Position numbers and translations under genes: made by a program
Notes under the pieces: generated by a model
What the model saw: only the letters and a program-made list of their open reading frames with translations
Database searches by the model: none
What the model was told of the DNA's origin: nothing
In this document: piece by piece, positions 1 through 64,000 of the stretch
How positions within the stretch are numbered: position 1 is the first letter of the stretch
Layout of the letters: the number at the start of each line of letters is the position of its first letter
Assembly (NCBI GenBank): GCA_965202585.1
Contig: OZ241831.1
Location: 41,664,001 to 41,728,000 of the forward strand
DNA: 64,000 bases
Reading direction: 5' to 3'
DNA from: Thalia democratica
Lineage: Eukaryota

Positions 1-1096
1 TAGTGAAACTGCAAAGCATGAAAAAAATCTGTTATCTAATGTTAACAAAATTGAGAACTTTCAAAGGAATTTCAATTTTTAAACACAGGGTGTATCAATT
101 GAAAGATAATGAGAAATCTAAAAATACTAACAAAGTATTACTAGAAAATAGTATTACTGTTCAACAAATTTATTTAATATTATTATTAATTTAATAAAGT
201 GTTGGAAGGAACAAAAAAGAAAGTTAATAAAATAATAAACATTTATAAAATTAAACTTGTTAAATATAACAACTTTAAACAAAATGACTGTTCACTTGAC
301 TTATTATATATATACACTCCTAAAACATAAATCTAACAACAAATATAACTACATAACCTGAAACTTTATCTATACTAAGTTAACTTAACACTAACCTTAA
401 CAACTGAAAACAACTTTTTTTATGTTCGCATGCGTGTAATTGAACATTTGTGGTTTGTGGTGTGACCTCAGAACTCGAGACAACACTGTTGGGCATAGTA
501 TTTTGAGAGAATTTAGGGTTTTATAACCCGCGACGAGTTCAAAAGACTTTTTTGCTTAAATAATTTTCAAATGTTTAGGCTAACCCAGAACATCGACACC
601 TTGTGATGAATTTCCCGTATTTTTTTTAAGTCTTGTTTTTCTAAAAGCGAAATGGTGCAATTCCGTGGATTTGAACTTACCAGGAACAAAAGAACTAGAA
701 AAAACTTACCAGGAATAAAAGAAGGCAGGGATATAAATCTAAAAAAAGTAAAGAAAACATTTAATGCTAAAGTTTAATATAAATGAGGTTAAAATTAAAC
801 TATGTTTCTCAATAACAGAGTTTTTATTTGTTCTCTTTCTAACAATAAAATAAACAAAGAATACTTTTCAAGTGAGTCATATGATTTTTTAAATTGTTTT
901 TTTCGAAATACTTTTTAATTTTTGTTATGATCAATATAAAGCTTTTGATAGTAATAGTGGTATTCTAATTACAGAACTTAATTTTGATATTGAGACTGGA
1001 CAAACTTTTGTTAGTTCACAATACATATCTAGTAACGTTAATCCATTTTAGTTTATAGTAAATGAAACTGAAAAACTACAAATATAATAAGATAAA

Positions 1097-1330
1097 ACAA
1101 ATCTTCCTAAACAACAGTGTTTAACAGTTACTTGCATATAAAAGATTTTAGAAAAGCTTAGCAGTAACATAATAGAATCGCTGGAAACAACTAGTGTTGA
1201 TATTAAAGTAGCCTTCAGAACAGATTTAGTTGGAAACTATTTCTCATTGAAAGATCGAATGGATAAATTTTACAGGAGTTGCATCGTTTACAAGTTTCAA
1301 TGTCCGGGTGACCTGGATACCCAATTCAAG
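1097..1330 (+). mobile_element. Degenerate Penelope-like element fragment (linker and start of GIY-YIG endonuclease)
   Basis: Hand translation gives ...TVTCI*KILEKLSSNI...DIKVAFRTDLVGNYFSLKDRMDKFYRSCIVYKFQCPGDLDTQ, matching my recollection of the PLE pattern YFSLKD...S.VVYKF.C. It is truncated just before YIG. Confidence 0.65.
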
Positions 1331-2255
1331 TATAACTCTATAATAAAAAAAATAAAAATAAAAGTTAAAGGGAAAAAATGTACCAGATAAAATATTTCTA
1401 AAGTTTAACTTAAGGTAAGTTCTAAACCTAGGATATCTAAAGCCGTGTTTACATTTACAAAATAAATAATAAGCTATTCAAAACTATTTGCAAAAACAGT
1501 TTTAAAAGTCAAGTAAAGGTAAAACATAATAAAAAACTGAGAAATAAATTAAAATATCAAAATTAGTCTAAAAAACATACTTTGAAACAAACATTCTAAT
1601 TAACATAAATCAAAACACTCTTAAATAAAAATTAAATGTATTTTTTTAAATTTAAAGAGTTATCAATGAAATATGCAACAAAAACAAAAAGAAAACTACT
1701 TCCTACTTAAAATTTAAATAAATAAAGTTGTTTTCAAAGCTAATTGATATAGTTTATAAACATAACACAAGATTTGCTTATTAGTAAACAGACATGTCAG
1801 TAACATAAATCAATCAAAAATAATGCAGTAATATAAAATACAGCAGAAACAGTTTCATCTGGTATGATGCGATAAATGTTGAAGTATATAACGTTACAAA
1901 AATTTAAACTCAAAGAAAGCCAGTAGTGAGGATTAGATATCAGTCAAATTCTTAAAAAAGGCAACATTGTATCTCTAGTAACTAAAAAAAACTAATTAGT
2001 CAGGTATCCTGTGAAACTAAATATCCAAATAGTTTAAAAGTAGCAAAAGTAATACAAATACTCCAGTCAGGCTCAAAAACGTTAACAAGAAAATATAGAT
2101 TATAGTTCATTTTATCTAATTTAAACAAATCTACAATAAAAACTTATACAATAGTTCCATAACAGTTTGTAAATTTATTTACTAAATACAATAACCAATT
2201 TTTTTTTCAGATCAGGCTAGTCTACCACCTTAGCTTTTATTCTTTAGCTTTTGAA

Positions 2256-2978
2256 CTATCTTGCTTATTTACGCACATTGTGTCCACAGAAAAAATGCGT
2301 AAAGATATGAGAGATCGTAAAGATACGAGAAGTACCAAATATACTTACTGTATTGGATGTTTTTTGACACTTGTTTACTTTATTTATAAATATGAAAATA
2401 AACTATACATATATTAAAAAGAAGGATTTAAATTTATAAAGAATAATAGTATTTGTAGAAAAATTTTACTAATTTTAATAATATGTATATTTTACCTTTA
2501 TCTTTATTTATATGAGACTTATTTGATACTTAACATTTGTATTCTATTTTACTTAGCGAATTAAATTTATAATTAAGCATTTGTTTTCAATTAAGAAATG
2601 GTGTTGGCAAGAGTGTTGTAGTATGTGTTTGTGTTTTAAAGTCTCATTATTTCATTATACTTTCATTATTTAACACAGTCATATTTCTTTCAGAGTTTTT
2701 ATTTAATCTCTTATTGTTAACAAAATTTCTTATATATTGAGGTATAACTAAATGTTTATTAATTAGTCAAGGAACATAAGTTTACTAAGTCTAAAGATGT
2801 AGAGTGGTGAGTTAGCATTTAATAATATATTTTAAATTAAAATTATACAATAAATCTAATTTGTGAAATATTAAAAAATACTAGAATTTTTATTTTTTGA
2901 ATTTTTTAGAATTTTAAAATGCGTAACTAAACGAGAGTGCGTAACGTCACGAGTGCGTAAAGATCCGAGAGGATATTG
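2256..2978. mobile_element. 723-bp insert, probably an old TIR element; present in copies 1 and 3 (46453-47175), absent in copy 2
   Basis: Defined by alignment to copy 2. Ends carry the inverted core ttacgcac/gtgcgtaa and repeated (gt)gcgtaaagat..gaga motifs. Interior is AT-rich. Confidence 0.5.
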
Positions 2979-3193
2979 TAATTGAAGAAGCTCTATATTA
3001 ATTTATTATAGGTAAAGCTTAATTTAATGATCAGTTTTACTAGATGTAAGTAAACTTTTAAATCTTGATAGTGTTAGTAGAGAAGTTTTGTTTAAAACTT
3101 AGATTTCTATAGCAGTGGTATTCAAGCTAATCAAGTTTTGTGTACACCAACCTGAAAAAAAACATCGGTTTGTCCCAAGATATAATTTTTAAA

Positions 3194-3326
3194 AGCGCCG
3201 CTAGTGGTGGGTCTTCGTAAAATTTTTTAGTAACATGTTTCTCTCTAAAGCGATATCTTAACTTATGTTGTGATACTATTATTTATGTTAATGAGATATG
3301 TTTTCATTGAACCCACTAGCGGCGCT
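3194..3326. repeat. 133-bp mini inverted-repeat element (also 24926-25058, 47391-47523)
   Basis: agcgccgctagtgg (3194-3207) and ccactagcggcgct (3313-3326) form a perfect 14-bp inverted repeat in copies 1 and 3. Confidence 0.75.
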
Positions 3327-4330
3327 AATATATCATAATTAAGTTTATTTCTACATGCAAACCTTTTAATAACTCAAGCTGAATCTTGTTATTTAATCCT
3401 AATTTAAATGTACTTTTCTATTTGGTTTGCCTTATTTTTACAATGAGATTTTAGTTATATGGTTTTGTCTTACATAAATATCATTTGAACACATCTTCGC
3501 AACCACTACAAATCCCCAGTAGAGTACTTTTAAAATATTTTATTTAACATTAACTACATACTTAAACTAATTCTATGTCTTTAACTTTTTGTGTATTACC
3601 TACTTCAAAAAATGATATTCAAACAGAAAAATAACACATGAAAAAGGAGTTAAAAACAGATAAATTCTAAATTATGTATATGTTGTTGCTCTCCGTACAG
3701 TTGCTGTAGACATTGTTTCTTTCATAGACTAAATTTTTGCACTTCAAGAAGTTCAGGGTTGTATATGATTGTCACTTCTTTCTGGTAAAAAAACTAAAAC
3801 CTGAAAATTGAAAAATGTTTTGTTGTGAAGTTTATTACATATAACTAGTACATACTATACTATAAGTTTTAACTAGGCTTAGCATTTAATATAGAGTTTT
3901 TCACTCTTTCAAGTAAAAAAGCAATTCTGATTGACCTACAACCAGTTTGTATTTCTTTAAGCTAGTTTAAAATAAGAAAATGTTTATCTATGTTGGCTAA
4001 AAACTCAATATCAAATTAAAAATCATATGTGAATAAAACAGTAATTAACTCAACAAATACTTAATTGAAAAAATAGTTTAACATTCAGAAAAATATCAAA
4101 CTAGTCTAAATTTAAATTAGCTTTTACTAAATGCTACAAACTGTTACTCTATATGCTACTTATGCAAACTTTGGATGGTATTAGTGAGGATATTTTATAC
4201 TAATGAACAAATACACAACTTAACAATAGTATAAAGGACATCATGTTTAAAAAATACTTTAAAGGGAGACAAATCCATAACAAAGATTTTAAATCTGAGA
4301 TAATATATTTTAAGAAATGTAAGCCTAGAC

Positions 4331-4398
4331 CAGGGGTCGGCAGGCAGTTTGTGCTCGCAGGCCAAATTTCGAGTTTCAAAAATTTTAGTGGGCCGCAG
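4331..4398 (+). mobile_element. Isolated hAT-like left end fragment (also 26063-26130, 48528-48595)
   Basis: caggggtcggca...gcaggcc...gggccgcag resembles hAT MITE termini. No partner end found. Confidence 0.4.
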
Positions 4399-5766
4399 TT
4401 TTGGTTTTAGTGATATGCAAAAAATATTATGGTTCTAGTTTTATTAACAATTTTAGGTTACTTTTATTCAGTTTGTTGTTTTAAAATGATTTTAGCTACA
4501 CATAGAATACCTAAAAAACTTATAAACATTTATTGGAATCAAAATTTCATTGACTAATATAGTTTAGTCTTAATAAACCATGTAATATTTAAACAGTTAG
4601 TAGGTTTAATTTACTGTTTTGTAGATAATAAATTATAGTACTAAATAACTTTTAAACCTAGCTTACAATACCTACAAACAGAATTCAAAAAGAAGAGAGC
4701 GGTTTGTTAAAAAAATAAAATTAAGAAATTATTTATATCTAAGTGTACTTCGACATAACTAGTTTTTTTTAAATTTTAGTTTAAATTAAGTAAATAATGA
4801 ATTGCCACGGTTTGGATTTGCAGCGTTCTTTTGCCTTTTCATGCAAGCTGTCTGTTGAAAATGGTATCTGTTCTTGAGTCTTAGTACGTACTTTACGAGA
4901 GTGCGTACCTGCTCTATGTATGTAGTGTAGCTGGTAAACTTTATATACAATGAGCAAGATTAATACAAGGATAAATAAGTGCATGTGATGAAAAAAAGAA
5001 TAGTTTGACTCTCTTGAGGTAGCCAAAATACAATATTTTCAACAGCAACATTTGAGCATCATACGCGTATACATAGTGTTACACTATTAAGAGAGGCACT
5101 TGTAGTGTGTCAGAAAGCGAGCTGACGACCTAGTCAGCTTAGGGATTTTACAATGTAAAGCTACAACGAATAAATCCCTAGACGTCTAAGCGGGTAGACG
5201 TCGTGAAGGCGGGTTGTGTGTTAGTGTGTTTGCAGGCATACAGATTATAGCTTGAGTCGACTTGGCCGTCGACTCGAGCTAGAGTCGAAAGACCGCAGCT
5301 AGGCGATCAAAGGTCGTATAGCAGACCTCATTGAATAAGCACGAAGGGAACGTAAAGCGAGAGCAAGGCACGTACCGTCCTAAGCAAGCCGTTAAGCATA
5401 AAAGCCGCACTCTCGCAAGGCAGTATATGAACGAGCTCTGACATGATTCAGCCCAGTTGAAAGTACGTTTGAGTGCAAAGATGAATTGATTAAGGAATGC
5501 ATTTCTAGAAGTGAAGCTTCGGACGGGCGACTGAAGCAGAGTAGGCGAGGTACTAGAAAATGCGAAGGTGTAGCACTCAAAATGTAACATGTAAAAAAGC
5601 GGCATAATCTCATGGTCGCTTTCAAAGTCAGAGGTCAGTTGAAGCGAAATGTTTTGGAAGGGAAGCAGGAGCTTCGAGAAAACATTTGTAAAACAGCGGG
5701 AGGTCTGTTTTTTCGAAAAGTTGTTGAAAATGAATTTTTGGGTTGTGAGAAGGGTGGAGAGAATAA

Positions 5767-5870
5767 AGAAAGAAAAGTTGGAAAAATTTTGAGCAAAAAA
5801 GCCGTCCGAATTCGCCCGCGGGCGAATTCGGACGGCTTTTTTGCTCAAAATTTTTCCAACTTTTCTTTCT
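5767..5870. repeat. Perfect 104-bp palindrome with no spacer
   Basis: 5767-5818 (agaaagaaaagttgg...gaattcgcccg) is the exact reverse complement of 5819-5870, checked base by base. Confidence 0.97.
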
Positions 5871-5873
5871 ATA

Positions 5874-6067
5874 ATTTTTCAAAGGTGTTCGACAAAAGTC
5901 GAACGCCTTTTTTTTACCCAAAATTTTTTTTGGCTACCTCAAGAGAGTCAGAGTTTTTTGCCTAGTACTATATATTTTTCAAAGGTGTTCGACGAAAGTC
6001 GGATGCCTTTTTTTTACCCAAAAATTTTTTAGGCTGCCTCAAGAGAGTCAGAGTTTTTTCCCTAGTA
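5874..6067 (+). repeat. Two 94-bp direct repeats (period 100), each with a 13-bp hairpin followed by a T-tract (also 27606-27799, 50071-50264)
   Basis: atttttcaaaggtgttcgac[a/g]aaagtcg...cctttttttt...cctcaagagagtcagagtttttt.cctagta at 5874-5967 and 5974-6067. Confidence 0.93.
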
Positions 6068-9000
6068 ATGATTATTTTATCAATTTCACTGATGTCTTAA
6101 ATTTTGAACGTTGCTGCCGAAAGGTTAGCACCATTATTTTTTATATATAATTTTGATAAAAAATGTTAGAGTTTTTAAAATTACAACTATCAATAGCCTT
6201 ATTAGAGAAATGTAGAAAATATTTTTTACTTTTGATACTTATAATAAATTAAGATTTAATTTATAAAGATATAATCAAAACAATGATAGTAAAAAGGCTT
6301 GTTTGTTATTTGAAATATGTAAGATAAAAATATTACAAATTAAACTTTATATTTCAGGTTAGAACTTTTATATTTCAAATTGAAAATAAGTTTTAATGTT
6401 CTTAACAAAATTACGCATTGAAATTTTCAACATTTTCACGTTTCTAAGACATGCTTTATTTTTTAATAAAGTTTTAAACTAATGGGAATTTACTTACAAA
6501 CGAGAACTATAAAAGTAAGCATGCCAAAAAAAAAAACTTAAGCACGTGTACATATATTACTTAACCTGATAAGATAATAAATCCAATTGTACAAACAAAA
6601 ACAAACTAAACTCGTATCTGTGCCAACGAACAACTATGTCAAAAAGAAAATTAAAAGTGTTGTTTTATAATTAGAATTTTTTTTTGTATCTGACACTTAA
6701 TGAAGCAAACTGTTTAATTCAACGTTGATACTCTTTTTAGTACTTGTGTGCAGTTTTCTATATAGTTTTCTATACAATAAACAAATTTTTAGGTAGCAGG
6801 CATTTTGATTAATTTTGTTAAACGTTTGTAATTCATTTAATTTGTTCTTAAAAATAAAAGAATATGGTTTAGTTTGTTAAATAAAACGACAAAAACCGAT
6901 AAAACATTTAGTGTAGTTGAGAAACAAGTAGCTTATGTATAAAAACGATTTATGTGATTCAATCATGTAATTTAGTTTAGTTAACATAAGGCATATTTAA
7001 GTATAGACAGCTATATGTAACTATACTGATTTTGTTTGAGTCAACTATCATAGACAAGTTCTCAATTAATGAAAAATAAAGATACTTCACATTTTTTTAT
7101 ACATGCGCAAGTACTTGGTAAAAACTTTAAATAACTAAACAAAAAGCTTGCGAAACATAGGCTACTCCCACAACTGATTTCTGAATACAATCTAGTTTCG
7201 TTTAGTTTTCTTTTATCGCTCGTTTTATTTATTTAATTATAAAGTTTTAAGTTTTAAACTTAAAACTTATCGGCTCGTTAACCATTGTAAAACCATGTGG
7301 TGTACGACTCGAAAACCGAAAAGTTCTTTCGAATACCAGGTCTTTAGAAGAAACTTTTTAATGCTTTTTTTGCGGTTCAACGAACAATAAAAAATTGAAA
7401 AGGGAAGGTTAAAAAAAAGCTACTAGACGAAGTGGTCTAACGTTTTCACGCGTTGTCAAACTCTTGTAATCAACATATTTTTCTCTATACTTAGCTAGAC
7501 GCTCAAAAATGTAACGGCGACTTTTGCGAGACTAAGTGTCTGTTTCCATTATATGATCATTAAAAACTTCACTTTCAGCTAAGTTTACTTATAGAATATG
7601 GTTTTATAAAAGCATGTCTTGGTAGTTAATTATTTTGATTTAAGTAAAGTACTTGACAAATACAGGTATTTCTCATAAAACTATTCGCAGATTTTTGACA
7701 ATTACGGACGACGCAAGTTGATTTTACGAGAAAAGCTATTGAAAACAGAAAAAAAGTCTAATAAAAGAGATGAGTACAAATTATATTGAAAATAAGAGGT
7801 ATACTCATTTAGACATTTTGCAATAGCGTTATGAACGCTTTTCAACAATCTATCTGGAGTATTTTAAAGTTATGTAATTTAACATAATCTAATGAACGTA
7901 AAGATAACTTATGAAAAATATAAAAATCAACAAACGTGCGAAGATTTAAAACTGTAAACTTTGAAAAACCGTCTTTTTTTACGATCAAAGTTAAACACAA
8001 TATTTTATTTAAACAAAGCGTCATGCGACTAAAATAAAGCAAATTTATAATTTAAACAAAAGAGTCGTTAATAATATAGCTTTGGTAGTTACAGCACAAC
8101 ACCTATGACAGAACTACTCTTATATATCTTATACTACTTAAACAACGATTACTTGTCGAATTTTTTCATGATATTAAGGTACTTCATAAAGAGAAACATA
8201 TTACAAAATAGAAGCAAATTGATTTAGTGACATTTAATTTTATACTCGTTTAATCAAAACTAACATTTAAACGGTTAAATATGTAGTTGCTATCTTGCAT
8301 AGTTGGTCATTTCATGCAGTTAGTTTTTGTATATGAACTGAAGAAAGACCTAAATAAAAATATCAGAAGCGTTATCTTTTACAAAGCTTGAGCTTTATTT
8401 AATACGCAAGTGAAAACTTCCAACAAGAAACAAAATCAAATACTAAAACTATTAAGAAAGGTTGATTTAGAAATACATTTATTTTAAGAAAACATCTGTT
8501 TAATGCTCATTCCGAAGTCAATACACTGCGAAGAACAGTCCTGGACAAAAAATTTATGTAACTGTGGCGTATTAGTTGATAACCGAAAGGTTTTTCGTAC
8601 ACCAGGTCCTTAGATCAAACTTTTATTGAGTGTTTCTATCGACGTTCAACAAACTGACTGTACATACGAACTAACTTCCAAGCATGTATAAAAATTTTGA
8701 TATATATATGGCAAGTTTCCTTCAAGTTGCGTAAACAAGTCGAACATTTGTGTAATATATTTATTAAACGGTAATAAAAACTATGCAAGCTGTGTTAGTA
8801 TAAGTGTCACTATATAATATTTCAAGAAAATTGCAGCTATACTCTGATAAATCACTTATTCGGGTAAAAATAGTTTTTTCTCAAAAACTCGATTTCATTT
8901 TATCTTTACAAGAATTCTGGACATTATGAAAAAGTTGCTTTTAAATAATGGTGATGCTTTAAAAAATATATATACTTAAGTATATTATCCAATAATCTAT

Positions 9001-12000
9001 TGTGTGTGTCTTAAGATATTTCTCTTGATAAAGATGCCCTCATAAATATCTTATTTTTAATACAACTTACATAGTACTTATACATTTGCAAATATGAACC
9101 ACAAAATATGTCCTAACTTATCGTTTCCTATCTTATGGGATCAATAAAAACTGCTACGGATAGAAATGAAGACATGTCTTCTTAAAATGAACAACATTGT
9201 ACTTGTGGAAACTTTACTAAAATTAATAGTAACAATAATTTTGCTTTAAACGACTACTTTAAATCAATTAAATAAACTAATTATCAAACCCAGAATTATT
9301 AACTCTTAAACCTAAAAATTATATAACAAACATTAAATTATAACTGACTGATAGTTTAATTTGCGATAAAACAAAAATATTTATATAAAAATTGAGATTC
9401 ATTTCCGGTTGTTGCCCGTCCAGTTGCACAAACTGTTCTTCAGATCCAAGTTGCTTCCTTTAAAATTTATTTATAGTTATACTACTTAATACCATATAGA
9501 CTATTATGTTTTTTTGTTTGTTTAAAACTCTATTTGGTTGAAAAAAGACTAATTAAATATTATTTAGTTTTTAAGCATATTTTTCGGTTTAGTATAAATT
9601 AAATGCAATTCCGTGCTATTAATAAATAATACAGGCACAACTGTTATTAGATACACAAAAAGTAGCAGACTAGCTTAAATTAATTTTTACAATAGTAATT
9701 TTTTAAAAACTTAAATAATGTCAAAGGAGTAAACTAAAACAAAAATATTTTGGAGACTTAAATTTAATACTAATAAATCACATAAAAAAAGCCAAAAATA
9801 ATAAGGTTTTACTACTAATTACGTATTTAAAATACTTCATAAACATTAGTTTTACACTGAAAACGATAAGATACATATTAAATTAAATACTTTACCATTA
9901 CTCAGAGACGATTATAAGTTTATTAATTCGGTAGACTAAAAATAATAATATTTTAGGTGTTAGGGATATAAATTATTTTGACTTATATTTCATATATATT
10001 TATGTTAATCGAAAATTGTTAATGAAAAAACATTATACTGACGTGGAAACAAATACACCAGTGATTTAGCTCGATTAAAAGATGTAGTCCTTTTATCAAT
10101 GTTTAAATAGATGTTTAATTAAAAACAAAGCATTGTCTTTGAAAAAATTTACAACCTACTAGAAATTAAATAAACATTAAAACACTATCTGAAAGCATGC
10201 TGTTTAAATAAAATGTTAAGTTAACATTACAAAAAATACTACGTTAAACCACTATCAAAGCTGCTACAATTTTCACACAACTACTTGAAAAAGACTTACA
10301 TCTTTAACTAAATAATAAATAAACCGGTAGAACTTTTTTAGTAGAGAAAGCTATAAACGAGTGTAAACAAAATTACTTCATTTAAAATCATTTAAAATGT
10401 ATGTATATGCATTTAGTATTTAACATTAATATTCTAACAAAACTTAGTAAACTATTACTAAATTTAAATAAAAAATATTGACAAATACATTGCATTTTTA
10501 TTGAAGTAGAAAACTTTTCTAAACACACTTATCAACTACTGTTGTGTTTAACTAAGCTATAAATAGTATTAACATGTATTAAAGTTACTTATTGGTTACT
10601 TCATTATAAGTTTAAATAAAAATGTGAAATAAATACTGTTTAAATAAAAATTTTTTGAAAATTAAATAGACAATACTTTTTAAGCATAAGTTAATAGAAA
10701 ACAACTTAAGATGGTAAAAGGATATTACAATAAAGTATATACATATGAAACTTTTAGAGTCAATAATAATAATAGATAAGGCTATGAAAACATTAGAAGT
10801 AAAATATAATCATCTGAACTTAAATAATTACTTATGTAAAAGGAATAAAGCAAGTTATGTATTTAAAAACTAAAATTTCAGAACATGTTATAGTATACTT
10901 ACGCAATTAAAAAAAGTATTTAAAGTAAACTGAACAAAAATATTTAAACATTAAAAAAAAACAACTATAACAGTTTGTACAAGTTAGTATTGTAAACTAT
11001 TAATAAAAAGAATATGTTATTATCTATACATAGTAATACTTATTCATTTAACATAACTTTTTTCCTTTACATTAATTTGGTAAAAAAAGAAGTATTGCTA
11101 TGTAAAAGTATACTAAAAATAAAAAATATTTTAAATTAATTACTAATAAATTTTAAAGTTATTTCTATACTTTCTTTTATTAGTAAAATTATTAAAATTT
11201 TATTAAAGGCTGAAACTTTTTAAATATTGACTCTCTAATAAGTCAAGTATGTTAATCAATAATTCTAACTACCTTTCTTAACTCCGCCAGTTGATAGTTT
11301 GTAGCGCTGATAGAGGTCACTTCGGCTTACGTGTGTCATCAAAGCTCCGTGTCACTCAAACTTATTTCCTTCCACAACATGTTTACTTGACTGTAAAATA
11401 AATATATTATAATTCATACACATTTGATTAAAGTTTTATAAAAATTGAAATAACTGGTTAATAATCTAACTGTTTTAAAAAGTTAACTGATTGTTAAAGT
11501 TTGTGCGAGTTTAAAACTAAAAAAAACTTACTTGGACACACAAACTTGCTAAACTTAAACCTTGAGACTTCCAGTCTCCACAGTGTGCTCAGTAGGGTTC
11601 ATAAAAATTATTTTACTGTAAACAACTAATCAAGTCAGATGAAAAATGTGTTTGTAATTAAAGCTGTTTTCTTTTGTGAATATTGGAAAAGTCCAGTTAT
11701 AACATAAATTTTAAAAGTTCTTATTTTTAGACATTCAAAAGATGACAAAACACTGTCTTTATAGTGAATTGTCCACAACTTTAGTTTTATTTATTTAGTT
11801 TGCACAGCTTCTGAAAGCATAAAGACCACTATGACCTGCAAGCACAATAGAAGTAAACAGTTTTTAAATATACTAATAAAAAAAATAGCATATTAAGTAA
11901 TGTGTTACATAAAATGATAAACTAGTATCAAAGTGTCATTATTGCTCCTTCTCTTTTTTACTAATAACAAGTTGCAATTTAATAAAACAAAACAAAGAGC

Positions 12001-12221
12001 ATAGTTGCACAATTTAATTTTTTTTAATAAACTTTAAAATGTATCAGATGTCAAATTATAGATGGCTACAATTCTTTTTTGTAAGATAATGAAAGTAAAG
12101 TTCTGACTTTTTAAAGCTACCTAGATAAGGTTATGAGTTTTTATGTTTAGTTTAAAATCTTCACCAACTCACTTTTAAATCTATATAAATTTTCTAAAGC
12201 TTTGATGTTATTGTTATACAC

Positions 12222-12473
12222 CAGGGTTTCCCAAACTTTTTTACTAATGGCCCCCTTCAACATATAGGTTACTCAAAAACTACGAAAAAATACACATATG
12301 AGCTTTTTTTTTGCTCTTCAACTGCAACTCCAGAATATCTAGTGTAAGTTTCAAGTTATAGCCTCATGGCCATGGCCCCCCTGTGGCTCCTTTACTGCTC
12401 ATGGCCCCCCCTCTTCCCCCTTTGCTGCTCATGGCCCCCTAGGGGGCCACTTTGCCAACTTTGGGAAACCCTG
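12222..12473. mobile_element. 252-bp hAT-type MITE
   Basis: 14-bp perfect TIR cagggtttcccaaa/tttgggaaaccctg, 8-bp TSD ttatacac/ttatacat (7/8 match), and internal ctcatggcccc repeats. Confidence 0.88.
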
Positions 12474-15124
12474 TTATACATCATAAAAACTTAATGGATC
12501 AACTTAAAATTTAAATATAAGGATCTATTTGAAACAAATGTCTCCAAGTGCAGTAACCTCTTCAAAAATAAGGACCTGTTTTGCAACTAGAACTTTCCTT
12601 TAAAAAGAAGTGTAATCATGTAAAATAATTTTTGTTTCATAATAAACCTTGCTTCACAATCATATTTAGTATAAAATTGTAGGTTTGTTTATAAATTAAT
12701 GTTTAAAAGTTTCACCACTATCAAGCTCCCATTATGTGAATTCAAATTATTTAAAATTAAGTTTTTTTAATGTTGTTTAATCTATAATATCATTTGAACA
12801 TAACATTAACATGGTTGTCACCTTTTAGAGCAAAAAAAGCTTGAAAAGACAGTCTGAGTAGGGATAAAATTTTATAAAAAAATTAATTATAACAGTAATA
12901 ATAATCAAGCTCAAATACTAAAATAATATAAATAGGACTTGATAAAAGATTTGTTTAAGAAAGAATATGTTTAAATTCCTTATATTTAAGAAAAGTGTAC
13001 AAACTATCTAAGTTTTGAAAAAAAAATGTACAAGCTTAAGTTTACTTAGCTGGGTGGCAATTCTGCTTAAGACATTTGAACAAAAAGTTCAAAAGAGTAT
13101 TTGATGTGTCACTCTTAAACTAAAACTTTGACTAACCTAAATATAAATTTTTCCCTTAAAAGAAATCAATCTTAAGTAAAACATTAATGGGCAGTTGTAT
13201 GAAAAGTAGTAAAAAATCAAGATTGTAGTCCTGACAGAGATAAAAAAAGGTAAAACTATGAAAATTTTTATATAAAATGAGAAAAATTAAAGGCAAAAGT
13301 GGAAGTAGTACTAACATGCATAATGAAACTTTACTAAGGTTGAGAAGCCATTGAAAAATCTTTATTTTAGTTCAAAAATTTTTTTAAATGAACTTCAAGA
13401 AAAAAAATAACAAACTGAAACTTTTGTAGAAATCTGTTTAAGTGTTAATAAATTTACATGTTTGTTAGTTAATTAAATTAATGCTAAGTTTAAAACTTAA
13501 ATTGACAGAACTTTGACAACTATAAAAGTATTAAAGTTGCACATATAATGGGACACTGGAATAGATATTTTTGAAGCAGGCTCAATTAATGTTTAAATTT
13601 TATTCATATTTAAAACTGTGCATTATTTTAAAATAAAGTTCAGTATACTATTTGACTAACTTAATTTAACAGTGTGGCCACTGGTTTATTGTAAATTTCT
13701 TCCAGATTTTTAGATATAATTTAATTGTTTATTTTTACTATATAATTAAAACTATATTAAAAACAAATGTCTAAAACACTATAGTATCATTAAATAATAC
13801 TATGGTTATAATTGTTTGTTTTTATTGATAAAGAATTTTATTTTTTAGAGAATTTTTATATCTCAACAAAATTTTACTACTTCACATGTAAAAGTAGTTC
13901 TAAATTCCAGGTTTTTTAGAGGTATTTGTTCAAAACTACAATTTTTTTCAAATTTCACTAACTACAGGTTATGCAGGGGTTTTTGTAAAATTTGTCTAAA
14001 AAGTCAAATTCCAGGTTTTTCAAGGACTCCAGATTTTTTTAGCACCCTGTTTTAATTATATTTTGTACCTTTAGTGATTTAGGTAACTATGATTGTATAC
14101 AACATAATAGTAACTGTAACAAAATTTAGAATAATGTCTTTTAGTATGATGTTAAATTTGGTACAAAAACTTGTAAATACAAAAGCAAATTTACATACCT
14201 TGAAAGTTTGAAAAGGGAGTTATTCCTGTGGAGCTCTGGGTTTCATTTTGTTTAGGATGACTTTCATCATTGAAGATCAGGAGGACAGTGAATATAGTTC
14301 TAAAAATTTATAACCTAAAATTAACATAGAATAACAAAATTTTTAAATAAATTTGTAGAGAAGTTTATTCAATTTTACAGAATAATTTGATGTCATGGTT
14401 TAAATGTCACAACTTACTTGGTTTTAATTGAACATGCCTCTGTGCCAAGGTATAAACAATAAGAGACAACAATTGCTTTTTTTTCACTACAAATAATGAA
14501 ACAACCATTTTAGAAGTGTTAATAAACATTTGAAAATTCGCTAAAAACTAGTACCAGAGAACAGTTTTACAATAAACACAAAAAAGGCATATTAATTTCT
14601 CGCTAACCTTTCAAGGCTTAAATAACTTAAAGTCAAAAATTGCAAAGCACAAAGTTATAAGCAATAAATTATCATTAAACCTAATAGTTTTTTTTTCAGA
14701 GCTTTATTTTTTAGCAACTGGATTTTCATAGTTATTGAGTAAGTAAATATATAATAGTTTGTAAGCTAAGAGCGCTTTGTTAATGATATAATATTTTATT
14801 TTGTTGTATAACATTAAATCTACTTTTAAAAAGACTAGTATTAAACAAAAGACAAGACCTGTTTAGGAAAAATATGAATTACAAAAGCTTTACTTTTATA
14901 CTACTCAAGTTTAAAACCTAAACATTAATGTTTGTTATTCATACGTTTTTTTAAGTTAATATTTTTTAGTTATCGGCAATAAATAAGTAAGTTTCAGCTT
15001 AAAACATTAGTAAACAATGATTAAAAAAATGTACTAAAATATTACAACTAGGCTTATAATTTTGTAGTTCGTAGCTATTTATTATATTATTATTATTAAA
15101 GCGTTAAAAAACCTTAAATTATAA

Positions 15125-15770
15125 GTCAAGGGACAGATATTTTACCACCAACCTAGATCAATGACAAGGATATCGCAAATGTGAAACACTTTGGATACCT
15201 TAGCTTCAGACTCCCACCCGTTGATCAAACTCATAGTTAGACACAGAAATAACTAGTCGCATAGGTAAGGCCTCAGGCACTTTCGCTTGTTTGTCTGCAA
15301 GAGTATGGGGTAACCAAAGTTAAGCATTCTTACAAAGTCTAACGTTTATTGTTCCTGTGTATGCAGTACTCTGCTATACGGTAGCGAAATAAGGATATTT
15401 ACTAGCGTCCTGGAGAAGAAAAAACAATACCTTTCATTAACAATGCCTTTGTCGCATCCTTAGAATTGCATGGAATCAAAAGATCACCAACGAGGAAGTG
15501 TTGAGACGTACTTGTGATACTACCATGTGGTTTACCCTCAGTCAGCGCAGGTTTCGCTGGGTCGTTCATGTTCTGAGGATGAGTGCTGAGCGAATCCCAA
15601 AGTTTGTCAATTGCACACGCTACAGAGGTCGTCCAACATTACGTTTTAACGACGTATGCAAGCGTGACCTAAAAAGCTGGAATATAAGAACTGGTGAATG
15701 GGAATCGTTTGCAAATGACCGTGCCAAATAAAGATCTACTGTTAACAAAAGTCTGAATGAAAGGAAAAAA
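15125..15770 (+). mobile_element. 5'-truncated, decayed RTE-clade LINE (C-terminal reverse-transcriptase region)
   Basis: Fragments LDTEITSRIGKASGTF..L..RVW, TK..VY..CV.STLLYGSE, FH..CL.RIL.I.W..KITNEEVLRR and RGRPTLRFNDVCKRDLK, interrupted by stops and frameshifts. Includes track ORF 15498-15731. Confidence 0.85.
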
Positions 15771-17232
15771 GAACTTTAAGAAAACGAAAAAATGAAATGA
15801 GAAGCGCAATGAATTTTATCAATTTGATTTTATTTATTTGTATTTTTATTTACTATTGACGCTTTTTTTAAATGTTTGTTGGATTCTTATAGTAATCTGT
15901 TATAGTTATGCTTAAGTTGGATCTTCTTGTCAGTTACATAGTTAGAATTTTTTCAAGGCAAGTAAATTTTAAAAATTAGACCTGCAAAAATTTAATATTC
16001 AGATATCCAACTATTACAGTTTATAAGTTATGCTGAAGTCTAGCGCTGCGGTTGTTTACAAATCTGTTACTTTTTTATAGTCAATTAGCTTTTATTTTCA
16101 GCTTAAGAATTTGCACAAGTTGTTCTATAACTTGCACAGGCCTACTTAGATAACCAAACTTATACAGAAGTTAGGCGAACTTGAACATTTTTCTTTTATT
16201 TCTAATCTTCGTATACCATAAAAAGTAACTGAAATTTTAAAGAAAGTTTACTAGAAGAGATTTGATCTCATTTTTTTAATTTAAATTTCAAAGGTTTAAA
16301 AAAAGTTTGTTGGTTCCCAGCAAAATTTACTGCTCTAAAGTTGAACTGTCTCTCAAAATAAACTGAAAATGTGCCAATTATGTAGTCAACAATACTACCT
16401 AAAACTTAAAACTTTTTGAATTATGCCGCTTTTATAACAAGTTTTTACAAAAAATGAATGTTAATTACAACTGATACTTAAAAAACTTCAACTTCAGCAA
16501 AACAAACTTATTTGTATTAAGTTTTTTGAAACTTTACCTGAACATTGTACTAAAAATATTCTTTTAATTATCGAACGTTGGCTAAAAATTAATTTTAAAG
16601 GTAAAATACGTTTATACAATTAATTTTAGAAATAAAAATTCTATAAAACCAAAAACTAATAAACTTAATTAAGATATCAGCCTTTGTTTTATCTTTTTAT
16701 AGTGAGTCTTTAATTACAACTTATTAAAAGCATAATAGAACAACAAATACATTGTTACATTAGCGGTTATTATACACAATGGAAGTTAAAAGTGAAAACA
16801 GATATGTTAAGTTACTAACTATTTGATTAAAGTAAACGTTTTCCGTATTCGTAAATTAAATCTTTGTTTTTGTTGCATAAATTATTTTATTATTCATGAA
16901 AGTCACAAGCTAAACTTTAAAAATATGATGATTGACCTAAGAAACTATTTGATATTTTTCTAATTAAGTTAATATTATTCAAGATATTGGTAAACTTCGG
17001 CCTATGGTAAAAACGTAGAAAGCAAACTAAAAACTGCTGCAGGTACTTTTAAGCTTAAACTGTACTTGTTTGAAACAATTTAGAAAAAGTTAAAACCCAA
17101 AACTTATTGATAGTTATTACTCAACTATTGTTTTTTGTTTAAATACCATTTATTTAGAATTTAGATAGTTATATTTATTATGATTAAAATATTATTGAAA
17201 CAACTGCAGTCCCGCAAGACTTATTTTTATAC

Positions 17233-17885
17233 TAGGGGTACGCAACGTTTTTCTATATACGGGCCGGATCCGGAAAAAATTATTCTTTAGCGGGCCGGAG
17301 CATTTTGAGTTAGTGATTTACCGGATCCAGCCGAATAATGAGTTTTTAGATTTGAATCCGACTAGATACTTATTTTAAGTCGAGATACGGATCTGGTCGG
17401 ATTCTTATGTAAATAAAAGTTTCGGATCCGGCCATAATTTAATTTTATGGATACAGTTGATCACTTTTTTACATCCTTCAAATTGAAAAAACTTTCTCAA
17501 GTCTGACAACTTAAGATGTAGATTGAGACATGTCAGAATTTTAAATAATGTCTATAAGTAGAATTGACATTGTAATTGACAAAGGTACGTATGTAAAAAA
17601 AAAAACACTTTGCTTGGGATATTTCACTAAAAGATATTCTAACTAATTTAGAGCAACACAAAATATTAGGACAAAATAGTGTGTTTATTAGTACACATTA
17701 TTTTATAAAGTAGTTTTTTATCATATTTTTTTAGTCAAATTCTTACAGTGATTTGTAAAAATATGATACAAAGTTTTATACAAGTTTTGTAATATTGACC
17801 CTTTGCAGGCCTGTAAATTTTCTAGCGGGCCAGTAATTTTCATTTGCGGGCCGGATCCGGCCCGAGGGCCGTACGTTAGCCACTT
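17233..17885. mobile_element. Degenerate hAT-like non-autonomous element with a nested ~155-bp MITE at 17312-17465 (also 38965-39617, 61430-62082)
   Basis: Ends are taggggtacgcaacgt and gggccgtacgttagccac, with subterminal gcgggccggatccgg motifs. The inner element has imperfect TIR agtgatttaccggatcc/ggatacagttgatcact (13/17). No TSD found. Confidence 0.55.
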
Positions 17886-18612
17886 TTTAAGGAAGCTTGG
17901 CTTGTTACTTGTAAAAGACTGCTGACACCTGTTTGTATACTAGTTTTTAATTTAAACATAATATTTTAATTATTTAGATCAATCAAATATTACGACAAAT
18001 ATCTCTACTACAGGGTTTTCAAAACTTTTTTTAAAAAACCCCTTTAAAGAAGTTAAAAAAGCTATGGCCTCATCCAACAAGATTTTTCGAAAAACTACCA
18101 TTAAAAGCAATTAATTTTTTTTAGCTACTTAACATCAACTTTTTGACTAGTAGTTGTAACTTAGATAAAGTATTTATGTTACTGTTAAATATAAAAAGGT
18201 AAAAAAAGCTACACTAACAATTCAACAACGACTGAATGTTTCGGGGAGAACCTGTAGATAAAAAGCCACTCAAGGGTTTGATCTGGACAAAGAAATGAGG
18301 AAATCTTTTACGAATGTAAGGGGTTGCTGCTAAGTAGAGCGATAGGTTGCATTTCGACTGAAATGATGCAATATAAGACGTAACAATTGGATGAATAGCA
18401 AACTTCGACTTAAAAGATGAAAAAGATGACGTAACAATTGAAAATCTTCGTAATTTTAAAATGACACAATACTGGCAACTTTGTTCCTTACATTACGGGA
18501 AGCGCGCTGCATTAAGCAAAACTAAGCTTTTATGCCAAAATTATTCAAGAAAATTAGCTTTCCTTTTGGGGAAAATTTACTTTTGCGCTGAAACTTCATA
18601 CACTTTAACTGG

Positions 18613-18800
18613 GTAAGCTGTCAAATTTGCACGAGCGTACAAAATTGCACGAGTGCACAAAATCGCTAAAATAAACTTTTGCACGAAGACACTATGCACG
18701 AGGGAATAAAATTGCACGACAATACATTTGCACGGGTTATTTTTTTCTTATTTAATTTATTTTTTTTATTATCACTTTTTACCCTAACGCTTACCCTCGG
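18613..18800 (+). repeat. Cluster of six tgcacg motifs, probable subterminal repeats of a DNA transposon (also 40345-40532, 62810-62997)
   Basis: tgcacg recurs six times within ~110 bp after gtaagctgtcaaat. No matching opposite end found. Confidence 0.5.
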
Positions 18801-20882
18801 TCGAAGAATCGAAACGTAGATGCCTAATAAAGTTTTTCATACTGTAATGAAATCAATATTTGATTTTATTATTTTAAATAAATAAGTTAAAAAGGAGTTT
18901 TTTGTTTCGACGGCGTAAAACATTCATAATTCTTAGAAATAAGTTATTTTAAACCGAAAACAATAATGAGCTTTCTGAAAACAATTTTCCAAGTTTTTAA
19001 AACATCATTGTTTACTCGAAGAAGTTAGTTTCTTTCCAGTGCGTGTATATTGGTGTTTGTGTTTCAAATACGCGTTAGTTAGTTAAGTTTTTGTGCGTTT
19101 CGTACGCCGTCTTAAGTCACGATGATGATCAACGCAACATCAAGTTAAGTTCAAGCCAATGAAGTAAAATCTACATCGAAAAAAGTATACGTTTTCTAGT
19201 GAAGAATAAGTTACACATTGTCAAGCAACCAGAACACCTAGTCGTGTCTAAGAACATGAATCTAAACGAGTTCCTTGATCGAACAATTCATTGTCGAGAC
19301 CATAAGTATTTTTGCATACATTTTATTATAATAGACCATTTGTTTATTAACTAATACAGTTCTTTCTTGAGTTTTAAAATGCTACTTGACATTAATTCAT
19401 AGAGCGTTTCAATCATGACTTGGTAACAAGTTACTTTAAGTTTTGTAACTTTAGTATTGTAAGCTGCTTTTAAGTAAAGCAGTCAGTTTAGCTTAAGTAC
19501 TTAGAAACCATGTTTAAGACGATAAACATAATCAGTTTAATAAATATTGTTCTGTGGTTATAATACTTTACTATGTTTTCAATAATATTTAATTCAATCT
19601 AAAACGATGTAAAAAATGTTTATCTTTAAGAAGTAGCAATAATTGGGTTATAACTTAACAATACTAAATACAAAAAAAAAAATTGTTTAAAAAATAATGA
19701 AGATTAACAGTTGTACTCCAAAAGCAAAAAATAAAAAAAGGATCAAAAAAAATATATGTTTGTTAAAAATAAAATCTATTAAAAGGTATAGAAAATTTAT
19801 ATGTATAAATTTTTTTTGCCCTTATAACTATATTTTAACCACTAAAAATACACCTAAAATTGAGTTTTTATTCTTAATAGTTTAAGTTTACTAGTTGTAT
19901 AAAAGGTTTTTTAATTTGGTCATAATAGGACCCGTAATTAACCTGTTTTCAAGGGCAAACTCTTATTGTCTTGTTTTGTCGAAACCATGTTACAAGGTTT
20001 TATAAAAATTTCGTAATATTATCTTTGGCGGGCCGGATTTCACAATGTGCTTTTTTCACATTTTATATTGTAAAAACGTGTTGCAAATTTATCTAATTTT
20101 TTTTTCGTACTGATTGTTTAAGACGTTGTGGTTAGTTTTAACAAGTTACTGATTTTATTTTGCTGAACTATGATTTTTTTATTCTATTTGAAAATTACTT
20201 CTATAATGTCTTAAAATAAATTATAAAAGTTATTGCTAGTTGCTTATTTTACAGAACTAACTGCACGAAAACTTTTCTCTATAGTTATTTTATTTAATAA
20301 GTAATATTATATATATTAAAACCTTAGAAACCAATCATAGAAAAAAAATAAAAGGACTTCTTAAATGATAACAAGTGTTATGCAGAAATTTGAGACATGA
20401 TTAAATCAAAAACATAATTATTTAAACAAAAAAGTAAAATGGATTTTAAATAACACTTATCAACTACTAGTTTTTATGATTGTTGTTTGTCGCTTATTTT
20501 ATATATTTATCGTATTTTTTGTTTTTATTTTTATACGTTTGCTTATCTTAGTTAAATTACTAATCAATTTATCTATAATTATGTAATTATAAACTGGTAA
20601 TCTGTCTCTAATTGATTTTGCTTAACTATGCTAATTAGTATTAATTGAATATTTTCTAATTAAACCTCTAAATGTTTATTTACTCAAAATTTATCTTTAA
20701 AATTAGTTGCTAACAAAAGAAGTTGATAATTATTAGCTAAAATCGATTTTACTTGTTTGTTTATAAAAATATTTTTTTAAAGGAATCATGTCTCAAATTT
20801 CTAATTAACATATGTATTACAAAAAAGTTATATAGTAGCAAGTAAAAATAATTATGTTATGTTTATTTTATAATTTGTACGC

Positions 20883-21838
20883 TTAATTTTTTTCGGTCTC
20901 TAGTGACGTATTTCTCGATAAGCAGTTTTTTGAATTACACGCACAATCAAAATCACGAAAATACCCTTCTCCGTACCAAATGAAGAGTTGCTCACTAGCT
21001 CTGATAGCTTTTTTGCTGATGATAAAGTTCCTAGGAATTCCATTGATCAGAGCGTACTCTGTCCTGCAATTTAATTTATCTTCGCAATCGTGGTTAATGA
21101 ACCTGGTATGGTTGCCCATTGCGCCCGCGTCAATATCAAAATTCGTGCATGTGCTGAAATAGTAGTTGGTAGCCCCTTTATTCTCACGCCACCTTTTAGT
21201 CTTTTCTTCTTTTGAAATAAGCTCGCCTGTATACTCTCCTATTATTGAGTCTGAAAATCAACAAATAATAAGTTTAATATCCAAGCTAGTAGTTTAATTT
21301 AAGAATTATTTAGTCAAAATTTTCATTATAACAAAAAAAAGTTGTACATTGAAAAAAAAGTTAAACAATGAAACTTACTTGCTGGTATAGCATGCTTAGC
21401 GAACAGCCCACGGCCCATTTTACCACTAAGATTGTCCACATAAAAATGTTTTTCAGGATCGTCAAGGCAGTCATGATTGAACTTTTTTAAACTATCCAGT
21501 TCAATAAAAGAAGCTACATGTTTTATCTCATCCAAATAAGTATCGCTTCCAATCACGAGGTGGTTCGTCCAAACATGATGCTTCTCTGTATTGAAATGAT
21601 AGTAAGGATCAAAAACGTCGTCAGGCCCTTCCTTGAATGTCCTTTTAACTTCGAATTTTCCCTCCAAAGCAATTTTCTTCCATTTTTGCTTGCTTGACGA
21701 TCGTATTTTAATGCTGAGTGGTGCAAATTTTTTCAACGTATTCCTGATTGGAACACTTCTTATAACGGCCTTCCTTGCTGTCTGCTTTTTGTAGCTTTTT
21801 ATTCCTGATTGCTTATAAAAACTTGTTTTTACTGGCAT
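20883..21838 (-). CDS. SET-domain lysine methyltransferase with post-SET Zn motif, 275 aa, 2 coding exons: complement(join(20883..21250,21379..21838))
   Basis: Donor GCAA|GTAAGT at 21378 and acceptor TTTTCAG| at 21251 define a 128-bp phase-1 intron that joins the two track ORFs in frame (460+368=828 nt). Product reads ...MGRGLFAKHAIPANSIIGEYTGELI...NYYF...IDAGAMGNHTRFINHDC...AIRASEQLFIWYG...FDCACNSKNC, i.e. GxG, EYxGE, RFINHxC, catalytic Tyr and CxCx4C motifs. AATAAA lies ~16 nt after the stop (20862-20867). A probable 5'UTR intron spans 22141 (CAG|GTATGG) to 21870 (CTAAC...TTTATAG|). Confidence 0.92.
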
Positions 21839-23561
21839 TTTATAGTTGAGAAATTTAGCATATAAATGACTATAAATATGTTAGATAAGTAATTTAAGAA
21901 ACTTATACTGTTATAATATATTTTATATCCGCAGTATGTATCATAAGTTTATCTAAAGCTTGAAAATTTCGAATGATACTTCAACCTTTTTCATATAAAC
22001 CAGGAAAAACAAATGAGTTATTAGATAAAAATCTAAAACATTATACATAAAGAGTAATATACCAGATTTTATAAATAAAACAAGTTATTATTAAATTGAG
22101 TTTTAGAAAATTCTGAATTTTAAAATGTTATTATACCATACCTGATTCCCACATCAACAGTTTTTTTTTTTAAGTGTTAAATAAACAAATTAAAATAGCA
22201 ACTATTATCAAATCCCTGTAAAAGATGATTAATAATTGATTAAGAAAATGAAGGTAGAGATGGATACCGAACTCAGATACAAAAACCAAGTTGTAAGAAA
22301 TGCAAGAAATGATAATAAACTATCAACCTAGGAAAAGATAATTGTCAATTAGAATATAAAATGCAATTGAAGCTTACAAAAAAAGAATAAGTTACAGCAG
22401 ATAATGAAAAATAAACAGCAGGTCTTATCAGTAATGAGAGAAAAAAGTATACTGTGAATCATTGCTAGTGAAACTGCAAAGCATGAAAAAAATCTGTTAT
22501 CTAATGTTAACAAAATTGAGAACTTTCAAAGGAATTTCAATTTTTAAACACAGGGTGTATCAATTGAAAGATAATGAGAAATCTAAAAATACTAACAAAG
22601 TATTACTAGAAAATAGTATTACTGTTCAACAAATTTATTTAATATTATTATTAATTTAATAAAGTGTTGGAAGGAACAAAAAAGAAAGTTAATAAAATAA
22701 TAAACATTTATAAAATTAAACTTGTTAAATATAACAACTTTAAACAAAATGACTGTTCACTTGACTTATTATATATATACACTCCTAAAACATAAATCTA
22801 ACAACAAATATAACTACATAACCTGAAACTTTATCTATACTAAGTTAACTTAACACTAACCTTAACAACTGAAAACAACTTTTTTTATGTTCGCATGCGT
22901 GTAATTGAACATTTGTGGTTTGTGGTGTGACCTCAGAACTCGAGACAACACTGTTGGGCATAGTATTTTGAGAGAATTTAGGGTTTTATAACCCGCGACG
23001 AGTTCAAAAGACTTTTTTGCTTAAATAATTTTCAAATGTTTAGGCTAACCCAGAACATCGACACCTTGTGATGAATTTCCCGTATTTTTTTTAAGTCTTG
23101 TTTTTCTAAAAGCGAAATGGTGCAATTCCGTGGATTTGAACTTACCAGGAACAAAAGAACTAGAAAAAACTTACCAGGAATAAAAGAAGGCAGGGATATA
23201 AATCTAAAAAAAGTAAAGAAAACATTTAATGCTAAAGTTTAATATAAATGAGGTTAAAATTAAACTATGTTTCTCAATAACAGAGTTTTTATTTGTTCTC
23301 TTTCTAACAATAAAATAAACAAAGAATACTTTTCAAGTGAGTCATATGATTTTTTAAATTGTTTTTTTCGAAATACTTTTTAATTTTTGTTATGATCAAT
23401 ATAAAGCTTTTGATAGTAATAGTGGTATTCTAATTACAGAACTTAATTTTGATATTGAGACTGGACAAACTTTTGTTAGTTCACAATACATATCTAGTAA
23501 CGTTAATCCATTTTAGTTTATAGTAAATGAAACTGAAAAACTACAAATATAATAAGATAAA

Positions 23562-23795
23562 ACAAATCTTCCTAAACAACAGTGTTTAACAGTTACTTGC
23601 ATATAAAAGATTTTAGAAAAGCTTAGCAGTAACATAATAGAATCGCTGGAAACAACTAGTGTTGATATTAAAGTAGCCTTCAGAACAGATTTAGTTGGAA
23701 ACTATTTCTCATTGAAAGATCGAATGGATAAATTTTACAGGAGTTGCATCGTTTACAAGTTTCAATGTCCGGGTGACCTGGATACCCAATTCAAG
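23562..23795 (+). mobile_element. Penelope-like relic, copy 2
   Basis: Offset 22465 from copy 1, same sequence. Confidence 0.65.
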
Positions 23796-26700
23796 TATAA
23801 CTCTATAATAAAAAAAATAAAAATAAAAGTTAAAGGGAAAAAATGTACCAGATAAAATATTTCTAAAGTTTAACTTAAGGTAAGTTCTAAACCTAGGATA
23901 TCTAAAGCCGTGTTTACATTTACAAAATAAATAATAAGCTATTCAAAACTATTTGCAAAAACAGTTTTAAAAGTCAAGTAAAGGTAAAACATAATAAAAA
24001 ACTGAGAAATAAATTAAAATATCAAAATTAGTCTAAAAAACATACTTTGAAACAAACATTCTAATTAACATAAATCAAAACACTCTTAAATAAAAATTAA
24101 ATGTATTTTTTTAAATTTAAAGAGTTATCAATGAAATATGCAACAAAAACAAAAAGAAAACTACTTCCTACTTAAAATTTAAATAAATAAAGTTGTTTTC
24201 AAAGCTAATTGATATAGTTTATAAACATAACACAAGATTTGCTTATTAGTAAACAGACATGTCAGTAACATAAATCAATCAAAAATAATGCAGTAATATA
24301 AAATACAGCAGAAACAGTTTCATCTGGTATGATGCGATAAATGTTGAAGTATATAACGTTACAAAAATTTAAACTCAAAGAAAGCCAGTAGTGAGGATTA
24401 GATATCAGTCAAATTCTTAAAAAAGGCAACATTGTATCTCTAGTAACTAAAAAAAACTAATTAGTCAGGTATCCTGTGAAAGTAAGTACCTAAATAGTTT
24501 AAAAGTAGCAAAAGTAATACAAATACTCCAGTCAGGCTCAAAAAAGATAACAGGAAAATATAGTATATAACAACTTCCATTTTATCTAATTTAAACAAAT
24601 CTACAATAAAAACTTATACAATAGTTCCAAAACAGTTTGTAAATTTTTTTACTAAATACAATGACCAATTTTTTTTTCAGATCAGGCTATTCTACCACCT
24701 TAGCTTTGAATGAATTAATTGAAGGAGTTCTATAACAATTTATTATAAGTAAAGCTTAATGATCAGTTTTACTAGATGTAAGTAAACTCTTAAATCTTGA
24801 TAGTGTTAGTAGAGAAGTTTTGTTTAAAACTTAGATTTCTATAGCAGTGGTCTTAAAGCTAATCAAGTTTTGTGTACACTAACCTGAAAAAAATAATTGG
24901 TGTGTCCCAAGATATAATTTTTAAAAGCGCCGGTAGTGGTGGGTCTTCGTAAAACTTTTTAATAACATGTTTCTCTCTAAAGCGATATCTCAAGTTATGT
25001 TGTGATACTATTATTTATGTTAATGAGATATGTTTTCATGGAACCCACTAGCAGCGCTAATATATCATAATTAAGTTTATTTCTACATGCAAACCTTTAA
25101 ATAACTCAAGCTGACTCTTGTTATTTGATCCAAATTTTGATGTGCTTTTCTATTTATTTTGCCTTTCTTTCACAATGAGATTTTAGTTATGTGGTTTTGT
25201 CTTACATAAATATCAGTTGAACACATCTTCGCAATCACTACAAATCCCCAGTAGAGTTCTTTTAAAATATTTTATTTAACATTAACTACATAATTAAACT
25301 AATTCTATGTCTTTAACTTTTTGTGTATTACCTACTTCAAAAAATGATATTCAAACAGAAAAATAACACATGAAAAAGGAGTTAAAAACAGATAAATTCT
25401 AAATTATGTATATGTTGTTGCTCTCCGTACAGTTGCTGTAGACATTGTTTCTTTCATAGACTAAATTTTTGCACTTCAAGAAGTTCAGGGTTGTATATGA
25501 TTGTCACTTCTTTCTGGTAAAAAAACTAAAACCTGAAAATTGAAAAATGTTTTGTTGTGAAGTTTATTACATATAACTAGTACATACTATACTATAAGTT
25601 TTAACTAGGCTTAGCATTTAATATAGAGTTTTTCACTCTTTCAAGTAAAAAAGCAATTCTGATTGACCTACAACCAGTTTGTATTTCTTTAAGCTAGTTT
25701 AAAATAAGAAAATGTTTATCTATGTTGGCTAAAAACTCAATATCAAATTAAAAATCATATGTGAATAAAACAGTAATTAACTCAACAAATACTTAATTGA
25801 AAAAATAGTTTAACATTCAGAAAAATATCAAACTAGTCTAAATTTAAATTAGCTTTTACTAAATGCTACAAACTGTTACTCTATATGCTACTTATGCAAA
25901 CTTTGGATGGTATTAGTGAGGATATTTTATACTAATGAACAAATACACAACTTAACAATAGTATAAAGGACATCATGTTTAAAAAATACTTTAAAGGGAG
26001 ACAAATCCATAACAAAGATTTTAAATCTGAGATAATATATTTTAAGAAATGTAAGCCTAGACCAGGGGTCGGCAGGCAGTTTGTGCTCGCAGGCCAAATT
26101 TCGAGTTTCAAAAATTTTAGTGGGCCGCAGTTTTGGTTTTAGTGATATGCAAAAAATATTATGGTTCTAGTTTTATTAACAATTTTAGGTTACTTTTATT
26201 CAGTTTGTTGTTTTAAAATGATTTTAGCTACACATAGAATACCTAAAAAACTTATAAACATTTATTGGAATCAAAATTTCATTGACTAATATAGTTTAGT
26301 CTTAATAAACCATGTAATATTTAAACAGTTAGTAGGTTTAATTTACTGTTTTGTAGATAATAAATTATAGTACTAAATAACTTTTAAACCTAGCTTACAA
26401 TACCTACAAACAGAATTCAAAAAGAAGAGAGCGGTTTGTTAAAAAAATAAAATTAAGAAATTATTTATATCTAAGTGTACTTCGACATAACTAGTTTTTT
26501 TTAAATTTTAGTTTAAATTAAGTAAATAATGAATTGCCACGGTTTGGATTTGCAGCGTTCTTTTGCCTTTTCATGCAAGCTGTCTGTTGAAAATGGTATC
26601 TGTTCTTGAGTCTTAGTACGTACTTTACGAGAGTGCGTACCTGCTCTATGTATGTAGTGTAGCTGGTAAACTTTATATACAATGAGCAAGATTAATACAA

Positions 26701-26821
26701 GGATAAATAAGTGCATGTGATGAAAAAAAGAATAGTTTGACTCTCTTGAGGTAGCCAAAATACAATATTTTCAACAGCAACATTTGAGCATCATACGCGT
26801 ATACATAGTGTTACACTATTA

Positions 26822-27867
26822 AGAGAGGCACTTGTAGTGTGTCAGAAAGCGAGCTGACGACCTAGTCAGCTTAGGGATTTTACAATGTAAAGCTACAACG
26901 AATAAATCCCTAGACGTCTAAGCGGGTAGACGTCGTGAAGGCGGGTTGTGTGTTAGTGTGTTTGCAGGCATACAGATTATAGCTTGAGTCGACTTGGCCG
27001 TCGACTCGAGCTAGAGTCGAAAGACCGCAGCTAGGCGATCAAAGGTCGTATAGCAGACCTCATTGAATAAGCACGAAGGGAACGTAAAGCGAGAGCAAGG
27101 CACGTACCGTCCTAAGCAAGCCGTTAAGCATAAAAGCCGCACTCTCGCAAGGCAGTATATGAACGAGCTCTGACATGATTCAGCCCAGTTGAAAGTACGT
27201 TTGAGTGCAAAGATGAATTGATTAAGGAATGCATTTCTAGAAGTGAAGCTTCGGACGGGCGACTGAAGCAGAGTAGGCGAGGTACTAGAAAATGCGAAGG
27301 TGTAGCACTCAAAATGTAACATGTAAAAAAGCGGCATAATCTCATGGTCGCTTTCAAAGTCAGAGGTCAGTTGAAGCGAAATGTTTTGGAAGGGAAGCAG
27401 GAGCTTCGAGAAAACATTTGTAAAACAGCGGGAGGTCTGTTTTTTCGAAAAGTTGTTGAAAATGAATTTTTGGGTTGTGAGAAGGGTGGAGAGAATAAAG
27501 AAAGAAAAGTTGGAAAAATTTTGAGCAAAAAAGCCGTCCGAATTCGCCCGCGGGCGAATTCGGACGGCTTTTTTGCTCAAAATTTTTCCAACTTTTCTTT
27601 CTATAATTTTTCAAAGGTGTTCGACAAAAGTCGAACGCCTTTTTTTTACCCAAAATTTTTTTTGGCTACCTCAAGAGAGTCAGAGTTTTTTGCCTAGTAC
27701 TATATATTTTTCAAAGGTGTTCGACGAAAGTCGGATGCCTTTTTTTTACCCAAAAATTTTTTAGGCTGCCTCAAGAGAGTCAGAGTTTTTTCCCTAGTAA
27801 TGATTATTTTATCAATTTCACTGATGTCTTAAATTTTGAACGTTGCTGCCGAAAGGTTAGCACCATT
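26822..27867 (+). ncRNA. Candidate structured RNA element, copy 2
   Basis: Same sequence as 5090-6135 (offset 21732). Confidence 0.5.
27499..27602. repeat. Perfect 104-bp palindrome, copy 2
   Basis: Same sequence, offset 21732. Confidence 0.97.
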
Positions 27868-30800
27868 ATTTTTTATATATAATTTTGATAAAAAATGTTA
27901 GAGTTTTTAAAATTACAACTATCAATAGCCTTATTAGAGAAATGTAGAAAATATTTTTTACTTTTGATACTTATAATAAATTAAGATTTAATTTATAAAG
28001 ATATAATCAAAACAATGATAGTAAAAAGGCTTGTTTGTTATTTGAAATATGTAAGATAAAAATATTACAAATTAAACTTTATATTTCAGGTTAGAACTTT
28101 TATATTTCAAATTGAAAATAAGTTTTAATGTTCTTAACAAAATTACGCATTGAAATTTTCAACATTTTCACGTTTCTAAGACATGCTTTATTTTTTAATA
28201 AAGTTTTAAACTAATGGGAATTTACTTACAAACGAGAACTATAAAAGTAAGCATGCCAAAAAAAAAAACTTAAGCACGTGTACATATATTACTTAACCTG
28301 ATAAGATAATAAATCCAATTGTACAAACAAAAACAAACTAAACTCGTATCTGTGCCAACGAACAACTATGTCAAAAAGAAAATTAAAAGTGTTGTTTTAT
28401 AATTAGAATTTTTTTTTGTATCTGACACTTAATGAAGCAAACTGTTTAATTCAACGTTGATACTCTTTTTAGTACTTGTGTGCAGTTTTCTATATAGTTT
28501 TCTATACAATAAACAAATTTTTAGGTAGCAGGCATTTTGATTAATTTTGTTAAACGTTTGTAATTCATTTAATTTGTTCTTAAAAATAAAAGAATATGGT
28601 TTAGTTTGTTAAATAAAACGACAAAAACCGATAAAACATTTAGTGTAGTTGAGAAACAAGTAGCTTATGTATAAAAACGATTTATGTGATTCAATCATGT
28701 AATTTAGTTTAGTTAACATAAGGCATATTTAAGTATAGACAGCTATATGTAACTATACTGATTTTGTTTGAGTCAACTATCATAGACAAGTTCTCAATTA
28801 ATGAAAAATAAAGATACTTCACATTTTTTTATACATGCGCAAGTACTTGGTAAAAACTTTAAATAACTAAACAAAAAGCTTGCGAAACATAGGCTACTCC
28901 CACAACTGATTTCTGAATACAATCTAGTTTCGTTTAGTTTTCTTTTATCGCTCGTTTTATTTATTTAATTATAAAGTTTTAAGTTTTAAACTTAAAACTT
29001 ATCGGCTCGTTAACCATTGTAAAACCATGTGGTGTACGACTCGAAAACCGAAAAGTTCTTTCGAATACCAGGTCTTTAGAAGAAACTTTTTAATGCTTTT
29101 TTTGCGGTTCAACGAACAATAAAAAATTGAAAAGGGAAGGTTAAAAAAAAGCTACTAGACGAAGTGGTCTAACGTTTTCACGCGTTGTCAAACTCTTGTA
29201 ATCAACATATTTTTCTCTATACTTAGCTAGACGCTCAAAAATGTAACGGCGACTTTTGCGAGACTAAGTGTCTGTTTCCATTATATGATCATTAAAAACT
29301 TCACTTTCAGCTAAGTTTACTTATAGAATATGGTTTTATAAAAGCATGTCTTGGTAGTTAATTATTTTGATTTAAGTAAAGTACTTGACAAATACAGGTA
29401 TTTCTCATAAAACTATTCGCAGATTTTTGACAATTACGGACGACGCAAGTTGATTTTACGAGAAAAGCTATTGAAAACAGAAAAAAAGTCTAATAAAAGA
29501 GATGAGTACAAATTATATTGAAAATAAGAGGTATACTCATTTAGACATTTTGCAATAGCGTTATGAACGCTTTTCAACAATCTATCTGGAGTATTTTAAA
29601 GTTATGTAATTTAACATAATCTAATGAACGTAAAGATAACTTATGAAAAATATAAAAATCAACAAACGTGCGAAGATTTAAAACTGTAAACTTTGAAAAA
29701 CCGTCTTTTTTTACGATCAAAGTTAAACACAATATTTTATTTAAACAAAGCGTCATGCGACTAAAATAAAGCAAATTTATAATTTAAACAAAAGAGTCGT
29801 TAATAATATAGCTTTGGTAGTTACAGCACAACACCTATGACAGAACTACTCTTATATATCTTATACTACTTAAACAACGATTACTTGTCGAATTTTTTCA
29901 TGATATTAAGGTACTTCATAAAGAGAAACATATTACAAAATAGAAGCAAATTGATTTAGTGACATTTAATTTTATACTCGTTTAATCAAAACTAACATTT
30001 AAACGGTTAAATATGTAGTTGCTATCTTGCATAGTTGGTCATTTCATGCAGTTAGTTTTTGTATATGAACTGAAGAAAGACCTAAATAAAAATATCAGAA
30101 GCGTTATCTTTTACAAAGCTTGAGCTTTATTTAATACGCAAGTGAAAACTTCCAACAAGAAACAAAATCAAATACTAAAACTATTAAGAAAGGTTGATTT
30201 AGAAATACATTTATTTTAAGAAAACATCTGTTTAATGCTCATTCCGAAGTCAATACACTGCGAAGAACAGTCCTGGACAAAAAATTTATGTAACTGTGGC
30301 GTATTAGTTGATAACCGAAAGGTTTTTCGTACACCAGGTCCTTAGATCAAACTTTTATTGAGTGTTTCTATCGACGTTCAACAAACTGACTGTACATACG
30401 AACTAACTTCCAAGCATGTATAAAAATTTTGATATATATATGGCAAGTTTCCTTCAAGTTGCGTAAACAAGTCGAACATTTGTGTAATATATTTATTAAA
30501 CGGTAATAAAAACTATGCAAGCTGTGTTAGTATAAGTGTCACTATATAATATTTCAAGAAAATTGCAGCTATACTCTGATAAATCACTTATTCGGGTAAA
30601 AATAGTTTTTTCTCAAAAACTCGATTTCATTTTATCTTTACAAGAATTCTGGACATTATGAAAAAGTTGCTTTTAAATAATGGTGATGCTTTAAAAAATA
30701 TATATACTTAAGTATATTATCCAATAATCTATTGTGTGTGTCTTAAGATATTTCTCTTGATAAAGATGCCCTCATAAATATCTTATTTTTAATACAACTT

Positions 30801-33800
30801 ACATAGTACTTATACATTTGCAAATATGAACCACAAAATATGTCCTAACTTATCGTTTCCTATCTTATGGGATCAATAAAAACTGCTACGGATAGAAATG
30901 AAGACATGTCTTCTTAAAATGAACAACATTGTACTTGTGGAAACTTTACTAAAATTAATAGTAACAATAATTTTGCTTTAAACGACTACTTTAAATCAAT
31001 TAAATAAACTAATTATCAAACCCAGAATTATTAACTCTTAAACCTAAAAATTATATAACAAACATTAAATTATAACTGACTGATAGTTTAATTTGCGATA
31101 AAACAAAAATATTTATATAAAAATTGAGATTCATTTCCGGTTGTTGCCCGTCCAGTTGCACAAACTGTTCTTCAGATCCAAGTTGCTTCCTTTAAAATTT
31201 ATTTATAGTTATACTACTTAATACCATATAGACTATTATGTTTTTTTGTTTGTTTAAAACTCTATTTGGTTGAAAAAAGACTAATTAAATATTATTTAGT
31301 TTTTAAGCATATTTTTCGGTTTAGTATAAATTAAATGCAATTCCGTGCTATTAATAAATAATACAGGCACAACTGTTATTAGATACACAAAAAGTAGCAG
31401 ACTAGCTTAAATTAATTTTTACAATAGTAATTTTTTAAAAACTTAAATAATGTCAAAGGAGTAAACTAAAACAAAAATATTTTGGAGACTTAAATTTAAT
31501 ACTAATAAATCACATAAAAAAAGCCAAAAATAATAAGGTTTTACTACTAATTACGTATTTAAAATACTTCATAAACATTAGTTTTACACTGAAAACGATA
31601 AGATACATATTAAATTAAATACTTTACCATTACTCAGAGACGATTATAAGTTTATTAATTCGGTAGACTAAAAATAATAATATTTTAGGTGTTAGGGATA
31701 TAAATTATTTTGACTTATATTTCATATATATTTATGTTAATCGAAAATTGTTAATGAAAAAACATTATACTGACGTGGAAACAAATACACCAGTGATTTA
31801 GCTCGATTAAAAGATGTAGTCCTTTTATCAATGTTTAAATAGATGTTTAATTAAAAACAAAGCATTGTCTTTGAAAAAATTTACAACCTACTAGAAATTA
31901 AATAAACATTAAAACACTATCTGAAAGCATGCTGTTTAAATAAAATGTTAAGTTAACATTACAAAAAATACTACGTTAAACCACTATCAAAGCTGCTACA
32001 ATTTTCACACAACTACTTGAAAAAGACTTACATCTTTAACTAAATAATAAATAAACCGGTAGAACTTTTTTAGTAGAGAAAGCTATAAACGAGTGTAAAC
32101 AAAATTACTTCATTTAAAATCATTTAAAATGTATGTATATGCATTTAGTATTTAACATTAATATTCTAACAAAACTTAGTAAACTATTACTAAATTTAAA
32201 TAAAAAATATTGACAAATACATTGCATTTTTATTGAAGTAGAAAACTTTTCTAAACACACTTATCAACTACTGTTGTGTTTAACTAAGCTATAAATAGTA
32301 TTAACATGTATTAAAGTTACTTATTGGTTACTTCATTATAAGTTTAAATAAAAATGTGAAATAAATACTGTTTAAATAAAAATTTTTTGAAAATTAAATA
32401 GACAATACTTTTTAAGCATAAGTTAATAGAAAACAACTTAAGATGGTAAAAGGATATTACAATAAAGTATATACATATGAAACTTTTAGAGTCAATAATA
32501 ATAATAGATAAGGCTATGAAAACATTAGAAGTAAAATATAATCATCTGAACTTAAATAATTACTTATGTAAAAGGAATAAAGCAAGTTATGTATTTAAAA
32601 ACTAAAATTTCAGAACATGTTATAGTATACTTACGCAATTAAAAAAAGTATTTAAAGTAAACTGAACAAAAATATTTAAACATTAAAAAAAAACAACTAT
32701 AACAGTTTGTACAAGTTAGTATTGTAAACTATTAATAAAAAGAATATGTTATTATCTATACATAGTAATACTTATTCATTTAACATAACTTTTTTCCTTT
32801 ACATTAATTTGGTAAAAAAAGAAGTATTGCTATGTAAAAGTATACTAAAAATAAAAAATATTTTAAATTAATTACTAATAAATTTTAAAGTTATTTCTAT
32901 ACTTTCTTTTATTAGTAAAATTATTAAAATTTTATTAAAGGCTGAAACTTTTTAAATATTGACTCTCTAATAAGTCAAGTATGTTAATCAATAATTCTAA
33001 CTACCTTTCTTAACTCCGCCAGTTGATAGTTTGTAGCGCTGATAGAGGTCACTTCGGCTTACGTGTGTCATCAAAGCTCCGTGTCACTCAAACTTATTTC
33101 CTTCCACAACATGTTTACTTGACTGTAAAATAAATATATTATAATTCATACACATTTGATTAAAGTTTTATAAAAATTGAAATAACTGGTTAATAATCTA
33201 ACTGTTTTAAAAAGTTAACTGATTGTTAAAGTTTGTGCGAGTTTAAAACTAAAAAAAACTTACTTGGACACACAAACTTGCTAAACTTAAACCTTGAGAC
33301 TTCCAGTCTCCACAGTGTGCTCAGTAGGGTTCATAAAAATTATTTTACTGTAAACAACTAATCAAGTCAGATGAAAAATGTGTTTGTAATTAAAGCTGTT
33401 TTCTTTTGTGAATATTGGAAAAGTCCAGTTATAACATAAATTTTAAAAGTTCTTATTTTTAGACATTCAAAAGATGACAAAACACTGTCTTTATAGTGAA
33501 TTGTCCACAACTTTAGTTTTATTTATTTAGTTTGCACAGCTTCTGAAAGCATAAAGACCACTATGACCTGCAAGCACAATAGAAGTAAACAGTTTTTAAA
33601 TATACTAATAAAAAAAATAGCATATTAAGTAATGTGTTACATAAAATGATAAACTAGTATCAAAGTGTCATTATTGCTCCTTCTCTTTTTTACTAATAAC
33701 AAGTTGCAATTTAATAAAACAAAACAAAGAGCATAGTTGCACAATTTAATTTTTTTTAATAAACTTTAAAATGTATCAGATGTCAAATTATAGATGGCTA

Positions 33801-33953
33801 CAATTCTTTTTTGTAAGATAATGAAAGTAAAGTTCTGACTTTTTAAAGCTACCTAGATAAGGTTATGAGTTTTTATGTTTAGTTTAAAATCTTCACCAAC
33901 TCACTTTTAAATCTATATAAATTTTCTAAAGCTTTGATGTTATTGTTATACAC

Positions 33954-34205
33954 CAGGGTTTCCCAAACTTTTTTACTAATGGCCCCCTTCAACATATAGG
34001 TTACTCAAAAACTACGAAAAAATACACATATGAGCTTTTTTTTTGCTCTTCAACTGCAACTCCAGAATATCTAGTGTAAGTTTCAAGTTATAGCCTCATG
34101 GCCATGGCCCCCCTGTGGCTCCTTTACTGCTCATGGCCCCCCCTCTTCCCCCTTTGCTGCTCATGGCCCCCTAGGGGGCCACTTTGCCAACTTTGGGAAA
34201 CCCTG
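33954..34205. mobile_element. hAT-type MITE, copy 2
   Basis: Same TIR and TSD, offset 21732. Confidence 0.88.
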
Positions 34206-36856
34206 TTATACATCATAAAAACTTAATGGATCAACTTAAAATTTAAATATAAGGATCTATTTGAAACAAATGTCTCCAAGTGCAGTAACCTCTTCAAAAA
34301 TAAGGACCTGTTTTGCAACTAGAACTTTCCTTTAAAAAGAAGTGTAATCATGTAAAATAATTTTTGTTTCATAATAAACCTTGCTTCACAATCATATTTA
34401 GTATAAAATTGTAGGTTTGTTTATAAATTAATGTTTAAAAGTTTCACCACTATCAAGCTCCCATTATGTGAATTCAAATTATTTAAAATTAAGTTTTTTT
34501 AATGTTGTTTAATCTATAATATCATTTGAACATAACATTAACATGGTTGTCACCTTTTAGAGCAAAAAAAGCTTGAAAAGACAGTCTGAGTAGGGATAAA
34601 ATTTTATAAAAAAATTAATTATAACAGTAATAATAATCAAGCTCAAATACTAAAATAATATAAATAGGACTTGATAAAAGATTTGTTTAAGAAAGAATAT
34701 GTTTAAATTCCTTATATTTAAGAAAAGTGTACAAACTATCTAAGTTTTGAAAAAAAAATGTACAAGCTTAAGTTTACTTAGCTGGGTGGCAATTCTGCTT
34801 AAGACATTTGAACAAAAAGTTCAAAAGAGTATTTGATGTGTCACTCTTAAACTAAAACTTTGACTAACCTAAATATAAATTTTTCCCTTAAAAGAAATCA
34901 ATCTTAAGTAAAACATTAATGGGCAGTTGTATGAAAAGTAGTAAAAAATCAAGATTGTAGTCCTGACAGAGATAAAAAAAGGTAAAACTATGAAAATTTT
35001 TATATAAAATGAGAAAAATTAAAGGCAAAAGTGGAAGTAGTACTAACATGCATAATGAAACTTTACTAAGGTTGAGAAGCCATTGAAAAATCTTTATTTT
35101 AGTTCAAAAATTTTTTTAAATGAACTTCAAGAAAAAAAATAACAAACTGAAACTTTTGTAGAAATCTGTTTAAGTGTTAATAAATTTACATGTTTGTTAG
35201 TTAATTAAATTAATGCTAAGTTTAAAACTTAAATTGACAGAACTTTGACAACTATAAAAGTATTAAAGTTGCACATATAATGGGACACTGGAATAGATAT
35301 TTTTGAAGCAGGCTCAATTAATGTTTAAATTTTATTCATATTTAAAACTGTGCATTATTTTAAAATAAAGTTCAGTATACTATTTGACTAACTTAATTTA
35401 ACAGTGTGGCCACTGGTTTATTGTAAATTTCTTCCAGATTTTTAGATATAATTTAATTGTTTATTTTTACTATATAATTAAAACTATATTAAAAACAAAT
35501 GTCTAAAACACTATAGTATCATTAAATAATACTATGGTTATAATTGTTTGTTTTTATTGATAAAGAATTTTATTTTTTAGAGAATTTTTATATCTCAACA
35601 AAATTTTACTACTTCACATGTAAAAGTAGTTCTAAATTCCAGGTTTTTTAGAGGTATTTGTTCAAAACTACAATTTTTTTCAAATTTCACTAACTACAGG
35701 TTATGCAGGGGTTTTTGTAAAATTTGTCTAAAAAGTCAAATTCCAGGTTTTTCAAGGACTCCAGATTTTTTTAGCACCCTGTTTTAATTATATTTTGTAC
35801 CTTTAGTGATTTAGGTAACTATGATTGTATACAACATAATAGTAACTGTAACAAAATTTAGAATAATGTCTTTTAGTATGATGTTAAATTTGGTACAAAA
35901 ACTTGTAAATACAAAAGCAAATTTACATACCTTGAAAGTTTGAAAAGGGAGTTATTCCTGTGGAGCTCTGGGTTTCATTTTGTTTAGGATGACTTTCATC
36001 ATTGAAGATCAGGAGGACAGTGAATATAGTTCTAAAAATTTATAACCTAAAATTAACATAGAATAACAAAATTTTTAAATAAATTTGTAGAGAAGTTTAT
36101 TCAATTTTACAGAATAATTTGATGTCATGGTTTAAATGTCACAACTTACTTGGTTTTAATTGAACATGCCTCTGTGCCAAGGTATAAACAATAAGAGACA
36201 ACAATTGCTTTTTTTTCACTACAAATAATGAAACAACCATTTTAGAAGTGTTAATAAACATTTGAAAATTCGCTAAAAACTAGTACCAGAGAACAGTTTT
36301 ACAATAAACACAAAAAAGGCATATTAATTTCTCGCTAACCTTTCAAGGCTTAAATAACTTAAAGTCAAAAATTGCAAAGCACAAAGTTATAAGCAATAAA
36401 TTATCATTAAACCTAATAGTTTTTTTTTCAGAGCTTTATTTTTTAGCAACTGGATTTTCATAGTTATTGAGTAAGTAAATATATAATAGTTTGTAAGCTA
36501 AGAGCGCTTTGTTAATGATATAATATTTTATTTTGTTGTATAACATTAAATCTACTTTTAAAAAGACTAGTATTAAACAAAAGACAAGACCTGTTTAGGA
36601 AAAATATGAATTACAAAAGCTTTACTTTTATACTACTCAAGTTTAAAACCTAAACATTAATGTTTGTTATTCATACGTTTTTTTAAGTTAATATTTTTTA
36701 GTTATCGGCAATAAATAAGTAAGTTTCAGCTTAAAACATTAGTAAACAATGATTAAAAAAATGTACTAAAATATTACAACTAGGCTTATAATTTTGTAGT
36801 TCGTAGCTATTTATTATATTATTATTATTAAAGCGTTAAAAAACCTTAAATTATAA

Positions 36857-37502
36857 GTCAAGGGACAGATATTTTACCACCAACCTAGATCAATGACAAG
36901 GATATCGCAAATGTGAAAAACTTTGGATACCTTAGCTTCAGACTCCCACCCGTTGATCAAACTCATAGTTAGACACAGAAATAACTAGTCGCATAGGTAA
37001 GGCCTCAGGCACTTTCGCTTGTTTGTCTGCAAGAGTATGGGGTAACCAAAGTTAAGCATTCTTACAAAGTCTAACGTTTATTGTTCCTGTGTATGCAGTA
37101 CTCTGCTATACGGTAGCGAAATAAGGATATTTACTAGCGTCCTGGAGAAGAAAAAACAATACCTTTCATTAACAATGCCTTTGTCGCATCCTTAGAATTG
37201 CATGGAATCAAAAGATCACCAACGAGGAAGTGTTGAGACGTACTTGTGATACTACCATGTGGTTTACCCTCAGTCAGCGCAGGTTTCGCTGGGTCGTTCA
37301 TGTTCTGAGGATGAGTGCTGAGCGAATCCCAAAGTTTGTCAATTGCACACGCTACAGAGGTCGTCCAACATTACGTTTTAACGACGTATGCAAGCGTGAC
37401 CTAAAAAGCTGGAATATAAGAACTGGTGAATGGGAATCGTTTGCAAATGACCGTGCCAAATAAAGATCTACTGTTAACAAAAGTCTGAATGAAAGGAAAA
37501 AA
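36857..37502 (+). mobile_element. RTE LINE relic, copy 2
   Basis: Offset 21732. One private SNP seen at 36919 (a vs c). Confidence 0.85.
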
Positions 37503-40500
37503 GAACTTTAAGAAAACGAAAAAATGAAATGAGAAGCGCAATGAATTTTATCAATTTGATTTTATTTATTTGTATTTTTATTTACTATTGACGCTTTTTT
37601 TAAATGTTTGTTGGATTCTTATAGTAATCTGTTATAGTTATGCTTAAGTTGGATCTTCTTGTCAGTTACATAGTTAGAATTTTTTCAAGGCAAGTAAATT
37701 TTAAAAATTAGACCTGCAAAAATTTAATATTCAGATATCCAACTATTACAGTTTATAAGTTATGCTGAAGTCTAGCGCTGCGGTTGTTTACAAATCTGTT
37801 ACTTTTTTATAGTCAATTAGCTTTTATTTTCAGCTTAAGAATTTGCACAAGTTGTTCTATAACTTGCACAGGCCTACTTAGATAACCAAACTTATACAGA
37901 AGTTAGGCGAACTTGAACATTTTTCTTTTATTTCTAATCTTCGTATACCATAAAAAGTAACTGAAATTTTAAAGAAAGTTTACTAGAAGAGATTTGATCT
38001 CATTTTTTTAATTTAAATTTCAAAGGTTTAAAAAAAGTTTGTTGGTTCCCAGCAAAATTTACTGCTCTAAAGTTGAACTGTCTCTCAAAATAAACTGAAA
38101 ATGTGCCAATTATGTAGTCAACAATACTACCTAAAACTTAAAACTTTTTGAATTATGCCGCTTTTATAACAAGTTTTTACAAAAAATGAATGTTAATTAC
38201 AACTGATACTTAAAAAACTTCAACTTCAGCAAAACAAACTTATTTGTATTAAGTTTTTTGAAACTTTACCTGAACATTGTACTAAAAATATTCTTTTAAT
38301 TATCGAACGTTGGCTAAAAATTAATTTTAAAGGTAAAATACGTTTATACAATTAATTTTAGAAATAAAAATTCTATAAAACCAAAAACTAATAAACTTAA
38401 TTAAGATATCAGCCTTTGTTTTATCTTTTTATAGTGAGTCTTTAATTACAACTTATTAAAAGCATAATAGAACAACAAATACATTGTTACATTAGCGGTT
38501 ATTATACACAATGGAAGTTAAAAGTGAAAACAGATATGTTAAGTTACTAACTATTTGATTAAAGTAAACGTTTTCCGTATTCGTAAATTAAATCTTTGTT
38601 TTTGTTGCATAAATTATTTTATTATTCATGAAAGTCACAAGCTAAACTTTAAAAATATGATGATTGACCTAAGAAACTATTTGATATTTTTCTAATTAAG
38701 TTAATATTATTCAAGATATTGGTAAACTTCGGCCTATGGTAAAAACGTAGAAAGCAAACTAAAAACTGCTGCAGGTACTTTTAAGCTTAAACTGTACTTG
38801 TTTGAAACAATTTAGAAAAAGTTAAAACCCAAAACTTATTGATAGTTATTACTCAACTATTGTTTTTTGTTTAAATACCATTTATTTAGAATTTAGATAG
38901 TTATATTTATTATGATTAAAATATTATTGAAACAACTGCAGTCCCGCAAGACTTATTTTTATACTAGGGGTACGCAACGTTTTTCTATATACGGGCCGGA
39001 TCCGGAAAAAATTATTCTTTAGCGGGCCGGAGCATTTTGAGTTAGTGATTTACCGGATCCAGCCGAATAATGAGTTTTTAGATTTGAATCCGACTAGATA
39101 CTTATTTTAAGTCGAGATACGGATCTGGTCGGATTCTTATGTAAATAAAAGTTTCGGATCCGGCCATAATTTAATTTTATGGATACAGTTGATCACTTTT
39201 TTACATCCTTCAAATTGAAAAAACTTTCTCAAGTCTGACAACTTAAGATGTAGATTGAGACATGTCAGAATTTTAAATAATGTCTATAAGTAGAATTGAC
39301 ATTGTAATTGACAAAGGTACGTATGTAAAAAAAAAAACACTTTGCTTGGGATATTTCACTAAAAGATATTCTAACTAATTTAGAGCAACACAAAATATTA
39401 GGACAAAATAGTGTGTTTATTAGTACACATTATTTTATAAAGTAGTTTTTTATCATATTTTTTTAGTCAAATTCTTACAGTGATTTGTAAAAATATGATA
39501 CAAAGTTTTATACAAGTTTTGTAATATTGACCCTTTGCAGGCCTGTAAATTTTCTAGCGGGCCAGTAATTTTCATTTGCGGGCCGGATCCGGCCCGAGGG
39601 CCGTACGTTAGCCACTTTTTAAGGAAGCTTGGCTTGTTACTTGTAAAAGACTGCTGACACCTGTTTGTATACTAGTTTTTAATTTAAACATAATATTTTA
39701 ATTATTTAGATCAATCAAATATTACGACAAATATCTCTACTACAGGGTTTTCAAAACTTTTTTTAAAAAACCCCTTTAAAGAAGTTAAAAAAGCTATGGC
39801 CTCATCCAACAAGATTTTTCGAAAAACTACCATTAAAAGCAATTAATTTTTTTTAGCTACTTAACATCAACTTTTTGACTAGTAGTTGTAACTTAGATAA
39901 AGTATTTATGTTACTGTTAAATATAAAAAGGTAAAAAAAGCTACACTAACAATTCAACAACGACTGAATGTTTCGGGGAGAACCTGTAGATAAAAAGCCA
40001 CTCAAGGGTTTGATCTGGACAAAGAAATGAGGAAATCTTTTACGAATGTAAGGGGTTGCTGCTAAGTAGAGCGATAGGTTGCATTTCGACTGAAATGATG
40101 CAATATAAGACGTAACAATTGGATGAATAGCAAACTTCGACTTAAAAGATGAAAAAGATGACGTAACAATTGAAAATCTTCGTAATTTTAAAATGACACA
40201 ATACTGGCAACTTTGTTCCTTACATTACGGGAAGCGCGCTGCATTAAGCAAAACTAAGCTTTTATGCCAAAATTATTCAAGAAAATTAGCTTTCCTTTTG
40301 GGGAAAATTTACTTTTGCGCTGAAACTTCATACACTTTAACTGGGTAAGCTGTCAAATTTGCACGAGCGTACAAAATTGCACGAGTGCACAAAATCGCTA
40401 AAATAAACTTTTGCACGAAGACACTATGCACGAGGGAATAAAATTGCACGACAATACATTTGCACGGGTTATTTTTTTCTTATTTAATTTATTTTTTTTA

Positions 40501-42614
40501 TTATCACTTTTTACCCTAACGCTTACCCTCGGTCGAAGAATCGAAACGTAGATGCCTAATAAAGTTTTTCATACTGTAATGAAATCAATATTTGATTTTA
40601 TTATTTTAAATAAATAAGTTAAAAAGGAGTTTTTTGTTTCGACGGCGTAAAACATTCATAATTCTTAGAAATAAGTTATTTTAAACCGAAAACAATAATG
40701 AGCTTTCTGAAAACAATTTTCCAAGTTTTTAAAACATCATTGTTTACTCGAAGAAGTTAGTTTCTTTCCAGTGCGTGTATATTGGTGTTTGTGTTTCAAA
40801 TACGCGTTAGTTAGTTAAGTTTTTGTGCGTTTCGTACGCCGTCTTAAGTCACGATGATGATCAACGCAACATCAAGTTAAGTTCAAGCCAATGAAGTAAA
40901 ATCTACATCGAAAAAAGTATACGTTTTCTAGTGAAGAATAAGTTACACATTGTCAAGCAACCAGAACACCTAGTCGTGTCTAAGAACATGAATCTAAACG
41001 AGTTCCTTGATCGAACAATTCATTGTCGAGACCATAAGTATTTTTGCATACATTTTATTATAATAGACCATTTGTTTATTAACTAATACAGTTCTTTCTT
41101 GAGTTTTAAAATGCTACTTGACATTAATTCATAGAGCGTTTCAATCATGACTTGGTAACAAGTTACTTTAAGTTTTGTAACTTTAGTATTGTAAGCTGCT
41201 TTTAAGTAAAGCAGTCAGTTTAGCTTAAGTACTTAGAAACCATGTTTAAGACGATAAACATAATCAGTTTAATAAATATTGTTCTGTGGTTATAATACTT
41301 TACTATGTTTTCAATAATATTTAATTCAATCTAAAACGATGTAAAAAATGTTTATCTTTAAGAAGTAGCAATAATTGGGTTATAACTTAACAATACTAAA
41401 TACAAAAAAAAAAATTGTTTAAAAAATAATGAAGATTAACAGTTGTACTCCAAAAGCAAAAAATAAAAAAAGGATCAAAAAAAATATATGTTTGTTAAAA
41501 ATAAAATCTATTAAAAGGTATAGAAAATTTATATGTATAAATTTTTTTTGCCCTTATAACTATATTTTAACCACTAAAAATACACCTAAAATTGAGTTTT
41601 TATTCTTAATAGTTTAAGTTTACTAGTTGTATAAAAGGTTTTTTAATTTGGTCATAATAGGACCCGTAATTAACCTGTTTTCAAGGGCAAACTCTTATTG
41701 TCTTGTTTTGTCGAAACCATGTTACAAGGTTTTATAAAAATTTCGTAATATTATCTTTGGCGGGCCGGATTTCACAATGTGCTTTTTTCACATTTTATAT
41801 TGTAAAAACGTGTTGCAAATTTATCTAATTTTTTTTTCGTACTGATTGTTTAAGACGTTGTGGTTAGTTTTAACAAGTTACTGATTTTATTTTGCTGAAC
41901 TATGATTTTTTTATTCTATTTGAAAATTACTTCTATAATGTCTTAAAATAAATTATAAAAGTTATTGCTAGTTGCTTATTTTACAGAACTAACTGCACGA
42001 AAACTTTTCTCTATAGTTATTTTATTTAATAAGTAATATTATATATATTAAAACCTTAGAAACCAATCATAGAAAAAAAATAAAAGGACTTCTTAAATGA
42101 TAACAAGTGTTATGCAGAAATTTGAGACATGATTAAATCAAAAACATAATTATTTAAACAAAAAAGTAAAATGGATTTTAAATAACACTTATCAACTACT
42201 AGTTTTTATGATTGTTGTTTGTCGCTTATTTTATATATTTATCGTATTTTTTGTTTTTATTTTTATACGTTTGCTTATCTTAGTTAAATTACTAATCAAT
42301 TTATCTATAATTATGTAATTATAAACTGGTAATCTGTCTCTAATTGATTTTGCTTAACTATGCTAATTAGTATTAATTGAATATTTTCTAATTAAACCTC
42401 TAAATGTTTATTTACTCAAAATTTATCTTTAAAATTAGTTGCTAACAAAAGAAGTTGATAATTATTAGCTAAAATCGATTTTACTTGTTTGTTTATAAAA
42501 ATATTTTTTTAAAGGAATCATGTCTCAAATTTCTAATTAACATATGTATTACAAAAAAGTTATATAGTAGCAAGTAAAAATAATTATGTTATGTTTATTT
42601 TATAATTTGTACGC

Positions 42615-43570
42615 TTAATTTTTTTCGGTCTCTAGTGACGTATTTCTCGATAAGCAGTTTTTTGAATTACACGCACAATCAAAATCACGAAAATACCCTT
42701 CTCCGTACCAAATGAAGAGTTGCTCACTAGCTCTGATAGCTTTTTTGCTGATGATAAAGTTCCTAGGAATTCCATTGATCAGAGCGTACTCTGTCCTGCA
42801 ATTTAATTTATCTTCGCAATCGTGGTTAATGAACCTGGTATGGTTGCCCATTGCGCCCGCGTCAATATCAAAATTCGTGCATGTGCTGAAATAGTAGTTG
42901 GTAGCCCCTTTATTCTCACGCCACCTTTTAGTCTTTTCTTCTTTTGAAATAAGCTCGCCTGTATACTCTCCTATTATTGAGTCTGAAAATCAACAAATAA
43001 TAAGTTTAATATCCAAGCTAGTAGTTTAATTTAAGAATTATTTAGTCAAAATTTTCATTATAACAAAAAAAAGTTGTACATTGAAAAAAAAGTTAAACAA
43101 TGAAACTTACTTGCTGGTATAGCATGCTTAGCGAACAGCCCACGGCCCATTTTACCACTAAGATTGTCCACATAAAAATGTTTTTCAGGATCGTCAAGGC
43201 AGTCATGATTGAACTTTTTTAAACTATCCAGTTCAATAAAAGAAGCTACATGTTTTATCTCATCCAAATAAGTATCGCTTCCAATCACGAGGTGGTTCGT
43301 CCAAACATGATGCTTCTCTGTATTGAAATGATAGTAAGGATCAAAAACGTCGTCAGGCCCTTCCTTGAATGTCCTTTTAACTTCGAATTTTCCCTCCAAA
43401 GCAATTTTCTTCCATTTTTGCTTGCTTGACGATCGTATTTTAATGCTGAGTGGTGCAAATTTTTTCAACGTATTCCTGATTGGAACACTTCTTATAACGG
43501 CCTTCCTTGCTGTCTGCTTTTTGTAGCTTTTTATTCCTGATTGCTTATAAAAACTTGTTTTTACTGGCAT
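42615..43570 (-). CDS. SET-domain lysine methyltransferase, copy 2: complement(join(42615..42982,43111..43570))
   Basis: Same splice sites and identical ORF translations as copy 1 (offset 21732). Confidence 0.92.
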
Positions 43571-45293
43571 TTTATAGTTGAGAAATTTAGCATATAAATG
43601 ACTATAAATATGTTAGATAAGTAATTTAAGAAACTTATACTGTTATAATATATTTTATATCCGCAGTATGTATCATAAGTTTATCTAAAGCTTGAAAATT
43701 TCGAATGATACTTCAACCTTTTTCATATAAACCAGGAAAAACAAATGAGTTATTAGATAAAAATCTAAAACATTATACATAAAGAGTAATATACCAGATT
43801 TTATAAATAAAACAAGTTATTATTAAATTGAGTTTTAGAAAATTCTGAATTTTAAAATGTTATTATACCATACCTGATTCCCACATCAACAGTTTTTTTT
43901 TTTAAGTGTTAAATAAACAAATTAAAATAGCAACTATTATCAAATCCCTGTAAAAGATGATTAATAATTGATTAAGAAAATGAAGGTAGAGATGGATACC
44001 GAACTCAGATACAAAAACCAAGTTGTAAGAAATGCAAGAAATGATAATAAACTATCAACCTAGGAAAAGATAATTGTCAATTAGAATATAAAATGCAATT
44101 GAAGCTTACAAAAAAAGAATAAGTTACAGCAGATAATGAAAAATAAACAGCAGGTCTTATCAGTAATGAGAGAAAAAAGTATACTGTGAATCATTGCTAG
44201 TGAAACTGCAAAGCATGAAAAAAATCTGTTATCTAATGTTAACAAAATTGAGAACTTTCAAAGGAATTTCAATTTTTAAACACAGGGTGTATCAATTGAA
44301 AGATAATGAGAAATCTAAAAATACTAACAAAGTATTACTAGAAAATAGTATTACTGTTCAACAAATTTATTTAATATTATTATTAATTTAATAAAGTGTT
44401 GGAAGGAACAAAAAAGAAAGTTAATAAAATAATAAACATTTATAAAATTAAACTTGTTAAATATAACAACTTTAAACAAAATGACTGTTCACTTGACTTA
44501 TTATATATATACACTCCTAAAACATAAATCTAACAACAAATATAACTACATAACCTGAAACTTTATCTATACTAAGTTAACTTAACACTAACCTTAACAA
44601 CTGAAAACAACTTTTTTTATGTTCGCATGCGTGTAATTGAACATTTGTGGTTTGTGGTGTGACCTCAGAACTCGAGACAACACTGTTGGGCATAGTATTT
44701 TGAGAGAATTTAGGGTTTTATAACCCGCGACGAGTTCAAAAGACTTTTTTGCTTAAATAATTTTCAAATGTTTAGGCTAACCCAGAACATCGACACCTTG
44801 TGATGAATTTCCCGTATTTTTTTTAAGTCTTGTTTTTCTAAAAGCGAAATGGTGCAATTCCGTGGATTTGAACTTACCAGGAACAAAAGAACTAGAAAAA
44901 ACTTACCAGGAATAAAAGAAGGCAGGGATATAAATCTAAAAAAAGTAAAGAAAACATTTAATGCTAAAGTTTAATATAAATGAGGTTAAAATTAAACTAT
45001 GTTTCTCAATAACAGAGTTTTTATTTGTTCTCTTTCTAACAATAAAATAAACAAAGAATACTTTTCAAGTGAGTCATATGATTTTTTAAATTGTTTTTTT
45101 CGAAATACTTTTTAATTTTTGTTATGATCAATATAAAGCTTTTGATAGTAATAGTGGTATTCTAATTACAGAACTTAATTTTGATATTGAGACTGGACAA
45201 ACTTTTGTTAGTTCACAATACATATCTAGTAACGTTAATCCATTTTAGTTTATAGTAAATGAAACTGAAAAACTACAAATATAATAAGATAAA

Positions 45294-45527
45294 ACAAATC
45301 TTCCTAAACAACAGTGTTTAACAGTTACTTGCATATAAAAGATTTTAGAAAAGCTTAGCAGTAACATAATAGAATCGCTGGAAACAACTAGTGTTGATAT
45401 TAAAGTAGCCTTCAGAACAGATTTAGTTGGAAACTATTTCTCATTGAAAGATCGAATGGATAAATTTTACAGGAGTTGCATCGTTTACAAGTTTCAATGT
45501 CCGGGTGACCTGGATACCCAATTCAAG
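45294..45527 (+). mobile_element. Penelope-like relic, copy 3
   Basis: Offset 44197 from copy 1, same sequence. Confidence 0.65.
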
Positions 45528-48500
45528 TATAACTCTATAATAAAAAAAATAAAAAAAAAAGTTAAAGGGAAAAAATGTACCAGATAAAATATTTCTAAAG
45601 TTTAACTTAAGGTAAGTTCTAAACCTAGGATATCTAAAGCCGTGTTTACATTTACAAAATAAATAATAAGCTATTCAAAACTATTTGCAAAAACAGTTTT
45701 AAAAGTCAAGTAAAGGTAAAACATAATAAAAAACTGAGAAATAAATTAAAATATCAAAATTAGTCTAAAAAACATACTTTGAAACAAACATTCTAATTAA
45801 CATAAAGCAAAACACTCTTAAATAAAAATTAAATGTATTTTTTTAAATTTAAAGAGTTATCAATGAAATATGCAACAAAAACAAAAAGAAAACTACTTCC
45901 TACTTAAAATTTAAATAAATAAAGTTGTTTTCAAAGCTAATTGATATAGTTTATAAACATAACACAAGATTTGCTTATTAGTAAACAGACATGTCAGTAA
46001 CATAAATCAATCAAAAATAATGCAGTAATAAAAAATACAGCAGAAACAGTTTCATCTGGTATGATGCGACAAATGTTGAAGTATATAACGTTACAAAAAT
46101 TTAAACTCAAAGAAAGCCAGTAGTGAGGATTAGATATCAGTCAAATTCTTAAAAAAGGCAACATTGTATCTCTAGTAACTAAAAAAAACTAATTAGTCAG
46201 GTATCCTGTGAAACTAAATATCCAAATAGTTTAAAAGTAGCAAAAGTAATACAAATACTCCAGTCAGGCTCAAAAACGTTAACAAGAAAATATAGATTAT
46301 AGTTCATTTTATCTAATTTAAACAAATCTACAATAAAAACTTATACAATAGTTCCATAACAGTTTGTAAATTTATTTACTAAATACAATAACCAATTTTT
46401 TTTTCAGATCAGGCTAGTCTACCACCTTAGCTTTTATTCTTTAGCTTTTGAACTATCTTGCTTATTTACGCACATTGTGTCCACAGAAAAAATGCGTAAA
46501 GATATGAGAGATCGTAAAGATACGAGAAGTACCAAATATACTTACTGTATTGGATGTTTTTTGACACTTGTTTACTTTATTTATAAATATGAAAATAAAC
46601 TATACATATATTAAAAAGAAGGATTTAAATTTATAAAGAATAATAGTATTTGTAGAAAAATTTTACTAATTTTAATAATATGTATATTTTACCTTTATCT
46701 TTATTTATATGAGACTTATTTGATACTTAACATTTGTATTCTATTTTACTTAGCGAATTAAATTTATAATTAAGCATTTGTTTTCAATTAAGAAATGGTG
46801 TTGGCAAGAGTGTTGTAGTATGTGTTTGTGTTTTAAAGTCTCATTATTTCATTATACTTTCATTATTTAACACAGTCATATTTCTTTCAGAGTTTTTATT
46901 TAATCTCTTATTGTTAACAAAATTTCTTATATATTGAGGTATAACTAAATGTTTATTAATTAGTCAAGGAACATAAGTTTACTAAGTCTAAAGATGTAGA
47001 GTGGTGAGTTAGCATTTAATAATATATTTTAAATTAAAATTATACAATAAATCTAATTTGTGAAATATTAAAAAATACTAGAATTTTTATTTTTTGAATT
47101 TTTTAGAATTTTAAAATGCGTAACTAAACGAGAGTGCGTAACGTCACGAGTGCGTAAAGATCCGAGAGGATATTGTAATTGAAGAAGCTCTATATTAATT
47201 TATTATAGGTAAAGCTTAATTTAATGATCAGTTTTACTAGATGTAAGTAAACTTTTAAATCTTGATAGTGTTAGTAGAGAAGTTTTGTTTAAAACTTAGA
47301 TTTCTATAGCAGTGGTATTCAAGCTAATCAAGTTTTGTGTACACCAACCTGAAAAAAAACATCGGTTTGTCCCAAGATATAATTTTTAAAAGCGCCGCTA
47401 GTGGTGGGTCTTCGTAAAATTTTTTAGTAACATGTTTCTCTCTAAAGCGATATCTTAACTTATGTTGTGATACTATTATTTATGTTAATGAGATATGTTT
47501 TCATTGAACCCACTAGCGGCGCTAATATATCATAATTAAGTTTATTTCTACATGCAAACCTTTTAATAACTCAAGCTGAATCTTGTTATTTAATCCTAAT
47601 TTAAATGTACTTTTCTATTTGGTTTGCCTTATTTTTACAATGAGATTTTAGTTATATGGTTTTGTCTTACATAAATATCATTTGAACACATCTTCGCAAC
47701 CACTACAAATCCCCAGTAGAGTACTTTTAAAATATTTTATTTAACATTAACTACATACTTAAACTAATTCTATGTCTTTAACTTTTTGTGTATTACCTAC
47801 TTCAAAAAATGATATTCAAACAGAAAAATAACACATGAAAAAGGAGTTAAAAACAGATAAATTCTAAATTATGTATATGTTGTTGCTCTCCGTACAGTTG
47901 CTGTAGACATTGTTTCTTTCATAGACTAAATTTTTGCACTTCAAGAAGTTCAGGGTTGTATATGATTGTCACTTCTTTCTGGTAAAAAAACTAAAACCTG
48001 AAAATTGAAAAATGTTTTGTTGTGAAGTTTATTACATATAACTAGTACATACTATACTATAAGTTTTAACTAGGCTTAGCATTTAATATAGAGTTTTTCA
48101 CTCTTTCAAGTAAAAAAGCAATTCTGATTGACCTACAACCAGTTTGTATTTCTTTAAGCTAGTTTAAAATAAGAAAATGTTTATCTATGTTGGCTAAAAA
48201 CTCAATATCAAATTAAAAATCATATGTGAATAAAACAGTAATTAACTCAACAAATACTTAATTGAAAAAATAGTTTAACATTCAGAAAAATATCAAACTA
48301 GTCTAAATTTAAATTAGCTTTTACTAAATGCTACAAACTGTTACTCTATATGCTACTTATGCAAACTTTGGATGGTATTAGTGAGGATATTTTATACTAA
48401 TGAACAAATACACAACTTAACAATAGTATAAAGGACATCATGTTTAAAAAATACTTTAAAGGGAGACAAATCCATAACAAAGATTTTAAATCTGAGATAA

Positions 48501-49286
48501 TATATTTTAAGAAATGTAAGCCTAGACCAGGGGTCGGCAGGCAGTTTGTGCTCGCAGGCCAAATTTCGAGTTTCAAAAATTTTAGTGGGCCGCAGTTTTG
48601 GTTTTAGTGATATGCAAAAAATATTATGGTTCTAGTTTTATTAACAATTTTAGGTTACTTTTATTCAGTTTGTTGTTTTAAAATGATTTTAGCTACACAT
48701 AGAATACCTAAAAAACTTATAAACATTTATTGGAATCAAAATTTCATTGACTAATATAGTTTAGTCTTAATAAACCATGTAATATTTAAACAGTTAGTAG
48801 GTTTAATTTACTGTTTTGTAGATAATAAATTATAGTACTAAATAACTTTTAAACCTAGCTTACAATACCTACAAACAGAATTCAAAAAGAAGAGAGCGGT
48901 TTGTTAAAAAAATAAAATTAAGAAATTATTTATATCTAAGTGTACTTCGACATAACTAGTTTTTTTTAAATTTTAGTTTAAATTAAGTAAATAATGAATT
49001 GCCACGGTTTGGATTTGCAGCGTTCTTTTGCCTTTTCATGCAAGCTGTCTGTTGAAAATGGTATCTGTTCTTGAGTCTTAGTACGTACTTTACGAGAGTG
49101 CGTACCTGCTCTATGTATGTAGTGTAGCTGGTAAACTTTATATACAATGAGCAAGATTAATACAAGGATAAATAAGTGCATGTGATGAAAAAAAGAATAG
49201 TTTGACTCTCTTGAGGTAGCCAAAATACAATATTTTCAACAGCAACATTTGAGCATCATACGCGTATACATAGTGTTACACTATTA

Positions 49287-50332
49287 AGAGAGGCACTTGT
49301 AGTGTGTCAGAAAGCGAGCTGACGACCTAGTCAGCTTAGGGATTTTACAATGTAAAGCTACAACGAATAAATCCCTAGACGTCTAAGCGGGTAGACGTCG
49401 TGAAGGCGGGTTGTGTGTTAGTGTGTTTGCAGGCATACAGATTATAGCTTGAGTCGACTTGGCCGTCGACTCGAGCTAGAGTCGAAAGACCGCAGCTAGG
49501 CGATCAAAGGTCGTATAGCAGACCTCATTGAATAAGCACGAAGGGAACGTAAAGCGAGAGCAAGGCACGTACCGTCCTAAGCAAGCCGTTAAGCATAAAA
49601 GCCGCACTCTCGCAAGGCAGTATATGAACGAGCTCTGACATGATTCAGCCCAGTTGAAAGTACGTTTGAGTGCAAAGATGAATTGATTAAGGAATGCATT
49701 TCTAGAAGTGAAGCTTCGGACGGGCGACTGAAGCAGAGTAGGCGAGGTACTAGAAAATGCGAAGGTGTAGCACTCAAAATGTAACATGTAAAAAAGCGGC
49801 ATAATCTCATGGTCGCTTTCAAAGTCAGAGGTCAGTTGAAGCGAAATGTTTTGGAAGGGAAGCAGGAGCTTCGAGAAAACATTTGTAAAACAGCGGGAGG
49901 TCTGTTTTTTCGAAAAGTTGTTGAAAATGAATTTTTGGGTTGTGAGAAGGGTGGAGAGAATAAAGAAAGAAAAGTTGGAAAAATTTTGAGCAAAAAAGCC
50001 GTCCGAATTCGCCCGCGGGCGAATTCGGACGGCTTTTTTGCTCAAAATTTTTCCAACTTTTCTTTCTATAATTTTTCAAAGGTGTTCGACAAAAGTCGAA
50101 CGCCTTTTTTTTACCCAAAATTTTTTTTGGCTACCTCAAGAGAGTCAGAGTTTTTTGCCTAGTACTATATATTTTTCAAAGGTGTTCGACGAAAGTCGGA
50201 TGCCTTTTTTTTACCCAAAAATTTTTTAGGCTGCCTCAAGAGAGTCAGAGTTTTTTCCCTAGTAATGATTATTTTATCAATTTCACTGATGTCTTAAATT
50301 TTGAACGTTGCTGCCGAAAGGTTAGCACCATT
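49287..50332 (+). ncRNA. Candidate structured RNA element, copy 3
   Basis: Same sequence as 5090-6135 (offset 44197). Confidence 0.5.
49964..50067. repeat. Perfect 104-bp palindrome, copy 3
   Basis: Same sequence, offset 44197. Confidence 0.97.
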
Positions 50333-53300
50333 ATTTTTTATATATAATTTTGATAAAAAATGTTAGAGTTTTTAAAATTACAACTATCAATAGCCTTATT
50401 AGAGAAATGTAGAAAATATTTTTTACTTTTGATACTTATAATAAATTAAGATTTAATTTATAAAGATATAATCAAAACAATGATAGTAAAAAGGCTTGTT
50501 TGTTATTTGAAATATGTAAGATAAAAATATTACAAATTAAACTTTATATTTCAGGTTAGAACTTTTATATTTCAAATTGAAAATAAGTTTTAATGTTCTT
50601 AACAAAATTACGCATTGAAATTTTCAACATTTTCACGTTTCTAAGACATGCTTTATTTTTTAATAAAGTTTTAAACTAATGGGAATTTACTTACAAACGA
50701 GAACTATAAAAGTAAGCATGCCAAAAAAAAAAACTTAAGCACGTGTACATATATTACTTAACCTGATAAGATAATAAATCCAATTGTACAAACAAAAACA
50801 AACTAAACTCGTATCTGTGCCAACGAACAACTATGTCAAAAAGAAAATTAAAAGTGTTGTTTTATAATTAGAATTTTTTTTTGTATCTGACACTTAATGA
50901 AGCAAACTGTTTAATTCAACGTTGATACTCTTTTTAGTACTTGTGTGCAGTTTTCTATATAGTTTTCTATACAATAAACAAATTTTTAGGTAGCAGGCAT
51001 TTTGATTAATTTTGTTAAACGTTTGTAATTCATTTAATTTGTTCTTAAAAATAAAAGAATATGGTTTAGTTTGTTAAATAAAACGACAAAAACCGATAAA
51101 ACATTTAGTGTAGTTGAGAAACAAGTAGCTTATGTATAAAAACAATTTATGTGATTCAATCATGTAATTTAGTTTAGTTAACATAAGGCATATTTAAGTA
51201 TAGACAGCTATATGTAACTATACTGATTTTGTTTGAGTCAACTATCATAGACAAGTTCTCAATTAATGAAAAATAAAGATACTTCACATTTTTTTATACA
51301 TGCGCAAGTACTTGGTAAAAACTTTAAATAACTAAACAAAAAGCTTGCGAAACATAGGCTACTCCCACAACTGATTTCTGAATACAATCTAGTTTCGTTT
51401 AGTTTTCTTTTATCGCTCGTTTTATTTATTTAATTATAAAGTTTTAAGTTTTAAACTTAAAACTTATCGGCTCGTTAACCATTGTAAAACCATGTGGTGT
51501 ACGACTCGAAAACCGAAAAGTTCTTTCGAATACCAGGTCTTTAGAAGAAACTTTTTAATGCTTTTTTTGCGGTTCAACGAACAATAAAAAATTGAAAAGG
51601 GAAGGTTAAAAAAAAGCTACTAGACGAAGTGGTCTAACGTTTTCACGCGTTGTCAAACTCTTGTAATCAACATATTTTTCTCTATACTTAGCTAGACGCT
51701 CAAAAATGTAACGGCGACTTTTGCGAGACTAAGTGTCTGTTTCCATTATATGATCATTAAAAACTTCACTTTCAGCTAAGTTTACTTATAGAATATGGTT
51801 TTATAAAAGCATGTCTTGGTAGTTAATTATTTTGATTTAAGTAAAGTACTTGACAAATACAGGTATTTCTCATAAAACTATTCGCAGATTTTTGACAATT
51901 ACGGACGACGCAAGTTGATTTTACGAGAAAAGCTATTGAAAACAGAAAAAAAGTCTAATAAAAGAGATGAGTACAAATTATATTGAAAATAAGAGGTATA
52001 CTCATTTAGACATTTTGCAATAGCGTTATGAACGCTTTTCAACAATCTATCTGGAGTATTTTAAAGTTATGTAATTTAACATAATCTAATGAACGTAAAG
52101 ATAACTTATGAAAAATATAAAAATCAACAAACGTGCGAAGATTTAAAACTGTAAACTTTGAAAAACCGTCTTTTTTTACGATCAAAGTTAAACACAATAT
52201 TTTATTTAAACAAAGCGTCATGCGACTAAAATAAAGCAAATTTATAATTTAAACAAAAGAGTCGTTAATAATATAGCTTTGGTAGTTACAGCACAACACC
52301 TATGACAGAACTACTCTTATATATCTTATACTACTTAAACAACGATTACTTGTCGAATTTTTTCATGATATTAAGGTACTTCATAAAGAGAAACATATTA
52401 CAAAATAGAAGCAAATTGATTTAGTGACATTTAATTTTATACTCGTTTAATCAAAACTAACATTTAAACGGTTAAATATGTAGTTGCTATCTTGCATAGT
52501 TGGTCATTTCATGCAGTTAGTTTTTGTATATGAACTGAAGAAAGACCTAAATAAAAATATCAGAAGCGTTATCTTTTACAAAGCTTGAGCTTTATTTAAT
52601 ACGCAAGTGAAAACTTCCAACAAGAAACAAAATCAAATACTAAAACTATTAAGAAAGGTTGATTTAGAAATACATTTATTTTAAGAAAACATCTGTTTAA
52701 TGCTCATTCCGAAGTCAATACACTGCGAAGAACAGTCCTGGACAAAAAATTTATGTAACTGTGGCGTATTAGTTGATAACCGAAAGGTTTTTCGTACACC
52801 AGGTCCTTAGATCAAACTTTTATTGAGTGTTTCTATCGACGTTCAACAAACTGACTGTACATACGAACTAACTTCCAAGCATGTATAAAAATTTTGATAT
52901 ATATATGGCAAGTTTCCTTCAAGTTGCGTAAACAAGTCGAACATTTGTGTAATATATTTATTAAACGGTAATAAAAACTATGCAAGCTGTGTTAGTATAA
53001 GTGTCACTATATAATATTTCAAGAAAATTGCAGCTATACTCTGATAAATCACTTATTCGGGTAAAAATAGTTTTTTCTCAAAAACTCGATTTCATTTTAT
53101 CTTTACAAGAATTCTGGACATTATGAAAAAGTTGCTTTTAAATAATGGTGATGCTTTAAAAAATATATATACTTAAGTATATTATCCAATAATCTATTGT
53201 GTGTGTCTTAAGATATTTCTCTTGATAAAGATGCCCTCATAAATATCTTATTTTTAATACAACTTACATAGTACTTATACATTTGCAAATATGAACCACA

Positions 53301-56300
53301 AAATATGTCCTAACTTATCGTTTCCTATCTTATGGGATCAATAAAAACTGCTACGGATAGAAATGAAGACATGTCTTCTTAAAATGAACAACATTGTACT
53401 TGTGGAAACTTTACTAAAATTAATAGTAACAATAATTTTGCTTTAAACGACTACTTTAAATCAATTAAATAAACTAATTATCAAACCCAGAATTATTAAC
53501 TCTTAAACCTAAAAATTATATAACAAACATTAAATTATAACTGACTGATAGTTTAATTTGCGATAAAACAAAAATATTTATATAAAAATTGAGATTCATT
53601 TCCGGTTGTTGCCCGTCCAGTTGCACAAACTGTTCTTCAGATCCAAGTTGCTTCCTTTAAAATTTATTTATAGTTATACTACTTAATACCATATAGACTA
53701 TTATGTTTTTTTGTTTGTTTAAAACTCTATTTGGTTGAAAAAAGACTAATTAAATATTATTTAGTTTTTAAGCATATTTTTCGGTTTAGTATAAATTAAA
53801 TGCAATTCCGTGCTATTAATAAATAATACAGGCACAACTGTTATTAGATACACAAAAAGTAGCAGACTAGCTTAAATTAATTTTTACAATAGTAATTTTT
53901 TAAAAACTTAAATAATGTCAAAGGAGTAAACTAAAACAAAAATATTTTGGAGACTTAAATTTAATACTAATAAATCACATAAAAAAAGCAAAAAATAATA
54001 AGGTTTTACTACTAATTACGTATTTAAAATACTTCATAAACATTAGTTTTACACTGAAAACGATAAGATACATATTAAATTAAATACTTTACCATTACTC
54101 AGAGACGATTATAAGTTTATTAATTCGGTAGACTAAAAATAATAATATTTTAGGTGTTAGGGATATAAATTATTTTGACTTATATTTCATATATATTTAT
54201 GTTAATCGAAAATTGTTAATGAAAAAACATTATACTGACGTGGAAACAAATACACCAGTGATTTAGCTCGATTAAAAGATGTAGTCCTTTTATCAATGTT
54301 TAAATAGATGTTTAATTAAAAACAAAGCATTGTCTTTGAAAAAATTTACAACCTACTAGAAATTAAATAAACATTAAAACACTATCTGAAAGCATGCTGT
54401 TTAAATAAAATGTTAAGTTAACATTACAAAAAATACTACGTTAAACCACTATCAAAGCTGCTACAATTTTCACACAACTACTTGAAAAAGACTTACATCT
54501 TTAACTAAATAATAAATAAACCGGTAGAACTTTTTTAGTAGAGAAAGCTATAAACGAGTGTAAACAAAATTACTTCATTTAAAATCATTTAAAATGTATG
54601 TATATGCATTTAGTATTTAACATTAATATTCTAACAAAACTTAGTAAACTATTACTAAATTTAAATAAAAAATATTGACAAATACATTGCATTTTTATTG
54701 AAGTAGAAAACTTTTCTAAACACACTTATCAACTACTGTTGTGTTTAACTAAGCTATAAATAGTATTAACATGTATTAAAGTTACTTATTGGTTACTTCA
54801 TTATAAGTTTAAATAAAAATGTGAAATAAATACTGTTTAAATAAAAATTTTTTGAAAATTAAATAGACAATACTTTTTAAGCATAAGTTAATAGAAAACA
54901 ACTTAAGATGGTAAAAGGATATTACAATAAAGTATATACATATGAAACTTTTAGAGTCAATAATAATAATAGATAAGGCTATGAAAACATTAGAAGTAAA
55001 ATATAATCATCTGAACTTAAATAATTACTTATGTAAAAGGAATAAAGCAAGTTATGTATTTAAAAACTAAAATTTCAGAACATGTTATAGTATACTTACG
55101 CAATTAAAAAAAGTATTTAAAGTAAACTGAACAAAAATATTTAAACATTAAAAAAAAACAACTATAACAGTTTGTACAAGTTAGTATTGTAAACTATTAA
55201 TAAAAAGAATATGTTATTATCTATACATAGTAATACTTATTCATTTAACATAACTTTTTTCCTTTACATTAATTTGGTAAAAAAAGAAGTATTGCTATGT
55301 AAAAGTATACTAAAAATAAAAAATATTTTAAATTAATTACTAATAAATTTTAAAGTTATTTCTATACTTTCTTTTATTAGTAAAATTATTAAAATTTTAT
55401 TAAAGGCTGAAACTTTTTAAATATTGACTCTCTAATAAGTCAAGTATGTTAATCAATAATTCTAACTACCTTTCTTAACTCCGCCAGTTGATAGTTTGTA
55501 GCGCTGATAGAGGTCACTTCGGCTTACGTGTGTCATCAAAGCTCCGTGTCACTCAAACTTATTTCCTTCCACAACATGTTTACTTGACTGTAAAATAAAT
55601 ATATTATAATTCATACACATTTGATTAAAGTTTTATAAAAATTGAAATAACTGGTTAATAATCTAACTGTTTTAAAAAGTTAACTGATTGTTAAAGTTTG
55701 TGCGAGTTTAAAACTAAAAAAAACTTACTTGGACACACAAACTTGCTAAACTTAAACCTTGAGACTTCCAGTCTCCACAGTGTGCTCAGTAGGGTTCATA
55801 AAAATTATTTTACTGTAAACAACTAATCAAGTCAGATGAAAAATGTGTTTGTAATTAAAGCTGTTTTCTTTTGTGAATATTGGAAAAGTCCAGTTATAAC
55901 ATAAATTTTAAAAGTTCTTATTTTTAGACATTCAAAAGATGACAAAACACTGTCTTTATAGTGAATTGTCCACAACTTTAGTTTTATTTATTTAGTTTGC
56001 ACAGCTTCTGAAAGCATAAAGACCACTATGACCTGCAAGCACAATAGAAGTAAACAGTTTTTAAATATACTAATAAAAAAAATAGCATATTAAGTAATGT
56101 GTTACATAAAATGATAAACTAGTATCAAAGTGTCATTATTGCTCCTTCTCTTTTTTACTAATAACAAGTTGCAATTTAATAAAACAAAACAAAGAGCATA
56201 GTTGCACAATTTAATTTTTTTTAATAAACTTTAAAATGTATCAGATGTCAAATTATAGATGGCTACAATTCTTTTTTGTAAGATAATGAAAGTAAAGTTC

Positions 56301-56418
56301 TGACTTTTTAAAGCTACCTAGATAAGGTTATGAGTTTTTATGTTTAGTTTAAAATCTTCACCAACTCACTTTTAAATCTATATAAATTTTCTAAAGCTTT
56401 GATGTTATTGTTATACAC

Positions 56419-56670
56419 CAGGGTTTCCCAAACTTTTTTACTAATGGCCCCCTTCAACATATAGGTTACTCAAAAACTACGAAAAAATACACATATGAGC
56501 TTTTTTTTTGCTCTTCAACTGCAACTCCAGAATATCTAGTGTAAGTTTCAAGTTATAGCCTCATGGCCATGGCCCCCCTGTGGCTCCTTTACTGCTCATG
56601 GCCCCCCCTCTTCCCCCTTTGCTGCTCATGGCCCCCTAGGGGGCCACTTTGCCAACTTTGGGAAACCCTG
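56419..56670. mobile_element. hAT-type MITE, copy 3
   Basis: Same TIR and TSD, offset 44197. Confidence 0.88.
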
Positions 56671-59321
56671 TTATACATCATAAAAACTTAATGGATCAAC
56701 TTAAAATTTAAATATAAGGATCTATTTGAAACAAATGTCTCCAAGTGCAGTAACCTCTTCAAAAATAAGGACCTGTTTTGCAACTAGAACTTTCCTTTAA
56801 AAAGAAGTGTAATCATGTAAAATAATTTTTGTTTCATAATAAACCTTGCTTCACAATCATATTTAGTATAAAATTGTAGGTTTGTTTATAAATTAATGTT
56901 TAAAAGTTTCACCACTATCAAGCTCCCATTATGTGAATTCAAATTATTTAAAATTAAGTTTTTTTAATGTTGTTTAATCTATAATATCATTTGAACATAA
57001 CATTAACATGGTTGTCACCTTTTAGAGCAAAAAAAGCTTGAAAAGACAGTCTGAGTAGGGATAAAATTTTATAAAAAAATTAATTATAACAGTAATAATA
57101 ATCAAGCTCAAATACTAAAATAATATAAATAGGACTTGATAAAAGATTTGTTTAAGAAAGAATATGTTTAAATTCCTTATATTTAAGAAAAGTGTACAAA
57201 CTATCTAAGTTTTGAAAAAAAAATGTACAAGCTTAAGTTTACTTAGCTGGGTGGCAATTCTGCTTAAGACATTTGAACAAAAAGTTCAAAAGAGTATTTG
57301 ATGTGTCACTCTTAAACTAAAACTTTGACTAACCTAAATATAAATTTTTCCCTTAAAAGAAATCAATCTTAAGTAAAACATTAATGGGCAGTTGTATGAA
57401 AAGTAGTAAAAAATCAAGATTGTAGTCCTGACAGAGATAAAAAAAGGTAAAACTATGAAAATTTTTATATAAAATGAGAAAAATTAAAGGCAAAAGTGGA
57501 AGTAGTACTAACATGCATAATGAAACTTTACTAAGGTTGAGAAGCCATTGAAAAATCTTTATTTTAGTTCAAAAATTTTTTTAAATGAACTTCAAGAAAA
57601 AAAATAACAAACTGAAACTTTTGTAGAAATCTGTTTAAGTGTTAATAAATTTACATGTTTGTTAGTTAATTAAATTAATGCTAAGTTTAAAACTTAAATT
57701 GACAGAACTTTGACAACTATAAAAGTATTAAAGTTGCACATATAATGGGACACTGGAATAGATATTTTTGAAGCAGGCTCAATTAATGTTTAAATTTTAT
57801 TCATATTTAAAACTGTGCATTATTTTAAAATAAAGTTCAGTATACTATTTGACTAACTTAATTTAACAGTGTGGCCACTGGTTTATTGTAAATTTCTTCC
57901 AGATTTTTAGATATAATTTAATTGTTTATTTTTACTATATAATTAAAACTATATTAAAAACAAATGTCTAAAACACTATAGTATCATTAAATAATACTAT
58001 GGTTATAATTGTTTGTTTTTATTGATAAAGAATTTTATTTTTTAGAGAATTTTTATATCTCAACAAAATTTTACTACTTCACATGTAAAAGTAGTTCTAA
58101 ATTCCAGGTTTTTTAGAGGTATTTGTTCAAAACTACAATTTTTTTCAAATTTCACTAACTACAGGTTATGCAGGGGTTTTTGTAAAATTTGTCTAAAAAG
58201 TCAAATTCCAGGTTTTTCAAGGACTCCAGATTTTTTTAGCACCCTGTTTTAATTATATTTTGTACCTTTAGTGATTTAGGTAACTATGATTGTATACAAC
58301 ATAATAGTAACTGTAACAAAATTTAGAATAATGTCTTTTAGTATGATGTTAAATTTGGTACAAAAACTTGTAAATACAAAAGCAAATTTACATACCTTGA
58401 AAGTTTGAAAAGGGAGTTATTCCTGTGGAGCTCTGGGTTTCATTTTGTTTAGGATGACTTTCATCATTGAAGATCAGGAGGACAGTGAATATAGTTCTAA
58501 AAATTTATAACCTAAAATTAACATAGAATAACAAAATTTTTAAATAAATTTGTAGAGAAGTTTATTCAATTTTACAGAATAATTTGATGTCATGGTTTAA
58601 ATGTCACAACTTACTTGGTTTTAATTGAACATGCCTCTGTGCCAAGGTATAAACAATAAGAGACAACAATTGCTTTTTTTTCACTACAAATAATGAAACA
58701 ACCATTTTAGAAGTGTTAATAAACATTTGAAAATTCGCTAAAAACTAGTACCAGAGAACAGTTTTACAATAAACACAAAAAAGGCATATTAATTTCTCGC
58801 TAACCTTTCAAGGCTTAAATAACTTAAAGTCAAAAATTGCAAAGCACAAAGTTATAAGCAATAAATTATCATTAAACCTAATAGTTTTTTTTTCAGAGCT
58901 TTATTTTTTAGCAACTGGATTTTCATAGTTATTGAGTAAGTAAATATATAATAGTTTGTAAGCTAAGAGCGCTTTGTTAATGATATAATATTTTATTTTG
59001 TTGTATAACATTAAATCTACTTTTAAAAAGACTAGTATTAAACAAAAGACAAGACCTGTTTAGGAAAAATATGAATTACAAAAGCTTTACTTTTATACTA
59101 CTCAAGTTTAAAACCTAAACATTAATGTTTGTTATTCATACGTTTTTTTAAGTTAATATTTTTTAGTTATCGGCAATAAATAAGTAAGTTTCAGCTTAAA
59201 ACATTAGTAAACAATGATTAAAAAAATGTACTAAAATATTACAACTAGGCTTATAATTTTGTAGTTCGTAGCTATTTATTATATTATTATTATTAAAGCG
59301 TTAAAAAACCTTAAATTATAA

Positions 59322-59967
59322 GTCAAGGGACAGATATTTTACCACCAACCTAGATCAATGACAAGGATATCGCAAATGTGAAACACTTTGGATACCTTAG
59401 CTTCAGACTCCCACCCGTTGATCAAACTCATAGTTAGACACAGAAATAACTAGTCGCATAGGTAAGGCCTCAGGCACTTTCGCTTGTTTGTCTGCAAGAG
59501 TATGGGGTAACCAAAGTTAAGCATTCTTACAAAGTCTAACGTTTATTGTTCCTGTGTATGCAGTACTCTGCTATACGGTAGCGAAATAAGGATATTTACT
59601 AGCGTCCTGGAGAAGAAAAAACAATACCTTTCATTAACAATGCCTTTGTCGCATCCTTAGAATTGCATGGAATCAAAAGATCACCAACGAGGAAGTGTTG
59701 AGACGTACTTGTGATACTACCATGTGGTTTACCCTCAGTCAGCGCAGGTTTCGCTGGGTCGTTCATGTTCTGAGGATGAGTGCTGAGCGAATCCCAAAGT
59801 TTGTCAATTGCACACGCTACAGAGGTCGTCCAACATTACGTTTTAACGACGTATGCAAGCGTGACCTAAAAAGCTGGAATATAAGAACTGGTGAATGGGA
59901 ATCGTTTGCAAATGACCGTGCCAAATAAAGATCTACTGTTAACAAAAGTCTGAATGAAAGGAAAAAA
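59322..59967 (+). mobile_element. RTE LINE relic, copy 3
   Basis: Offset 44197 from copy 1. Confidence 0.85.
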
Positions 59968-62900
59968 GAACTTTAAGAAAACGAAAAAATGAAATGAGAA
60001 GCGCAATGAATTTTATCAATTTGATTTTATTTATTTGTATTTTTATTTACTATTGACGCTTTTTTTAAATGTTTGTTGGATTCTTATAGTAATCTGTTAT
60101 AGTTATGCTTAAGTTGGATCTTCTTGTCAGTTACATAGTTAGAATTTTTTCAAGGCAAGTAAATTTTAAAAATTAGACCTGCAAAAATTTAATATTCAGA
60201 TATCCAACTATTACAGTTTATAAGTTATGCTGAAGTCTAGCGCTGCGGTTGTTTACAAATCTGTTACTTTTTTATAGTCAATTAGCTTTTATTTTCAGCT
60301 TAAGAATTTGCACAAGTTGTTCTATAACTTGCACAGGCCTACTTAGATAACCAAACTTATACAGAAGTTAGGCGAACTTGAACATTTTTCTTTTATTTCT
60401 AATCTTCGTATACCATAAAAAGTAACTGAAATTTTAAAGAAAGTTTACTAGAAGAGATTTGATCTCATTTTTTTAATTTAAATTTCAAAGGTTTAAAAAA
60501 AGTTTGTTGGTTCCCAGCAAAATTTACTGCTCTAAAGTTGAACTGTCTCTCAAAATAAACTGAAAATGTGCCAATTATGTAGTCAACAATACTACCTAAA
60601 ACTTAAAACTTTTTGAATTATGCCGCTTTTATAACAAGTTTTTACAAAAAATGAATGTTAATTACAACTGATACTTAAAAAACTTCAACTTCAGCAAAAC
60701 AAACTTATTTGTATTAAGTTTTTTGAAACTTTACCTGAACATTGTACTAAAAATATTCTTTTAATTATCGAACGTTGGCTAAAAATTAATTTTAAAGGTA
60801 AAATACGTTTATACAATTAATTTTAGAAATAAAAATTCTATAAAACCAAAAACTAATAAACTTAATTAAGATATCAGCCTTTGTTTTATCTTTTTATAGT
60901 GAGTCTTTAATTACAACTTATTAAAAGCATAATAGAACAACAAATACATTGTTACATTAGCGGTTATTATACACAATGGAAGTTAAAAGTGAAAACAGAT
61001 ATGTTAAGTTACTAACTATTTGATTAAAGTAAACGTTTTCCGTATTCGTAAATTAAATCTTTGTTTTTGTTGCATAAATTATTTTATTATTCATGAAAGT
61101 CACAAGCTAAACTTTAAAAATATGATGATTGACCTAAGAAACTATTTGATATTTTTCTAATTAAGTTAATATTATTCAAGATATTGGTAAACTTCGGCCT
61201 ATGGTAAAAACGTAGAAAGCAAACTAAAAACTGCTGCAGGTACTTTTAAGCTTAAACTGTACTTGTTTGAAACAATTTAGAAAAAGTTAAAACCCAAAAC
61301 TTATTGATAGTTATTACTCAACTATTGTTTTTTGTTTAAATACCATTTATTTAGAATTTAGATAGTTATATTTATTATGATTAAAATATTATTGAAACAA
61401 CTGCAGTCCCGCAAGACTTATTTTTATACTAGGGGTACGCAACGTTTTTCTATATACGGGCCGGATCCGGAAAAAATTATTCTTTAGCGGGCCGGAGCAT
61501 TTTGAGTTAGTGATTTACCGGATCCAGCCGAATAATGAGTTTTTAGATTTGAATCCGACTAGATACTTATTTTAAGTCGAGATACGGATCTGGTCGGATT
61601 CTTATGTAAATAAAAGTTTCGGATCCGGCCATAATTTAATTTTATGGATACAGTTGATCACTTTTTTACATCCTTCAAATTGAAAAAACTTTCTCAAGTC
61701 TGACAACTTAAGATGTAGATTGAGACATGTCAGAATTTTAAATAATGTCTATAAGTAGAATTGACATTGTAATTGACAAAGGTACGTATGTAAAAAAAAA
61801 AACACTTTGCTTGGGATATTTCACTAAAAGATATTCTAACTAATTTAGAGCAACACAAAATATTAGGACAAAATAGTGTGTTTATTAGTACACATTATTT
61901 TATAAAGTAGTTTTTTATCATATTTTTTTAGTCAAATTCTTACAGTGATTTGTAAAAATATGATACAAAGTTTTATACAAGTTTTGTAATATTGACCCTT
62001 TGCAGGCCTGTAAATTTTCTAGCGGGCCAGTAATTTTCATTTGCGGGCCGGATCCGGCCCGAGGGCCGTACGTTAGCCACTTTTTAAGGAAGCTTGGCTT
62101 GTTACTTGTAAAAGACTGCTGACACCTGTTTGTATACTAGTTTTTAATTTAAACATAATATTTTAATTATTTAGATCAATCAAATATTACGACAAATATC
62201 TCTACTACAGGGTTTTCAAAACTTTTTTTAAAAAACCCCTTTAAAGAAGTTAAAAAAGCTATGGCCTCATCCAACAAGATTTTTCGAAAAACTACCATTA
62301 AAAGCAATTAATTTTTTTTAGCTACTTAACATCAACTTTTTGACTAGTAGTTGTAACTTAGATAAAGTATTTATGTTACTGTTAAATATAAAAAGGTAAA
62401 AAAAGCTACACTAACAATTCAACAACGACTGAATGTTTCGGGGAGAACCTGTAGATAAAAAGCCACTCAAGGGTTTGATCTGGACAAAGAAATGAGGAAA
62501 TCTTTTACGAATGTAAGGGGTTGCTGCTAAGTAGAGCGATAGGTTGCATTTCGACTGAAATGATGCAATATAAGACGTAACAATTGGATGAATAGCAAAC
62601 TTCGACTTAAAAGATGAAAAAGATGACGTAACAATTGAAAATCTTCGTAATTTTAAAATGACACAATACTGGCAACTTTGTTCCTTACATTACGGGAAGC
62701 GCGCTGCATTAAGCAAAACTAAGCTTTTATGCCAAAATTATTCAAGAAAATTAGCTTTCCTTTTGGGGAAAATTTACTTTTGCGCTGAAACTTCATACAC
62801 TTTAACTGGGTAAGCTGTCAAATTTGCACGAGCGTACAAAATTGCACGAGTGCACAAAATCGCTAAAATAAACTTTTGCACGAAGACACTATGCACGAGG

Positions 62901-64000
62901 GAATAAAATTGCACGACAATACATTTGCACGGGTTATTTTTTTCTTATTTAATTTATTTTTTTTATTATCACTTTTTACCCTAACGCTTACCCTCGGTCG
63001 AAGAATCGAAACGTAGATGCCTAATAAAGTTTTTCATACTGTAATGAAATCAATATTTGATTTTATTATTTTAAATAAATAAGTTAAAAAGGAGTTTTTT
63101 GTTTCGACGGCGTAAAACATTCATAATTCTTAGAAATAAGTTATTTTAAACCGAAAACAATAATGAGCTTTCTGAAAACAATTTTCCAAGTTTTTAAAAC
63201 ATCATTGTTTACTCGAAGAAGTTAGTTTCTTTCCAGTGCGTGTATATTGGTGTTTGTGTTTCAAATACGCGTTAGTTAGTTAAGTTTTTGTGCGTTTCGT
63301 ACGCCGTCTTAAGTCACGATGATGATCAACGCAACATCAAGTTAAGTTCAAGCCAATGAAGTAAAATCTACATCGAAAAAAGTATACGTTTTCTAGTGAA
63401 GAATAAGTTACACATTGTCAAGCAACCAGAACACCTAGTCGTGTCTAAGAACATGAATCTAAACGAGTTCCTTGATCGAACAATTCATTGTCGAGACCAT
63501 AAGTATTTTTGCATACATTTTATTATAATAGACCATTTGTTTATTAACTAATACAGTTCTTTCTTGAGTTTTAAAATGCTACTTGACATTAATTCATAGA
63601 GCGTTTCAATCATGACTTGGTAACAAGTTACTTTAAGTTTTGTAACTTTAGTATTGTAAGCTGCTTTTAAGTAAAGCAGTCAGTTTAGCTTAAGTACTTA
63701 GAAACCATGTTTAAGACGATAAACATAATCAGTTTAATAAATATTGTTCTGTGGTTATAATACTTTACTATGTTTTCAATAATATTTAATTCAATCTAAA
63801 ACGATGTAAAAAATGTTTATCTTTAAGAAGTAGCAATAATTGGGTTATAACTTAACAATACTAAATACAAAAAAAAAAATTGTTTAAAAAATAATGAAGA
63901 TTAACAGTTGTACTCCAAAAGCAAAAAATAAAAAAAGGATCAAAAAAAATATATGTTTGTTAAAAATAAAATCTATTAAAAGGTATAGAAAATTTATATG

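Follow-up and report, generated by a model that had tools for sequence, protein, structure and literature searches.

By sequence comparison, about 718 nt of Thalia democratica DNA, at 5003-5720 of the window (the whole 64,000-nt stretch that was analysed), form a conserved, non-protein-coding, lineage-restricted element of pelagic tunicates. With slightly more doubt than belief, we read this element as a candidate lineage-restricted ncRNA gene of about 0.7 kb on the + strand.

The element, its homologues and its constraint

A GC-rich segment had been marked at 5090-5766 in the first-pass annotation. Its composition stands: GC is 45.5% versus about 25% in the flanks, purines make up 60.6% of the + strand, and the CpG observed/expected ratio is 1.14 (1.14-1.97 for the island, versus 0.6-1.0 in flanking DNA). 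Its limits do not: the real unit is wider, with a GC island at ~4800-6080 and a conserved core at 5003-5720. A profile search of the window showed that each tandem 22-kb unit holds one copy of the element. Since whole units are mutually 99.8-99.97% identical, identity among the three window copies is uninformative. The unit also carries a SET methyltransferase gene and a LINE fragment; the element lies 4.9 kb upstream of the SET gene, in divergent orientation, and has been amplified along with it in every unit. Exact look-ups of the window's ORFs returned no record.

Homologues were sought with the translation of a chance open frame (a pseudo-ORF) as bait and predicted proteins as target. Seven homologous contigs from Tara Oceans marine metagenomes were recovered, which fall into two lineages, A (L006, L009, L010) and B (L007, L008, L011, L012). 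They match window positions 4976-5868 at 71-74% identity with unalignable flanks, and the two lineages are 77-80% identical to each other across the island; in L007 homology reaches window position 4877. These copies appear to be homologues, either orthologues or old paralogues. Few metagenome contigs bear the element, every one at low coverage, and only three sequence clusters were found among ~15 billion predicted proteins. The features of the locus are the following.

4882-4912, + strand: upstream block CTTAGTACGTACTTTACGAGAGTGCGTACCT, a possible distal promoter element, common to lineage B and not lineage A (absent upstream in L010 and L006)
4969-4998, + strand: A/T-rich TATA-like segment GGATAAATAAG...CATGTGATG, alignable in part in each of the three lineages and lying ~30-37 nt ahead of the conserved core
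5003-5720, + strand: conserved non-coding core, ~718 nt, candidate ncRNA, with homology to the seven Tara contigs, clustered variable sites and no codon periodicity
5006-5028, + strand: 5' block TGACTCTCTTGAGGTAGCCAAAA, where conservation starts in all lineages; also forms the left arm in an inverted repeat of 23-30 nt
5757-5880, no strand assigned: spacer-less palindrome with 62-nt arms, 94% complementary, centred at 5818/5819, with the element's less-conserved tail as its left arm
5874-6073, + strand: two 100-nt direct repeats, each with a GC hairpin plus T8 and with the 5' block in inverted orientation
26733-27554, + strand: copy 2 of the element, at 100% identity, in the following 22-kb unit
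49198-50019, + strand: third copy, 100% identical

In the direct repeats, the GC hairpin and T8 occupy 5881-5917 and 5981-6017, with the inverted 5' block copied at 5928-5957 and 6028-6057; the 23-30 nt inverted repeat pairs 4999-5028 with these two copies. The palindrome is present in lineage A with altered arms (107 nt at 88% in L006, 162 nt at 96% in L009), and in L006 the first ~18 nt of the direct-repeat module also follow it. Lineage B has no such palindrome: its homology to the window ends 8 nt short of the centre.

Identity to the window is 69-71% for SET-gene contigs of comparable Tara and ENA samples, which puts the divergence of the island at about the same slow pace as that of the SET gene region, exons and intron included; the SET-gene contigs of relatives are too short, ending before the island. 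Per 40 nt, 62-86% of alignment columns are invariant up to position 5720 and 45-62% beyond it. Variable sites are clustered (221 runs versus 262 expected, p=0.0002), which points to constraint, and eight invariant runs of at least 12 nt are observed versus 3.4 expected. The pair L006 and L010 was rejected as a test of constraint: the two stay identical for ~390 nt past the island, leaving no island-specific signal, and L010 is a fold-back assembly artefact. Among the lineage B variants, whose differences are too few to be informative, excess conservation in the island was not seen.

A frame of 189-199 codons runs along the - strand at 5279-5878, and the proposal that it is a protein-coding exon retains next to no credibility. 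Dinucleotide shuffles yield a shorter frame in 99.85% of cases (p=0.0015), and the translation of the frame at 5279-5878 matches ORFs called on the metagenome contigs (E 5.6e-18 and 1.2e-9). However, differences per codon position number 50/47/46 and 47/49/47, indels measure 1, 5, 7 and 9 nt rather than multiples of three, and 3-nt periodicity appears in no sliding window (best p 0.08). L006 has two in-frame TGA stops, and the homologous "ORFs" exist only through the gene caller's translation of TGA as Trp. Lineage B stays in frame for 58 codons only, the GC3 of the frame is not depressed, unlike that of the SET exons, and no Pfam-bearing or named relatives of the frame were found. The codon-position, indel and stop-codon tests thus refute coding on the - strand; judged by these alignments, the element is non-coding for protein.

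Predicted folding and its conservation

The segment had initially been described as a large structured RNA of ~680 nt. Every stem named in that description was found:

5120-5126/5133-5139: H1, 7 bp
5140-5148/5172-5180: H2, 9 bp
5181-5188/5195-5202: H3, 8 bp
5249-5261/5268-5280: H4, 13 bp, one G.U
5284-5293: GTC-GAAA-GAC mini-hairpin
5120-5293, + strand: cluster of H1-H4 and the GAAA mini-hairpin, the origin of the single-sequence folding signal; only H4 is conserved
5323-5331/5701-5709: helix GCAGACCTC/GAGGTCTGT
5468-5476/5573-5581: helix TTTGAGTGC/GCACTCAAA
5648-5688: nested stem

Tested against dinucleotide shuffles, the whole segment 5090-5766 folds better than chance (z -4.1 on the + strand, -4.2 on the - strand), a signal that stems from 5090-5300 (z -6.1 and -5.0). 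The remainder, 5300-5766, is at chance level on the + strand (z -0.24) and weak on the - strand (-1.7). Judged from this one sequence, the long-range helices therefore do not exceed chance.

Comparison of the lineages divides the stems. H3 is deleted in lineage A, H1 and H2 gain uncompensated mismatches, and the helices GCAGACCTC/GAGGTCTGT and AAATGTTTT/AAAACATTT are not conserved. The conserved set consists of H4, which is kept across lineages with G.U changes, several helices of the central part, and TTTGAGTGC/GCACTCAAA, which extends to 14 bp. The conserved part beyond H4 comprises:

5357-5369/5404-5416, + strand: 11-bp helix in which lineage A has U-A in place of A-U, the sole compensatory change found
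5463-5588, + strand: central domain closed by the 14-bp helix 5463-5476/5573-5588, which contains TTTGAGTGC/GCACTCAAA; 12 of the 13 pairs counted in that helix never vary and 100% of cells are paired
5495-5504/5558-5563: helix inside the central domain, longer in lineages A and B
5596-5622, + strand: conserved hairpin AAAGCGGC/GUCGCUUU, 98% of cells paired
5672-5718, + strand: 3'-terminal stem UUCGAGAAAA/UUUUUUCGAA around a small CAG..CUG hairpin, containing the invariant TGTTTTTT run; conservation drops directly after it

Column shuffles of the alignment, a null that ignores dinucleotides, gave z values for the consensus fold of 5262-5822 of -5.7 (+) and -4.2 (-). The 5' third gave -1.9 (+) and -1.5 (-) and has no conserved fold. 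In 5/5 sub-windows the + strand had the lower z. RNAalifold likewise predicted 115 pairs and -81.7 kcal on the + strand compared with 81 pairs and -59.5 kcal on the - strand; its covariation term was ~0, and the structure conservation index was 0.65-0.67 on both strands. Single-sequence z values across the aligned sequences were borderline (-0.7 to -2.8) and favoured neither strand clearly. Of 48 pairs, 40 are invariant and one is compensatory, and shuffles of these ~3 deep lineages reach the observed values. Stem irregularities had been described as G.U rather than A.C on the + strand, a claim that gains mild support: over helices predicted on both strands and their stacked neighbours, 29 G.U versus 8 A.C cells were counted in three lineages, the cells being non-independent. 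The large structured RNA with the fold first listed for it was not upheld, since H1-H3 and two named helices are not conserved and covariation is without statistical support. For the conserved helices, these fold predictions amount to moderate support for structure.

Known families and alternative origins

The impression that the segment belongs to no known family was confirmed with Rfam 15, which gave 0 matches at gathering score in the whole window; the classes covered were rRNA, RNase P/MRP, SRP, 7SK, snRNAs, group I/II introns, hammerhead/HDV ribozymes and lncRNA domains. In E-value mode nothing appeared in 5090-5700, the only matches in the island and in L006, L007 and L009 being to the palindrome hairpin. 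These were sub-threshold matches of miRNA type on both strands of the palindrome (for example MIR821, 76 bits versus a gathering score of 249). The 124-nt palindrome is thus like hpRNA or miRNA-like precursors in that it scores as a generic miRNA-type hairpin; it differs from them in that the score is far sub-threshold, both strands match, lineage B does not have it, and it involves the tail only and not the core. Searches for tRNA or tmRNA found none, and no hammerhead of the retrozyme or Penelope-type element was found at gathering or E-value threshold. Blastn against plasmid and phage collections gave no match, nor did the exact 23-mer of the inverted repeat and a conserved 19-mer in the JGI metagenomes and metatranscriptomes. 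Four exact patterns in IMG/VR returned one chance 18-mer whose similarity did not extend, and a two-block helix pattern was not found in the GTDB genomes; the IMG/VR and GTDB scans thus lend no support to a bacterial or viral origin.

Animal telomerase RNA has not yet been identified in tunicates (PMC5006418). The size and conservation of the element would fit a fast-evolving RNP RNA, and its invariant GCTTAGGGATTTTA block has one telomere-repeat unit. A telomerase template of at least ~1.3 repeats is lacking, however, as is a conserved H/ACA-type 3' end. Neither strand carries 7 nt or more of permuted (TTAGGG)n; TTAGGG occurs once, at 5139-5144, where it is bordered by non-repeat sequence and buried in hairpin 2. 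Four other telomere repeat types are also without 7-mers, except for chance TTAGGC 7-mers. An ACA at ~5693 is lost in lineage B, and the core has no snoRNA-type Rfam matches. The element was accordingly rejected as a telomerase RNA.

Four further origins were weighed. The richness in GC and hairpins, the recurring terminator-like modules, the GTCGAC motifs and the tandem arrangement of the unit recall an rDNA spacer (ETS or IGS), yet a spacer relic appears highly improbable, as neither rRNA nor any other Rfam family lies within the 64-kb window and the unit has the SET gene and the LINE fragment instead. A conserved DNA element (promoter, enhancer, CpG-island-like module, insulator, or replication/amplification element of the 22-kb unit), in which the hairpins and the palindrome would function at the DNA level or have arisen incidentally, strikes us as rather unlikely. 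It would accommodate the excess folding on both strands, the raised CpG ratio, the co-amplification with SET, the spacer-less palindrome at the element's end, and the fact that the stems are near-perfect DNA palindromes, with a 10-bp palindrome ATACGCGTAT in the best-conserved 5' block. Conservation at the level of the SET region over ~720 contiguous nt, with sharp ends and unalignable flanks, would nevertheless be unusual for regulatory DNA, and the 60% purine asymmetry and the bias of G.U over A.C suggest a strand-specific product. As a long 5' or 3' UTR, or a non-coding exon of a spliced mRNA or lncRNA with its other exons outside the island, the element would have the GC and purine enrichment of an exon in an AT-rich genome, and lineages A and B share a consensus-like donor, G|GTAAGT, near window position 5742. 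That donor is not kept in the window (GGGTTGTGAG), the other boundary has neither acceptor nor donor, the flanks are unalignable, and on neither strand does a conserved ORF lie next to the island, which makes an exon very unlikely.

The first-pass annotation had also offered a mobile element, and this idea has weakened to the point where we think it distinctly unlikely. The element would be a relic or domesticated form of a non-autonomous type (solo LTR, foldback/TIR or Helitron-like) with ends near 5003 and near the centre of the palindrome; the palindrome and the inverted 5'-block copies would then derive from another copy in opposite orientation, most of which has been lost. Like foldback/TIR elements and solo LTRs, it has sharp homology boundaries, with unrelated flanks in three lineages, an inverted repeat, a palindrome at one end whose centre coincides with the end of lineage B homology, and, in lineage B, a unit with TG at its start and CA at its end. 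The stretch 4778-6096 is also bracketed by a 9-bp direct repeat, TTAAATTTT, but this repeat is at chance level in AT-rich DNA (~2 expected, by estimate) and is not adjacent to the inverted repeats, so no target-site duplication rises above chance. The TG..CA unit, confined to lineage B, is without the 4-6 bp duplication of an LTR (flanks AATGT versus ATATT), and candidate LTR ends in the window have 4-bp chance repeats only. The terminal repeats are unshared: lineage B lacks the palindrome and, over 536 nt of downstream flank, the right inverted repeat, and lineage A contigs end shortly past the palindrome. Helitron ends, with 5' TC, a hairpin before 3' CTRR and insertion between A and T, are not found, the start being (T)GACTCTC or AAACTCTC and the end CTGTTTTTT, with CTAG only within the window-specific direct repeats. 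No ribozyme, RT, transposase or PBS-like feature was found. Copy number is low, with one copy per unit and the three metagenome clusters on low-coverage contigs, and clustered conservation indicates constraint rather than neutral decay.

A candidate RNA gene beside a SET methyltransferase

Among the interpretations first offered for this segment, a novel ncRNA survives best (no Rfam family, non-coding, at least three lineages, low-copy), although the fold listed for it does not. Conservation, the absent coding signal, low copy and conserved complementary blocks are observed; on these we infer a transcript whose strand, ends and function would be as follows. The RNA gene would be transcribed from the invariant ACTCTCTTGAGGTAGC block or from a point shortly ahead of it, with the A/T-rich TATA-like segment at 4969-4998 lying upstream as a possible promoter. 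The RNA would end at the conserved terminal stem with its U6-7 run (5672-5718), a putative 3' end or terminator. Its 5' third would consist of lineage-variable hairpins, and its central part (~5250-5720) would fold into the near-invariant helices H4, 5357/5416, 5463/5588, 5495/5563, 5596/5622 and 5672/5718. The palindrome and the two hairpin/T-run repeats, which one lineage is without, may be accessory, either back-up terminators or remnants of an inverted duplication. Internal T4-T5 runs are present, which argues against Pol III, and no polyadenylation signal is conserved. Such an RNA could act as scaffold or guide in an RNP; the data point to no particular partner.

Structured long ncRNAs and RNP scaffolds (yeast-size telomerase RNAs, 7SK, roX, hsr-omega) offer the closest likeness. 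They too are several hundred nt long, non-coding and low-copy, with conserved blocks between variable patches, near-invariant complementary segments, and a terminal stem with a U-run. The element differs from them in having no named-family motif, no Rfam match in three lineages and no significant covariation. An unlikely further step is that it represents a previously undescribed ~0.7-kb structured RNA family of pelagic tunicates, an RNP scaffold beside a minimal SET methyltransferase in a 22-kb cassette, in which RNA and enzyme might cooperate.

Tunicate ncRNAs are poorly known apart from miRNAs and housekeeping RNAs, and the fast-evolving telomerase RNA has been missed by homology searches (PMC5006418). 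Spurious ORFs on marine metagenome contigs, called with TGA as Trp, prove to be usable bait for homologues of non-coding eukaryotic DNA. If untranscribed, the element would still be an unusually long conserved non-coding element with a boundary palindrome. At ~720 nt, conserved about as well as the neighbouring gene region, belonging to no known family and co-amplified with a chromatin-modifier gene, it is a concrete candidate, open to test, for a lineage-specific RNA or regulatory module that would be new. If the RNA does cooperate with the SET enzyme, the two might serve RNA-guided or RNA-scaffolded chromatin modification.

Tandem setting and marine homologues of the island

The window is AT-rich (GC ~26%), is nearly devoid of long ORFs and consists of three tandem units (22,465 and 21,732 nt; starts at 1, 22466 and 44198). 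Unit 1 shares 99.97% identity with unit 3 and 99.8% with unit 2, leaving out an indel of ~740 bp at 2238-2978 of unit 1. On sequence grounds, this ~22-kb array suggests a 44-kb higher-order repeat or a very recent amplification. Each unit contains one GC-rich island (~4800-6080 in the first unit). The three copies show no differences across 1151 nt, which is uninformative on constraint because entire units are near-identical. Other features of the unit are:

20883-21838, - strand: two-exon SET-domain gene, with SET homologues on metagenome contigs
20371-20468 / 20718-20815: inverted repeat just past the SET gene 3' end (98-nt arms, 80% complementary, 249 nt between them), present again in the next unit
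15498-15731, + strand: ORF, judged by eye the putative C-terminal end of a reverse transcriptase of LINE type (RRFRWVVHVLRM ... GRPTLRFNDVCKRDL motifs); if correct, every unit holds a retrotransposon fragment

Homologues of the SET gene, at 45-93% identity, lie on contigs of Tara Oceans and ENA and on JGI contigs of ~1 kb that contain PF00856, and the non-coding DNA upstream of the gene was partly alignable with two metagenome contigs, L004 and L005. Their marine origin is part of the case for a pelagic tunicate as the most likely host.

As bait for homologues of the island we used the translation of a chance open frame of 189-199 codons on its pyrimidine-rich - strand (5279-5878). A word-indexed protein search with this translation found nothing; an exhaustive HMMER search returned two "proteins", and a profile built from both added a third cluster. 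All homologous contigs belong to marine metagenome assemblies, either those of Tara Oceans or related ones in ENA, and fall into two groups:

Lineage A: L006, L009, L010
Lineage B: L007, L008, L011, L012

By blastn, homology to the window is limited to 4976-5868 (starting at 4877 for lineage B), with 71-74% identity between homologues and window and 77-80% between lineages; the AT-rich flanks gave no alignment. The Tara scaffold L010 is self-reverse-complementary at 100% across its 3420 nt (1-3420). Since it is an assembly fold-back centred at the natural palindrome, whose second arm carries no independent information, it was entered as one arm only. L006 and L009 are identical over ~224 nt of the central core (window ~5265-5490), but toward the 3' end (5490-5865) ~18% of their aligned positions differ when indels are included, reflecting either strong local constraint or chimeric metagenome assembly. 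A profile HMM scan found the element once per 22-kb unit and nowhere else in the window. This single copy per unit, together with the confinement of homologues to a handful of low-coverage contigs, suggests that copy number is low and that the element is not a repeat family.

Constraint and coding potential

Among three deep lineages, 62-86% of columns per 40 nt are invariant at 5003-5720, fairly evenly, falling to 45-62% past 5720. Variable sites are clustered (221 runs vs 262 expected, p=0.0002), and invariant runs of at least 12 nt are in excess (8 vs 3.4 expected, p=0.005). SET-gene contigs of similar samples share 69-71% identity with the window, and the island has thus diverged at about the same slow pace as the SET gene region. 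Lineage B variants have too few differences to inform on constraint, and the L006/L010 pair, whose identity continues ~390 nt past the island, is uninformative as a test of it. Within the invariant 5' block, TGAGGTAG (5015-5022) equals the first 8 nt of let-7, where the match stops; this is probably coincidence. The best-conserved, unstructured 5' block also contains a perfect 10-bp palindrome, ATACGCGTAT, at 5060-5069; GAGCATCATACGCGTATAC at this block is invariant in the window, L006 and L007, and low-coverage L012 has A for G once. The palindrome could be a candidate site for a dimeric protein.

The - strand frame is long relative to shuffles (p=0.0015) because the composition is purine-poor, and it does not denote a gene. 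Differences are even over codon positions (50/47/46 vs L006; 47/49/47 vs L007), indels relative to the window measure 1, 5, 7 and 9 nt, the L006 "ORF" contains two in-frame TGA codons taken as Trp by the metagenome gene caller, and in lineage B the frame is intact for 58 codons only. Together with the lack of 3-nt periodicity in 120-nt windows (best p 0.08), these observations rule out a protein-coding - strand frame. The calling of TGA as Trp affects, besides this L006 "ORF" (L006:22-513), the other metagenome ORFs P0013-P0018, on AT-rich eukaryotic contigs. Such calls generate spurious public "proteins", which are not genes yet are usable bait for non-coding homologues.

The predicted fold

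The first-pass annotation had read 5090-5766 as folding like a large structured RNA, and all the stems that it named sit where it placed them (sequence inspection and MFE folds). Against dinucleotide shuffles, z was -4.1 (+) and -4.2 (-) for 5090-5766, -6.1 (+) and -5.0 (-) for the four hairpins (5090-5300), and -0.24 (+) and -1.7 (-) for 5300-5766. In the window sequence alone, therefore, the local hairpin cluster is real, whereas the long-range helices do not rise above chance. The homologue alignment divides the proposed fold differently, keeping H4 and TTTGAGTGC/GCACTCAAA but not H1-H3 or two of the named helices:

5120-5139, H1: unrelated short palindromes in its place in homologues
5140-5180, H2: uncompensated mismatches in lineages A and B
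5181-5202, H3: deleted in lineage A
5249-5280, H4: conserved; substitutions yield G.U on the + strand
5284-5293, GAAA mini-hairpin: down to 2 bp in homologues
GCAGACCTC/GAGGTCTGT and AAATGTTTT/AAAACATTT: not conserved
5357-5369/5404-5416, helix: conserved; one compensatory change, A-U to U-A
5463-5476/5573-5588, TTTGAGTGC/GCACTCAAA: conserved; 14 bp when extended
5495-5504/5558-5563, helix: conserved; longer in lineages A and B
5596-5622, hairpin: conserved
5672-5681/5709-5718, terminal stem: conserved; includes invariant TGTTTTTT; conservation falls directly 3'

Table. Alignment-based folding, + strand; - strand.
RNAalifold consensus energy: -81.7 kcal; -59.5 kcal
RNAalifold pairs: 115; 81
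RNAalifold covariation term: -0.15; +0.16
Column-shuffle z, 5262-5822: -5.7; -4.2
Column-shuffle z, 5' third: -1.9; -1.5
Structure conservation index: 0.65; 0.67

The column-shuffle z was lower on the + strand in 5/5 sub-windows; single-sequence z values were borderline (-0.7 to -2.8). In a covariance model of 5350-5628 realigned to all copies, 98.2% of cells are paired, 40 of the 48 pairs are invariant and only one is compensatory, and covariation does not exceed the shuffle control. The earlier strand argument from G.U on the + strand receives mild support: over helices predicted on both strands and their stacked neighbours, G.U outnumbers A.C 29 to 8, in cells that are not independent. Quantitative support for the modelled conserved fold is moderate.

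The island's tail and its identity

Downstream lie the following features:

5757-5880: spacer-less palindrome, 62-nt arms
5874-6073: two 100-nt direct repeats, each a GC hairpin then T8

A block of 23-30 nt at 4999-5028 recurs in inverted orientation within each direct repeat. Both the window and lineage A carry the palindrome (in L006, 107 nt at 88%, with 12 nt deleted; in L009, 162 nt at 96%); its arms diverge between the lineages, with complementarity kept within each. Immediately after it, ~18 nt of L006 are similar to the opening of the direct repeat in the window. Lineage B homology ends 8 nt short of the palindrome centre in 4/4 independent contigs; beyond lies unrelated AT-rich DNA, in which the inverted copy of the 5' block was not found. 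Because of this distribution among lineages, the palindrome and terminator-like repeats are accessory. The tail fits either a second copy, inverted and for the most part deleted, or a set of back-up terminators.

The earlier failure to place the segment in a known family was borne out: across the whole window no Rfam covariance model reached the gathering score, and in permissive mode 5090-5700 stayed free of matches, the sole permissive matches being generic miRNA-like hairpins on the palindrome. A tRNA search found none, and plasmid and phage collections held no similar sequence. Telomerase RNA escaped identification in a published tunicate ncRNA survey (PMC5006418). For a TTAGGG telomere it is excluded here, because a telomere-repeat template of at least 7 nt is absent from both strands of the element. 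The element is real and conserved, and lies outside every described family tested; the particular large fold of the first-pass annotation holds only in part.

Several other accounts compete for it. One is an element that acts as DNA, in regulation or replication, and is amplified along with the SET gene 4.9 kb away; this is a serious though unlikely competitor. A remnant of some non-autonomous mobile element, set beside the low copy number, is improbable, and an untranslated exon belonging to a spliced RNA somewhat more so. A relic of an rDNA spacer we consider very improbable, and a protein-coding exon, against which the codon-position, indel and TGA evidence stands, scarcely credible.

The best-supported reading, tentative and at a little under an even chance, is a lineage-restricted candidate ncRNA gene of ~0.7 kb on the + strand. 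The putative RNA would have a conserved central and 3' fold with a variable hairpin region at its 5' end, and would presumably serve as an RNP scaffold.

Follow-up and report, generated by a model that had tools for sequence, protein, structure and literature searches.

The window analysed here, a stretch of 64,000 bp, lies inside a head-to-tail array at C7:41.618-41.735 Mb (contig C7 of Thalia democratica), in which a block of ~22 kb is present in about six copies. Viewed chromosome-wide, the array consists of five full units and diverged edge units. The units are 22,465 or 21,732 bp long, and direct repeats in the window are spaced 22465 and 21732 bp apart. Each unit contains an intact, histone-methyltransferase-like gene on the minus strand, whose two exons encode a SET/post-SET protein of 275 aa, and a GC-rich island of 1.05 kb without genes (45% GC vs 27% for the unit), which we call a mini-rDNA cassette. 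The window holds three of these cassettes and only two complete SET copies, since the third SET gene starts ~1 kb past the window end. The features are the following:

1-22465, no strand: tandem unit 1, 22,465 bp (self-BLAST vs units 2 and 3)
22466-44197, no strand: tandem unit 2, 21,732 bp, without the 722-bp dispersed repeat
44198-64000, no strand: tandem unit 3, truncated where the window stops; 19.8 kb align to unit 1 at 99.97% identity
2259-2980 and 46456-47177, no strand: 722-bp dispersed repeat, found in 4 of 6 array units
5006-6055, plus: mini-rDNA cassette copy 1 (the island), of a family of 74-100% identical copies at many loci
5006-5027, plus: left 28S patch; in blastn-short vs the rDNA unit all positions (22/22) match the R2/I-PpoI/Pokey target region of the animal's own 28S rRNA gene
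5038-5095, plus: copy of the rDNA start region, 33 nt at 97% and 58 nt at 86%
5096-5766, plus: GC-rich body, 45% GC, with several local hairpins
5767-5870, no strand: perfect spacer-less palindrome of 104 bp, an exact reverse complement of itself
5884-5915, plus: hairpin and T-run, repeat 1 (terminator-like), read in the sequence
5929-5955, minus: right 28S patch, inverted, 26/27 identical to 28S
5984-6015, plus: hairpin and T-run, repeat 2, within a ~100-bp direct repeat of 5869-5968
6032-6055, minus: third 28S patch, inverted, 22/24 identical to 28S
6400-15200, no strand: non-coding 'backbone' common to other cassette-bearing arrays, without a Pfam domain
20883-21250, minus: SET copy 1, exon 2 (SET and post-SET, stop included), Pfam SET 7e-16
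21379-21838, minus: SET copy 1, exon 1, ATG at 21838 and GT at 21378; 153 codons + 1 nt
21770-21787, minus: KQTARK, residues 18-23 of the SET protein, equal to histone H3 residues 4-9 (read from the translation)
26738-27787, plus: mini-rDNA cassette copy 2, 100% identical, offset +21732
42615-43570, minus: SET copy 2 (exon 2 42615-42982, exon 1 43111-43570), 100% identical DNA, offset +21732
49203-50252, plus: mini-rDNA cassette copy 3, 100% identical, offset +44197

Self-BLAST gives 99.2-99.97% mutual identity for units 1-3 of the window, so that the original prediction of at least three near-identical, recently amplified head-to-tail copies of 22 kb is borne out. The shorter length of unit 2 is due to the absence of the 722-bp repeat, a sequence with many copies of 79-96% identity on every large contig (6781 first-look candidates). 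Along the array the core units are 99.2-100% identical and the edge units 93-98%; a nearly identical core with diverged edges is the pattern expected from concerted evolution. The window is part of a tandem segmental duplication whose units are kept homogeneous, and the small SET-domain genes around it on C7 form a large cluster that is specific to the lineage. The remainder of each unit contains much non-coding and transposon-derived DNA. SET was the only intact Pfam domain among 64 stop-to-stop frames of at least 50 aa, a scan that genes with very short exons could escape; this agrees with the earlier description of the rest of the unit as decayed TE or intron-like DNA. One weak Pfam match in the backbone (Reb1_MybAD, 6700-6876, minus strand) was judged spurious. 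The backbone at 6400-15200 recurs at 85-92% identity in an array at C7:36.5 Mb and at 68-84% in one at C2:21.6 Mb, and also as a single copy at C7:40.5 Mb.

The SET gene, predicted earlier to be spliced and intact, is indeed an open two-exon frame. Its intron is GT..AG and of phase 1, and the predicted splice junction IPA|N|SIIGEY is exactly the junction in full-length database homologues. Exon 1 encodes a basic N-terminal tail and a family-specific domain without a Pfam match, and it is 45-93% identical to the database proteins P0001-P0012. The translation of exon 2 contains the motifs NHDC, FIWYG and CxCx4C. Values of dN/dS are 0.16-0.31 for exon 2; for exon 1 they are 0.26-0.52 in five of six paralogue pairs and 1.13 in the remaining one. 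These values point to a SET gene under constraint. KQTARK is retained in four close paralogues and retained or duplicated in P0001-P0005 and P0009; P0007 differs by one residue, and in other homologues the motif is loosened to KQxxRKS. The best PDB matches (EZH1/2, NSD3, SETD2 and EHMT1) are nearly level, all near 1e-14 to 1e-10, and therefore the protein is not assignable to a KMT subfamily. In the genome-wide scan the family is lineage-specific and occupies more than 50 loci. Among SET-domain lysine methyltransferases with built-in histone-like motifs, G9a/GLP carry an automethylation site that mimics H3K9. Our protein shares with them the canonical SET and post-SET core and an H3-like stretch, here KQTARK in the basic tail, conserved and sometimes duplicated among paralogues. 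It differs in being a small stand-alone protein of 275 aa without pre-SET, AWS, chromo or other reader domains.

The cassette reads in the order 28S patch, copy of the rDNA start region, GC-rich body of 0.65 kb, palindrome, and hairpin/T-run stops that are each followed by an inverted 28S patch. For comparison, the animal's own rDNA unit was identified by Rfam. The start-region copy comes from ~470-530 nt upstream of 18S, where the AT-rich spacer turns into the GC-rich leader, and aligns with a score of 79 (14 ± 2.4 for shuffles); the copied segment is presumed to be the Pol I start region, i.e. the promoter. Just past the 3' end of 28S the real rDNA has four hairpin/T-run elements with the same architecture as the cassette stops, a resemblance of architecture only and not of sequence. 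Because of the 28S matches of 22/22 and 26/27, the 58-nt start-region match and the hairpin/T-run architecture like that of the rDNA end, we interpret the island as a gene-less cassette derived from rDNA. An Rfam search of the cassette gives no family above threshold, ribosomal and ribozyme families included, and similarity of the body to the real 5' ETS is undetectable (score 19 vs 20 ± 2.4 for shuffles). The original prediction of a GC-rich folded island with a perfect palindrome is confirmed: the 677-nt body folds better than shuffles (z = -2.9, 20 shuffles), and the palindrome has a GC-rich centre with an A-run upstream and a T-run downstream. The proposal that the island is a structured guide RNA fared worse, as covariation gave it no support. 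The RNAalifold covariation term is +3.8 and a double change occurs in 7 of 151 pairs, so that a conserved RNA fold of the body is unsupported.

What is conserved are short DNA motifs. The 18-nt core of the left 28S patch is 97% conserved over 15 lineages and the 22-mer of the promoter core 96%, while linker and body range from 66 to 81% (linker 66%). Between arrays, cassettes are 88-94% identical where their flanks are 68-84%, and 94-99% where the flanks are 85-92%, i.e. the cassette diverges two to three times slower than its own flanks. In 13 copies the palindrome arms vary from copy to copy by substitutions and indels, and yet the two arms of a copy match each other, with a single mismatch in one copy. 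It is the slow divergence, the well-kept motif cores and the self-matching arms that make the cassette appear constrained.

There are at least 175 exact matches to the promoter 22-mer in the genome and about 200 cassettes. Among the 100 copies listed, 82 lie 14-37 kb from another copy on the same strand (1.3% expected at random), and most locations are macro-arrays of 14-37 kb units with one cassette per unit and varied gene cargo. The cargo includes a Pkinase exon at C1:93.2 Mb (1.4e-20), a Phospholipase B exon at C2:21.6 Mb (1.7e-14) and a SET exon at C7:9.4 Mb. One cassette per unit is found in at least four arrays whose cargo differs and whose units are unrelated apart from it; the arrays at C1, C2:22.1 and C5 have nothing but the cassette in common with the 22-kb SET unit. 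Three cassette arrays share backbone DNA and are therefore not independent. There are also SET arrays without a detectable cassette, e.g. roughly 10-kb units at C5:14.12-14.19 Mb, so the cassette is not necessary for array formation. It is important to note that clustering alone is expected of any sequence that was caught in a unit before amplification.

Several known elements have similar links to rDNA. The R2 family of non-LTR retrotransposons depends on Pol I co-transcription in rDNA. R2 and its short internally deleted derivatives have the 28S target region in common with the cassette, but the cassette has neither an interruption at the cleavage site nor an RT ORF. In the assembly 6 of 257 left-half 28S sites lack a contiguous right half, and R2-type occupancy is therefore at most about 2%. 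Like the cassette, rDNA orphons and spacer satellites are parts of the rDNA unit that occur away from the nucleolar organiser, often as arrays (general knowledge; see also the review PMC10946416). They are fragments or short-unit satellites, whereas the cassette is an ordered composite, conserved motif by motif, with a spacing of 14-37 kb and genes in between. The Pokey/mPok piggyBac elements of Daphnia are tied to the 28S site, carry repeats derived from the intergenic spacer and have copies in and outside rDNA (PMC3849761; PMC10946416). The likeness lies in the link to the 28S site and in the rDNA-derived sequence. Pokey has piggyBac terminal repeats, TTAA duplications and a transposase and interrupts the 28S site, whereas the 28S patches of the cassette are uninterrupted and inverted at both ends, and the site in Thalia democratica reads TTGAGG, not TTAAGG. 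No piggyBac-type terminal repeats, duplication or transposase were found in frames of at least 50 aa or at the cassette ends.

One reading of the original prediction made SET and island a possible functional pair, with the RNA or palindrome of the island guiding or regulating the methyltransferase and selection for SET dosage behind the amplification. In its favour, SET is intact and constrained, and the two occur together in the array at C7:41.6 Mb and in a second one at C7:9.4 Mb, which is also found on C982, an unplaced contig. However, the island is largely what that prediction had named as evidence against itself, a dispersed repeat at many unlinked places: most cassette arrays carry other genes and no SET, and there are SET arrays and clusters without a cassette. 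Moreover, the SET matches at C7:9.4 Mb from the genome-wide scan have in-frame TGA codons near their ends, although the SET-domain frame is open for 119 aa in L022, covariation for an RNA is lacking, and SET and cassette lie 5.4 to 15 kb apart in both diverging and converging orientations. The genome-wide distribution thus already largely refutes the pair, which we regard as very improbable. Another reading, which we consider extremely unlikely, makes the 22-kb unit a large selfish or mobile element, or a circular amplicon that has re-integrated, with its own histone methyltransferase. The near-identical head-to-tail copies would fit such an element, and the inverted terminal patches and the palindrome superficially resemble element ends or an origin. 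Nevertheless, the frames of at least 50 aa yielded no gene for a transposase, an integrase, a reverse transcriptase or replication, and neither element ends nor a target-site duplication around the cassette were found; the units all occupy a single locus whose edges show graded divergence, and elsewhere in the genome paralogous segments match the unit in part only and have ragged boundaries.

The cassette could also be a passenger, i.e. an old rDNA-derived repeat or dead non-autonomous element that was present in a few ancestral units and was multiplied passively by a general tendency of this genome to tandem segmental duplication, its conservation being due to gene conversion among copies or GC-biased repair rather than to function. 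Arrays without the cassette, the common ancestor indicated by backbone homology of three cassette arrays, the missing conserved RNA fold and the left edge of the C7:36.5 Mb array, which lies off any cassette, are in line with this. Motif-specific conservation (97% and 96% against 66%) is hard to obtain from conversion alone, and the slower divergence relative to the flanks and the single cassette in each unit of at least four arrays with otherwise unrelated units also speak against it; we consider this explanation rather unlikely. Ectopic arrays of DNA that binds Pol I factors form pseudo-NORs. With this precedent, the promoter and terminator copies of the cassette might recruit Pol I factors such as UBF or TTF-I-like proteins, so that the cassette, instead of being a recombination element, would act as a nucleolar tether or boundary that sets the expression of its cargo, SET included. 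Conservation in short DNA motifs rather than RNA pairing and one regularly spaced cassette per unit speak for such a role, but the strictly kept palindrome and 28S patches are left unexplained, and we find it improbable.

The mechanism we favour retains the earlier idea of the palindrome or island as a recombination trigger in a form that is independent of SET. In yeast HOT1, rDNA-derived sequences at an ectopic site make the repeats on their flanks recombine in a Pol I-dependent manner (PMC4470286). HOT1 (a Pol I promoter and the Fob1-bound terminator/replication-fork-barrier region) and the cassette both join the start and stop regions of rDNA without rRNA genes, and in the cassettes this kind of pair sits once per unit in homogeneous tandem arrays. 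The differences are that HOT1 is an experimental construct, whereas the cassettes are about 200 natural copies on many chromosomes of an animal, and that they add 28S patches and the 104-bp palindrome, absent from HOT1. In cis, the cassette may work as its signals do in genuine rDNA, by Pol I-type transcription, by the stalling of forks at the stop elements, or by both. Following the yeast HOT1/RFB paradigm, this would promote recombination, copy-number change and homogenisation of neighbouring DNA, with the array growing and being homogenised via unequal sister-chromatid or homologous exchange.

Based on this analysis, the chances are about even that the cassette is an rDNA-like cis-acting signal that promotes recombination and homogenisation of the surrounding DNA. 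The pairing of SET with the cassette looks incidental, and the unusual part of the unit appears to be the cassette. As other genes occur in cassette arrays and some SET arrays have no detectable cassette, SET looks like cargo, and it would have been amplified as such whether its dosage is useful or not.

At about 27% GC the window is AT-rich, and a bump of higher GC recurs along its length. Self-comparison resolves three head-to-tail units, 1-22465, 22466-44197 and 44198 to the window end, which are 99.2-99.97% identical. When pieces of the unit were mapped back onto the 802-Mb assembly, in which the window is G000:C7:41664001-41728000, five full units were found at C7:41.62-41.73 Mb; the original prediction of at least three nearly identical head-to-tail copies is thus borne out. 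A sixth unit is split at unit position ~4460-4620 by ~26 kb of other DNA. Identity among the core units is 99.2-100%, while the leftmost SET copy with its surroundings is 93-97% identical and the sixth unit, past its interruption, 97-98%. A uniform core with diverged edges is the pattern that unequal exchange and conversion leave behind; we read the array as maintained and not just young. Unequal exchange would both have given rise to the array and have kept it homogeneous. The 722-bp dispersed repeat responsible for the difference in unit length is present in only four of the six array units, so it has been either gained by spread or lost inside the array. Thousands of candidate copies of this repeat occur genome-wide. 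The last partial unit ends at unit position ~4620, ~390 bp short of the expected cassette site, a single case to which we give no weight.

Features of the repeat unit (window coordinates)
2259-2980 and 46456-47177: 722-bp dispersed repeat
5006-5027: left 28S patch, 22 of 22 bases identical to the animal's own 28S
5038-5095: copy of the rDNA start region, 10 bases past the left patch, 86-97% identical to rDNA ~470-530 nt before 18S
After the cassette body: perfect 104-bp palindrome, then two hairpin/T-run repeats
5929-5955 and 6032-6055: right 28S patches, inverted, matching 28S at 26 of 27 and 22 of 24 bases
21838..21379 (exon 1) and 21250..20883 (exon 2), minus strand: SET gene copy 1, with a GT..AG phase-1 intron between the exons; 275 aa predicted
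21770-21787: KQTARK in the SET protein, identical to H3 residues 4-9

The exons of the SET gene were searched one by one, and natural database proteins were used for whole-protein analyses. Exon 2 matches Pfam SET (PF00856) at 7.1e-16 (59 bits, cutoff 22.4 bits) and the full-length homologue P0009 at 1.7e-21; exon 1 has no match in Pfam. The NHxC motif and the conserved tyrosine of the ELxFDY-type motif are present in the exon 2 translation as RFINHDC and EQLFIWYG. NHDC and the FIWYG tyrosine are invariant in the family alignment and align with the same motifs of EZH1/EZH2. The post-SET zinc motif CxCx4C is found at the C-terminus (CACNSKNC), its three cysteines being invariant in 10 homologues. 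Judged by profile and motifs, the predicted product is a putative SET-domain protein lysine methyltransferase. The closest solved structures (EZH1/2, NSD3, SETD2 and EHMT1) all score at about 1e-14 to 1e-10, and we therefore leave the protein without subfamily assignment. An AlphaFold model of P0009 from a 10-sequence alignment was too poor for use (mean pLDDT 37), and the protein atlas returned generic small SET clusters only. Among close paralogues the SET exon has a dN/dS of 0.16-0.31. For exon 1, where counts are small, five pairs out of six give 0.26-0.52 and the remaining pair 1.13. Two exons, the Pfam match, invariant motifs and the low dN/dS of the SET exon agree with the original prediction that the spliced SET gene is intact. 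The H3-like KQTARK is retained in four close paralogues and retained or duplicated in the homologues P0001-P0005 and P0009. It is one residue off in P0007, and other homologues have the looser KQxxRKS.

Twelve relatives came out of a word search that used the open frame of exon 1. Four of these are full-length, with 270-295 aa, and are encoded on JGI contigs ~0.9-1.0 kb long. The full-length relatives continue unbroken across the predicted exon junction (IPA-N-SIIGEY), which means that their contigs are intron-less and most likely derived from transcripts. Such contigs would be indirect evidence that members of the SET family, not the array copy in particular, are expressed and spliced. The family occupies more than 50 loci genome-wide, including a cluster at C7:41.57-42.08 Mb; in the genome scan, the SET copies at C7:9.4 Mb show TGA codons in frame. 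In a sequencing run with another organism label (X3), SET exon 1 is found at 98.4% identity on contigs and similar piles of cassette-like contigs occur, both of which indicate presence only and not copy number. Window positions 21499-22332, exon 1 with upstream DNA, are ~98% identical in this run, and contig depth over the exon exceeds that over its flanks. Copy number there could be different, a property that contigs themselves cannot show. Metagenome contigs scanned with P0009 and with the cassette motif gave no match to either.

The original prediction regarded the rest of the unit as decayed transposable-element or intron-like DNA. This stands in so far as SET is the only real Pfam domain among the 64 open frames of at least 50 aa in the unit; no transposase, integrase, reverse transcriptase or replication gene was found in these frames by Pfam. 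Two plus-strand frames have presumed resemblances to mobile elements, 15441-15728 to the C-terminal end of LINE ORF2 and 1142-1387 to a Penelope-type GIY-YIG fragment; neither has a Pfam match. The stretch 15261-15422 is also present in the C1:93 Mb array. Reb1 binds Pol I terminators, which would fit a location beside the cassette, and a Reb1_MybAD match at 6700-6876 (minus strand) was examined for this reason. With 21.3 bits against a cutoff of 27, and with stops and frameshifts in the C2 and C982 copies, the match is spurious.

The GC-rich island (5006-6055 in the first unit) turned out to have an rDNA-like anatomy. Copies at 74-100% identity are found in many places, and an inverted 18-22-nt repeat that borders the island occurs 514 times in the genome, compared with none for the control. 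Evenly spaced matches of the border repeat along unplaced contigs pointed the way to the rDNA. The rDNA unit of this animal is ~15.1 kb long and carries on one strand 18S, 5.8S and 28S; U2 and U5 come next in the spacer, together with 5S in two or three copies (Rfam; G000:C26:5001-25000). rDNA is also found on C37, C79, C100, C141 and many small contigs, with ~257 assembled copies of 28S. In the Rfam-annotated unit the border repeat of the island is located inside 28S. The stretch matched by the left patch is the region used in other organisms by R2, I-PpoI and Pokey; the 28S of this animal has TTGAGG in place of the near-universal TTAAGG. The alignment of the start-region copy scores 79 against 14 +/- 2.4 for shuffles, and the copied segment is where the AT-rich spacer becomes the GC-rich leader. 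From this position only, it would be the promoter. No similarity is detectable between the 0.65-kb body and the real rDNA leader (5' ETS). Four hairpin/T-run elements lie directly past 28S in the real rDNA. The terminator-like repeats of the cassette have a like architecture, a repeated GC hairpin with T-run, although in sequence the two sets show no similarity. At the Rfam gathering score no 18S, 5.8S or 28S gene is present in the window, where 28S occurs as patches of 22-27 nt only. A presumed start signal, filler and stop-like signals enclosed in 28S patches make the island a gene-less mini-rDNA. Among contigs from three runs of unrecorded type, those of rDNA type join the cassette precisely where its start-region copy lies, with loose ends at 26770. 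In some cassette copies (L046, G000:C1:41900500-41903500, and L051) a pair of 28S patches meets head to head, and the perfect 36-38-bp palindrome that results recurs every 279 bp.

None of the mobile elements considered accounts for this anatomy. An R2-type 28S retrotransposon or its deleted derivative was rejected, and a SIDE reading along with it: the patches cross the cleavage site uninterrupted, the unit has no reverse transcriptase domain, and no ribozyme or Rfam match reaches threshold. Only 6 of the 257 28S left-half sites are without a contiguous right half and every patch is uninterrupted, which makes an R2-type use of the patches unlikely. Spacing of 28S sites is irregular at C26 40098-71743, C37 50101-78968 and 109138-143597, and C208:15616, as would be expected if a few rDNA units there had been rearranged or had gained insertions (~+1.5 kb and +4.3 kb). 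A Pokey-type piggyBac element, TIR transposon or MITE was also rejected. Despite the inverted 18-27-nt 28S patches at the cassette ends there is no target-site duplication, the outer flanks are conserved among copies, and the site is TTGAGG, not TTAA. The nearest conceptual relatives are HOT1 and the spacer repeats of Pokey (PMC3849761, PMC10946416). The cassette is a genuine oddity, a novel variant among rDNA-derived elements.

Constraint on the cassette is seen in comparison with its surroundings. It is 88-94% identical to the C2:21.6 Mb copy with flanks at 68-84%, and 94-99% identical to the C7:36.5 Mb copy with flanks at 85-92%. By motif, conservation is 97% in the patch core, 96% in the promoter 22-mer, 66% in the linker and 66-81% in the body. 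Folding of the body is more stable than that of shuffled sequence (z = -2.9); together with the 104-bp palindrome this confirms the GC-rich folded island described in the original prediction. The accompanying reading as a structured RNA gains no such backing. RNAalifold on the body from 15 lineages gave a positive covariation term (+3.8 kcal/mol) and double changes at 7 of 151 pairs, each in a single sequence, so a conserved RNA fold is unsupported. At the gathering score Rfam found nothing over the window; permissive thresholds gave sub-threshold, hairpin-driven miRNA/sRNA matches on the palindrome, and the tRNA search found none. In each of the 13 copies examined the palindrome arms agree over 52-57 bp, a single copy having a single mismatch, and substitutions and indels between copies are always mirrored in both arms. 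Selection may act on a hairpin or cruciform, or else one arm may serve to correct the other. On either view a structure at the level of DNA is what matters. The symmetry fits a DNA-level process as well as it fits a structured RNA.

The cassette-type promoter 22-mer, one base off the rDNA version, occurs 175 times in the genome. With so many motif copies the island is essentially a repeat dispersed over hundreds of unlinked sites, an outcome that the original prediction named as speaking against it. In 82 of the 100 first-listed places a same-strand neighbour lies 14-37 kb off (median 27.7 kb), compared with 1.3% under random scatter. Large cassette arrays are found at C2:92.6-94.0 Mb, C4:78.5-79.2 Mb, C6:65.8-66.1 Mb, C1:93.2-93.4 Mb and elsewhere. 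The largest run seen, C2:92.58-94.01 Mb, has ~31 copies spaced mostly 24-46 kb apart and grouped in blocks whose orientation alternates. Units of the C1, C2:22.1 and C5 arrays have the cassette alone in common with the window unit. The C1 array carries a protein kinase exon (Pkinase 1.4e-20; L026:4807-5163, C1:93.27 Mb) and the C2:21.6 array a phospholipase B exon (1.7e-14; L024:4773-5063, C2:21.66 Mb). Among the open frames of the cassette arrays examined, SET was met again at C7:9.4 Mb only. The window unit shares the 10-kb backbone to the right of its cassette with C7:36.5, C7:40.5 and C2:21.6 Mb, and no SET gene was detected nearby at those loci. Conversely, the SET array at C5:14.1 Mb has no cassette motif. 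This array (G000:C5:14120187-14188711) is a tandem of about nine SET paralogues with a unit of ~10 kb, exon 2 being 57-58% identical. The linkage of SET and cassette is loose only, and the idea that the two form a functional pair is unsupported, given cassettes in arrays with other cargo and a SET array lacking the cassette. The SET array of the window is an ordinary though clean case of this genome's habit of amplifying blocks of 10-35 kb.

The cassette, whose anatomy, distribution and constraint are matters of observation, would act as its counterparts do within rDNA. The rDNA-derived HOT1 of yeast, when placed at an ectopic site, causes Pol I-dependent recombination of flanking repeats (PMC4470286). 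By analogy, the cassette would supply ordinary chromosomal DNA with signals for Pol I start and for stop/fork barrier, perhaps also with 28S patches that can be nicked, and the 15-35 kb around it would then behave like an rDNA repeat. Indirect pointers to such HOT1-like action are the 82 of 100 listed copies lying in arrays and the homogenised array core as against its diverged edges. A driver role for the cassette is nevertheless doubtful, and we regard as rather unlikely the full proposal, in which it is a portable rDNA-type module of amplification and homogenisation that may build and keep many gene macro-arrays (SET, kinase, phospholipase B and others). The cassette may instead be a pure passenger, which we hold to be possible, if only tentatively. 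Against a driver role, arrays without the cassette exist and gene arrays are frequent in this genome; several cassette arrays are of common descent, and the notion that array edges coincide with cassettes was unsupported at C7:36.5 Mb, where an edge lies elsewhere. That the cassette is a chromatin element or nucleolar tether seems quite improbable.

Even on a modest reading, what seemed a meaningful pairing of enzyme and RNA is a side effect of the way in which this genome amplifies DNA. The window supplies a clean, young and homogenised SET-gene array as an example, and the H3-like tail of its product merits biochemical study. If it is true that the cassette turns ordinary DNA rDNA-like, an animal would have in it a natural device, acting in cis, by which genes are amplified and evolve in concert. 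Such a device would tie the rDNA copy-number machinery known from yeast to the birth of lineage-specific gene families, and a defined 1-kb element would be available to test.

Follow-up and report, generated by a model that had tools for sequence, protein, structure and literature searches.

The gene described here encodes a SET/post-SET lysine methyltransferase. As judged from its sequence and from models of its homologues, this enzyme is probably active and its catalytic fold is like that of SETD2/NSD, and its N-terminal tail imitates histone H3. Two levels of imitation can be distinguished. First, the tail contains a hexamer, KQTARK, identical to H3 residues 4–9, and the conservation pattern of KQTAR(K) among homologues identifies it as a selected short linear motif imitating H3. 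Second, the whole tail is, by sequence comparison, loosely collinear with H3 over about 34–37 residues. The family is marine and unannotated, and on its tree the H3-like basic tail is restricted to a single clade. The window referred to below is the whole 64,000-nt stretch of Thalia democratica DNA that was analysed, and Table 1 gives the coordinates of its features.

Table 1. Features of the methyltransferase gene and of its repeat unit in the window.
Feature	Positions	Strand	Evidence or remarks
KQTARK codons (residues 18–23; identical to H3 residues 4–9)	21770–21787	minus	sequence match; dN/dS 0.05–0.09
Exon 1: tail, N-terminal domain specific to the family, and beginning of SET (GRGLFA at 21398–21415)	21379–21838	minus	
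Intron, 128 nt, GTAAGT..TTTCAG	21251–21378	minus	position common to genomic homologue P0006; transcript homologues without intron
Exon 2: SET core (GEYTGE, RFINHDC, EQLFIWYG), post-SET CACNSKNC (20922–20945), and TAA	20883–21250	minus	PF00856, E = 7.1e-16
Poly(A) signal AATAAA, 15 nt past the stop	20862–20867	minus	homologous to the polyadenylation site of transcript L001
H3-like N-terminal tail, residues 1–37, ungapped and collinear with H3 residues 4–37	21728–21838	minus	PDB searches and shuffles; low pLDDT at residues 1–20 (homologue models)
Anchor TLKKFAPLSI, residues 34–43, with K36/K37-equivalent lysines	21710–21739	minus	dN/dS 0.12–0.17; block-mean pLDDT 93–94 (homologue models)
Second gene copy, identical; KQTARK at 43502–43519	42615–43570	minus	next repeat unit
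One tandem-array unit	3030–24760		periods of recurrence

The gene and its tandem array

The coding sequence comprises 828 nt in two exons and specifies a protein of 275 aa. Rebuilding the gene model confirmed the original prediction that KQTARK occupies residues 18–23 and is followed by A-V, at both of its sites in the window. The model can be compared with homologues that are polyadenylated, spliced mRNAs. Across the predicted splice, homologous transcripts that lack the intron have the sequence IPANSIIGEYTGE, and the genomic homologue P0006 runs into an intron at the same position as the window gene. The ATG can be taken as the true start, and the tail as the true N-terminus of the protein, because in-frame stops lie 8–9 codons upstream of the ATG in homologous transcripts. 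At the other end of the gene, one homologous transcript is polyadenylated right after AAATAAACATAACATGATT, and the window has AAATAAACATAACATAATT 15 nt past the stop codon. A 5' UTR conserved in three transcripts was considered as a possible spliced leader, a reading that was dropped: it corresponds to paralogous UTR conservation and is unrelated to the DNA upstream of the window gene. Public sequencing runs were also rejected as evidence of splicing or expression, as their contigs are DNA-like and continue through the intron. These DNA-like runs cover the gene at high depth and hold many 90–95% variants, none of which falls within the KQTARK codons (21770–21787). Such an abundance of variants agrees with a family present in many copies.

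The 18-mer encoding the hexamer, AAGCAGACAGCAAGGAAG, occurs at exactly two sites in the window, both on the minus strand, with a chance expectation of 0 even when 2 mismatches are allowed. The second site is not independent evidence, since it lies in a near-identical 21,732-bp tandem duplicate of the same gene. At least four units of the array are represented, in part, inside the window, and they recur with periods of 22,465, 21,732, and 22,465 bp. The coding sequences of gene copies 1 and 2 are identical, and the units differ at about 5 positions between 3561 and 24299. The repeat unit is gene-poor, the exon-1 frame being one of only three ORFs of at least 110 aa in positions 1–25000, and Rfam and tRNA scans of the window gave no matches. 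A gene located in such a recently amplified, gene-poor repeat might be a decaying pseudogene copy, or its hexamer a product of pure chance, and the public runs over the window copy do behave like DNA and not like RNA. This explanation is nevertheless hardly credible: the ORF, the splice sites, the poly(A) signal, and the catalytic motifs are all intact in the window, the family is under purifying selection, and close relatives are transcribed.

Catalytic domain and family relationships

The translation of exon 2 matches the Pfam SET family PF00856 with E = 7.1e-16 and 59 bits (cut-off 22.4), and exon 1 matches no Pfam family at E ≤ 1. The GxG (GRGLFA), YxG (GEYTGE), and NHxC (RFINHDC) motifs, the catalytic tyrosine (EQLFIWYG), and the CxCx4C motif are present and invariant in the family alignments. 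The post-SET CACNSKNC corresponds to residues 256–263, and its cysteines, C267, C269, and C274 in family alignment A5, are invariant there. A family-specific N-terminal domain of about 100 aa, with C124 as its single invariant cysteine, stands in place of an AWS or pre-SET domain. According to precomputed Pfam lists, the AWS domain (PF17907) is found in none of the ~40 full-length members, and Pfam likewise detects no pre-SET domain (PF05033) in the window protein or its family.

By sequence, the PDB neighbours of the protein are EZH1/2, NSD, and SETD2, with E-values of 1e-14 to 1e-12. Structural comparison relied on AF2 models of two homologues, P0009 (mean pLDDT 88.4) and P0008 (89.4), which are ~57–72% identical to the window protein. 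With these models, SETD2, NSD1-3, and ASH1L rank first both by Foldseek (E ~1e-12) and by VIA-align (Z 16.5), and ATXR5, EZH, and G9a/GLP follow closely in VIA-align (Z 15–16). The SET fold corresponds in the VIA-align superposition to model residues 40–277, placed on SETD2 1448–1688.

Profile searches yielded about 40 full-length family members, all from marine metatranscriptomes or metagenomes, and none of these ~40 came from an annotated NCBI genome. An origin from a giant virus or a viral insert was considered and dropped, a family-profile scan of IMG/VR having given no viral relatives. Most members carry acidic or unrelated tails, of 3 to ~250 residues, and the anchor [LM]K[HK][LF]AP is kept throughout the family, including members with such tails. 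In a tree built from the folded part only, all basic-tail members except two form a single clade with 100/99 support; of the two exceptions, P0187 lies just outside this clade and P0023 among the acidic-tail members. Every motif-bearing member falls within the basic-tail clade, namely the window protein, P0008, P0009, P0011, P0020, and P0019. The last two are long-branched, and P0019 carries RQTGRK[TS] repeats. A single origin of the basic tail is possible on the basis of these sequences.

The hexamer and the H3-like tail

A word-indexed search returned 17 homologues, every one of marine metagenomic or metatranscriptomic origin, with 45–93% identity. Eight of them (P0001–4, P0006, P0007, P0009, and P0010) retain KQTAR, down to ~55% identity and with drifting flanks. 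The hexamer is present twice in P0009, through an exact 24-nt duplication, and P0006 has a degenerate second unit that reads KQTARKTGKQIAKKTARK. In P0020, a protein that begins with MVRTK, the motif is extended to KQTARKTGGKARK, which resembles H3 4–17. The motif is degenerate in P0008 (KQPGRK) and P0011 (KQLGRK), and the P0012/P0165 subclade has lost it, which shows that it can be dispensed with. The hexamer had been proposed to contain both a K4- and a K9-equivalent lysine. The first of these, K18, is invariant in the homologue alignment, as is R22, whereas the second, K23, is replaced by Asn in P0007 and P0010. Ala follows the motif only in the window protein and in P0001; elsewhere this residue is mostly T or S, giving ARKT or ARKS. 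Insensitivity to S10-type phosphorylation, suggested in the original prediction, is therefore not a property of the family.

Selection on the tail was compared between the window gene and 8 homologous loci. All-pairs sums on these related sequences, which describe a pattern and do not amount to a formal test, gave dN/dS values of 0.05 (7 loci) and 0.09 (9 loci, the degenerate ones among them) for codons 18–23, 0.12–0.17 for codons 34–43 (the anchor TLKKFAPLSI), and 0.56–0.79 for the remaining tail (codons 2–17, 24–33, and 44–58). The hexamer is thus conserved while the surrounding basic tail drifts, as the original prediction had anticipated. Synonymous variation is found at four of the six motif codons (CAG/CAA, GCA/GCG, AGG/AGA, and AAG/AAA), and a sliding-window scan of the tail shows no constrained islands other than the hexamer and the anchor.

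Searching 177,635 distinct PDB sequences with residues 1–50 gave 40 matches, all of them histone H3 (E 1.4–2.8), and the best were ungapped, with tail 5–37 on H3 5–37. A profile built from 11 tails gave 85 matches, and among the 60 listed only H3 was found (best E 0.18), always with profile positions 4/5–37 on H3 4/5–37 and covering the N-terminal tail only. Residues 1–80 of P0020 gave no PDB matches at E ≤ 10. E-values of 0.18–4.8 are not significant alone, and directed, composition-controlled tests were therefore carried out. Only tests of this kind were used, because raw alignment scores are unreliable: poly-Ala/Lys segments of unrelated SET proteins reach 44–49. Aligned without gaps to H3 4–37, tail residues 4–37 have a BLOSUM62 score of 52 at offset 0, with 13 identities (K4, K9, G12, K14, K18, Q19, A21, K23, A24, S28, P30, K36, and K37), whereas shuffled tails score 22.9 ± 4.3 and in 5000 trials never exceed 46. 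Nine family members have offset 0 as their best register: the window protein and, with z of 5–8, P0001–4, P0006, P0008, P0009, and P0011. Of these, P0008 and P0011 are without KQTARK, and P0011 reads KKQLGRKSPRKSVP against RKQLATKAARKSAP of H3 17–30. Conversely, when the H3 tail was shuffled, the score of real H3 against the tail profile was reached once in 50,000 trials, and 114 times in 50,000 with the hexamer masked.

These controls bear on the idea that the conserved motif has nothing to do with histones, belonging instead, for example, to an NLS or a nucleic-acid-binding patch or serving to bind some other partner, and that its identity to H3 4–9 is coincidental. Such a coincidence would be easier to accept in a K/R-rich tail (its first 60 residues include 13 Lys and 4 Arg) for which the database-wide H3 E-values are not significant, low-complexity segments being able to reach raw scores of 44–49. 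Yet it is improbable in view of the composition-controlled results (0/5000 for the shuffled tails and the two frequencies from shuffled H3), of the conservation of the non-basic Q, T, and A, and of the P0020 match, which extends to H3 4–17. Moreover, KKQTARK does not fit the classical NLS consensus K-K/R-x-K/R. The original prediction had named a chance match in a K/R-rich NLS as the outcome that would refute it; the conservation of the motif, its low dN/dS, its duplication in P0009, and its extension in P0020 all speak against that outcome.

The register of the imitation is less simple than first proposed. The hexamer matches H3 4–9 exactly, but in the collinear register it falls on H3 18–23 (KQLATK), and separate lysines occupy positions 4 and 9. 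The alternative register, with the hexamer on H3 4–9, has 11 identities, and the context of H3 4–17 appears in P0020, with TGGKARK after the hexamer, and in P0006 and P0009, with TGK after it. The H3 tail is internally repetitive, so that both registers fit in part.

Collinearity that runs from the N-terminus, at an offset of exactly 0, to K36/K37 could also mean that the tail is a relic of H3 capture, or that it is kept for importins and histone chaperones, as a hitch-hiker on the H3 import and deposition route, and plays no part in methyl-lysine signalling. The H3 residues retained vary from member to member (L20 and R26-K27 in P0011; T11-G12 and K27 in P0002), as drift from an H3-like ancestor predicts, and the possible single origin of the basic tail is consistent with this history. 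However, a dN/dS of 0.56–0.79 over most of the tail represents weak constraint for a multi-contact import signal, and the most tightly constrained positions include Q19, T20, and A21 besides the basic residues. We therefore regard capture or H3 logistics as an unlikely explanation.

Possible roles of the tail and comparison with known histone mimics

The reading we prefer, with roughly even confidence, is that the motif serves as a histone-mimic handle for factors that recognise the H3 tail, fused to a SETD2/NSD-like enzyme. It would be recognised by methyl-lysine writers of the H3 tail and by readers of the chromodomain or PHD type, and this recognition would probably depend on methylation. 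We infer that K18 and/or K23 are probably methylated, and with this modification a writer and a reader for it. By analogy with the ARKT/ARKS motifs of G9a and SETDB1, the handle would link the enzyme to partners bound to chromatin. Because the catalytic domain resembles H3K36 enzymes and not those acting on K4 or K9, methylation of a K4/K9-like site by the enzyme itself would not be the first thing to expect. The parallel with G9a/GLP drawn in the original prediction may hold at the level of the motif, which reads ARKT or ARKS in most relatives and ARKA in the window, but not at that of the catalytic domain, which is nearest to SETD2/NSD/ASH1L.

A second proposal, which is speculative and in our opinion rather unlikely, takes the entire tail as a residue-for-residue H3 surrogate joined to an H3K36-type SET domain, a 'writer plus substrate tail'. 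The surrogate would offer equivalents of K4, K9, K14, K18, K23, S28, P30, K36, and K37, plus K27 in paralogues, and would be anchored at the K36/K37 equivalent. Open to modification by the whole histone-modifying machinery of the cell, it could act as a soluble sensor of chromatin state, or as a decoy, that gates the enzyme. Its evolution would be driven by genetic conflict, for instance with transposons or in the germline, and the amplification, the rapid evolution of the tail, and the split between acidic and H3-like clades would reflect that conflict.

The predicted structure of the tail suggests a further alternative. P0008 shares the 275-aa architecture of the window protein, and in its model the block means of pLDDT are 54 for residues 1–10, 63 for 11–20, 77 for 21–30, and 93 for 31–40. 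These values predict a flexible stretch of about 20 residues at the N-terminus, a hexamer at the hinge, and, for the stretch equivalent to K27 to K37, packing on the body of the protein. The tail may accordingly be imagined as a pseudosubstrate and automethylation switch of the EZH2- or Clr4-loop type, in which the hexamer or the K36/K37 anchor lysines fill the lysine channel of the same molecule, until methylation in cis frees the tail and activates the enzyme. A hexamer at the hinge between flexible and packed tail would suit such a switch, as would the predicted packing of residues 21–40 on the catalytic body. The anchor is strongly constrained and its lysine aligns with H3K36, the substrate of the enzymes whose fold is closest. 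There is also a precedent in EZH2, whose flexible basic pseudosubstrate loop is methylated in cis (PMC6771386). By contrast, both KQTARK copies of the P0009 model lie in low-confidence, undocked sequence. In addition, the VIA alignments begin at about model residue 40, opposite about residue 1448 of SETD2, so that the anchor may be an N-terminal structural flank and not a ligand of the groove, and the anchor is also kept in clades without an H3-like tail. On balance, a switch in cis is possible but doubtful.

Whichever reading holds, the window gene belongs to an unannotated, amplified animal gene family with expressed homologues, in one clade of which the exact H3 hexamer is under strong purifying selection. 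Should the tail prove to be modified and read in the manner of H3, no other natural mimic of a histone tail joined to a chromatin writer would be as complete. Such a tail would then offer a compact natural system for studying how writers use cis-tethered, substrate-like tails, be it for targeting or for autoregulation. The family also provides natural variants for experiments: members in which the motif is lost or duplicated, the K23N replacement, and Met or Thr at the anchor lysine.

Among known systems, G9a and GLP (EHMT2 and EHMT1) reportedly carry an N-terminal ARKT mimic that is automethylated and bound by HP1. More generally, short H3-like motifs in lysine methyltransferases recruit chromodomain proteins, and motifs recognised in this way have been described for G9a, SETDB1, and ATF7IP (10.1101/2025.10.22.683908). 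In the family, too, a SET methyltransferase carries an H3K9-like motif, ARKT or ARKS in most of its members related to the window protein, in an N-terminal region that has low confidence in homologue models. It differs in that the full hexamer of H3 4–9 is present here, within a tail that follows H3 for ~34 residues, and in that the window copy reads ARKA. Furthermore, the window enzyme has neither a pre-SET domain nor ankyrin repeats, and in fold it stands closer to SETD2/NSD than to G9a. SETDB1 is automethylated on H3K9-like A(R/L/I)KS motifs, which recruit chromodomain partners and leave catalysis unchanged (10.1101/2025.10.22.683908). It thus shares with the window protein a short H3-like motif inside a lysine methyltransferase. 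However, the SETDB1 motifs are 4 residues long and located in an insertion of the catalytic domain, whereas the window motif is N-terminal, longer, and part of a collinear tail.

Autoregulatory loops form another group of comparable elements. The methylation loop of EZH2, with K510, K514, and K515, is a flexible basic pseudosubstrate acting in cis (PMC6771386), and the autoregulatory loop of Clr4 has been mentioned as comparable (10.1101/2025.10.22.683908). The tail of the window protein is likewise predicted to be flexible (pLDDT 54–63 in homologue models), and it is basic, tethered to a SET domain, and conserved in its hexamer (dN/dS 0.05–0.09). In EZH2 and Clr4, by contrast, the loops are internal and only loosely histone-like, whereas the tail described here is N-terminal.

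Mimics located at the N-terminus are known from other classes of proteins. The SNAG domain of SNAI1 and GFI1 is an N-terminal H3-tail mimic that binds the cleft of LSD1 (PMC5066116), and it resembles the tail of the window protein in being anchored N-terminally. However, SNAG domains are found on zinc-finger transcription factors and target a demethylase in trans, whereas in the window protein the modifying enzyme carries the mimic in its own chain. The identity of SNAG sequences to H3 is low. In the H3 N-terminal mimicry proteins (H3TMs), such as VRK1, the N-termini obey the rules by which PHD fingers read H3K4 (PMC8166343). The family member P0020, with its MVRTK start, comes close to this type. 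The window protein does not, as it starts with MPVKT, is without the free A1-R2-T3-K4 N-terminus, and has its exact match to H3 in an internal position.

As to the enzyme, its catalytic part comes closest, in sequence and in structure, to SETD2, NSD1-3, and ASH1L, with which it shares the combination of SET and post-SET CxCx4C. The differences are nevertheless substantial, since identity is only 21–26%, no AWS match is found, and a family-specific N-terminal domain of ~100 aa is present instead. The window protein is also small and stand-alone. From histone H3 it is set apart by what follows the tail, which in the homologue model is a SET fold and no histone fold. To our knowledge, histone mimicry inside lysine methyltransferases has been known only as motifs of 3–5 residues, in G9a/GLP, SETDB1, EZH2, and Clr4. 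As far as its sequence can tell, what is new in the present mimic is its length and exactness, its in-register extension to K36/K37, and its association with a SET2-like rather than a SUV39-like enzyme.

A tandem array around the SET gene

The whole of the window (1-64000) is a tandem array with a unit length of about 21.7-22.5 kb, whose periods alternate between 22,465, 21,732, and 22,465 bp. The first two copies differ at approximately five positions across about 20.7 kb, and this near-identity comes either from an amplification that took place very recently, from gene conversion, or from a duplication introduced by the assembly. Within positions 1-25000, the only open reading frames (ORFs) of at least 110 aa are one overlapping pair and the exon-1 frame of the SET gene.

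Features of the tandem array
Feature	Window position	Strand	Length
End of preceding array unit	~1836-2130		
Array unit starts	near 3030, 24760 and 47230		
Two overlapping ORFs	5279-5965	minus; plus	189 aa; 117 aa

On its 3' side, the SET gene is adjoined by a very high-copy repeat: in three public DNA-like sequencing runs, the summed contig depth reaches 33,000-56,000 at window 20700-20790, as compared with 200-1000 across the gene itself. On the 5' side, the DNA upstream of the gene in the window showed no relation to the 5' UTRs that three paralogous transcripts carry (L001:1-88, L008:1-72, and L009:1-67). These UTRs are conserved among themselves over almost their full length and have an in-frame stop in common, and they could represent a shared regulatory UTR or an upstream exon.

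Basic and acidic tails

The family tree, which was built on the folded part of the proteins only, separates a clade with basic, H3-like tails (11 rows) from clades with strongly acidic tails, in which the net tail charge falls as low as -38 and the tail extends up to about 250 residues. These acidic tails might bind histones. The tails of the homologues P0019, P0021, and P0089 are built of tandem repeats of 9-11 residues (ALNRPARQI, VVRNQPVREI, and RQTGRKTIARA), and within the basic-tail clade repeat expansion appears to be a common route of tail evolution. The most extensive H3 look-alike of the family is the tail of P0020 (residues 1-62), a member placed on a long branch. It opens with MVRTK, which resembles the ARTK start of histone H3 once the methionine is removed, and it carries five ARK motifs, together with TRKQL and KQTARKTGGKARKTGGIARKTPGK.

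Substitutions of the anchor lysine

The lysine of the anchor segment [LM]K[HK][LF]AP, equivalent to H3 K36 by collinear alignment, is otherwise conserved but is replaced in two homologues, by threonine in P0183 (MTHLAP) and by methionine in P0171 (LMHLAP). K-to-M histone mutants are inhibitors of SET enzymes, and the methionine at the anchor position of P0171 calls these mutants to mind.

Follow-up and report, generated by a model that had tools for sequence, protein, structure and literature searches.

A two-exon gene for a probable stand-alone SET lysine methyltransferase, amplified in tandem in the genome of Thalia democratica

The window analysed here, a stretch of 64,000 nucleotides from Thalia democratica (contig OZ241831.1), carries a SET gene on the minus strand, to which all the features given below belong. 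In this gene, two reading frames join into one intact two-exon gene of 828 nt, corresponding to 275 codons plus the stop. Specifically, exon 1 (21379..21838, 460 nt) comprises codons 1–153 and the first base of codon 154, and its product consists of a basic disordered tail, a family-specific N-terminal region and the first strands of the SET domain (GRGLFAKHAIPA). Exon 2 (20883..21250, 368 nt) runs from the last two bases of codon 154 to codon 275 and the TAA stop, and encodes the remaining SET domain together with the post-SET motif. The two exons are separated by a spliceosomal intron of 128 nt (21251..21378; GTAAGT...TTTCAG), which is of the GT-AG type, lies in phase 1 and has a GC content of 20%. 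An in-frame TAA (21881..21883), located 45 nt upstream of the ATG, terminates the frame ahead of the start codon, and an AATAAA polyadenylation signal (20862..20867) follows 16 nt past the stop. The positions 21379 and 21250, named for the junction in a first-pass annotation of this DNA, are the exon ends.

Evidence on the expression of such genes comes from an ocean metatranscriptome mRNA (L011, the same as P0176), which is 99% identical to paralogues lying about 160 kb from the SET gene. When this mRNA was mapped to the genome, a 125-nt gap appeared at the homologous place, the intron being absent exactly at the predicted joint. The mRNA begins 81 nt before its ATG and aligns there to the genome without a break; as read from the printed sequence, a stop in frame precedes this ATG. 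It encodes 282 aa only and shows a visible poly(A) tail, which is preceded by the same AAATAAACATAACAT context that is found at the AATAAA of the SET gene. Its 5' end looks like a template-switch oligo, and the molecule is presumably a capped mRNA. In addition, the full-length metatranscriptome relatives P0002, P0175, P0176, P0178 and P0179 (270–295 aa) run ...AIPAN-SIIGEYTGELIS... uninterrupted over the predicted joint, whereas the DNA-derived relatives end where exon 1 ends. A homologous intron of 123–130 nt is present in the paralogues L006–L010. A search for sequencing runs of this organism turned up no RNA run; three DNA contig runs span the intron and do not contain the 21378/21251 joint; being DNA, they have no bearing on expression. 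An exact search of metagenome contigs for the spliced junction gave no match, and as the known paralogue mRNA was likewise unmatched there, this negative carries no weight; among the transcripts found, none was closer to the SET gene than about 69% protein identity. These data demonstrate that a paralogue is transcribed, spliced at the homologous site and polyadenylated, and the paralogue mRNA together with the kept intron strongly suggests that the copy studied here is spliced in the same way. The proposal of the first-pass annotation that two ORFs splice into one 275-aa protein is thus borne out by the GT-AG phase-1 intron and by a paralogue mRNA that lacks the homologous intron.

Five copies of the SET gene, 100% identical to each other, lie in tandemly arrayed units of about 22 kb, and a second whole copy lies within the window at 42615..43570 (956 of 956 bases identical). 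The units are spaced by 21732 or 22465 bp and are 99.2–100% identical; the copies arose by DNA-level tandem duplication of these units. A wider search with exon 1 and its N-terminal region matched 65 places in the 802-Mb genome, the large majority of them free of stops, which amounts to about sixty related genes. The earlier picture of a singleton had therefore missed an amplified multigene family. Six paralogues were followed closely: their ORFs measure 272–279 aa, all keep the same intron, and their dN/dS values range from 0.26 to 0.60, demonstrating that the paralogue ORFs and the intron are conserved under purifying selection. For an essential enzyme, dN/dS values of 0.3–0.45 are relaxed. 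The family as a whole is made up of many subfamilies, with some copies carrying stops and with fused double-SET transcripts occurring. As to the array itself, part of the identity between the 22-kb units could be an assembly effect.

All close relatives are proteins without a name from marine metagenomes or metatranscriptomes, and none of the ten relative clusters inspected holds an NCBI or UniRef member, in agreement with the earlier suggestion of a lineage-specific protein. A literature search found no paper on SET expansion in tunicates. Expressed gene families of considerable size in pelagic tunicates are thus still without an entry in the named protein databases.

The SET assignment is supported by profile searches. 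The exon-2 peptide matches the Pfam SET profile (PF00856) with E = 7e-16 and 59 bits (cut-off 22.4) over profile positions 15–105, and full-length paralogues reach 72–87 bits over positions 1–105. All the motifs expected of a catalytic SET domain were located, as the first-pass annotation had reported: GRGLF, a SET core motif, from residue 142; GEYTGE, containing Y160, from residue 158; the SAM-binding NHxC motif N206-H207-D208-C209 (21084..21095), which aligns to the NHSC of NSD3 and MLL1; IWYG from residue 244, in which Y246 is the catalytic tyrosine; and the post-SET CxCx4C motif C256-A-C258-NSKN-C263 (20922..20945), which aligns to the post-SET of NSD3 and MLL1. On the basis of these alignments, C256, C258 and C263, with C209 as the fourth ligand, are proposed to form the zinc site of the post-SET, so that the claimed set of four zinc ligands is complete. 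Within the family, GxG, the tyrosine of GEYTGE, the NH pair and the catalytic tyrosine of xYG are invariant or nearly so (alignments A1 and A3), and in alignment A3 C256 and C263 are invariant and C258 nearly invariant. The x position of NHxC is occupied by S, D, T or R among family members; as this position varies, the aspartate of RFINHDC, which had been singled out as atypical, is not a meaningful deviation.

Upstream of the SET core the protein is poor in cysteine, with C124 as the single one before the core out of seven in the 275 residues, and no cluster of the nine-cysteine Zn3 type that characterises the SUV39-class pre-SET stands before the SET domain. A Pfam search of full-length paralogues, opened to E = 1, returned nothing above the cut-off except SET, AWS and Pre-SET being absent; the earlier observation that the protein has neither a Cys-rich pre-SET/AWS region nor a reader domain is therefore upheld. 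The place of the AWS/pre-SET is occupied by a family-specific N-terminal region without a Cys cluster (residues ~33–140, 21419..21742; LKKFAPLSI ... FDPYYxxNxxKHHVWTNHLV ... CLDDPEKHFY). A hidden Markov model of this region matches family members only, sequence and profile searches with it against Pfam and PDB gave no match (PDB profile matches begin at about profile positions 120–130), and its scores against Atlas, at most 0.81, are at noise level. In the full-length paralogue model, the region packs onto the SET core with pLDDT 57–90, and the AF2 prediction of the exon-1 peptide alone has a pLDDT of 46 and no confident fold. VIA alignments to SETD2 and Set2 reach residue 39, but with an rmsd of 3–3.7 Å; we do not claim a new fold for this region.

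The fold was modelled on the paralogue P0176, which is 69% identical to the 275-aa SET protein (AF2, pLDDT 76.6, pTM 0.75). The best VIA matches of this model are SETD2 (Z 16.0, rmsd 3.7, 185 residues aligned) and ATXR5 (Z 15.3, rmsd 3.6, 180 aligned), NSD2 reaches Z 15.0 (rmsd 3.0, 168 aligned), and SETD2, NSD2, Set2, EZH2 and G9a span Z 13–16. Foldseek gave E values of about 1e-12 to SETD2 and NSD, and rmsd values of 2.0–2.7 Å over 117–142 residues against NSD and EZH2. At the sequence level, exon 2 matches NSD3, EZH1, NSD1 and SETD2 in the PDB with E of about 1e-11, and a profile of the family matches MLL1, NSD, EZH2 and SETD2 nearly equally (E 1e-29 to 1e-26). Because these four score almost alike, substrate specificity cannot be read from homology, and, as judged from sequence, the family belongs to none of the known SET classes, with a tie between MLL, NSD, EZH and SETD2.

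Comparison with the SET2 class (NSD1-3, SETD2, ASH1L and plant ASHH) shows shared SET core motifs and a shared post-SET CxCx4C with the cysteine of NHxC as fourth ligand; moreover, the best single-sequence PDB match (NSD3, 1.5e-11), the best structural matches and the nearest named database matches outside the family (ASHH4 and NSD-type proteins) all belong there. The family differs from that class in having no AWS zinc module, PWWP, PHD or SRI, in its size (275 aa against more than 1000) and in an N-terminal region unrelated in sequence. Orthology with the SET2 class is not established, since the family profile scores MLL1 slightly above NSD. Indeed, MLL1 is the top PDB match of that profile (1.2e-29), and with the SET1/MLL class (KMT2A-D, Set1) the family shares the location of SET plus post-SET at the extreme C-terminus and, in one subfamily, a tail that carries KQTARK, a copy of histone H3 residues 4–9, K4 included. 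Unlike SET1/MLL proteins, it shows no N-SET when searched against Pfam or, as a profile, against the PDB, the Atlas score for it (0.80) being at noise level, and neither a WIN motif nor an FYR domain was seen.

This H3-like motif lies in the tail of the protein studied here, where K18-Q-T-A-R-K23 (21770..21787) is identical to histone H3 residues 4–9. It recurs at an equivalent position in paralogues with no more than 56–61% identity, as well as in P0168–P0172 and P0176, and it is limited to one subfamily, being absent from distant subfamilies; the tail sequence varies from subfamily to subfamily. The tail also carries S-G-I-K14-S, and the relative P0009 carries KQTARKTGGKARK. Residues 1–37 of the paralogue model, which correspond to this tail, are disordered. 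A prediction of the complex between tail 1–37 and residues 38–282 plus SAM scored 0.86, against 0.65 for the best control, an unrelated 37-residue chain; the margin is +0.21, with +0.20 needed. Among solved complexes, 51 of 78 attain this mark, as do 2 of 108 mismatched pairs, in a calibration set made up without peptides or disordered chains, and the outcome may be driven by solved SET–H3 peptide complexes that the predictor has already learned. Contacts are shared between runs to at least 66%, with a partner pLDDT of 55 or more, and the tail is predicted to touch Y171, N193-Y-Y-F and I255-W-Y-G, all of them lining the lysine channel. The predicted complex is centred on residue 13 (TGIKS), not on KQTARK. 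We regard this model as a marginal pass, which lends weak support to a tail–groove complex and does not amount to a finding.

All together, these data make it likely that the locus is a two-exon nuclear gene for a 275-aa stand-alone SET lysine methyltransferase, present in at least five identical tandem copies and belonging to a lineage-specific family. The protein would be catalytically active, using SAM to methylate lysine in a basic substrate that resembles a histone tail, with H3 as the most plausible candidate. The substrate groove may be occupied, in cis or in trans, by the disordered basic tail of the enzyme itself, either as an automethylation site or as a pseudosubstrate, and the tandem amplification would serve dosage. 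Animal SET enzymes that have a zinc post-SET are, almost without exception, large proteins directed to chromatin by their reader domains and partner complexes. In the present case, a chordate relative has bare catalytic modules amplified into an entire family, with a new, Cys-poor N-terminal region, and one subfamily bears an exact copy of H3 residues 4–9 on the enzyme itself. If active, these proteins would be compact natural tools for asking what is the minimum for SET1/SET2-type substrate choice, how histone-mimic tails regulate writers, and why an animal needs such a dosage.

A more specific form of this reading, though a rather doubtful one, is that a pelagic-tunicate lineage has multiplied, into dozens of tandem copies, a module combining a writer with a built-in substrate, in which a SET/post-SET enzyme without any targeting domain has an H3-tail copy as its N-terminus. 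This tail would switch the enzyme by posing as a substrate, or, once automethylated, would serve chromodomain readers as a docking site. The known parallel is offered by G9a/GLP and SETDB1, which automethylate H3K9-like histone mimic motifs (PMC2887955; bioRxiv 10.1101/2025.10.22.683908), the methylated G9a mimic recruiting HP1. As in G9a and SETDB1, the enzyme's own N-terminal part reproduces a brief stretch of the H3 tail surrounding a target lysine. Unlike theirs, the mimic of the SET protein is an exact six-residue copy of H3 4–9, carried on little more than a catalytic domain; it occurs in one subfamily only and is known here from sequence, the predicted complex being centred on TGIKS. 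If this form of the reading were true, it would describe a histone-independent methyl-lysine signalling unit made in bulk, as histones are from their gene arrays. A further layer, in which the core was exchanged with Chlamydiota-type bacteria, is less likely.

The same amplification could be seen differently, if the SET proteins were not histone writers and acted as idle binders, as decoys for reader proteins through their groove and H3-like tail, or in non-histone methylation, with the array growing out of conflict (germline drive or defence) and not out of dosage. The relaxed selection on the paralogues (dN/dS 0.26–0.60), the rapid turnover visible in the many subfamilies, in the copies with stops and in the fused double-SET transcripts, the ampliconic near-identical arrays and the differences in tail sequence between subfamilies all speak for such an explanation. 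Nevertheless, the SAM-binding and catalytic residues and the post-SET cysteines vary little or not at all between family members, and since this is the residue pattern expected of an active enzyme, we consider the explanation unlikely and favour that of an active methyltransferase.

Concerning the origin of the family, small SET proteins that stand alone are found outside eukaryotes as well. The chlorovirus vSET is a minimal stand-alone viral SET, and none of the 34 pattern matches among IMG/VR viral contigs was a relative of the family; a viral origin was rejected on this ground. Minimal stand-alone SET proteins are also represented by Chlamydia NUE (PMC2904774) and by other bacterial SETs (PMC3980110). 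With bacterial and viral proteins of this kind the family shares its small, single-domain build, and with the chlamydial type it has GNHTRFINH and IGEYTGELI in common. A transfer between a Chlamydiota-type bacterium and this animal lineage, in either direction, followed by gain of the intron and of the post-SET and by amplification, would account for this likeness. In line with it, a branch with SH-aLRT 96 in a quick maximum-likelihood tree separated the 21 family rows, together with 21 bacterial stand-alone SETs and P0028, from the remaining rows, and in a protein-language-model search small Chlamydiota SET clusters ranked first (0.95).

However, the bacterial rows had been found with those same two motifs, and when the motif columns were removed the SH-aLRT fell to 67; because support drops in this control for bias, the link in the tree between the family and the chlamydial proteins is not robust. 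Furthermore, the stand-alone SETs of Chlamydiota and Verrucomicrobiota are 30–39% identical to the family, no better than eukaryotic NSD and MLL, they stop 0–15 residues past the SET core and thus have no post-SET zinc motif, and their N-terminal parts match the family N-terminal HMM only at E > 1. The SET family, on the other hand, consists of intron-bearing nuclear genes on a eukaryotic chromosome-scale contig. P0028, the nearest protein outside the family, has a post-SET motif and lies on a contig whose gene spacing, judged from the gene list, is sparse and eukaryote-like. The family forms a separate group in the tree (SH-aLRT 95), outside the NSD-like rows, but an AU test did not reject one group made of the family and NSD-like eukaryotic proteins (p = 0.127). 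A transfer of this kind appears improbable.

Base composition was also considered as a sign of foreign origin. The coding sequence is indeed richer in GC than its surroundings, as had been noted (38%, against 24–26% in the 2-kb flanks). The accompanying claim that it is richer in CpG holds as a raw count and fails by the observed/expected ratio, which is 0.94 in the coding sequence and 0.85 for the window as a whole, the flanks giving 0.57 and 1.24; as this ratio is ordinary, we rejected CpG as a foreign-origin sign.

Lastly, the SET core is nearest to SET2- and SET1-class enzymes in sequence and fold, and the gene is short and compact, as would be a retrocopy or fragment of a large multidomain SET gene (NSD, SETD2, MLL or ASH1 type) with its upstream exons lost or unseen, yet this is highly improbable and the retro-derived origin put forward earlier is not supported, given that a phase-1 spliceosomal intron, which a processed retrocopy would lack, lies inside the SET domain in all paralogues checked, that the full-length paralogue mRNA encodes 282 aa only behind an upstream in-frame stop, with a stop likewise 45 nt ahead of the ATG in the SET gene, that the N-terminal region is family-specific with no AWS, PWWP, PHD or N-SET match, that the family SET HMM separates its members (at least 133 bits) from every other protein (at most 109 bits), and that the copies arose by tandem duplication at the DNA level.

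In the 802-Mb assembly the window occupies G000:C7:41664001-41728000, and its SET gene lies on the minus strand. The first exon opens with an ATG at 21838 and its frame remains open to 21379, right after which a consensus donor (CAA/GTAAGT) is found; 128 nt beyond the donor, the frame resumes in phase 1 at a pyrimidine-rich acceptor (TTGATTTTCAG/AC), and the second exon ends with a TAA stop codon at 20885-20883. Joining both exons by script gave 828 nt encoding a 275-aa protein. The exon-2 peptide alone matched Pfam SET (E = 7e-16) and aligned with NSD3, NSD1, SETD2 and EZH1/2 at E ~1e-11, post-SET included, while the full protein carries all the listed motifs, namely GRG (142-144), NHDC (206-209), the catalytic Tyr in IWYG, and CACNSKNC (256-263). 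The two-exon SET gene proposed in the first-pass annotation is thus borne out. In addition, an in-frame stop is located 45 nt 5' of the ATG, and an AATAAA signal 16 nt 3' of the stop codon. The same annotation described the CDS as GC- and CpG-richer than its flanks: the GC part holds (38%, compared to 20% in the intron and 24-26% in the flanks) and is ordinary for exons of an AT-rich genome, while the CpG part does not stand as an unusual feature (observed/expected 0.94 in the CDS vs 0.85 in the window). A second N-H-D-C tetrapeptide (FNHDCLDDPE; residues 121-124, window 21467-21478, minus strand), placed in the N-terminal region before the catalytic one and with its Cys retained in closer subfamilies only, is probably coincidental.

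The predicted intron could be assessed by comparing the window gene with its relatives. Three runs of DNA contigs span the intron of the window gene, and relatives called on DNA contigs end where exon 1 ends; the marine metatranscriptome relatives are complete ORFs of 270-295 aa, in which the sequence FAKHAIPAN-SIIGEYTGELIS is continuous over the predicted joint, including the Asn of the split codon. Specifically, the transcript L011, which encodes the protein P0176, is a 1003-nt contig with an AATAAA signal, a poly(A) tail, an in-frame stop upstream of the ORF, and a 5' end whose first bases resemble a template-switch oligo. At a site some 160 kb away from the window, this transcript has a 99% match in the genome and maps as two blocks, with a 125-nt gap exactly at the homologous intron position and a 5' UTR contiguous with the genome. 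In all the paralogues compared (56-95% protein identity), the homologous site carries a phase-1 intron with GT..AG ends and a length of 123-130 nt; these paralogues have intact ORFs of 272-279 aa and pairwise dN/dS values of 0.26-0.60. These comparisons provide strong, indirect support that the intron would be spliced in the window copy as well. L011 itself is a mosaic of the adjacent paralogues L013 and L014 (G000:C7:41841660-41842688 and 41846866-41847894), its exon 1 being 98.6% identical to one and 91% to the other, and its exon 2 99.2% identical to the latter and 93% to the former, which points to gene conversion, to recombination, or to a third copy or allele absent from the assembly.

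The window gene is a member of a multicopy family and not a singleton. The exon-1 peptide has 65 matching places in the 802-Mb genome, five of which are 100% identical, with successive spacings of 22465, 22465, 21732 and 22465 bp; the 956-bp SET gene shows zero differences among five copies, and the second copy in the window (43570-42615) matches at all 956 bases. The window comprises nearly three copies of a tandem unit of ~22 kb, with boundaries at ~20883/42615 (G000:C7:41.62-41.73 Mb). Outside the gene, adjacent units share 99.2-99.8% identity, with a 733-bp indel between them (spacing of 21732 vs 22465 bp). Such near-identical tandem units may point to a dosage need. Besides the SET gene and a GC-rich island (~27.0-27.7 kb), no ORF of at least 75 aa was found in the unit but a 77-aa GTG ORF at 37230-37463. 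Each unit has one such island (27011-27697, 5279-5965 and 49476-50162), whose GC content reaches as much as 47% and which is co-amplified with the SET gene; its 189-aa and 117-aa ORFs overlap on opposite strands and their translations look non-protein-like.

Further family arrays map to C7 (41.57-42.08 and 9.1-9.6 Mb), C5 (14.12-14.19 Mb), C9 (28.0 Mb), C1 (41.6-41.75 Mb) and unplaced contigs, with a regular spacing of ~10 kb at G000:C5:14.12-14.19 Mb and of ~15-20 kb at G000:C7:9.42-9.58 Mb. Many copies in the latter array have a SET exon with one or two TGA codons in frame, and may therefore be pseudogenes or contain an extra intron. A distant member resembling the public relative P0012 (G000:C1:41747819-41749818; 91-95% identity along most of the sequence) has its coding sequence divided into four or more blocks, so intron number varies between subfamilies.

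As to the kind of SET protein, only one of the seven Cys residues of the window protein precedes the SET core, and in Pfam searches of full-length paralogues SET was the sole match, with no AWS, Pre-SET, N-SET, PHD or PWWP; this agrees with the earlier description of a stand-alone SET protein lacking a Cys-rich pre-SET/AWS region and reader domains. In the place of the AWS, pre-SET or N-SET of the SET classes, the family has a Cys-free N-terminal region. A 30-member family profile matched MLL1 (1e-29), NSD2/3 (6e-29), EZH2 (5e-27) and SETD2 (1e-26) nearly equally, all within profile positions ~120-282, and an HMM of residues ~38-142 found no match outside the family. The family SET HMM scored members at 133 bits or more vs 109 bits or less for all others. 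In the AF2 model of P0176 (69% identity to the window protein; pLDDT 76.6, pTM 0.75), residues 1-37 are disordered and residues 40-140 are packed on the core; Foldseek and VIA retrieved SET families as a block (SETD2 Z 16.0, ATXR5 15.3, NSD2 15.0, Set2 and SUVH6 14.8, EZH2 ~14, G9a 13.9). The exon-1 peptide modelled alone reached a pLDDT of 46, with no confident fold, and therefore the N-terminal region is probably no autonomous domain. We conclude that the family constitutes an orphan subfamily within the post-SET-bearing SET1/SET2 type: an enzyme of known kind, but a family new to the named protein records and the literature searched.

The first-pass annotation also considered the gene lineage-specific, and this is upheld by the close relatives, which are nameless: the ten closest clusters inspected held no NCBI or UniRef member or name, and the family was absent from the literature searched. 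The public relatives P0176 and P0012 match the 802-Mb genome at 91-99%, and the relative P0009 at 60% at most; the family therefore reaches related species. Three marine metatranscriptome proteins of 802-803 aa (P0001, P0151 and P0152; contigs of ~2.5 kb) contain, in a single ORF behind an acidic N-terminus, two complete units of N-terminal region, SET and post-SET, and are a natural tandem fusion of the SET module.

Concerning origin, transfer to or from bacteria was weighed by searching bacterial genomes with the family motifs GNHTRFIN and [IV]GEY[TS]GELI. This yielded 46 loci, mostly stand-alone SET proteins of Chlamydiota/Verrucomicrobiota. In a quick ML tree built from 108 SET cores, the family forms a monophyletic group (SH-aLRT 95) and shares one branch side (support 96) with the bacterial proteins and P0028, a 272-aa stand-alone SET protein with a post-SET motif, encoded on a 23-kb contig whose gene spacing is eukaryote-like. 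However, since the bacterial rows had been ascertained with those two motifs, the 17 motif columns were dropped, upon which the topology was unchanged but the support fell to 67, P0028 being the nearest non-family row. Moreover, the bacterial proteins are mostly only 30-39% identical, end right past the SET core without a post-SET, and have nothing detectable in common with the family N-terminal region, and joining the family to NSD-like proteins was not rejected by the AU test (p = 0.127). Bacterial transfer therefore stays a minority reading. No viral relatives were found in IMG/VR. The retro-derived origin also proposed is contradicted by the intron conserved in paralogues and by duplication as 22-kb DNA units.

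Returning to the orphan SET1/SET2-type subfamily, all of its SAM-binding and catalytic residues vary little or not at all across subfamilies only 35-50% identical, and the same holds for the post-SET cysteines (C256 and C263 invariant, C258 nearly so); the dN/dS ratios indicate purifying selection, and several paralogues are expressed. The simplest reading of these sequences is an active SAM-dependent lysine methyltransferase, which would methylate lysine with SAM. The substrate cannot be named from homology, and the one clue lies in the tail. Specifically, K18-QTAR-K23 is identical to H3 residues 4-9 and keeps a fixed position in the window protein's subfamily, even in paralogues 56-61% identical; P0176 has the KQTARK motif twice, P0009 reads KQTARKTGGKARK, and the motif is absent from distant subfamilies. 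As precedents, the SET enzymes G9a/GLP and SETDB1 methylate H3-like motifs of their own N-terminal parts (PMC2887955; bioRxiv 10.1101/2025.10.22.683908), and the window protein likewise has such a motif in its own N-terminal part.

The P0176 tail (1-37) was paired with the catalytic part of the same protein, plus SAM, in a complex prediction that scored 0.86 compared to 0.65 for the best control, a minimal margin, with run agreement of at least 66% of contacts and partner pLDDT of at least 55. In the calibration, which contained no peptides, 51 of the 78 solved complexes and 2 of the 108 mismatched pairs attained the 0.86 mark. Tail residues 7-19 are predicted to sit against the lysine channel of the P0176 model (Y171, N193-Y-Y-F and I255-W-Y-G), and the contacts centre on I13/K14 of TGIKS (SGIKS in the window protein) and not on KQTARK. 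Because of the minimal margin, the peptides outside the calibration, the off-motif centre, and the solved SET-peptide complexes that the prediction model may remember, a tail sitting in its own lysine channel is plausible, though less likely than not.

Elsewhere in the genome, mitochondrial COX1 was located on a small contig (G000:C1833:8315-9631), with five TGA codons read as Trp, together with two degraded nuclear copies containing many stops (G000:C4:56844236-56845159 and 56943094-56944224).
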